A stretch of 20,000 bases of DNA from an uncultured virus (IMG/VR IMGVR_UViG_3300044637_001924) (Duplodnaviria; Heunggongvirae; Uroviricota; Caudoviricetes), in IMG/VR virus record IMGVR_UViG_3300044637_001924; one strand, written 5' to 3'. Made by a program: the position numbers and the translations under genes. The notes beneath the pieces were generated by a model. The model worked only from the letters and a program-made list of their open reading frames with translations. It had not been told where the DNA came from and did no database searches. Shown one piece after another: positions 1 through 20,000 of this stretch (position 1 is the first letter of the stretch; each line of letters starts with the position of its first letter).

Positions 1-161
1 TCCAGCACCATGTTGAAGTTTTCCAACTCCATTCCATAACTGTTGGGCGTGAATCTCAGCCCCTGCACCACTTGTGCGGCTCGTTGTGCATCCTGTGGAT
101 TTAAAAAATTGTCAGCATGGATCAATTTCACCATGCCTCTCACCATTGGTGTGCTAGTCAT
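1..161 (-). CDS. 5' part of a gene truncated by the window edge; possibly a 2OG-Fe(II) oxygenase-like/DUF6445-like protein
   Basis: Not in the ORF track. ATG at 161 overlaps the mrp stop region, and the frame is open to the edge: MTSTPMVRGMVKLIHADNFLNPQDAQRAAQVVQGLRFTPNSYGMELENFNMVL. 'LIHADNFLNP' resembles the N-terminal 'xxxDNFxxP' motif of phage 2OG-oxygenase-like proteins; the function call is weak. Confidence 0.55.
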   Translation of the reverse strand, partial: MTSTPMVRGMVKLIHADNFLNPQDAQRAAQVVQGLRFTPNSYGMELENFNMVL

Positions 162-939
162 TCAAAAGTCTCCAAATCTCACTGGCTGTATCTAGGAACA
201 AGGCACTCAAAATATGTGAGGGGTCAGCTACCACCAGTGGAGCGCCTTCATCTCCTTGCCATCGCAACTCAGCATTCAAGGGCAAACTGCACAAAATTTT
301 GGTATCAAATTCTTGGCACAACGTGGCTGCACCAGAGTGACCAAAAACATGATTAGTATGTCCGCAATTCTCACAAACATGTGTGCTCATGTTTTCCACG
401 ACGCCCAACAACCGTAATCCTCTGTTTTGATACATTTGCATGCCTCGTCTTGTATCAGCAACAGCCACCCGTTGCGGGGTTGTCACAGTCACTACTCCTG
501 CAGAGGGTAATTTGTCACAAATGCTGGTGTGAACATCTCCAGTGCCTGGAGGCATGTCCACTACTAAACAGTCTAGTTCTCCCCAATCAGTGTGGCACAA
601 CAAATTGATTACACCCATACTCATCATTGGACCTCGCCAACTAACAGCTTGACTTTCACTTATTCTCGTGGCCAACGTGGTTATTTTTACACCATATTGA
701 ACAAAAGGCAAGCTCAGCTGGGGGTCAGTGCTGACTTTTACACTGGTGTTTTCTGGTAATGCCCACATCACTGCTTGACTGGGACCAGAAATATCAGCAT
801 CCAATAGTCCTATACGCAAGCCTTGATGAGCTAAGCTGGCTGCCAAGTTTGCAGCTACAGTGCTTTTGCCTACACCGCCTTTGCCACTGCTGACCAGCAA
901 ATGGTGCTTCACACCTGTCAATCCACTTGACCCTGTCAT
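154..939 (-). CDS. mrp: Mrp/NBP35 (ApbC) family Fe-S cluster carrier P-loop ATPase
   Basis: Deviant Walker A SSGKGGVGKST, then LDADISGPS, WRGPM, WGELDCLVVDMPPGTGD, VTTPQ and GVVENMS..CENC. ATG overlaps the upstream TGA (937-941). Confidence 0.95.
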   Translation of the reverse strand: MTGSSGLTGVKHHLLVSSGKGGVGKSTVAANLAASLAHQGLRIGLLDADISGPSQAVMWALPENTSVKVSTDPQLSLPFVQYGVKITTLATRISESQAVSWRGPMMSMGVINLLCHTDWGELDCLVVDMPPGTGDVHTSICDKLPSAGVVTVTTPQRVAVADTRRGMQMYQNRGLRLLGVVENMSTHVCENCGHTNHVFGHSGAATLCQEFDTKILCSLPLNAELRWQGDEGAPLVVADPSHILSALFLDTASEIWRLLND

Positions 940-1868
940 CAGTTTTTAAACACTTCAAAATTTACAATTTGTGCGATTTCGTCAATTTGTTTGTTGCTGA
1001 ACCGCATTATGCCATCATTCATCCGGTCCGCAAATTCACAATCTGTGCCAGTAAGTCTGATAGGGCTATATACTGGCTTTTGCCCATTACGGTAGATTTT
1101 GAAATGGTTGGGATAGCTGACATTGATTTCATCTGTACTGCCCATCATCACCAAACCAGGCTTCGCCATAGAGCGCGCCATGTGTTGCCCTACGCTGTCG
1201 CACCCAACAAAATAGTCACACTCTGCTATAAAACTCAAATACATTCTGAGATCTGGATTCATGGTGTCAAGATCAATACTGGTTTTGTCTCCAGGGTGCT
1301 TAAGCTCACGCAAGCCAAAATACACTACCAAAATGTCTTTGTTGAATTTTTGAACCAGGCTGAGATAGTCATCAGGATCCATGCTGCGATGGCTGCTGTC
1401 ATAGGGTTTTCCATTCATCATGCCAATGCCGCTGCCGTAGGGTTGGATTACAACAAGTCGACGTTTGTTGGTTTCGGCTAGCTTTTCCTTGATAAGTCGT
1501 CTCACAGTGTCTCTTTCCAGATTGCTGATGTAGAGATGTGGATGTTCCAAATCACAGTGATCATCAGTTTTGTTGATTTCCTCATCAAAGGCCTCAGCTA
1601 AGCTCAAACGCTGATTGTAGTAGCCGTGAATATAATAAGGCTCTGGACACACCACACGATTGTTTCGGATGAACAAGTCAAACGCACCTTTTTGGCTAAT
1701 ACTAAAACTGCGATTTTGCAGTAATGGGTGGCTCCAGAACAGCAACTCCCAGCCATGTATCAGCACCTTGAAGTCGTCTGTTGGGTTCAATCGTGCATAT
1801 TTCTCCAGTGCTGGTATGGCTGCAATCACACGGCCGGCGCCACCGTTAATGATGAATGTCGTGTTCAT
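939..1868 (-). CDS. GT9-like (heptosyltransferase-type GT-B) glycosyltransferase, 309 aa
   Basis: Start revised to ATG 1868 (MNTTFIINGGAGRVIAAIPALE, AAAGGA just upstream). C-terminal DYFVGCDSVGQHMARSMAKPGLVMMGST matches the GT9 nucleotide-sugar-binding motif. Confidence 0.75.
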   Translation of the reverse strand: MNTTFIINGGAGRVIAAIPALEKYARLNPTDDFKVLIHGWELLFWSHPLLQNRSFSISQKGAFDLFIRNNRVVCPEPYYIHGYYNQRLSLAEAFDEEINKTDDHCDLEHPHLYISNLERDTVRRLIKEKLAETNKRRLVVIQPYGSGIGMMNGKPYDSSHRSMDPDDYLSLVQKFNKDILVVYFGLRELKHPGDKTSIDLDTMNPDLRMYLSFIAECDYFVGCDSVGQHMARSMAKPGLVMMGSTDEINVSYPNHFKIYRNGQKPVYSPIRLTGTDCEFADRMNDGIMRFSNKQIDEIAQIVNFEVFKN

Positions 1869-2511
1869 TGAGGATCCTTTTGTTGGGTTTGGTGAGCAAT
1901 CGCCACCAGCTGTTTTTGTGAACTCTTGGTGTGGTAACGTGGGAAGGGATGAGCCCTTGTGCTTGTGTTTCAAATCCTGTTTTCTCCAAAACTGTAGTGG
2001 TGGGAACCCCATCATCATAAAAACTTGTTTGATTGGGAATGGCTTTAGTGATGTTTTCCACCACAAAAATTGTTCCCCCTGGCTGCAAAAGGTGCCACAG
2101 AAGGGGAATTTCCTGCTCTATATAAGGACTATGTTGCAAAACCCAAACACACATCACATGAGTGAAAGTTCCTGATTTCAACAAGCCAGGCGCATCACTC
2201 AATGCCACAGAAGAGAAGTTTTTGTGATTCACATAATCATTTGCCAATTCCAGCATCTCTGGTTGCAGATCCACACCCACTACACTACAGCTATGCGCTT
2301 GAATCAATGCCTGGCTTAATCGACCCACACCACACCCCCAATCCAGCACTCTACTGTTTTCATCAACAGGGGAGAATGTGGTCAACATATTGAGTGCCCA
2401 TTGGGTTTCTTTTTCCCATCTGCCAGCAGTGGTGCCACCTTCAGGAGTTAAGATCAAGCTTTGTGCATGTTCAAAACTTTCGGGTTTGAAAAAATCAGGA
2501 TTGTAGCTCAT
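1846..2511 (-). CDS. Class I SAM-dependent methyltransferase
   Basis: Motif I VLDWGCGVGRLS, then VVGVD, VWVLQH and LLQPGGTIFV. Confidence 0.9.
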   Translation of the reverse strand: MSYNPDFFKPESFEHAQSLILTPEGGTTAGRWEKETQWALNMLTTFSPVDENSRVLDWGCGVGRLSQALIQAHSCSVVGVDLQPEMLELANDYVNHKNFSSVALSDAPGLLKSGTFTHVMCVWVLQHSPYIEQEIPLLWHLLQPGGTIFVVENITKAIPNQTSFYDDGVPTTTVLEKTGFETQAQGLIPSHVTTPRVHKNSWWRLLTKPNKRILNEHDIHH

Positions 2512-2872
2512 GGTACTTTCGCAATTCCCAGGTGGTGTCTAAGTCTTTGGCCCATTTTGCCAAGTTTTGATAGCTGCTGAGAGGCACTTGCGGCCAAACT
2601 TCTGTCGCATGCAACCTTTGTGTTTTGTCTGCCATTCTTTCAACAGTGACCAAGAGCCCGCACTCACTGGGACGCATGCTGTCGTCCAACAGCCCTTGTA
2701 GCCAAAGGCATTGAAACCGAGTGCAGAATTCAGGTTTAGTGATGTAAATGGTGCAACCTGTGGTGTGCAAAAATCTGCAGGGGGTGCCGCGAGTTTGAAT
2801 GTTTCCATAGGCATTGCCATAGAGATGGCCTTCACAACAGGCAGTGCAACTCCCGCAACTTCTATTGGGCAT
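2495..2872 (-). CDS. YkgJ/CxxCxxCC family Fe-S- or Zn-chelating protein
   Basis: CGSCTACC...CRFL...GCTIY..KP.FC..FQC.WL cysteine pattern; overlaps both neighbours. Confidence 0.8.
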   Translation of the reverse strand: MPNRSCGSCTACCEGHLYGNAYGNIQTRGTPCRFLHTTGCTIYITKPEFCTRFQCLWLQGLLDDSMRPSECGLLVTVERMADKTQRLHATEVWPQVPLSSYQNLAKWAKDLDTTWELRKYHELQS

Positions 2873-3677
2873 AATTTTGCCACCACTGTTTCCAGTCTAA
2901 GAATGGATCCATTTGCGCATCAAATTGCATGTGCAGAGCCAAGCTGGGAATAGGATTGAATCTAATGGCTGGTCCGTTCCGCCAAATATTCCAGATAGTG
3001 TTGTCTTCTGTGTAGCGAAACTCATTTTCCTTGCCCTTGCGCAAATACATGCCGCTGTAGTTCAAACTCAAGGCCTCAAACAAACCCCAATTTTGTTCTA
3101 TCAAGCTTGGCACAGTCAACATCACAAAAGTTGTGTAGATGCCGCTTCTCCAGTGGCGAGCTGTGCCATGCACTAGCCAACAGGGTGGGGTAGGTGGATC
3201 ATAGCATTCAGGCGCGTCGAATGGATATAATACTATCTGATCATTGTTCAATTTTTGTTTGAAGAGGAAATAGCTGTCCACCATCTCTTGTAGAGAGGAT
3301 GGCGCATGTAAGTAGTCATCTTCCACACAATACACTAAGTCACTACTGCTGTTTTTGGCACGCAAAAACACCTCATGTCCTGAGTTTTGATAGCCTTGCG
3401 TTTCCAATTGAACCAGTTCAAAATTTGGTAAGAGAGATCCCTTTTCCTTAAGAAATTCCACTAACGCCGGGCTGCTGCTGTCGTCCAACACAGTGAGTTT
3501 TACGTGAAACCAAGTGCAGTGTAGGATGGCAGCCACAAGGCTGTTGAAACAGCCCTTTACCAAGTCAATTTTTTCCATGTCACAATAGCGCACCCGCCAA
3601 TCATTGTGTACATTGGCTCGATCACAAGTGCGCAAAATCACATGCAACTCAAGAGGATTGGTATTTTGAATACTCAT
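2862..3677 (-). CDS. GT-A fold (GT2-like) glycosyltransferase
   Basis: LTVLDDSSS and DLVYCVEDDYLH (DxD-type) motifs. Start revised to ATG 3677, just after the upstream TGA at 3680-3682. Confidence 0.75.
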   Translation of the reverse strand: MSIQNTNPLELHVILRTCDRANVHNDWRVRYCDMEKIDLVKGCFNSLVAAILHCTWFHVKLTVLDDSSSPALVEFLKEKGSLLPNFELVQLETQGYQNSGHEVFLRAKNSSSDLVYCVEDDYLHAPSSLQEMVDSYFLFKQKLNNDQIVLYPFDAPECYDPPTPPCWLVHGTARHWRSGIYTTFVMLTVPSLIEQNWGLFEALSLNYSGMYLRKGKENEFRYTEDNTIWNIWRNGPAIRFNPIPSLALHMQFDAQMDPFLDWKQWWQNYAQ

Positions 3678-3679
3678 GC

Positions 3680-4459
3680 TCAATATCTCCAAACTTCCAT
3701 ATTGGAGTATTGGCTTAAGATATCTGGAGGCAAAATAGTTTCTCTAGGCCGCCATTCTACTCTGCTGTGTATTTTATGTAATTGCATACCAATCTCTGCA
3801 TCATACTCGTCCCAACTGGCCTCTACCGCGTCAAAATCATGAGGGTAGTAGGGTTCTCCGATGAAATTATACACTGCCTGGAGCACGCCTTGGGGATTTC
3901 GACACAACTGTTCGTATTCGATCAACATCAACATATGTTTTTCTGCACTAGTAATAGCTTGTTTCACTCCAGTATAGGCAAATTCCACTATGCCATTCTT
4001 CTCCATCAACAAGTTCATCCGATCATACACACTGTCGCCAATCCCACCAAAAATGGTGTTTTTGTCAAAAGGGTGTCGTCGATGTGCAGTTTCAAAACTG
4101 TCCAAAACCCATTTGAGGTCACGCACACAAACCAACACTCGTGAGCTGGGATAAACCTCCTGGATTTGTGGCAAGAGTCGGGTCCAGGCTCGGTTGGTGT
4201 TCCAACAAATACTTTTGTCTACATCTTGGTAGTAGCCGTCAAACAATGCTCGCACAAGATTTTTTCTGCGACTCACTGGTACTTCTGTTCGCATACCAGG
4301 ACTGTCTACACTAGTTTCAATCACTCCTCGAACCATAGTGGCCAGTGGATCAGTAATGCTGGCATGCATCACTGGATTCTGCCGCAAAATGCTGCTTAGC
4401 AAGGTGCTTCCGCTCCGTGGTAGCCCGCTTATCATGTGATAGTGTTTTTCAGTTGTCAT
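3680..4459 (-). CDS. PAPS-dependent sulfotransferase (Sulfotransfer_3-like)
   Basis: 5'-PSB loop ISGLPRSGSTLLSSIL, 3'-PB VCVRDLKWVLDS, and IEYEQLCRNP..L..VYNFIG. Start revised to ATG 4459 (MTTEKHYH), which overlaps the upstream stop. Confidence 0.9.
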   Translation of the reverse strand: MTTEKHYHMISGLPRSGSTLLSSILRQNPVMHASITDPLATMVRGVIETSVDSPGMRTEVPVSRRKNLVRALFDGYYQDVDKSICWNTNRAWTRLLPQIQEVYPSSRVLVCVRDLKWVLDSFETAHRRHPFDKNTIFGGIGDSVYDRMNLLMEKNGIVEFAYTGVKQAITSAEKHMLMLIEYEQLCRNPQGVLQAVYNFIGEPYYPHDFDAVEASWDEYDAEIGMQLHKIHSRVEWRPRETILPPDILSQYSNMEVWRY

Positions 4460-5804
4460 TTTGTTGTTTTTCTCGTAGAGTTGTTTTAATAATTTCACCT
4501 GCTCTCTGCAATGGTGTAGACCAACACCCTGGAGTCTGTTGCTTCAGTACACGTAAGCTTTTTGAATACCATGGCGTGCTCTCGTCAGTATGTGTGCTGG
4601 TCCAAACATAATATTCCAAAATAGGCACACACACAATCCCAGGCACTCCCATACTGGCGGCTGCATGTATTATACTAGTACAACTGCTGAGCACAATATC
4701 CATTTGACTGAGATAGTCCAGTGTGTCGTCCCAGGAGTTGATCCTGGCTCGAAGATTATGGCATCTCTCGTGCGTGTGCTGTAGATCAAAATTGTAGATT
4801 TCAACATCCGAGGGTATCACACTCAGCATCTGCTCCAAAGGAATACAGCGATAAATGTCCTGCTCAAAATAAGGGTTGCCTTGACATTTTACCCCAACAC
4901 GTAGTTTTTTTGACGCAGGCAGTTTGGTATGAGGTTGGCCAGACGCTGTGAGATAAGGCCCTTTCCAAAGGTCTTGTTCGCCAACACCCAAATCAATAGG
5001 CAAGTTCATGAGATAAGTCCAGGGCTGATGAACATCAATCTCCTCCTCATTCACCAACACTTCAAATCCATGTCGGCGGAACACTTGGGCTAATCCAGGG
5101 CGGTCTAATATGCTGAAAAGTTTTGGTTGCATACCCAAGTTTTTGAGATGGTTGAAGAACCTGATGTTGATGAGCTCGTCACCAGCTCCTCCGCAGGCAT
5201 TCACATAGAGAGTTTGGCCTGGCACCTTCACTCCATTCCAAATTCTCATTCCTTTGATGTCAAAAACAGTTGTGCGATCTCTGTCCGTGTGTAGGAACCA
5301 CCGAATTCCTTCAGCAGTTTGTCCAGCTCGGAGCAGTGGATGAGTGTCAGTTATGCGCAGATTCTCGCACTGGTCAGCTGTGACCCAAGGCTGACACTTC
5401 AAATCATTTATTACTCTTTCGCTCTCGCCACGCTCACCATTTAACTTCAAACTGGCAGCATAACTCACTATAGCGTCAAAGTCATTTGGGCGCATTTCCA
5501 AATTTATCTTATTGTAAAATAATGCTTTTTCTGGCTGATTTGCACGATAATAGGCTTTGCCTAAGTTCACTCTTGCTACATAAGATTCTTCAGGTGTAGT
5601 GCACATACCTGCAACAGTTTCAGCACACTTGACAGCCAAGTCTGTATGACCAATCTTTAGGCTCACTGTGCCCAAAGTTTCCAGCTCTAGCAGTGTTTGC
5701 GCTCTGGGCCAATAATGGTCCAAGAGTTGAAATGCCAGTGGATGATTTTCCTGTTTGGCCAACTCCAGTGCTGTGGTTTTCACATGCTCAAATGTTGAGC
5801 TCAT
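4449..5804 (-). CDS. TPR-repeat plus GT9-like glycosyltransferase
   Basis: N-terminal TPR-like helices (VNLGKAYYRANQPEKALFYNKINLEMRPND). GT-B motifs GGAGDELINIRF, GNP...RCIPL and SWDDTLDYLSQMDIVLSSCTSIIHAAASMGVP. Confidence 0.8.
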   Translation of the reverse strand: MSSTFEHVKTTALELAKQENHPLAFQLLDHYWPRAQTLLELETLGTVSLKIGHTDLAVKCAETVAGMCTTPEESYVARVNLGKAYYRANQPEKALFYNKINLEMRPNDFDAIVSYAASLKLNGERGESERVINDLKCQPWVTADQCENLRITDTHPLLRAGQTAEGIRWFLHTDRDRTTVFDIKGMRIWNGVKVPGQTLYVNACGGAGDELINIRFFNHLKNLGMQPKLFSILDRPGLAQVFRRHGFEVLVNEEEIDVHQPWTYLMNLPIDLGVGEQDLWKGPYLTASGQPHTKLPASKKLRVGVKCQGNPYFEQDIYRCIPLEQMLSVIPSDVEIYNFDLQHTHERCHNLRARINSWDDTLDYLSQMDIVLSSCTSIIHAAASMGVPGIVCVPILEYYVWTSTHTDESTPWYSKSLRVLKQQTPGCWSTPLQRAGEIIKTTLREKQQNDN

Positions 5805-5807
5805 GGG

Positions 5808-6350
5808 TTACTTTACTACCACTAACTGAATGTAGACTTCGTCGATTATGTTACAGTGCTGTTCAAGATACTGCTCTACCTGTTCTTTAGGTTGCCCCAC
5901 AAATTGATCTTTGTATTTTTCCATGGGTCGCAAGCTGTAGTCCACCACCTCAAAATCCACATTGTAGCGTTCGGCAAGCCTACTGGCATGTGCACCTTGC
6001 TTGCGTGCCAATTGGTTGTATTTGCAGCCAAACAAGCGCAAGCCATCTACAGTGACTGGGCGTTTGTGCGTGGGGTCGCTGAAGAAGTCATCACTGCGGT
6101 GATGAGGTACATGAATATGTACTCTTGCCCCAGGTTTGCACACTCGATAAATTTCCTGCAGACAGTGAAAATACCCCTCGCCCAAGTGCTCTAACACATG
6201 AGTGGCTCTCAACACATCTACACTGTTGGTGGGAAATGGGAAAATGTCTTTTTCAAGGTCAAAACAAAAATCAGGATTGCAGTTGGGATCGTAGTCACAG
6301 TGCACATATCCATCAATCCTGTCTTCACCTGCGCCAATATAGATTTTCAT
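5808..6350 (-). CDS. Small class I SAM methyltransferase (Methyltransf_11-like)
   Basis: KIYIGAG, FPFPTNSVD, HVLEHL, EIYRVCKPGA and DPTH motifs; ATGA overlap with the upstream gene. Confidence 0.85.
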   Translation of the reverse strand: MKIYIGAGEDRIDGYVHCDYDPNCNPDFCFDLEKDIFPFPTNSVDVLRATHVLEHLGEGYFHCLQEIYRVCKPGARVHIHVPHHRSDDFFSDPTHKRPVTVDGLRLFGCKYNQLARKQGAHASRLAERYNVDFEVVDYSLRPMEKYKDQFVGQPKEQVEQYLEQHCNIIDEVYIQLVVVK

Positions 6351-7951
6351 TGTGATTTCTCCAAAAGCTGTCCATTCAACATCAGTGCGGCAACGCTGTC
6401 ATTGGTTTCAAAAAATCTCAAACTCTGTTCAGGAGTTTCCATAATGGGCTCTCCAGCGCCATTCAAGCTGGTGTTGCACAGCACAGGAACGCCTGTCAAT
6501 TGATGGTAACAAGTGAGCAGTTGGTGCAACTGGGGATTTTGTTCAGCTGTAACAGTTTGCGGGCGTGCACTGTTGTCCACATGACACACTGCTGGAATCA
6601 GTTGCGGCTTCAGCACTTGTGCAGTGTAAAGCATGTAGGGGCTCGAGGGTATTGGCAAGGAGAACCAATCGTGGGCGTGTTCCTGCAACACCACAGGCGC
6701 AATAGGTCGAAACCATTCTCTGTTTTTCACTGCGAAATTTATTTTCTCACGCATGTGATAGCTTTGTGCATCAGCCAAAAGACTTCTGTGGCCCAGTGCT
6801 CGAGGCCCATATTCGCTTCTGCCCCAGTGCCAGGCCACTATAGCTCCTTGAGCCAGTAGCTCACAAACTCTAGTGTAGTCCACAATGGAGGTAGTGTTTT
6901 GAGAAGGTCCCAAATAACATAAATTCTGCGGTTGATAATTTTGCCTTGGTAAGTCAAACAAATGGTGCGCTACCCAAAGAGCGGCGCCCACCGCATTGCC
7001 GTCATCGCCACATGCAGGAAAGTGATGAATGCCCTCCCAAAGCTTGCTTTCAGCTATCCGGCTGTTCAAGATGCAGTTCAGCATGCTGCCACCACTGAGG
7101 CATAACTGTCGTTGCGGATAAATTTGGTGCAGTGTAGCTAGTGTTTCCAGAACACTCTTCTCCAGTAGCTCTTGAATAGTAGCAGCCAAATCACTGCTTT
7201 CCTTGTGTGTGAGCTCATGTGGGTGCTTGGCAATGAGTTTTTCCCACACATTGCTCCAGAACTTCCTGTATTCCAACTCAGCGTGTTCTTGAACACTGAA
7301 CCATTGTTTTTTCAAAATCTCATCAAAAATAGGGCCAGTGAGTGATTTACCATAACTGCTGAGTCCCATGGTGGTGCCTGCCTTGCTGTAGGCTGGGGAG
7401 AAACCCAACAGCTCGGTGAAGATGGCATACCCAATACCTGAGATGAGTGTTGGGCACATTTGAGCTTGAAGCTTAGTGCCTTCACCAAAAAACACCATGT
7501 TGTTGTCGCCAAGTTCGCCAAAACTGCTGTCTAAGCTGAAACAAATGGCCTTATCAAAATTGCTAGTGTAGTAGGCACTGCTGGCATGCGCCAAATGATG
7601 TGGCAGCACATACACTGGTATTTTGTGGCTGCCGAGGAAAACACCTGTAAGCGTTCGCACGTCGTTGTTGTAGAGTGAGTAGGCAGTTCTCTCCACAGTG
7701 TTGCCATCACTGTCATATAGTGCCAAGACACCGTTGCTGTGGTTGGCCTTGTAGTCAGCCAATGCTATGCAACTGATGTCCTCAGGTTTAAGTGAAGCTT
7801 CCTGAAGTATAGCCTCAATTGTTTTGTTGGTTACACCAAAAGCCTTTTTTTCTCTAGTAACACGTTCTGTTCCCAAAGCTGCTGTTAATCTGCCATTTTT
7901 CACAACTGCCACAGCACCGTCGTGAGAAAAATTCATTCCCAATATGTTCAT
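6347..7951 (-). CDS. Carbamoyltransferase, NodU/CmcH/TobZ family
   Basis: SHDGAVAVVKNG, HHLAHASSAYY, LSGGSMLNCILN, PACGDDGNAVGAA, GRSEYGPRALGHRS, KNREWFRPIAP, HVDNSARPQTV and NTSLN..GEPI. Confidence 0.95.
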   Translation of the reverse strand: MNILGMNFSHDGAVAVVKNGRLTAALGTERVTREKKAFGVTNKTIEAILQEASLKPEDISCIALADYKANHSNGVLALYDSDGNTVERTAYSLYNNDVRTLTGVFLGSHKIPVYVLPHHLAHASSAYYTSNFDKAICFSLDSSFGELGDNNMVFFGEGTKLQAQMCPTLISGIGYAIFTELLGFSPAYSKAGTTMGLSSYGKSLTGPIFDEILKKQWFSVQEHAELEYRKFWSNVWEKLIAKHPHELTHKESSDLAATIQELLEKSVLETLATLHQIYPQRQLCLSGGSMLNCILNSRIAESKLWEGIHHFPACGDDGNAVGAALWVAHHLFDLPRQNYQPQNLCYLGPSQNTTSIVDYTRVCELLAQGAIVAWHWGRSEYGPRALGHRSLLADAQSYHMREKINFAVKNREWFRPIAPVVLQEHAHDWFSLPIPSSPYMLYTAQVLKPQLIPAVCHVDNSARPQTVTAEQNPQLHQLLTCYHQLTGVPVLCNTSLNGAGEPIMETPEQSLRFFETNDSVAALMLNGQLLEKSQ

Positions 7952-7954
7952 AAC

Positions 7955-8785
7955 TTAGTATAATAGCCATTTGTCCTGAGAAATCAAATAATCACGTAAA
8001 TGTAAATATCCCTTCATCATGGTGTGAAATTTCAATAATTGCCCTTGCATGGTGTTTTTGTTGTAGTCAATTTTTTCCAAATGTTCAAAGTAGAAGAGGC
8101 ATTCTTGTTCGCTGAGATACAAAGGTGCGTTGTACCAACCATGAAATCCCAATGCTGAGGTGTAACCAGTGAGCACTTCTGCACAGAATTTTAAGCTGAT
8201 ATGTGCTGGAGCGAATCGAATGTTGTAGGCAGTTTCAAGGTAATTCTGGTTGAGCAGTGTAATCACAGCATCCTCACTGATGAAGGGCGTGTTGTGATTG
8301 GGGGTGTAGTTCCGGGTTTTGATCTGGGGATCTTCAGCTAGGATTTTGAGGAGGCGACGGCTTCGCAAGCTTAATCCTCCGCCACAGGTGAACCAATCTG
8401 CGTTTTTAAATTCTTGGTAGTGGCCACTGGCTTGCAGGCTGCCTTTCATTGGCGGAAATTCAGGATGCGAGAGGCTGCCCACGTAATCATATTCAAAATA
8501 TTCATCAGTCCAGGCTTTGGGGTTTGTGGCTATGCCATCATAGTGTGCTATCAACACAAAATCAGTGTTGATGTAGCTGTGCATGCTCTTGAGGCAGAAA
8601 TCACAGTATTCCAGCATGCCAAAGTTTTCTGGAATTGGATATTGTGTATGGGGTTGTGCAAGAGTTAATGGTTGATCTGACACCACAATTGTGGTGGTGA
8701 TCGGTGTAGAGGCAAGGGTTTTTTGAAGTGAGAAACTAGTGAGTTCGTGCTGGATGTTTGTGATGGTGAATAGAGTAAGGGTCAT
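7955..8785 (-). CDS. DUF5672-like putative glycosyltransferase
   Basis: YINTDFVLIAHYDG, WTDEYFEYDYVG, GGGLSLRSRRLL, EDAVI, RFAP and GFHG match the DUF5672 pattern. Confidence 0.75.
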   Translation of the reverse strand: MTLTLFTITNIQHELTSFSLQKTLASTPITTTIVVSDQPLTLAQPHTQYPIPENFGMLEYCDFCLKSMHSYINTDFVLIAHYDGIATNPKAWTDEYFEYDYVGSLSHPEFPPMKGSLQASGHYQEFKNADWFTCGGGLSLRSRRLLKILAEDPQIKTRNYTPNHNTPFISEDAVITLLNQNYLETAYNIRFAPAHISLKFCAEVLTGYTSALGFHGWYNAPLYLSEQECLFYFEHLEKIDYNKNTMQGQLLKFHTMMKGYLHLRDYLISQDKWLLY

Positions 8786-8817
8786 CCAGTAAGCTTAGTT
8801 GGCGATTTGACTGTGTG

Positions 8818-10167
8818 CTAGTTATAGCACTGGAGAATTGCAGCCGTCATGGAACCGGCCGAAGTTTGACACCACGCGGTGCTGCTGCTTATTTCTCTCA
8901 CCGGACTTGAGCGATTGGTAACAGTGTTATCTCCTAACACACCGCAATCGTTAAATCCCCAAGTCCAAAGTGTGCCATCTGTCTTTATTGCAGTGTTGTG
9001 ATTACTACCAGCTGAAGTTTGACACCAAGTGGTGGAATTGGTGATTTCTCTCCCTGGACTTGATAGTAGACCTGTGTTGTTGATTCCTAACTGCCCACAC
9101 TGGTTAAATCCCCAACTCCAAAGTGTGCCATCTGTTTTTATTGCACTAGTCCAGGCGCTTGCCGAAGTTTGACACCAAGTGGTGCTGCTGCTTATTTCTC
9201 TCACCGGACTTGAGCGATTGGTAACAGTGTTATCTCCCAACTGCCCACACCTATTACACCCCCAACTCCAAAGTGTGCCATCTGTCTTTACTGCACTGAT
9301 GGTAATACCTTTACCAGCTGATGTTTGACGCCAAGTGGTGGAACTGGTGATTTCCCTTACAGGACTTGAGCGATTGGTAACAGTGGTGTCTCCTAACATA
9401 CCGCAATAGTTATTTCCCCAACTCCAAAGTGTACCATCTGTTTTTAATGCACTGGTGTGAAAACTACCACTTGATGTTTGACACCAAGTGGTTGAACTGG
9501 TGATTTCTCTCACTGGACTTGAGCGACTTGTAACAGTGTTATCTCCCAATCTGCCACACCCGTTATATCCCCAAGTCCAAAGTGTACCATCTGTTTTTAA
9601 TGCACTGTTGTGAGAATTACCAGCTGAAGTTTGACACCAAGTAGTTGAACTGGTGATTTCCCTTACAGGACTTGAGCGACTTGTAACAGTGTTGACTCCC
9701 AACTGACCCTGGACATTGTATCCCCAAGTCCACAGTGTGCTATCTGTTTTTATTGCACTAGTGAAGGCGCTGCCTGCCGAAGTTTGACACCAAGTGACAG
9801 AACTGGTGATTTCTCTCACTGGACTTGAGCGACTTGTAACAGTGTTGTCTCCTAACGGACCGCATATATTACGACCCCAAGTCCACATCTGTCTAAGAGG
9901 CCAATCTCGACGTAAAACCCTACCATCCAATCCCACCCATGAAGTACAAGTGGATATTACAGGTACACAAATACTTTTGACAAAAACTGTTTGACCAAAA
10001 CCTATGCACTTTGTAGCTAGGTCAGGTAAGTCTGATACTGTGTTAACAACAAAACTAATGCCAACTCCAGCAGCACTGGTTTGGGCTGCTAACAAAGGAA
10101 AACAAACACTGTCGCAAGCAGTTATTAATGAGTCAATACTAGTTTGGATTTCAGAGGGTGTTGGCAT
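8818..10167 (-). CDS. RCC1/BLIP-II-like 7-bladed beta-propeller protein, N-terminal class C (copy C2); putative virion adhesin
   Basis: Seven W(S/T)WGxNxxGxLGDNTVTxRSSPVREITSSTTWCQTSAGxxxTSAIKTDGTL repeats; GGAG SD upstream of ATG 10167. Confidence 0.9.
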   Translation of the reverse strand: MPTPSEIQTSIDSLITACDSVCFPLLAAQTSAAGVGISFVVNTVSDLPDLATKCIGFGQTVFVKSICVPVISTCTSWVGLDGRVLRRDWPLRQMWTWGRNICGPLGDNTVTSRSSPVREITSSVTWCQTSAGSAFTSAIKTDSTLWTWGYNVQGQLGVNTVTSRSSPVREITSSTTWCQTSAGNSHNSALKTDGTLWTWGYNGCGRLGDNTVTSRSSPVREITSSTTWCQTSSGSFHTSALKTDGTLWSWGNNYCGMLGDTTVTNRSSPVREITSSTTWRQTSAGKGITISAVKTDGTLWSWGCNRCGQLGDNTVTNRSSPVREISSSTTWCQTSASAWTSAIKTDGTLWSWGFNQCGQLGINNTGLLSSPGREITNSTTWCQTSAGSNHNTAIKTDGTLWTWGFNDCGVLGDNTVTNRSSPVREISSSTAWCQTSAGSMTAAILQCYN

Positions 10168-10180
10168 GTTCTGTCTCCAT

Positions 10181-11521
10181 TTACTTCAAGGCACTGGTGT
10201 GAAAACCACCAGCTGATGTTTGACGCCAAGTGGTGGAACTGGTGATTTCCCTTACAGGACTTGAGCGATTGGTAACAGTGGTGTCTCCCAACTGACCAGA
10301 GCCATTGCCGCCCCAAGTCCAAAGTGTGCCATATATTTTTAATGCACTGGTATGTATCCACCCGACAGAAGTTTGACACCAAGTGGTGGAACTGGTGATT
10401 TCCCTTACAGGACTTGAGCGATTGGTAACAGTGGTGTCTCCCAACTGACCAGAGCCATTGTATCCCCAAGTCCACAGGGAGCCATCTGTTTTTATTGCAG
10501 CGGTATGGATACCAGCTGAAGTTCGACACCAATTGGTGCTGTTGGTAATTTCTATGTTTGGATTTGAACTATTAGTGATGGTGTTGTTTCCCAGCTGGCC
10601 CGACCCGTTTTCTCCCCAAGTCCAAAGTGTGCCATTTGTTTTTATTGCAGCAGTATTCGTAGGGCCTGCTGAAGTTTGACACCAAGTGGTTGAACTGCTA
10701 CTTTCTCTCACTGGACTTGACTTAGCCGTAACAGTGTTGTCTCCCAACTGACCCCAACCGTTCCAGCCCCAAGTCCAAAGTGTGCCATCTGTTTTTAATG
10801 CACTGGTATGGCTGCCGCTGTTAAACCCGCCTGACGAAGTTTGACACCAAGTAGTTGAGCTGGTGATTTCTCTCACTGGGCTTGAGCGACTAGTGACAGT
10901 GTTGTTTCCCAGCGTACCACAGGATGCATTTCCCCAACTCCAAAGTGTGCTATCTGTTTTCAATGCGCTTGTGTGGGCATTACCAGCTGAAGTTTGACAC
11001 CAAGTGGTTGAGCTTGTGATTTCCCTTACAGGACTTGAGCGACTTGTAACAGTGTTATCTCCCAACTGACCAGAGACATTGTAGCCCCAAGTCCACAGTG
11101 TGCTATCTGTTTTTATTGCACTAGTCCTACCACCGTTGGCAGCGGCGGCTGAAGTTTGACACCAAGTGGTGGAACTGGTGATTTCTCTCACTGGACTTGA
11201 GCGACTAGTGACAGTGTTGTCTCCTAACCGACCACACCCGTTAAAGCCCCAACTCCAAATTTGGTTTAGGGGAGTAGTACCTATAACACCCCATCCCGTA
11301 ACTGTGGCCACATACAGTGAGGTATTCAACACAACATAATACAATTCACCCACATTTGCGGCGGCTGTTGGTAAATCAGTCACTGCGTTCACCACATACA
11401 CCTTGCCGCTTCTCAACTGCTGCAATACCTTGCTGTAGTAAAACAAATCCTGCTCATTAGTAGTGCTGGATATTTTTTGCTGCATTGTGAACACTAGATT
11501 AGCTACATTGATGGTAGACAT
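10181..11521 (-). CDS. RCC1-like 7-bladed beta-propeller protein, N-terminal class B (copy B2)
   Basis: Seven repeats. ATG at 11521 overlaps the TGA of the upstream gene; the track start at 11524 is a TTG. Confidence 0.9.
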   Translation of the reverse strand: MSTINVANLVFTMQQKISSTTNEQDLFYYSKVLQQLRSGKVYVVNAVTDLPTAAANVGELYYVVLNTSLYVATVTGWGVIGTTPLNQIWSWGFNGCGRLGDNTVTSRSSPVREITSSTTWCQTSAAAANGGRTSAIKTDSTLWTWGYNVSGQLGDNTVTSRSSPVREITSSTTWCQTSAGNAHTSALKTDSTLWSWGNASCGTLGNNTVTSRSSPVREITSSTTWCQTSSGGFNSGSHTSALKTDGTLWTWGWNGWGQLGDNTVTAKSSPVRESSSSTTWCQTSAGPTNTAAIKTNGTLWTWGENGSGQLGNNTITNSSNPNIEITNSTNWCRTSAGIHTAAIKTDGSLWTWGYNGSGQLGDTTVTNRSSPVREITSSTTWCQTSVGWIHTSALKIYGTLWTWGGNGSGQLGDTTVTNRSSPVREITSSTTWRQTSAGGFHTSALK

Positions 11522-12882
11522 CAAAGGAATCCTTTGCAGGTTAGGATTTTTAAGGCACTAATATGGGCAGATGCCGAAGTTTGAAACCAAGTAGTAAAAC
11601 TGCTGATTTCTCTTACTGGACTTGAGCGACCAGTTGTTGTGTTGTCTCCCAACTGACCATACTGGTTCCGGCCCCAATTCCAAAGTGAACCATCGGTTTT
11701 CAATGCACTGACTGTCTGATTTCTGGAAGTTGAGGTTCGACACCAATTATTGCTGCTGGTGATTTCTCGCCCTGGTACTCCAGTACATGCGGTGGTGTTG
11801 TTTCCCAACACACCACAACTGCCGTACCCCCAGGTCCAAAGTGTGCCATCTGTTTTTACTGCGGTGCCGGCATTGGAACCTGAGGCAGTTTGACACCAAG
11901 AAGTACTAGAGAGGGCTTCTCTCACTGGACTTGATCTATTGGTTGAGGTTCCGTCTCCCAATGTACCGCAGAAATTGCGTCCCCAAACCCACAATGTGGA
12001 GTCTGTTTTCACTGCACTGGATACTTGACTTCCAGGGGAAGTTTGGCACCAATTGGTGGAACTGGTGATTTCTCTCACTGGACTTGACCGCGTATTGGTG
12101 GAGTTGTCTCCTAACTGACCCCAAATACCACATCCCCAAGTCCATAGTGAACCATCTGTTTTAACTGCACTAGCTATGCTCGCACCAAAGGCAATTTGGC
12201 ACCAATTGCTGCTGCTGCTGATTTCTCTTACCGGACTTGAGCGACTTGTTGTTGTGTTATCGCCCAACTGCCCACAGAGATTGAGTCCCCACACCCAAAG
12301 TGTGCCATCAGTTTTTATTGCACTAGTGGGACTATTACTACCAGCCGCAGTTTGGCACCAATTACTGCTGCTGCTGATTTCTCTTACGGGACTTGAGCGA
12401 CTTGTTGTTGTGTTGTCTCCTAACGAACCACCCGTGTTATAGCCCCAACTCCAAAGCGAGCCATCTGTTTTTATTGCACTGGTGTGACCACCACCAGCCG
12501 AAGTTTGACACCAATTGCCGCTGTTGCTGATTTCTCTCACCGGACTTGACCGACAAGTAACAGTGTTGTCTCCCAACTGACCAAACCCATTGGCTCCCCA
12601 AGAAAAAACGCTGGGTTCAACACGCTGCACGATGCTTCGAAAGTCTGTTGTCCAACAAATGCCATCACTGACGCGATACTGGCAAGTGTCTTGTAGATAC
12701 ACCATCCTTCCTTGATTCAAGGTCGCAGTGGGCAAAGCAGCGAGATTGGAAAAAGAAACCACTGCTTGAGTGTCGAGAATACATTGTGCACCCTGCAACT
12801 GACAACAGCTTAATGGAGTAAGCCCACCTGCTGCCAAACGTGAAGTAATTTGTGTTTGTAGTGTTTTTGCTGATGTGGTCAT
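11521..12882 (-). CDS. RCC1-like 7-bladed beta-propeller protein, N-terminal class A (copy A2)
   Basis: Seven repeats. Start revised to ATG 12882 (MTTSAKTL), 1 nt after the upstream TAA. Confidence 0.9.
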   Translation of the reverse strand: MTTSAKTLQTQITSRLAAGGLTPLSCCQLQGAQCILDTQAVVSFSNLAALPTATLNQGRMVYLQDTCQYRVSDGICWTTDFRSIVQRVEPSVFSWGANGFGQLGDNTVTCRSSPVREISNSGNWCQTSAGGGHTSAIKTDGSLWSWGYNTGGSLGDNTTTSRSSPVREISSSSNWCQTAAGSNSPTSAIKTDGTLWVWGLNLCGQLGDNTTTSRSSPVREISSSSNWCQIAFGASIASAVKTDGSLWTWGCGIWGQLGDNSTNTRSSPVREITSSTNWCQTSPGSQVSSAVKTDSTLWVWGRNFCGTLGDGTSTNRSSPVREALSSTSWCQTASGSNAGTAVKTDGTLWTWGYGSCGVLGNNTTACTGVPGREITSSNNWCRTSTSRNQTVSALKTDGSLWNWGRNQYGQLGDNTTTGRSSPVREISSFTTWFQTSASAHISALKILTCKGFL

Positions 12883-12883
12883 G

Positions 12884-14257
12884 TTATTGCGGAACAACTA
12901 ATATAGTTTTAATAGCACTAGTATCCACTTTACCAGCCGAAGTTTGACACCAAGTGGTGCTGCTGGTGATTTCTCTCACTGGACTTGATCGATTGGTAAT
13001 AGTGTTGTCTCCCAACTGACCACACAAATTGCCTCCCCAAGTCCAAAGTGTACCATCTGTTTTTAATGCACTGTTATTGACACAACCAGCCGAAGTTTGA
13101 CACCAAGTGGTGCTGCTGGTGATTTCTCTCACTGGACTTGAGCGACCAGTTGTTGTGTTGTCTCCCAACTGACCACACCCGTTAGAGCCCCAACTCCAAA
13201 GAGCGCCATCTGTTTTTATTGCAGACGCGTGCCGATATCCAACTGATGTTTGACACCAAGTAGTGCTGCTGCTGGCTTCTCTCACTGGACTTGACCGGTT
13301 TGTTGTTGTGTTGTCTCCCAACTGCAAACCTCCTCCCCAACTCCAAAGTGTGCCGTCTTTTTTTATAGCACTAGTGCTTATACCACCAGCTGAAGTTTGA
13401 CACCAAGTGGTGCTGCTGGTGATTTCTCTTACAGGACTTGACTTACTTGTAGCAGTGTTGTCTCCCAATCGACCATAGCCGCCGGAGCCCCAACTCCAAA
13501 GTGTGCCATCTGTTTTTACTGCACTGGCAGTATAATTACTGGATGCTGTTTGACACCAAGTGGTGCTGCTGGTGATTTCTCTTACTGGGCTTGAGCGATT
13601 GGTAATAGTGTTGTCTCCCAACTGACCAGAGGCATTGCTGCCCCAACTCCAAAGTGAACCATCTGTTTTTATTGCATGTGTACTTCTGTTATCAGACGTA
13701 GTTTGACACCAAGTGGTGCTGCTGGTGATTTCTCTTACAGGACTTGACTTACTTGTAGCAGTGTTGTCTCCCAATCGACCGTAGTTGCCTCTGCCCCAAC
13801 TCCAAAGTGTGCCATCTGTTTTTAATGCACTGGTATGATAAAAGCCAGCTGAAGTTTGACACCAAGTGGTGCTGCTGGTGATTTCTCTTACTGGGCTTGA
13901 GCGATTGGTAATAGTGTTGTCTCCCAATCGACCGTTGTTGTTGCCGCCCCAACTCCAAAGAGCTCCTCCCACTGTAGGAGTGAAATTCCTGCCATCAAAA
14001 CCAATCCAACAGCCATTGAGGCTCACTACGGGCACAAGTGCATCGCACAAAAAAACAACATGCCCATTTGGTAACCCAGTTGAACAACTGCAACCAAATA
14101 AGGTATCTATGCTGATGAAACTACTCCGATTACTGTCAACAGCGTCTTGTGATGCTGCTGCTAACACCACATCCATACTGCATGTGAGTGTGCCACTTGA
14201 GCATATTTCGCTCACCACAGAGTTGAGAAGTGTTGCACAGCAGAGGTTATTGGCCAT
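12884..14257 (-). CDS. RCC1-like 7-bladed beta-propeller protein, N-terminal class C (copy C1)
   Basis: Seven repeats; AAGGA SD upstream; Cys-rich N-terminus. Confidence 0.9.
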   Translation of the reverse strand: MANNLCCATLLNSVVSEICSSGTLTCSMDVVLAAASQDAVDSNRSSFISIDTLFGCSCSTGLPNGHVVFLCDALVPVVSLNGCWIGFDGRNFTPTVGGALWSWGGNNNGRLGDNTITNRSSPVREITSSTTWCQTSAGFYHTSALKTDGTLWSWGRGNYGRLGDNTATSKSSPVREITSSTTWCQTTSDNRSTHAIKTDGSLWSWGSNASGQLGDNTITNRSSPVREITSSTTWCQTASSNYTASAVKTDGTLWSWGSGGYGRLGDNTATSKSSPVREITSSTTWCQTSAGGISTSAIKKDGTLWSWGGGLQLGDNTTTNRSSPVREASSSTTWCQTSVGYRHASAIKTDGALWSWGSNGCGQLGDNTTTGRSSPVREITSSTTWCQTSAGCVNNSALKTDGTLWTWGGNLCGQLGDNTITNRSSPVREITSSTTWCQTSAGKVDTSAIKTILVVPQ

Positions 14258-14268
14258 CTTGCGCTTCC

Positions 14269-14919
14269 TTAACCACCACTCACTAGATTGGGCACGTTGC
14301 CTACCACTAACACTTCCAACTCCTCTATAGTGGTTGAGGCAGTGATTTCATCATCTTTGAGTTTTTCCCAGTCAAATGTGGCTTGAATATGCGCTGCACC
14401 AGCAGCGACGCATTGGCCTAATTCATCTTTTGTGAGAGTGAGCCAAGTTTCCGGAAACTTCCAATTCACTGTTTCATCAGTTGCCATAAGAGAGTATTTT
14501 TGCACAAAAATGTTCCTACCTTCTCTGCTAGTGTCAATAGTAACTTTTTTACCTTGTATCACAGTGTGTGTGCCACCCACTTCAGCAGTGTAGCGATTGG
14601 CTTGTGCCTCGTCTCGCAACTGAGCTTGTATCTCCCAAATTTGCTTGTATTTGATCTCAAATGTACCAACGGCAATTGCAGGATTAGTGAAATCCCAGAA
14701 CGGACCATAATAGGTTTGTGTTCGAGAGTTATGATCGGGTATCACCAGCTGTGCTGTGGTCAAATAGGTGGCATCGTCTATCACAATAGGAACGGTTTCA
14801 GGGTCATTGCGCGGCAGCAATGCTGAAATCTTAAGGCGGTCCAGACCGCCTTCAAACATTGGCCTATTCCAACTCATTGGACCTACCAACACTCTTTCGT
14901 TATGTACTAACACATACAT
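14269..14919 (-). CDS. DUF4376-domain phage tail-fibre-associated protein
   Basis: C-terminal RYTAEVGG...IDTSREGR...VNWK...WLTLTKDEL...HIQATFDWE...ITASTTIEEL is typical of DUF4376; AAGGA SD. Confidence 0.75.
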   Translation of the reverse strand: MYVLVHNERVLVGPMSWNRPMFEGGLDRLKISALLPRNDPETVPIVIDDATYLTTAQLVIPDHNSRTQTYYGPFWDFTNPAIAVGTFEIKYKQIWEIQAQLRDEAQANRYTAEVGGTHTVIQGKKVTIDTSREGRNIFVQKYSLMATDETVNWKFPETWLTLTKDELGQCVAAGAAHIQATFDWEKLKDDEITASTTIEELEVLVVGNVPNLVSGG

Positions 14920-14936
14920 ATTTTATTCCTTTTATC

Positions 14937-16256
14937 TTAAATTGTTTGCCGGGCTACAGTAAACAGGCCCTGTCCTATGCTAACTTCACTCCAGGAGCTT
15001 GAACTGGATATTTCACGTATAGGCAATAAACTTCTGATTGTAGAGTTGTTACCAAGTTGGCCACAATTGTTATTACCCCACATCCATAAAGTGCTTGCGG
15101 TTGTTAAAGCGCCACTTCTGCCAAAGCCGGCAGTGACTTGGCACCAATTGGTTGCACTTGTTGCTTCCTGAATTGGTGAGCTCCTGGATACAGTAGAGTT
15201 GTCTCCTAAAGCACCACAAGCGTTGCAACCCCATGCCCATAGTGTGTTAGTTGTTTTTAAGGCAATAGAGTGAGCAAACCCAGCGGAAGTTTGACACCAA
15301 GTGGTGGAGCTACTTATCTCTTGAACGGGACTTGATACATTGCTAGTGCTATTATTGCCAAATTTGCCACACTCGTTTGACCCCCATCCCCATAAAGTAC
15401 CACTTGTTTTGAGTGCTAGGGTACCGTAGAGGCCGGCAGAAACTTGACACCAATTGGTTGAACTGGAAATTTCTCGCACAGGACTAGACCTATTAGACAG
15501 ATTGCATGTGCCCAGTTGCCCAGTCCCATTATTTCCCCAACCCCAAAGGGTTCCATCTGTTTTTAGTGCAGCAGTATGCGAATATCCAGGTGAGGTTTGG
15601 CACCAAGTGGCACTGCTGCTGATTTCACGCACTGGGCTAGATTTGTTAACTATAGTGTTATCACCCACTTGGCCATATGTGTTCTTTCCCCATGCCCACA
15701 AACTGCCATCACTTTTAACACCAGACATTGTGTAAAAAGACGTACCTATTTGACACCAAGTTGTGCTGCTGGTGATTTCTCTTACAGGACTTGACTTACT
15801 GGTAACAGTGTTGTCTCCCAACTGACCACATACGTTATTGCCCCAAAGCCATAAGGAACTATCCTGTTTTAACCCCATTGAATTTACCGAACCAGCTCTG
15901 AGTTGCAGCCAGTTGCAGGAGCTTGTAATCTCTCTGACAGGACTTGATTGATTGGTTGTATTACTTGTGCCCAATTGTCCACAACTGTTTGACCCCCACG
16001 CCCAACCTGTGTTAGACTGTGATACAATAGGAATCCAAAATACAGAATTACTGAAAACTACTCTTTGAGCGTCTTCAACCAAATACAATTTACCATTGCT
16101 GGCTGATGCAGTAGGTAATAATTGAGAACAGGCTACAACAAACATAGCGCCTGTTCTCAGTTGTTGAATAGCCCGTGTATATGTGAGCAAATCTAGATTG
16201 TCGTTGCCTGCTGCGATTTTTTGGCTAAGGGCAAATTCAATTTGATTTAAGTTCAT
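14937..16256 (-). CDS. RCC1-like 7-bladed beta-propeller protein, N-terminal class B (copy B1)
   Basis: Seven more-diverged repeats; ATGA overlap with the upstream gene. Confidence 0.9.
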   Translation of the reverse strand: MNLNQIEFALSQKIAAGNDNLDLLTYTRAIQQLRTGAMFVVACSQLLPTASASNGKLYLVEDAQRVVFSNSVFWIPIVSQSNTGWAWGSNSCGQLGTSNTTNQSSPVREITSSCNWLQLRAGSVNSMGLKQDSSLWLWGNNVCGQLGDNTVTSKSSPVREITSSTTWCQIGTSFYTMSGVKSDGSLWAWGKNTYGQVGDNTIVNKSSPVREISSSATWCQTSPGYSHTAALKTDGTLWGWGNNGTGQLGTCNLSNRSSPVREISSSTNWCQVSAGLYGTLALKTSGTLWGWGSNECGKFGNNSTSNVSSPVQEISSSTTWCQTSAGFAHSIALKTTNTLWAWGCNACGALGDNSTVSRSSPIQEATSATNWCQVTAGFGRSGALTTASTLWMWGNNNCGQLGNNSTIRSLLPIREISSSSSWSEVSIGQGLFTVARQTI

Positions 16257-17602
16257 AGTGCTACAAATCCTGAAATTTTACCTTGAATGGCCATTGTTTG
16301 CCTTGTACTGCTAGTTACACAACTCCACGACGTGGCTGATGTTATCTCTCTCACAGGACTGGAAACTGATGTAACTGTGTTGTTCCCCAACGCGCCACAT
16401 GATGCATTTCCCCAGGTCCACAATGTGCCATCTGTTTTTAACGCCGCGGTATGCGCGCATCCACCAGATACTTGACACCAAGTTGTTGATGATGAAATTT
16501 CTTGTATAGGACTGCTCCGGCTGGTTGCAGTATTATTTCCCAGCTCTCCACATGTATTTAAACCCCATGCCCACAGAGTGCCATCGGTTTTTATAGCATT
16601 TGAATGATACTTGCCAGGCCCAAATGTGCACCAATTTGTAGAGCTGGAAACTTCTCGAACTGGGCTGCTGGCATTTGAGGTAGAGTTGTTACCGAGAACG
16701 CCATATCCACCTGAGCCCCAGCTCCAAAGTGTATTGTCTTTTTTCAACGCAACTGCTAGGTTGTAACCGTTTTGTATTCTGCACCAGGAGGTTCCGCTTG
16801 TTATTTCTCGCACTGGTGAACTGAAGTTAGTTGTGTTGTTGGTTCCCAGTACTCCACATGTGTTGACTCCCCAGGTCCACAGACTGCCATCAGACTTGAC
16901 AGCAGCAGAGTGTCGCAGCCCTCCACTGCTGATTGAACACCAATTTGTACTTGATGATACCTCGCGGATTGGAGAACTGCGGGTTGTTTTGGTGCCATCG
17001 CCCAAATTACCGCAAAAGTTGTCGCCCCATGCCCACAGTGTGCTATCACATTTTAAAGCCAAAAGATGGAACGCAAATGACCCTACACTTGTCCAGGTTG
17101 AAGAACTACTTATTTCACGAACTGGACTACTTTGGTTAGCTGTTGCATTATTGCCCAGTGCACCACAATTGTTGTAACCCCAAGTCCATAGTGAAAGGTC
17201 TGATTTTATTCCTGCTGATGTTGTATTGCTAGTGACAGTAACCCAATTGCAGCTTGAGCTTATTTCTCGAACAGGTGAACTCTGGGAAGTTGTTGTATTA
17301 TTGCCCAAACCTCCACAGAGGTTCCAACCCCACCCAAACACACATGCGCCTGTCCAATTTGTATTGAAGTCATTGGTCCATTGGGTGCCATCACTGTAGC
17401 GATAGTCGCCAATGTCCGTTATCCAAATAAACCTGCCTGTATTGTCACATGCTGTTGGCAATGCTGCACAATTTGCTACACAATAGATCCCATTCAAAGC
17501 CGCTTGAATACCTGCCAACTGAGCAGTTTGCAGAACATCTTGATTGGCCAAGACAATGCATGCGTTGGCTTGTGTGATGAGTTTGCCAGCAGCCACAGAC
17601 AT
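16253..17602 (-). CDS. RCC1-like 7-bladed beta-propeller protein, N-terminal class A (copy A1)
   Basis: Seven more-diverged repeats; starts 4 nt after the upstream stop. Confidence 0.9.
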   Translation of the reverse strand: MSVAAGKLITQANACIVLANQDVLQTAQLAGIQAALNGIYCVANCAALPTACDNTGRFIWITDIGDYRYSDGTQWTNDFNTNWTGACVFGWGWNLCGGLGNNTTTSQSSPVREISSSCNWVTVTSNTTSAGIKSDLSLWTWGYNNCGALGNNATANQSSPVREISSSSTWTSVGSFAFHLLALKCDSTLWAWGDNFCGNLGDGTKTTRSSPIREVSSSTNWCSISSGGLRHSAAVKSDGSLWTWGVNTCGVLGTNNTTNFSSPVREITSGTSWCRIQNGYNLAVALKKDNTLWSWGSGGYGVLGNNSTSNASSPVREVSSSTNWCTFGPGKYHSNAIKTDGTLWAWGLNTCGELGNNTATSRSSPIQEISSSTTWCQVSGGCAHTAALKTDGTLWTWGNASCGALGNNTVTSVSSPVREITSATSWSCVTSSTRQTMAIQGKISGFVAL

Positions 17603-17606
17603 GTGA

Positions 17607-17864
17607 TTAAGTCAGTGCCAACAAAGCTAGTGTTCGAGCAGTGTTGTCTTGGCCACCAAAACTGCCCCAAACTGTGCCGTCGTAGCCTTCAAAACTGGCT
17701 TGCGTAGTATTGTAACGGATTTGTCCTGTTGCTGCTGTTGGTCTTTCACCATCTGTGCCCACAGGCAATTTTAGTGCAGATGTGCCGCTGAAATTGGCAT
17801 ACCCAGTAATAGTCAAATTTTGGTTATCGGCGATGACTGTAACGCCTGATATTTTTATGGCCAT
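17607..17864 (-). CDS. 85-aa mini fibre/structural protein
   Basis: LKLPVGTDGERPTAATGQIRYNTTQASFEGYDGTVW matches the LPxGTxxxRP..G.IRYN...FEGY.G..W module common in T4-like phage fibre/virion proteins. Strong AAGGAG SD at 17872-17877. Confidence 0.8.
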   Translation of the reverse strand: MAIKISGVTVIADNQNLTITGYANFSGTSALKLPVGTDGERPTAATGQIRYNTTQASFEGYDGTVWGSFGGQDNTARTLALLALT

Positions 17865-17897
17865 CTTCGCGCTCCTTTTAGAGTACTCGGTTGCACT

Positions 17898-17905
17898 TAT
17901 TTATA
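17898..17905 (-). promoter_or_regulatory. T4-type late promoter TATAAATA (gp55-like sigma)
   Basis: + strand tatttata at 17898-17905 reads TATAAATA on the minus strand. It is intergenic, about 33 nt upstream of ATG 17864. Confidence 0.75.
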
Positions 17906-17923
17906 GAGACGTGAGAACATTAC

Positions 17924-18460
17924 TTAACTTTGATTTAGTCCCAAGTGTTTTTTCAATACTTCAATACTTTCGGCCTGCTCTTGCAATGCCTTCAACAACA
18001 GCGGTATCAACTGAATATATGCCACAGTTTTCCCTGACGCGGTTGTACTCACAAGAGATGGTATAACTTGCTCTACTTCTTGAGCCAATAAACCAAAACT
18101 GTGTTTGCTGGCATGCTTCCAGTCAAAACTAACGGGATTGAGTTCCTTGAGAATAGCCCAACTGTCGGTAATTGTTGAGATGTTTGTTTTGAACGCAGCA
18201 TCACTGATGCTGTTGAAGTCAACAGCAGCCACTTCACCAGTGCCAGGATTATAGGTGAATGCTGTTGCAGTGCTGCGTATCCTAGGAGTAGTGCTAGAGC
18301 CAGCAGTGTCCACAAAAACCGGATAAAATGTTGAATTTGTTGTGGTATTTGTAGCAGTAATTGAGGTTGAGCTGCCGGCTGTTCCGCTCCATCCACTAGT
18401 GCCAGAAAATCCACTTGTGCCCGCACCGCTAAATCCGCTCCATCCACTTGTTCCGCTCCA
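17924..18460 (-). pseudogene. Tail-fibre C-terminal remnant: Gly-X-Ser repeats plus a peptidase S74 intramolecular chaperone domain
   Basis: The frame is open upstream of the track's GTG 18313: WSGTSGWSGFSGAGTSGFSGTSGWSGTAGSSTSITATNTTTNSTFYPVFVDT. It continues into SDAAFKTNI...LNPVSFDWK...GLLAQEVEQVIPSLV...YIQLIPLLLKALQEQ (S74). No proper start or SD is visible. Confidence 0.75.
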
Positions 18461-18868
18461 GCTTTTGAATACACAGCTTATTCCTGCTCGGGGGTTGATT
18501 TCAAATGGTTGATTGAGAGCTCAAATTCAAAAATTTCTCTCTTGAGGCAGAAACACAACATCATTGTTGAGCAAAATTATGCGTTGACCTTTGGCTAGCT
18601 TGATAGCTAGATTGTTGGCACCACTTTATCCCAAGGGTTGATCACTCCATACAATTTGACAGTGATCAGCCATGCCAACACTGACAAATTGCTGTTGTAG
18701 ATCTTGTAGATAGTCACATTTGTTGTCTGTGCAACCATTGGCGCTGACTATCAATTCAACGTCAGTCATTTTGTTATGAGAGCAAAGGCTTGTAGTGCAA
18801 GGTTCTAACAAGTCATTGCAGTGGTTGTAGGTTGGTATGATAATAGAGTATTTGAATTGTAGAGTCAC
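18461..18868 (-). pseudogene. Truncated GT2 glycosyltransferase with three in-frame stops
   Basis: KYSIIIPTYNHCNDLL...ELIVSANGCTD...QPLG*SGANNLAIKLAKGQRIILLNNDVVFLPQERNF*I*ALNQPF...GISCVFKS. Stops are TAA 18626-18628, TGA 18527-18529 and TGA 18521-18523. Confidence 0.85.
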
Positions 18869-18874
18869 AACAAA

Positions 18875-18903
18875 ATTATACAAACTTTTTGATAGCACTA
18901 CAA
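18875..18903 (-). promoter_or_regulatory. Putative sigma70-type promoter TTGTAG-N17-TATAAT
   Basis: Perfect -10 at 18875-18880, 17-nt spacer, and TTG-containing -35 at 18898-18903, lying between the chaperone stop and the GT2 pseudogene. Confidence 0.45.
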
Positions 18904-18917
18904 TTTAGAGATTGAAA

Positions 18918-19421
18918 CTACACGTTCATCTCCGGAAGGAATCCCGGAGGATAAGGATTCACTGATTCCACAGGAACAATGTGTAAACTAGGCCAAATAA
19001 TATTGAAAGGATCTTGTTGTGTTTGAGGTATATCAGCTAGTTCTTGAATATAGCGTTCGAGAGTGAGGATATCATCAATTGGAGTGAGACCCAATCTTAA
19101 GTATCGATTACAGCGTTCAACTCTCCATGCAACCGACTGAATAAGTATATCTCTCTGTTGTCGCACATCTTTCCATTTTGTCTGCTTCAGCATTTCAAGT
19201 TCTTCCAGGGTATATTCGGTCACTATCCACGCACCTGTGATATCATTCCACAACAATTTCTCATTGTCCTGTAGTTGAGGAGGATCACTTACAGGCACAT
19301 ATCCAGCATCATCAATTTCTTCTGGAGTGAAAGTGCTAGGATCAGTTCGTGTTCTACCATCTAATAGTCTTATCCTGAATGGCAACGACTGAGGCCATTG
19401 GTTTTTATAGGAATACAGCAT
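18918..19421 (-). CDS. Phage tail-fibre assembly chaperone-like protein (Phage_tail_APC/Tfa-like), 167 aa
   Basis: Start revised to ATG 19421 with AAGGAG SD at 19429-19434. C-terminus WKDVRQQRDILIQSVAW...YIQELADIPQTQQDPFNIIWP. Confidence 0.8.
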   Translation of the reverse strand: MLYSYKNQWPQSLPFRIRLLDGRTRTDPSTFTPEEIDDAGYVPVSDPPQLQDNEKLLWNDITGAWIVTEYTLEELEMLKQTKWKDVRQQRDILIQSVAWRVERCNRYLRLGLTPIDDILTLERYIQELADIPQTQQDPFNIIWPSLHIVPVESVNPYPPGFLPEMNV

Positions 19422-19601
19422 ATTATGTCTCCTTAAGTTCCTGAGAATCTTGGCATAGTAGTATTGATGAGACCTCCGAGATAGAGTTTTTGTTGTTGTT
19501 ATCAAGTGAGATACTATAAGCACTATTTTGCAATAGTGAATGATTGCAATAGTAATTGACTGCGACAGTAGTGATTGTCTTGACAAATATCATCTTGTAA
19601 T

Positions 19602-19775
19602 CTACCACTTGCCCAATGGGCATTTGGCGAAATGGAACTTCCATTTCGCTAGCATGATGCATCCGCATTCCTGGCAAGTCTTCATTATAGTAAATCTCGA
19701 ACATGATTGGCATGAATCCTTCCGTTCATGGTATTTTGAAGGGTCATCCAGCAGCTTGAGGTTTGTCAACAACAT
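19602..19775 (-). CDS. 57-aa Cys-rich protein (DUF6171-like, putative metal-binding)
   Basis: Absent from the ORF track: MLLTNLKLLDDPSKYHERKDSCQSCSRFTIMKTCQECGCIMLAKWKFHFAKCPLGKW*. ATG lies 1 nt after the upstream TAA. Confidence 0.8.
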   Translation of the reverse strand: MLLTNLKLLDDPSKYHERKDSCQSCSRFTIMKTCQECGCIMLAKWKFHFAKCPLGKW

Positions 19776-19776
19776 C

Positions 19777-20000
19777 TTATAGATTCCCAGTCTGGGTTGT
19801 CGGGAACAGTCTAGTGGTTCCTGGCCATATTATGCGAACGGCCCCATTCCCGCCACTAACGCTACCGCCGCCGTCACTCTGAAGCCCACCGCCGCCATAC
19901 AATGCACCCACACCTGTACCTGTGTAACCCTTGCCATTTTCGCCACCACTGCCGCCGCCGCCGCCTGCACTGCTACTCGCTCCCCCATTACCCCCTGCTG
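19777..20000 (-). CDS. 3' end of a glycine-rich phage fibre/structural protein (partial)
   Basis: AGGNGGASSSAGGGGGSGGENGKG...LYGGGG...GGNGAVRIIWPGTTRLFPTTQTGNL*. The GAVRIIW...FP C-terminal motif is typical of Gly-rich phage proteins. Confidence 0.8.
   Translation of the reverse strand, partial: AGGNGGASSSAGGGGGSGGENGKGYTGTGVGALYGGGGLQSDGGGSVSGGNGAVRIIWPGTTRLFPTTQTGNL

Follow-up and report, generated by a model that had tools for sequence, protein, structure and literature searches.

What does a phage do with six RCC1 β-propeller genes in a row, and why should their products begin with three different kinds of N-terminus? RCC1 genes of phages still carry the label "regulator of chromosome condensation" and a DNA-metabolism category, and phage receptor-binding proteins are almost always treated as homotrimers. 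The locus in question lies in a 20,000-nt stretch (the window) of a 180,697-bp record of a large uncultured phage, and a first-pass annotation had proposed that it encodes six propeller proteins of three N-terminal classes (A, B, and C) that assemble combinatorially as heterotrimers. All six ORFs are indeed present on the minus strand between 8818 and 17602, precisely where that annotation had placed them and in the transcription order it gave, that is, A1, B1, a DUF4376 gene (D), C1, A2, B2, C2, and the peptides it quoted for the N-termini are found in the translations (Table 1). From the upstream gene p85 to C2, the genes are separated by gaps or overlaps of at most 17 nt, with p85 stopping 4 nt short of A1, and the genes A1 and B1 overlapping by 4 nt. 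The start of A2 is the ATG at 12882, and an alternative TTG is found at 12897. The rest of the 180,697-bp record contains no RCC1 genes beyond the six, and the array is followed by conserved genes for modifying enzymes (sugar-, sulfate-, methyl-, and carbamoyl-transferases).

Table 1. Features of the propeller array and its upstream region, in order of transcription
Feature	Position	Strand	Basis or location
Late-promoter-like motif TATAAATA (T4-type)	17898..17905	-	33 nt upstream of p85 start codon
p85, 85-aa fiber/adaptor protein, C-terminal end ...DNTARTLALLALT	17607..17864	-	PHROG matches and C-terminal motif
A1, class A N-terminus (residues ~1-88), seven-blade RCC1 propeller, and ..SGFVAL tail	16253..17602	-	PF25390 3.2e-80; class A HMM 1.2e-36
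B1, class B N-terminus and RCC1 propeller	14937..16256	-	PF25390 1.4e-87; class B HMM 1.6e-34
D, 216-aa DUF4376 protein, candidate fiber chaperone	14269..14919	-	PF14301 1.3e-11; phrog_10508 8.2e-13
C1, class C N-terminus (Cys-rich, long branch) and RCC1 propeller	12884..14257	-	PF25390 1.1e-57; class C HMM 7.6e-34
A2, class A N-terminus, RCC1 propeller, and ..KGFL tail	11521..12882	-	PF25390 1.1e-58; class A HMM 2.3e-39
B2, class B N-terminus and RCC1 propeller	10181..11521	-	PF25390 4.7e-67; class B HMM 4.3e-33
C2, class C N-terminus and RCC1 propeller	8818..10167	-	PF25390 4.1e-62; class C HMM 2.8e-37

The six proteins share a clear architecture, with an N-terminal domain of ~90 aa followed by a seven-blade RCC1 propeller. 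All of them match the RCC1-like domain PF25390 with 196.5-294.8 bits (the Pfam cut-off is 150) and display five to seven RCC1 repeat stretches, and phrog_4219, which belongs to RCC1 families placed by PHROGs under DNA metabolism, is the best PHROG for five of the six. The one protein that we modeled with AF2, A1, is predicted to fold into a seven-blade β-propeller (pLDDT ~80-92) preceded by two helices and short strands modeled with low confidence (pLDDT 44-65). When submitted to Foldseek, this model was found to be very similar to UVR8 (4dnw_A, E 7.3e-36, TM 0.87) and to the RCC1-like domain of HERC1 (TM 0.90).

Local alignment of the ~90-aa N-termini, scored against 200 shuffles, pairs A1 with A2 (score 130) and B1 with B2 (score 119) strongly, with a z of 22 each, and C1 with C2 weakly (score 64, z 6.1), the 12 cross-class pairs giving z values of 6.5 or less. 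The proposed three classes are therefore borne out, although the C1/C2 pair, weak in the window alone, becomes clear only once relatives are added. In a phylogeny of the N-termini only (61 domains from 13 lineages), the sequences cluster by class, with support of 100/97 for A, 100/99 for C, and 89/53 for B; C1 groups with its counterpart in the related lineage L030 (100/99), and C2 with the last C gene of arrays ordered A-B-B-D-C-A-C (95/87). Profile comparisons reveal that the classes are homologous over their full length (E 2.9e-26 for A-B, 1.6e-19 for B-C, and 6.3e-16 for A-C, scores that are inflated by the inclusion of the first blade-1 residues in the alignments). The classes are real and old. 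Even paralogues of the same class are only 26-39% identical in this region. The remark that both class A proteins end in GF holds approximately, the ends being ...SGFVAL in A1 and ...KGFL in A2, and such a C-terminal GF tail occurs in 19 of 23 full-length class A proteins, but in 0 of 26 of class B and 0 of 24 of class C.

The propellers behave differently. When class labels are mapped on the propeller tree, 29 changes are needed vs. a mean of 24.6 for shuffled labels, whereas genome labels need 17 vs. 37.8, with 0 of 200 shuffles as low. The propellers do not pair by class, and their tree groups by genome. This is the signature of concerted evolution of the propellers within each genome, which the N-terminal classes resist.

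The origin of the N-terminal domain is apparent from its homologs. Searching with the class A profile identified 266 representative proteins (E <= 1e-3), and among the best 150 of these 266 matches, 49 contain at least two copies with a median spacing of 86 aa. These 49 multicopy proteins, 199-4408 aa long, are devoid of RCC1 motifs. The N-terminal domain is thus one unit of an ~86-aa repeat, located inside single long chains, that builds fiber-like proteins of up to 4408 aa, and it displays the layout of this shaft repeat (~80-90 aa), that is, a helix and then ..LPxxG..GR.V.L..D.KLYRY.G..W. No Pfam family scored above cut-off in eight shaft-repeat proteins. A model of the repeat, made from 11 units of four long proteins and biased toward class A, was run against the N-termini with a threshold of E<1e-3; it detects 26 of 28 in class A and 13 of 26 in class B, but none of 30 in class C. 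Because class A fits the repeat of single chains that would, by analogy with phage fibers, be homotrimeric, A3 homotrimers are credible; conversely, the drift of class C away from this repeat makes it doubtful that this class self-trimerizes in the ancestral mode.

The gene preceding the array also points to a fiber. p85 matches 19 PHROGs, most of them at the N-termini of proteins with no assigned function, and its top match is phrog_6005 ("virion structural protein", 1.8e-15). When the 180-kb record is translated in six frames, the C-terminal motif of p85, [AT][RK]T[LIF][AS]x[LI][AG][LY], appears a single time. In 13 of 13 ABC lineages with upstream sequence, a gene for a protein with this ARTLAxLAL-type peptide precedes the first class A gene; in 11 of the 13 the protein ends with the peptide, and its gene either overlaps A or finishes 0-35 nt ahead of it. 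These proteins vary from 83 to 1000 aa, the ARTLAxLAL end being conserved and the remainder variable. Upstream of p85, TATAAATA, a motif like the late promoter of T4, is the sole match in the window (0.28 expected) and is not significant alone because at least one match was found in 52 of 200 shuffles. NATAAATA is found 30-47 nt upstream of the p85-equivalent gene at 7 of 12 loci, several of which have in common a leader ..CCGAGTACTC..AGGAGC... A full self-cleaving Peptidase_S74 fiber was sought in the window and not found, PF13884 being confined to a 129-aa ORF (17924-18313); an intact 683-aa form is present in the relative L030.

As for D, it matches PF14301 with 45.3 bits (cut-off 25) over residues 96-200, and phrog_10508 is annotated "tail fiber protein". 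Its AF2 model (pLDDT 94.5) resembles DUF4376 proteins in BFVD, including that of Synechococcus phage S-SRM01; against the PDB, the best match is weak (prefoldin beta, E 0.041), and VIA gave Z <=8.5, with helical chains as matches. DUF4376 is the family of the tail-fiber chaperone gp27 of phage V22, which two reports describe as essential for active tail fibers (PMC7289586, PMC10579305). A chaperone of the gp27 type would be needed for the active fiber and absent from the final one. D has the same layout, a protein of ~200 aa whose C-terminal half holds DUF4376 (residues 92-184 of 195 in V22), and the same setting, since in V22 and phage A5 the gene lies within the host-recognition module beside receptor-binding protein genes (PMC7289586, PMC10579305). 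There, gp27 follows a single fiber gene (gp26) with knob domains, whereas D is between the B and C RCC1 genes. Membership in this family makes D a candidate fiber assembly chaperone.

RCC1 proteins have been detected in phage particles. Three consecutive RCC1 proteins of Escherichia coli phage W70 (phrog_4219) are listed in virions by ESI-MS/MS, with a suggested role in DNA packing (PMC11370258, Table 2), and an RCC1 protein of GAP32 (GAP_001) was found by mass spectrometry (PMC5259590). GAP32 is one of the Rak2-like jumbo phages with RCC1 proteins, of which 121Q has multiple copies (PMC11370258, PMC5259590); for S-SRM01, passages of PMC8557907 mention neither RCC1 nor proteomics. W70_237-239 and the Rak2-like proteins are ~40-kDa propellers with the same PHROG as the best match here. 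The W70 genes differ in being located amid small genes away from the fiber module, with no DUF4376 neighbor, and their three products share one short N-terminal motif, MLEMxNLG.

How constant is the array? Among 12 complete, nonidentical arrays, eight have six genes (2A:2B:2C) and four have three (1A:1B:1C), and none of the 12 has unequal class counts. The expected A-B-C-A-B-C order did not hold up, being one of three: A-B-D-C-A-B-C is found in 2 of 12 arrays, A-B-D-C in 4, and A-B-B-D-C-A-C in 6, that is, in most (6/8) six-gene arrays. Of two partial contigs, L047 has a class A gene directly after D, unlike the usual order, and L068 reads D-C-C with its upstream portion missing, so that the complete array could have unequal numbers. 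Selection need not account fully for the equal numbers, which a single segmental duplication could have left in part. A single AU test does not reject orthology across both six-gene orders (p 0.33), and the duplication of a three-gene unit, as put forward in the first-pass annotation, is possible. Genes of class A, B, or C are found in 29 of 51 metagenome contigs retrieved with the DUF4376 protein, and in several IMG/VR contigs, and the ABC module is widespread in aquatic phages. More distant arrays, S-SRM01 included, have three RCC1 genes in the order X-D-Y-Z with three unlike N-terminal peptides of 30-45 aa, unrelated to one another. In other relatives, N-termini of the same type are found on several RCC1 proteins (three genes in L076, at least four in L062/L089).

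The shaft-repeat N-termini, the ARTLAxLAL fiber/adaptor gene, the late-promoter-like motif, DUF4376, and the virion RCC1 proteins of W70 and GAP32 make it probable that the array is a fiber-tip module for receptor binding present in the virion. The genes from p85 to C2 would form one tightly packed late operon for the distal, host-binding end of the tail fiber, in which p85, or a longer fiber protein in relatives, would be a stalk ending in the conserved ARTLAxLAL peptide. Each N-terminus is one shaft-repeat unit, with two short helices and then a β part (LPxA...G...Y.S.G..W), and the propeller would be the binding head on each of the six proteins. The unit has split into three noninterchangeable paralogous classes, and a single chain of each class would co-assemble via these units into a pseudo-threefold heterotrimer, docked on the stalk with the help of the DUF4376 protein. 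Two triads would thus be encoded in the window, and there would be two different tips. That A, B, and C chains form such a heterotrimer is a tentative proposal, with chances that we place somewhat short of even, and the explanation as a whole, heterotrimer included, is offered with the same reserve. Put at its strongest, and possible rather than probable, the three chains would be obligate partners seated on an exchangeable stalk at its ARTLAxLAL end, each combining a formerly homotrimeric shaft unit with a distinct propeller; gene conversion would keep the propellers alike and the anchors distinct, and six-gene phages would have two alternative triads with two specificities. Complement C1q offers a loose comparison for a three-chain heterotrimeric tip.

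It could be, instead, that the six proteins never enter the virion and work in the infected cell or at its surface, perhaps with the neighboring transferases as their partners or modifying enzymes, their place after a fiber gene being incidental. The conserved modifying-enzyme set downstream and the PHROGs category would fit, but we consider this very improbable because a fiber/adaptor gene behind a late-promoter-like motif is closely linked to the array, which has a fiber-chaperone family gene inside it, because the N-termini derive from a fiber-shaft repeat, and because RCC1 proteins of the same PHROG were detected in the virions of W70 (PMC11370258).

Within a fiber tip, the chains could form three kinds of homotrimer (A3, B3, and C3), each self-trimerizing via its shaft-repeat unit, with the N-terminal class setting the docking place, either at three sockets on the fiber or baseplate or in a series stalk-A-B-C; in that case, six receptor binders would be encoded in the window, each independent of the others, in the manner of the branched tailspikes of CBA120-like phages or of the gp34-37 chain of T4. 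Homotrimers are the default for the single long chains filled by this repeat, class A has kept the canonical repeat consensus, the GF tail conserved in that class only (19/23) is a possible socket for the next part, and L076, L062/L089, and W70 put one type of N-terminus on several RCC1 proteins. Independent binders, however, would be expected to come and go singly, yet the classes are equal in number in 12 of 12 arrays, and class C is far from the shaft repeat (0/30), which leaves this arrangement unlikely, if not remotely so. Docking of the propellers as monomers, with the stalk (p85 or its longer relatives) as sole trimer and the A, B, and C N-termini binding its end or each other to form an asymmetric cap, is improbable. 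The RCC1 propeller is a closed monomeric fold, the X-D-Y-Z N-termini resemble three docking peptides rather than an oligomerization domain, and only the ARTLAxLAL end of the stalk is conserved; but a symmetric trimeric stalk presents three identical sites, for which three classes are unexplained, and the ABC N-termini are homologous to the shaft repeat. Of the first-pass interpretation, three old classes, present in equal numbers, and a tail-fiber setting are supported, its ABCABC order is not conserved, and a free 2x2x2 mix of chains has no support.

If the classes co-assemble, one fiber tip would present three different binding surfaces, which would change host-range prediction from such genomes and provide a modular scaffold that could be retargeted. 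The design, with its conserved stalk end, three fixed and equally numerous anchor classes, chaperone, and genome-homogenized propeller heads, differs from the usual one and yields testable parts, namely the ARTLAxLAL peptide, the class-specific N-termini, and the DUF4376 protein. The Gp45 protein of Staphylococcus phage phi11, which is alike in the outline of its stem and propeller, is reportedly a homotrimer with an N-terminal helical trimerization stem and, as binding platform, one propeller per chain, five-bladed and with a tower domain. We found no description of the present arrangement in the literature searched, as the first-pass annotation had surmised, the nearest precedents being the W70 RCC1 trio and a heterotrimer from the virophage DSLV2. 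In DSLV2, three consecutive paralogous gp37-like genes, related to Synechococcus phage fiber genes, reportedly encode a 1:1:1 heterotrimer that binds Synechococcus lipopolysaccharide (LPS) (PMC12724248). In both cases three adjacent paralogous genes are kept as a set, but the DSLV2 chains are short needle-like homologs of the gp37 tip with no propeller, whereas those described here combine a ~90-aa shaft-repeat unit with their own seven-blade propeller.

A cultured cyanophage carries a related module. S-SRM01 (Kyanoviridae), the nearest cultured phage, has a propeller 43.6% identical, and its gp335, gp336, and gp337 are RCC1, DUF4376, and RCC1 proteins. The gene immediately before them is annotated "long tail fiber distal subunit", and genes for TPR, sulfotransferase, and glycosyltransferase proteins come after them. 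Its N-termini (30-45 aa) belong to none of the classes A, B, and C, and its third RCC1 gene, gp344, is located six genes further on.

The window corresponds to bases 58342-78341 of a 180,697-bp IMG/VR viral record with a CheckV completeness of 44%, and every sizeable gene in it lies on the minus strand. Six of its genes encode proteins of 439-457 aa with an RCC1-like domain, scoring 196.5-294.8 bits against a Pfam cut-off of 150, and these are the only RCC1 genes in the whole 180,697-bp record. They form, together with the DUF4376 protein D and the short fibre/adaptor protein p85, a compact array in which no intergenic gap or overlap from p85 to C2 exceeds 17 nt. The AF2 model of A1 reveals a confident seven-blade propeller (pLDDT about 80-92), whose nearest solved structures are UVR8 (E 7.3e-36, TM 0.87) and the RCC1-like domains of HERC1 and HERC2. 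The first ~85 residues, modelled with low confidence (pLDDT 44-65), form two short helices and then short strands. After the last blade, a ..KGF tail (plus or minus 1-3 residues) is present in 19 of 23 class A proteins and absent from all 26 class B and 24 class C proteins, and may act as a docking peptide. In the same 44%-complete record, the T4 gp23 family scored 18.6 bits, which is under the family cut-off, and psbA was not found.

Features of the propeller array and its flanks, in window coordinates
Feature	Coordinates	Strand	Length	Description
p85			85 aa	Directly upstream of A1; matches N-termini of many phage proteins, one named virion structural protein
A1	16253-17602	-		RCC1 propeller, class A
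A1 C-terminal tail	16253-16290	-		..KGF type
B1	14937-16256	-		RCC1 propeller, class B
D			216 aa	DUF4376; between B1 and C1
C1	12884-14257	-		RCC1 propeller, class C
C1 internal DNA self-similarity	12900-13960			Offset 306 nt (two blades), about 82% identity over ~725 nt
A2	11521-12882	-		RCC1 propeller, class A
A2 C-terminal tail	11521-11550	-		..KGF type
B2	10181-11521	-		RCC1 propeller, class B
C2	8818-10167	-		RCC1 propeller, class C
A1 and B1 together	14937-17602	-		
C1, A2, B2 and C2 together	8818-14257	-		
S74 chaperone-domain ORF	17924-18457 region	-	129 aa	Resembles fibre-tip remnant
Match to last 173 aa of L030 fibre	17930-18457			74%
Fibre region considered with the S74 ORF	18458-24089			Genome 76.8-82.4 kb; about 4 kb separates the two parts matching the L030 fibre
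Genes downstream of array	1-8785	-		DUF5672, carbamoyltransferase, two methyltransferases, 451-aa TPR protein, sulfotransferase, GT2, ParA/NUBPL-type ATPase

The first-pass annotation had sorted the six N-termini into three classes, and the peptides that it quoted are all present in the translations. In local alignments against shuffles, the N-termini pair as A1/A2 and B1/B2 (z 22 each) and C1/C2 (z 6.1), with cross-class pairs at z ≤6.5. A tree of 61 N-terminal domains alone likewise clusters by class, with clades for A (100/97) and C (100/99) and a weak one for B (89/53). Homology among the three classes extends over their full length, with hhalign E-values of 2.9e-26 (A-B), 1.6e-19 (B-C) and 6.3e-16 (A-C), scores that are inflated because the alignments include the start of blade 1. 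A word-index search with residues 1-90 of A1 gave just four matches, all of them close RCC1 relatives. A class A profile run against 1.84 billion representative proteins produced 266 matches at E <= 1e-3, and the best 150 of these were re-scanned locally for copy number. Among those best 150 of 266, 91 have one N-terminal copy (55 of them with RCC1 blade motifs), seven have one internal copy and 49 have at least two copies. The last group consists of proteins of 199-4408 aa, without RCC1 motifs, in which copies of the repeat are spaced by 86 aa (median). In outline, the repeat is a helix with ..IKPVEIVSALPSTGN.EGR.VYLTTDDKLYRYTGSAW.. after it. Since the profile matches these multi-copy proteins, the A/B/C N-terminus is a single unit of a fibre-shaft repeat. 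No Pfam family names this repeat, and PDB sequence searches with the class A profile, p85 and a long shaft-repeat protein returned nothing credible. A model of the shaft repeat, biased because it was built from proteins found with class A, matched 26 of 28 class A, 13 of 26 class B and none of 30 class C N-terminal domains at E<1e-3, which suggests that class A is the least changed of the three and class C the most.

The array recurs in seven IMG/VR contigs, the longest of 328,603 bp. These add no diversity: over 13,745 nt, six match the window at 100% identity, as does the seventh (L018) over the 5,700 nt that it covers. The class A N-terminus and D (as a DUF4376 alignment for metagenome contigs) served as queries to recruit diverged contigs, and profiles built from the N-termini of each class were applied to classify every RCC1 ORF. 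The complete non-identical arrays display three orders: A-B-D-C-A-B-C (the window and L030), A-B-B-D-C-A-C (L023, L033, L035, L051, L053 and L060) and A-B-D-C (L032, L048, L064 and L070). The constancy of the triplet, expected by the first-pass annotation, thus holds for class number in all 12 arrays, with a ratio of 2:2:2 in eight, 1:1:1 in four and unequal in none; it does not hold for A-B-C-A-B-C, which is one order of three. These arrays represent fewer than twelve independent lineages, as L032/L048, L033/L035 and L051/L060 are close kin. Sixteen partial arrays are compatible with one of the three orders and two are not, namely L047, where D is followed by a class A gene, and L068 (D-C-C), whose upstream part is cut off.

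For the N-terminus of each of the six window genes, the partner in the tree is the gene at the same position in L030 (99-100% support), so the paralogues are old. With these pairings and an identity of only 26-39% between N-terminal paralogues, we reject a tandem duplication of a three-gene unit in its recent form. In the same tree, the last C gene forms one clade across both six-gene orders (95/87) and the first A genes group weakly across orders (84/62). The B genes group by array order instead (92/85, 97/94 and 93/80). B may thus have been duplicated separately, although in one AU test of B-gene orthology between the two six-gene orders a shared origin was not rejected (p 0.33). The propellers behave differently. 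In the window, those of C1, A2, B2 and C2 are 61-72% identical to one another, and the A1 and B1 propellers share 50-58% identity with any other. Across a tree of 51 propellers, class labels change 29 times versus a shuffled mean of 24.6, that is, with no class signal, whereas genome labels change 17 times versus 37.8, with none of 200 shuffles as low. Propellers pairing by class, another candidate, is rejected by both the identities and the tree. As read from these trees, the pattern is one of within-genome propeller homogenisation while the three N-terminal classes stay apart, which we interpret as selection for three non-interchangeable anchors.

The window propellers of C1, A2, B2 and C2 form one cluster (SH-aLRT 98), while the A1 and B1 propellers each pair with the L030 orthologue; we conclude that gene conversion swept four of the six propellers and not the first two. 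The internal self-similarity of C1 and the 77% DNA identity of C2 to B2 over ~1040 nt would fit unequal exchange among blades.

A protein with a (D/E)xxARTLAxLAL motif is encoded upstream of the first A gene in all 13 lineages with class A/B/C genes for which upstream sequence is available. In 11 of the 13, the motif is the very C-terminus, and the gene either overlaps A or stops 0-35 nt short of it. In L057 (5222-5707) and L053 (423-908), the p85-like protein runs 76 aa past an ARTLATLAL motif; the extension in L057 matches no Pfam family, and the L053 gene, rather than adjoining the array, lies 4.8 kb upstream. The motif-bearing proteins are 83-1000 aa long, some of them collagen-like and others long and fibre-like, and the motif occurs once in a six-frame translation of the whole 180-kb record. 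A TATAAATA motif, the sole occurrence in the window and alone not significant, is found 33 nt before the start of p85, and NATAAATA occurs at -30 to -47 of the p85-equivalent gene in 7 of 12 loci, several of which have a common leader. We take motifs of this type to be the T4 late-promoter consensus.

The model of D is confident (pLDDT 94.5), and in BFVD it matches DUF4376 proteins, among them the one from the cultured Synechococcus phage S-SRM01. Against the PDB, the fold has no match at E<=0.001, and neither prefoldin beta (E 0.041) nor the helical chains (Z<=8.5) come close enough to serve as fold relatives. Two papers report that gp27 of phage V22, a DUF4376 family member like D, is a tail-fibre chaperone of a new type and that active fibres require it (PMC7289586, PMC10579305).

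The array is very probably a late-expressed fibre-tip, or fibre-attached, receptor-binding module. It would be built from a stalk whose end is conserved, anchors of three classes, a chaperone and the propeller heads. A role outside the virion is highly improbable. RCC1 proteins occur in virions of other phages, as a single protein in GAP32 (PMC5259590) and as three consecutive phrog_4219 proteins detected by proteomics in E. coli phage W70 (Table 2 of PMC11370258), and five of the six array proteins have phrog_4219 as their best PHROG. The W70 genes differ in that they lie outside the fibre module and that one N-terminal motif is common to all three.

As to how A, B and C assemble, we tentatively favour the ABC heterotrimer already proposed in the first-pass annotation, because the anchors are paralogous to a unit built by parallel chains in fibres, their classes always occur in equal numbers, they escape the homogenisation sweeping the adjoining propellers, and class C has lost its resemblance to the ancestral unit that self-assembles. 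There is a published precedent in virophage DSLV2, where three consecutive fibre paralogues are reported to co-purify 1:1:1 (PMC12724248). Homotrimers of each class, docked at three sites or in series, are a somewhat less likely arrangement, and monomers capping a trimeric stalk an unlikely one. For the ABC heterotrimer, the free 2x2x2 mixing once envisaged finds no support; the two sets (A1B1C1 versus A2B2C2) differ by 61-74% within a class over the N-terminus, a divergence that could just as well enforce set-specific pairing.

No paper found in literature searches describes RCC1 propeller proteins whose anchors fall into classes, in agreement with the first-pass annotation; the searches likewise yielded no account of an ARTLAxLAL stalk end, or of DUF4376 proteins that serve an RCC1 propeller array. 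In the accessible text of PMC12906663, "RCC1" designates culture-collection strain numbers and not the protein, and that of the Jabs preprint has no passage on heterotrimers. As a general kind, the phage receptor-binding module with a chaperone is already known and the heterotrimeric fibre has precedent.

More distant arrays, in which D is 29-40% identical, have three RCC1 genes with short N-termini that, judged by eye, are of three types in the order X-D-Y-Z (L075, L077 and L084; L080 with one gene split; partially L072, L073 and L090). The same pattern is displayed by S-SRM01, with gp335, gp336 (D), gp337 and, six genes on, gp344, directly after a tail-fibre gene; the accessible text of the S-SRM01 paper mentions neither RCC1 nor proteomics (PMC8557907). 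In L076 (86-5264), three RCC1 proteins start with MAIKINGTEVVDD, like p85, followed by an extra ~120-aa domain. The match to p85 is confined to the first 17 residues, nine of them identical (pairwise E 0.002), and hints at a common anchor. L062 (1579-5892) and L089 encode at least four RCC1 proteins with one fibre-like N-terminus (..LPVANGGSGQTSYTDGQILIGN..). To judge from these single-N-terminus arrays and that of L076, propeller anchors are evidently exchangeable modules.

The fibre genes next to the array differ from those of L030, where one intact 683-aa fibre stands in place of split parts. Its first 134 aa match the start of the 670-aa collagen-like fibre of the window phage (55%), and its last 173 aa match the region of the S74 ORF. 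In the window phage, the interval of roughly 4 kb between the two matching parts encodes Gly-rich proteins of 291 and 343 aa, a tail-fibre-assembly-like protein of 222 aa and a glycosyltransferase fragment of 90 aa. A fibre-tip swap seems to have left the old C-terminus stranded in this phage.

At the other end, a methyltransferase, the TPR protein and a sulfotransferase also lie 3' of the array in L023, L032, L033 and L035. A partial ..B-D-C-A-C array close to that of L023 is found on L100, a 6.3-kb contig binned with a Terrimicrobiaceae (Verrucomicrobia) MAG; the binning may be an artefact or may point to the host.

What the first reader, a model, noticed from the sequence alone, without database searches (positions are those of the whole stretch)
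8830..13950. Antibody/VLR-like design: DNA-identical blade frameworks alternating with hypervariable loops
Seen by eye: framework tracts are identical at the nucleotide level. Examples are 13394-13474 = 13700-13780 (81 bp), 13548-13621 = 13854-13927 (74 bp; both at offset 306, a two-blade unit) and 10226-10307 = 10379-10460 (82 bp). The two flanking loops differ in almost every blade: after WG (RNIC, YNVQ, YNGC, NNYC, CNRC, FNQC, FNDC, WNGW, ENGS) and after WCQT (SAGSAF, SAGNSH, SAGKGITI, SAAAANGGR, SSGGFNSGSH, TSDNRS, SVGWIH), with indels and many aromatic residues. Inference: framework homogenisation combined with strong diversifying selection, or a targeted diversification mechanism, acting on one propeller face. 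This would give a phage binder repertoire with no DGR visible in this window.
Basis: partly seen in the sequence, partly recalled or inferred. Interest (0 to 1): 0.8.

Follow-up and report, generated by a model that had tools for sequence, protein, structure and literature searches.

The report
Phage propeller genes with homogenised frameworks
A giant lake-water phage carries six neighbouring genes for seven-bladed propeller proteins whose scaffolds are kept alike by copying between repeats while loops on one face stay different, which looks like a set of host-binding modules and needs no special mutation machine.

Summary
The three quoted tracts are exact (82, 81, 74 nt). Long exact tracts exceed a site-rate null (4 pairs of 70 nt or more, 0 of 200 simulations). 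No two of the 42 blades share both loops.

The genes are six tandem RCC1-like seven-blade propellers (Pfam PF25390/PF00415; UVR8 4d9s E 4e-31). They lie in a tail-fibre neighbourhood of a roughly 420-kb lake jumbo phage.

Frameworks are homogenised by gene conversion. Propeller domains are closest within the genome (6 of 6), N-terminal domains across genomes (5 of 6). Among strain alleles, changes concentrate in the loops (65/336 sites) and columns 13-19 (62/294), against 50/1488 elsewhere in the blades. These positions align with UVR8 interface residues.

A targeted mechanism is not supported. There is no reverse transcriptase in 180-329 kb contigs, no adenine bias, and the array is identical in seven assemblies. 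Sixteen other viral arrays show the same design.

New here: three N-terminal domain types in equal numbers in 7 of 7 arrays, predicted to bind (0.71, best control 0.00).

This scan has noted RCC1-like arrays before, on other phage DNA. Verdict: new variant of a known kind.

The parts
8818..10167 (-). g1: RCC1-like seven-blade propeller protein, 449 aa, N-terminal domain type A (9886-10167)
   Evidence: Pfam PF25390 4.1e-62 and PF00415 4.4e-50. Seven blades. N-terminal type.
10181..11521 (-). g2: RCC1-like propeller, 446 aa from the ATG at 11521 (a TTG at 11524 is also possible), N-terminal type B (11258-11521)
   Evidence: Pfam PF25390 4.7e-67. The 446-aa form is the one on record. Blades.
11521..12882 (-). 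g3: RCC1-like propeller, 453 aa from the ATG at 12882 (the ORF is open to a TTG at 12897), N-terminal type C (12607-12882)
   Evidence: Pfam PF25390 1.2e-58. The 453-aa form is on record; the 458-aa form is not.
12884..14257 (-). g4: RCC1-like propeller, 457 aa, N-terminal type A (13958-14257). It holds the 306-nt two-blade unit with the 81- and 74-nt exact tracts.
   Evidence: Pfam. PDB UVR8 4d9s E 4.3e-31. AlphaFold2 model pLDDT 57, pTM 0.65. Foldseek top hits RCC1, UVR8 and HERC2, target-normalised TM 0.74-0.83.
14269..14919 (-). DUF4376 protein, 216 aa, a conserved gene inside the array
   Evidence: Pfam PF14301 1.3e-11. phrog_10508 'tail fiber protein' 8e-13. Homologues sit inside the arrays of L101, L087, L105, L093-L095, L103/L106, L068/L092 and others. 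S-SRM01 gp336 matches at E 8e-22.
14937..16256 (-). g5: RCC1-like propeller, 439 aa, N-terminal type B (16005-16256)
   Evidence: Pfam PF25390 1.4e-87. Blades.
16253..17602 (-). g6: RCC1-like propeller, 449 aa, N-terminal type C (17339-17602)
   Evidence: Pfam PF25390 3.2e-80. Blades.
13394..13474 (.). 81-nt exact tract, equal to 13700-13780 (blades g4b4 and g4b2, alignment columns 9-35)
13548..13621 (.). 74-nt exact tract, equal to 13854-13927 (blades g4b3 and g4b1, columns 11-35)
10226..10307 (.). 82-nt exact tract, equal to 10379-10460 (blades g2b7 and g2b6, columns 5-32). It includes most of loop 1.
9313..9393 (.). 81-nt exact tract shared between genes, equal to 10208-10288 (g1b4 and g2b7, columns 12-38)
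17607..17864 (-). 85-aa ORF with a virion structural / baseplate-type motif, directly upstream of the array
   Evidence: phrog_6005 'virion structural protein' 1.8e-15 and phrog_32294 'baseplate wedge subunit' 9e-6
17924..18313 (-). 129-aa ORF equal to the C-terminal domain of large tail-fibre / baseplate proteins
   Evidence: phrog_18186 1.3e-28, phrog_8215 and phrog_5668 'tail fiber protein'. It matches the C-terminus of ORFs of 1,230 aa or more just upstream of related arrays.
18918..19586 (-). tail-fibre assembly chaperone-like protein, 222 aa
   Evidence: Pfam PF16778 Phage_tail_APC 3.4e-8. phrog_4912 'tail fiber assembly' 2.9e-9.

Best explanation
The region encodes six paralogous RCC1-like seven-bladed beta-propeller proteins (g1-g6). 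Each has a roughly 90-aa N-terminal domain of one of three ancient types, A, B or C. With one DUF4376 gene they form a conserved unit C-B-DUF4376-A followed by a second C-B-A. The unit lies just downstream of tail-fibre-type genes in a roughly 420-kb jumbo myovirus from lake water.

Shown: the blades evolve in concert. Stretches of 40-82 nt are copied between blades within and between genes, which keeps the scaffold alike. Three surface patches stay different in every blade and carry most of the differences between strains: loop 1 tip (columns 5-8), columns 13-19, and the loop 2 hairpin (columns 39-47).

Inferred: all three patches lie in the strand 1-2 loop and the strand 3-4 hairpin. They therefore sit on one face of the propeller, the face that UVR8 uses as its interface. 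That face is a ligand-binding surface kept diverse by selection, while homology-dependent gene conversion homogenises everything between the patches.

Inferred: the proteins are virion-associated host-binding modules. They are joined through their N-terminal domains, possibly as C-B-A sets. No dedicated mutator such as a DGR is involved.
For: Identity. Pfam PF25390 scores 1e-57 to 1e-87 and PF00415 matches in all six genes. All 42 PF00415 matches of the genome fall in these genes. The best solved relative is UVR8 4d9s, E 4.3e-31. Foldseek top hits are RCC1 1i2m, UVR8 and HERC2.

Concerted evolution. Exact tracts exceed chance. Propeller best hits are within the genome for WIN 6/6, L068 6/6, L101 9/9 and L087 3/3. 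N-terminal best hits are within the genome for only 1/6, 0/6, 8/9 and 0/3. N-terminal pairing is g1-g4, g2-g5 and g3-g6, yet the propellers of g1, g2 and g4 are 70-72% alike, against 55% for g2-g5 and 53% for g3-g6. In the g2 allele P0127 the motif DNSVTDR / NNSVTDR replaces three different motifs in blades 1, 2 and 4.

Variable face. Entropy profile. Allelic polymorphism is 65/336 in loops, 62/294 in columns 13-19, 50/1488 in other blade sites and 48/581 in the termini. In the UVR8 alignment, column 5 pairs with the Trp that follows WG in blade 2. Columns 39 and 41 pair with the W and R of GWRHT. Passages of PMC4501546 place these residues at the dimer interface. The DSSP strand order of the model puts both loops two strands apart.

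Virion or tail context. Flanking ORFs match tail-fibre and baseplate PHROGs and a tail-fibre assembly chaperone. The same RCC1-DUF4376-RCC1 order follows 'long tail fiber protein distal subunit' in the cultured cyanophage S-SRM01. phrog_4219 proteins W70_237-239 were found in purified virions (PMC11370258 passages), and g1 and g4-g6, the four scanned, match phrog_4219 at 1e-35 to 1e-37. GAP32 gp001 is likewise a virion protein (PMC5259590 passage).

N-terminal assembly. Types A, B and C are homologous (hhalign 98.9% and 95.3%). They occur in equal numbers in 7 of 7 arrays. The complex prediction scored 0.71 against a best control of 0.00. That mark was reached by 116 of 157 solved complexes and 2 of 215 mismatched pairs. 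The runs agree in at least 6% of contacts and partner pLDDT is at least 53.
Against: Selection on the loops is not proven. A full DNA comparison with the second strain was not possible: only 40 of 176 differences were listed. Those 32 codons give 24 nonsynonymous to 8 synonymous overall, close to neutral expectation by sites. The loop ratio of 10 to 1 rests on 11 codons.

At paralogue level, loop pN (0.57) exceeds framework pS (0.42) in g1-g4. Homogenisation of the framework alone would produce that. Synonymous diversity at conserved loop residues (N6 0.53, G9 0.33, G38 0.53) is similar to many framework sites.

Three related genomes have propeller best hits mostly outside their own genome (L103 1/6, L105 2/6, L094 0/6). 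This probably reflects close sister genomes in the set.

The structural model is weak (mean pLDDT 57; N-terminal 100 residues mostly under 50). No coordinates were available, so the one-face claim rests on alignment to UVR8 and on strand topology.

One of the three complex runs scored 0.01. The three chains are homologous to each other, so the pass cannot tell a heterotrimer from homotrimers.

No expression or virion data exist for this phage. RCC1-like domains also act inside cells.
Confidence: 0.65

Rival explanations
1. Neutral mosaic. Gene conversion needs homology, so it keeps homogenising the already similar scaffold segments and stops at the old, diverged loops. The loops are simply unconstrained surface residues that drift. 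No diversifying selection and no binding repertoire are implied.
For: Tract ends vary (columns 5 to 23 on one side, 23 to 38 on the other) and lie between the loops, as expected if heterology stops them. Differences between sister blades in the loops include synonymous and multi-nucleotide changes, so the loops look old, not freshly mutated. Overall the 24 nonsynonymous to 8 synonymous codons between strains are close to neutral expectation. The same columns are variable across distant homologues in alignment A1.
Against: None of the 42 blades shares both loops with another, although conversion tracts of up to 82 nt occur in a 153-nt unit. Allelic changes are 6.9 times denser in loops than in other blade sites and 2.7 times denser than in the N-terminal domains. 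Several loop sites carry three alleles. Variable positions are enriched in aromatic residues, 12.6% against 0.5% in the non-invariant framework.
Confidence: 0.25
2. Targeted diversification. A diversity-generating retroelement or another site-directed mutator rewrites the loops.
For: Variation is concentrated in short segments between conserved flanks. About a fifth of the genome is not covered by the contigs searched (CheckV 77% for the 328,603-bp contig).
Against: No RVT_1 match at E up to 1 was found in the 180,697-, 328,603-, 309,756- or 223,007-bp contigs, while the control genomes did match. Mismatches between the closest blades have adenine in one copy in 8-48% of cases, not close to 100%. 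The array is identical in 7 assemblies from different samples. Run X1 showed no variant. The variants in X16 and X24 are fixed strain differences, with other_depth equal to all_depth, and include framework and N-terminal changes.
Confidence: 0.03
3. Intracellular effectors. The propellers are made to bind host proteins inside the infected cell, as BLIP-II or Legionella RCC1-repeat effectors do (recalled), or to condense phage DNA as older annotations suggest. They would not be virion host-recognition parts.
For: RCC1-like domains are general protein-binding scaffolds. The solved relatives bind Ran, COP1, PDE6D and other partners (titles). PHROGs file the family under 'DNA, RNA and nucleotide metabolism'. 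The phAPEC6 paper proposes a DNA-ordering role (PMC7247149 passage).
Against: The genes sit between tail-fibre-type ORFs and a DUF4376 'tail fiber' PHROG. That placement is conserved in related contigs and in S-SRM01. Family members were detected in purified virions of W70 and GAP32. A virion location does not exclude ejection into the cell.
Confidence: 0.2
4. Assembly artefact. The identical tracts come from collapsed or chimeric assembly of a repeat array.
For: Public protein clusters hold shorter forms that lack one or two blades, with junctions inside the longest identical tracts: P0005, P0125, P0129 and P0138, all on contigs of 2-6 kb. Logan contigs break at the repeats.
Against: Seven assemblies give the same 8.8-kb array to the base. 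The longest exact tract is 82 nt. Contigs of run X1 cover all 30 bins with no differences.
Confidence: 0.01

Closest known systems
Multi-copy RCC1-like ('DNA condensation' / regulator of chromosome condensation) proteins of Rak2-like jumbo phages: phAPEC6 (11 copies), 121Q (13), PBECO4 (6), GAP32 gp001. Also W70_237-239 of Septuagintavirus.
   Same: Tandem paralogous RCC1-like seven-blade propellers in large myoviruses, in the same PHROG (phrog_4219). Members were found in purified virions (PMC11370258; PMC5259590). The function is unsolved (PMC7247149). The large terminase of this phage is about 49% identical to those of the jumbo phages Phosso, PA5oct and Atu_ph07.
   Different: The paralogues here do not share one short N-terminal tag; their first residues all differ. 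They carry roughly 90-aa N-terminal domains of three homologous types in equal numbers. They sit with a DUF4376 gene next to tail-fibre genes. The 12-residue tag of the coliphage arrays is known to me only from earlier notes of this scan.
HNWD / het-d, het-e WD40-repeat recognition genes of Podospora anserina (PMC1805685)
   Same: Beta-propeller repeats undergo concerted evolution within and between loci. A few positions per repeat at the interaction surface diversify, and repeat number varies (abstract read). The same three features are seen here, plus possible blade-number variants.
   Different: It is a different propeller family (WD40, not RCC1) in a eukaryotic NLR immune receptor. Positive selection was shown there by codon models; here it is only suggested. 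RIP has no counterpart here.
UVR8 (PDB 4d9s) and other solved RCC1-like domains (RCC1 1a12/1i2m, HERC2 RLDs, RPGR)
   Same: The closest solved relatives by sequence (E 4e-31 to 1e-18) and by fold. The variable columns 5 and 39/41 align with UVR8 interface residues.
   Different: No GWRHT triad is conserved; one blade has GYRH. No guanine-nucleotide-exchange features were examined. Identity is 18-27%. The phage proteins have an extra N-terminal domain.
RCC1-like genes of the cultured freshwater cyanophage S-SRM01 (NC_070963, gp335, gp337, gp344)
   Same: g1 is 48% identical to gp337 over the propeller. The gene order is the same: tail-fibre genes, RCC1, a DUF4376 homologue (gp336, E 8e-22), RCC1, then TPR, sulfotransferase and glycosyltransferase genes.
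   Different: gp337 has only about 42 residues before the first blade, so it lacks the roughly 90-aa N-terminal domain. There are three annotated copies in that stretch, not a C-B-A set.
Diversity-generating retroelements acting on phage receptor-binding proteins (Bordetella phage BPP-1 Mtd; recalled)
   Same: The outcome is similar: a phage protein with a conserved scaffold and variable ligand-binding residues.
   Different: No reverse transcriptase, no template repeat and no adenine-specific mismatches. Variation is spread over 42 repeats and is stable across samples.

Membership tests
RCC1-like beta-propeller (Pfam PF00415 / PF25390, IPR009091) | Seven tandem repeats of about 51 residues that match the RCC1 repeat model above its cut-off | tested here: met
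   PF25390 scores 196-295 bits against a cut-off of 150, and PF00415 scores 140-168 bits against 21.7, in all six proteins. The genome has 42 matches, 40 of them over the cut-off. Repeat spacing is 49-55 aa.
RCC1-like beta-propeller (Pfam PF00415 / PF25390, IPR009091) | Seven-bladed propeller fold like solved RCC1-like domains | tested here: met
   The AlphaFold2 model of g4 (pLDDT 57, pTM 0.65) matches 1i2m, 4d9s, 1a12 and 7q40 at Foldseek E 1e-22 to 1e-24, with target-normalised TM 0.74-0.83. Model confidence is only moderate.
RCC1-like beta-propeller (Pfam PF00415 / PF25390, IPR009091) | Guanine-nucleotide-exchange machinery of RCC1 proper (beta-wedge, Ran contacts) | not tested
   No residue-level comparison with the Ran-binding face was made. 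Membership is claimed for the fold family only, not for the enzyme.
Diversity-generating retroelement target | A reverse transcriptase encoded in the same genome | tested here: not met
   No PF00078 match at E up to 1 was found in G000 (180,697 bp) or in G001-G003 (328,603, 309,756 and 223,007 bp). Control genomes matched. The genome is not complete (CheckV 44-77%).
Diversity-generating retroelement target | Template and variable repeats that differ only where the template has adenine | tested here: not met
   In the seven closest blade pairs, 8-48% of mismatches have A (or T) in a given copy.
Concerted-evolution propeller repertoire (HNWD-like mode) | Repeats more alike within a genome than between orthologous genes of related genomes | tested here: met
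   Propeller best hits are within the genome for WIN 6/6, while N-terminal best hits are within it for only 1/6. The same holds for L068 and L087. L101 keeps both within the genome. L103, L105 and L094 do not show it for the propellers (1/6, 2/6, 0/6).
Concerted-evolution propeller repertoire (HNWD-like mode) | Exchange tracts between repeats beyond chance | tested here: met
   Four pairs have exact runs of 70 nt or more against 0.00 expected; 0 of 200 simulations reached this. One tract links g1 and g2.
Concerted-evolution propeller repertoire (HNWD-like mode) | Positive diversifying selection (dN/dS above 1) at a few surface positions | tested here: inconclusive
   Amino-acid polymorphism is 6.9 times denser in loop columns. 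DNA was available for only 32 changed codons: loops 10 N to 1 S, framework 6 to 3, termini 8 to 4.
Concerted-evolution propeller repertoire (HNWD-like mode) | Variable repeat number between alleles | tested here: inconclusive
   P0005 and P0125 lack two blades; P0129 and P0138 lack one. The junctions lie in the identical tracts, but all are on 2-6 kb contigs and may be mis-assemblies.
Leader-tagged RCC1-like arrays of Asteriusvirus / Rak2-like coliphages | All paralogues begin with the same short N-terminal peptide | tested here: not met
   The six proteins start differently. Instead they share a roughly 90-aa domain in three types. The coliphage tag itself was not compared; it is known only from earlier notes.
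Virion-associated phage RCC1-like proteins (phrog_4219) | Presence in purified virus particles | not testable with these tools
   The family match is 1e-35 to 1e-37 for g1 and g4-g6, the four scanned. Virion detection is reported for W70_237-239 and GAP32 gp001, not for this phage.

The most novel reading that the evidence does not exclude
The conserved unit C-B-DUF4376-A encodes a heterotrimeric 'tri-propeller' adhesin. One chain of each N-terminal type joins through its roughly 90-aa domain, so that three different seven-blade faces (21 blades, about 60 variable patches) form one composite host-binding head on the tail. Extra C-B-A sets (two here, three in L101) would give a virion alternative heads. 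Gene conversion would keep the scaffolds exchangeable while selection keeps every face different. That would be a recombination-driven receptor-binding repertoire in phages that works without a DGR.
Probability: 0.25. Interest if true: 0.75.

Novelty: new variant of a known kind. Interest (0 to 1): 0.45.

Why it matters
RCC1-like paralogue arrays are among the most conspicuous unexplained gene families of jumbo phages. They are still annotated as 'chromosome condensation' proteins.

This array and 16 related viral arrays show three things. The family evolves like a recognition repertoire: the scaffold is homogenised by gene conversion and variation is confined to one face. It sits in the tail-fibre module. 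In this lineage it comes in fixed A:B:C sets whose N-terminal domains are predicted to bind each other.

If confirmed, this would re-assign the family from DNA packaging to host recognition. It would also add a retroelement-free way for phages to keep many binding specificities. The cultured relative S-SRM01 makes the idea testable. If the loops merely drift, the finding is an ordinary repeat-protein family with concerted evolution.

Tried and rejected
DGR or other targeted mutator: rejected (see the rival explanations).

Near-identical DNA in the phage collection: none found by megablast.

DNA of the second strain. A viral-contig scan with g4 found only identical copies. The single metagenome-contig scan, with g3, found one distant locus. 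A full codon-level dN/dS between strains was therefore not possible.

Read laying used Logan contigs only. Minority variants cannot be seen, 136 of 176 differences were not listed, and the joints had short sides of 20-36 nt typical of repeats. These were not used as evidence. No RNA holder was listed.

N-terminal domain. No Pfam family at E up to 1 in 13 members. ESM Atlas hits scored 0.81-0.83, below the level that means anything; one was a 'phage tail like trimerisation region' cluster, which is a lead only. hhalign of type C against the neighbouring 85-aa ORF gave probability 8%, so they are unrelated.

Literature false leads. PMC12906663 ('RCC1' there means Roscoff culture numbers). PMC10218006 ('rcc1' there is a locus tag).

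Searches for phage RCC1-like receptor-binding or concerted evolution found nothing on this point. Only listings and the named passages were read.

A link between Cys at column 8 and Cys at column 33 was considered. It was not pursued, because the two columns lie towards opposite faces.

Full report
**What is in the window**

The minus strand between 8818 and 17602 carries six ORFs of 439-458 aa. A 216-aa ORF lies between the fourth and fifth. All six match the RCC1-like domain PF25390 (1e-57 to 1e-87, above the 150-bit cut-off) and the RCC1 repeat PF00415. A genome-wide search finds 42 RCC1 repeat matches, all in these six genes. Anchoring on the W-x-W-G motif divides each protein into seven blades of 49-55 residues after a unique N-terminal stretch of 84-100 residues.

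By sequence the best solved relative is the plant photoreceptor UVR8 (4d9s, E 4.3e-31), followed by the HERC1/2, RCC1 and RPGR propellers. An AlphaFold2 model of g4 is only moderately confident (pLDDT 57, pTM 0.65). Even so, it matches RCC1, UVR8 and HERC2 structures at Foldseek E 1e-22 to 1e-24, with target-normalised TM 0.74-0.83.

**The genome**

The window is part of a 180,697-bp IMG/VR virus record rated 44% complete. Contigs of up to 328,603 bp from other samples carry the same array and are rated 77% complete. The genome is therefore roughly 420 kb.

Its large terminase is about 49% identical to those of the jumbo phages Phosso, PA5oct and Atu_ph07. All 24 public runs listed as holding the stretch are lake-water metagenomes.

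**Check of the observation**

The three quoted identities are exact and maximal. A fourth 81-nt tract links g1 and g2.

I tested the tracts against a null that keeps each blade pair's number of differences and places them according to per-site variability. Runs of 70 nt or more are expected in 0.00 pairs and observed in 4. None of 200 simulations reached this.

Entropy is highest at alignment columns 5, 7, 8, 10 and 39, 41, 42, 47. Loop 1 is distinct in 40 of 42 blades and loop 2 in 42 of 42.

The wording 'DNA-identical frameworks' is too strong as a general statement. The closest blades are 81-89% identical. Framework synonymous difference averages 0.42 in g1-g4 and is saturated, at 0.79, in g5 and g6.

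The tracts are not assembly errors. Five contigs from other metagenomes match the window perfectly over 17,114 bp. A sixth has four mismatches, all outside the array.

**How the frameworks come to be alike**

Three results point to gene conversion between repeats, that is, concerted evolution.

- The exact tracts have variable ends, between columns 5-23 and 23-38, and occur both within and between genes.
- The N-terminal domains fall into three types, with g1 like g4, g2 like g5 and g3 like g6. Each finds its best match in another phage genome at the corresponding position (5 of 6). The propeller domains find their best matches among their own neighbours (6 of 6). One gene history cannot give both results, so the propellers were homogenised after the paralogues arose. 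The pattern recurs in L068 and L087. It is absent in L103, L105 and L094, whose propellers match other genomes best, probably close sisters in the set.
- Homogenisation is visible between strains. In the g2 allele P0127 the same DNSVTDR-type motif replaces three different motifs in blades 1, 2 and 4. g4 alleles swap similar patches.

**Where the variation lies**

Public protein clusters hold alleles of all six genes. Taken over all alleles, the sites that differ from the window are distributed as follows:

| Region | Variable sites | Total sites |
|---|---|---|
| Loop columns | 65 | 336 |
| Other blade sites | 50 | 1488 |
| Termini | 48 | 581 |

Loop columns against other blade sites give an odds ratio of 6.9 (p 2e-21).

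Two runs hold a second strain that is 1-3% diverged. One run is identical to the window. Of the 40 differences the tool listed, out of 176, the 32 affected codons split as follows:

| Region | Nonsynonymous | Synonymous |
|---|---|---|
| Loops | 10 | 1 |
| Framework | 6 | 3 |
| Termini | 8 | 4 |

This fits diversifying selection on the loops. The sample is small and the overall ratio is near neutral, so relaxed constraint is not excluded.

**One face**

The model's strands are L-W-x-W-G, V-R-E-I-T, W-C-Q-T-S-A and H-T-S-A-L-K. Loop 1 with columns 13-19 follows the first strand and loop 2 follows the third. In an up-and-down antiparallel blade, both therefore emerge on the same side. This is an inference from topology.

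Independently, the UVR8 alignment pairs column 5 with the Trp that follows W-G in blade 2. It pairs columns 39 and 41 with the W and R of the GWRHT motifs. Passages of PMC4501546 place W94, W233/W285/W337 and R286/R338 at the UVR8 dimer interface. Equating the blade-2 Trp with W94 rests on my count along the alignment and on recalled numbering.

Variable positions are richer in aromatic residues than the non-invariant framework, 12.6% against 0.5%.

**No targeted mutator**

- No reverse transcriptase domain was found in four contigs of 180-329 kb. These appear to extend differently on either side of the array (contig ranges), so together they probably cover most of the genome.
- Mismatches between sister blades show no adenine rule.
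- The array is fixed across seven assemblies.

Loop differences between sister blades include synonymous and triple-nucleotide changes. This looks like old divergence left behind by conversion, not fresh point mutation.

**Context and likely role**

Directly upstream lie three ORFs:

- an 85-aa ORF with a virion/baseplate PHROG match;
- a 129-aa ORF equal to the C-terminal domain of large tail-fibre proteins;
- a tail-fibre assembly chaperone-like gene.

The gene inside the array is a DUF4376 / 'tail fiber' PHROG protein. Its homologues sit inside the arrays of at least ten related viral contigs.

The cultured cyanophage S-SRM01 has the same order. Baseplate and long-tail-fibre genes come first, then an RCC1 gene, a DUF4376 homologue (E 8e-22) and a second RCC1 gene (48% identical to g1). 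TPR, sulfotransferase and glycosyltransferase genes follow, as in the window.

Members of the same PHROG were detected in purified virions of phage W70 (PMC11370258, passages). A related protein was detected in GAP32 virions (PMC5259590, passage). phAPEC6 has eleven copies of unknown function (PMC7247149, passage).

I therefore read the six proteins as virion-associated binding modules. That is an inference from context, not shown for this phage.

**The N-terminal domains**

The three types are homologous over about 80 residues (hhalign 98.9% and 95.3%) and have no Pfam family. The gene orders are:

| Arrays | Order |
|---|---|
| Window and L103 | C, B, DUF4376, A, C, B, A |
| L105, L094 and L068 | C, B, B, DUF4376, A, C, A |
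| L101 | C, B, DUF4376, A, C, B, A, C, B, A |
| L087 | C, B, DUF4376, A |

A, B and C are equal in number in 7 of 7 arrays.

A complex prediction of the three domains of g3, g2 and g1 scored 0.71 (runs 0.71, 0.75 and 0.01) against a best control of 0.00. That mark was reached by 116 of 157 solved complexes and 2 of 215 mismatched pairs. The runs agree in at least 6% of contacts and partner pLDDT is at least 53. Because the chains are homologous, this supports oligomerisation but cannot separate hetero- from homo-trimers.

**Comparison and novelty**

Blades were extracted from 16 other viral arrays. Framework identity among blades is 0.49-0.80. Identity at the variable positions is 0.09-0.28, with one recent duplicate at 0.55. 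Exact tracts reach 55-122 nt in ten of the sixteen. The design is therefore a property of the family, not of this window.

The closest described evolutionary mode is that of the WD40 repeats of the Podospora het-d/het-e family. There, concerted evolution combines with positive selection at four surface residues (PMC1805685, abstract).

My searches found no paper describing this mode, or a receptor-binding role, for phage RCC1-like arrays (listings and named passages only).

Earlier notes of this scan record RCC1-like arrays in coliphages with a shared 12-residue tag. The present array lacks such a tag and has the three-type domain instead.

I rate it a new variant of a known kind, of moderate interest. 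The heterotrimer reading is the most novel possibility left open.

Noticed in passing
window 17924-18900: The ORF at 17924-18313 is only the C-terminal domain of a tail-fibre-type protein. Related contigs have ORFs of 1,230 aa or more ending in this domain. Upstream, at 18313-18480, the reading frame continues through Gly/Ser/Trp-rich repeats. Further upstream the sequence is broken by stops. By eye that stretch contains what looks like a glycosyltransferase fragment, but no search was run on it. It may be the remnant of a larger fibre gene.
   Followed up: partly
proteins P0005, P0125, P0129, P0138 (alleles of g4, g1, g2, g4): Public clusters hold forms lacking one or two blades. In each, loop 1 of one blade is joined to loop 2 of a later blade, inside the longest identical tracts. 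These are either unequal crossing-over products or assembly collapses. All are on 2-6 kb contigs.
   Followed up: partly
window 154-8785: Downstream of the array lies a run of sugar-modification-type genes. They include a Nol-like carbamoyltransferase (6347-7951), methyltransferases (5808-6350, 1846-2511) and a DUF5672 protein (7955-8785). A 272-aa ORF (3680-4498) matches phrog_27463 (function unknown), and a ParA/Mrp-like ATPase lies at 154-939. S-SRM01 has annotated TPR, sulfotransferase and glycosyltransferase genes after its RCC1 genes.
   Followed up: partly
blade alignment columns 8 and 33 (all six genes): Cysteine is frequent at two fixed positions per blade: column 8 in 24 of 42 blades and column 33 in 34 of 42. 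That gives a dozen or so Cys per protein. Whether they pair or bind metal is unknown.
   Followed up: no
L082/L083 1-14270; L069 1-9730: Other viral contigs encode single giant ORFs packed with RCC1-like blades: 65 blade matches in a 4,756-aa ORF and 45 in a 3,243-aa ORF.
   Followed up: no
window 8800-17650 in runs X16 and X24: A second strain of the same phage, 1-3% diverged, is present in some lake samples. Its protein alleles match P0002 and P0095. Four mismatches in contig L009 cluster in the ORF at window 4229-4382.
   Followed up: partly
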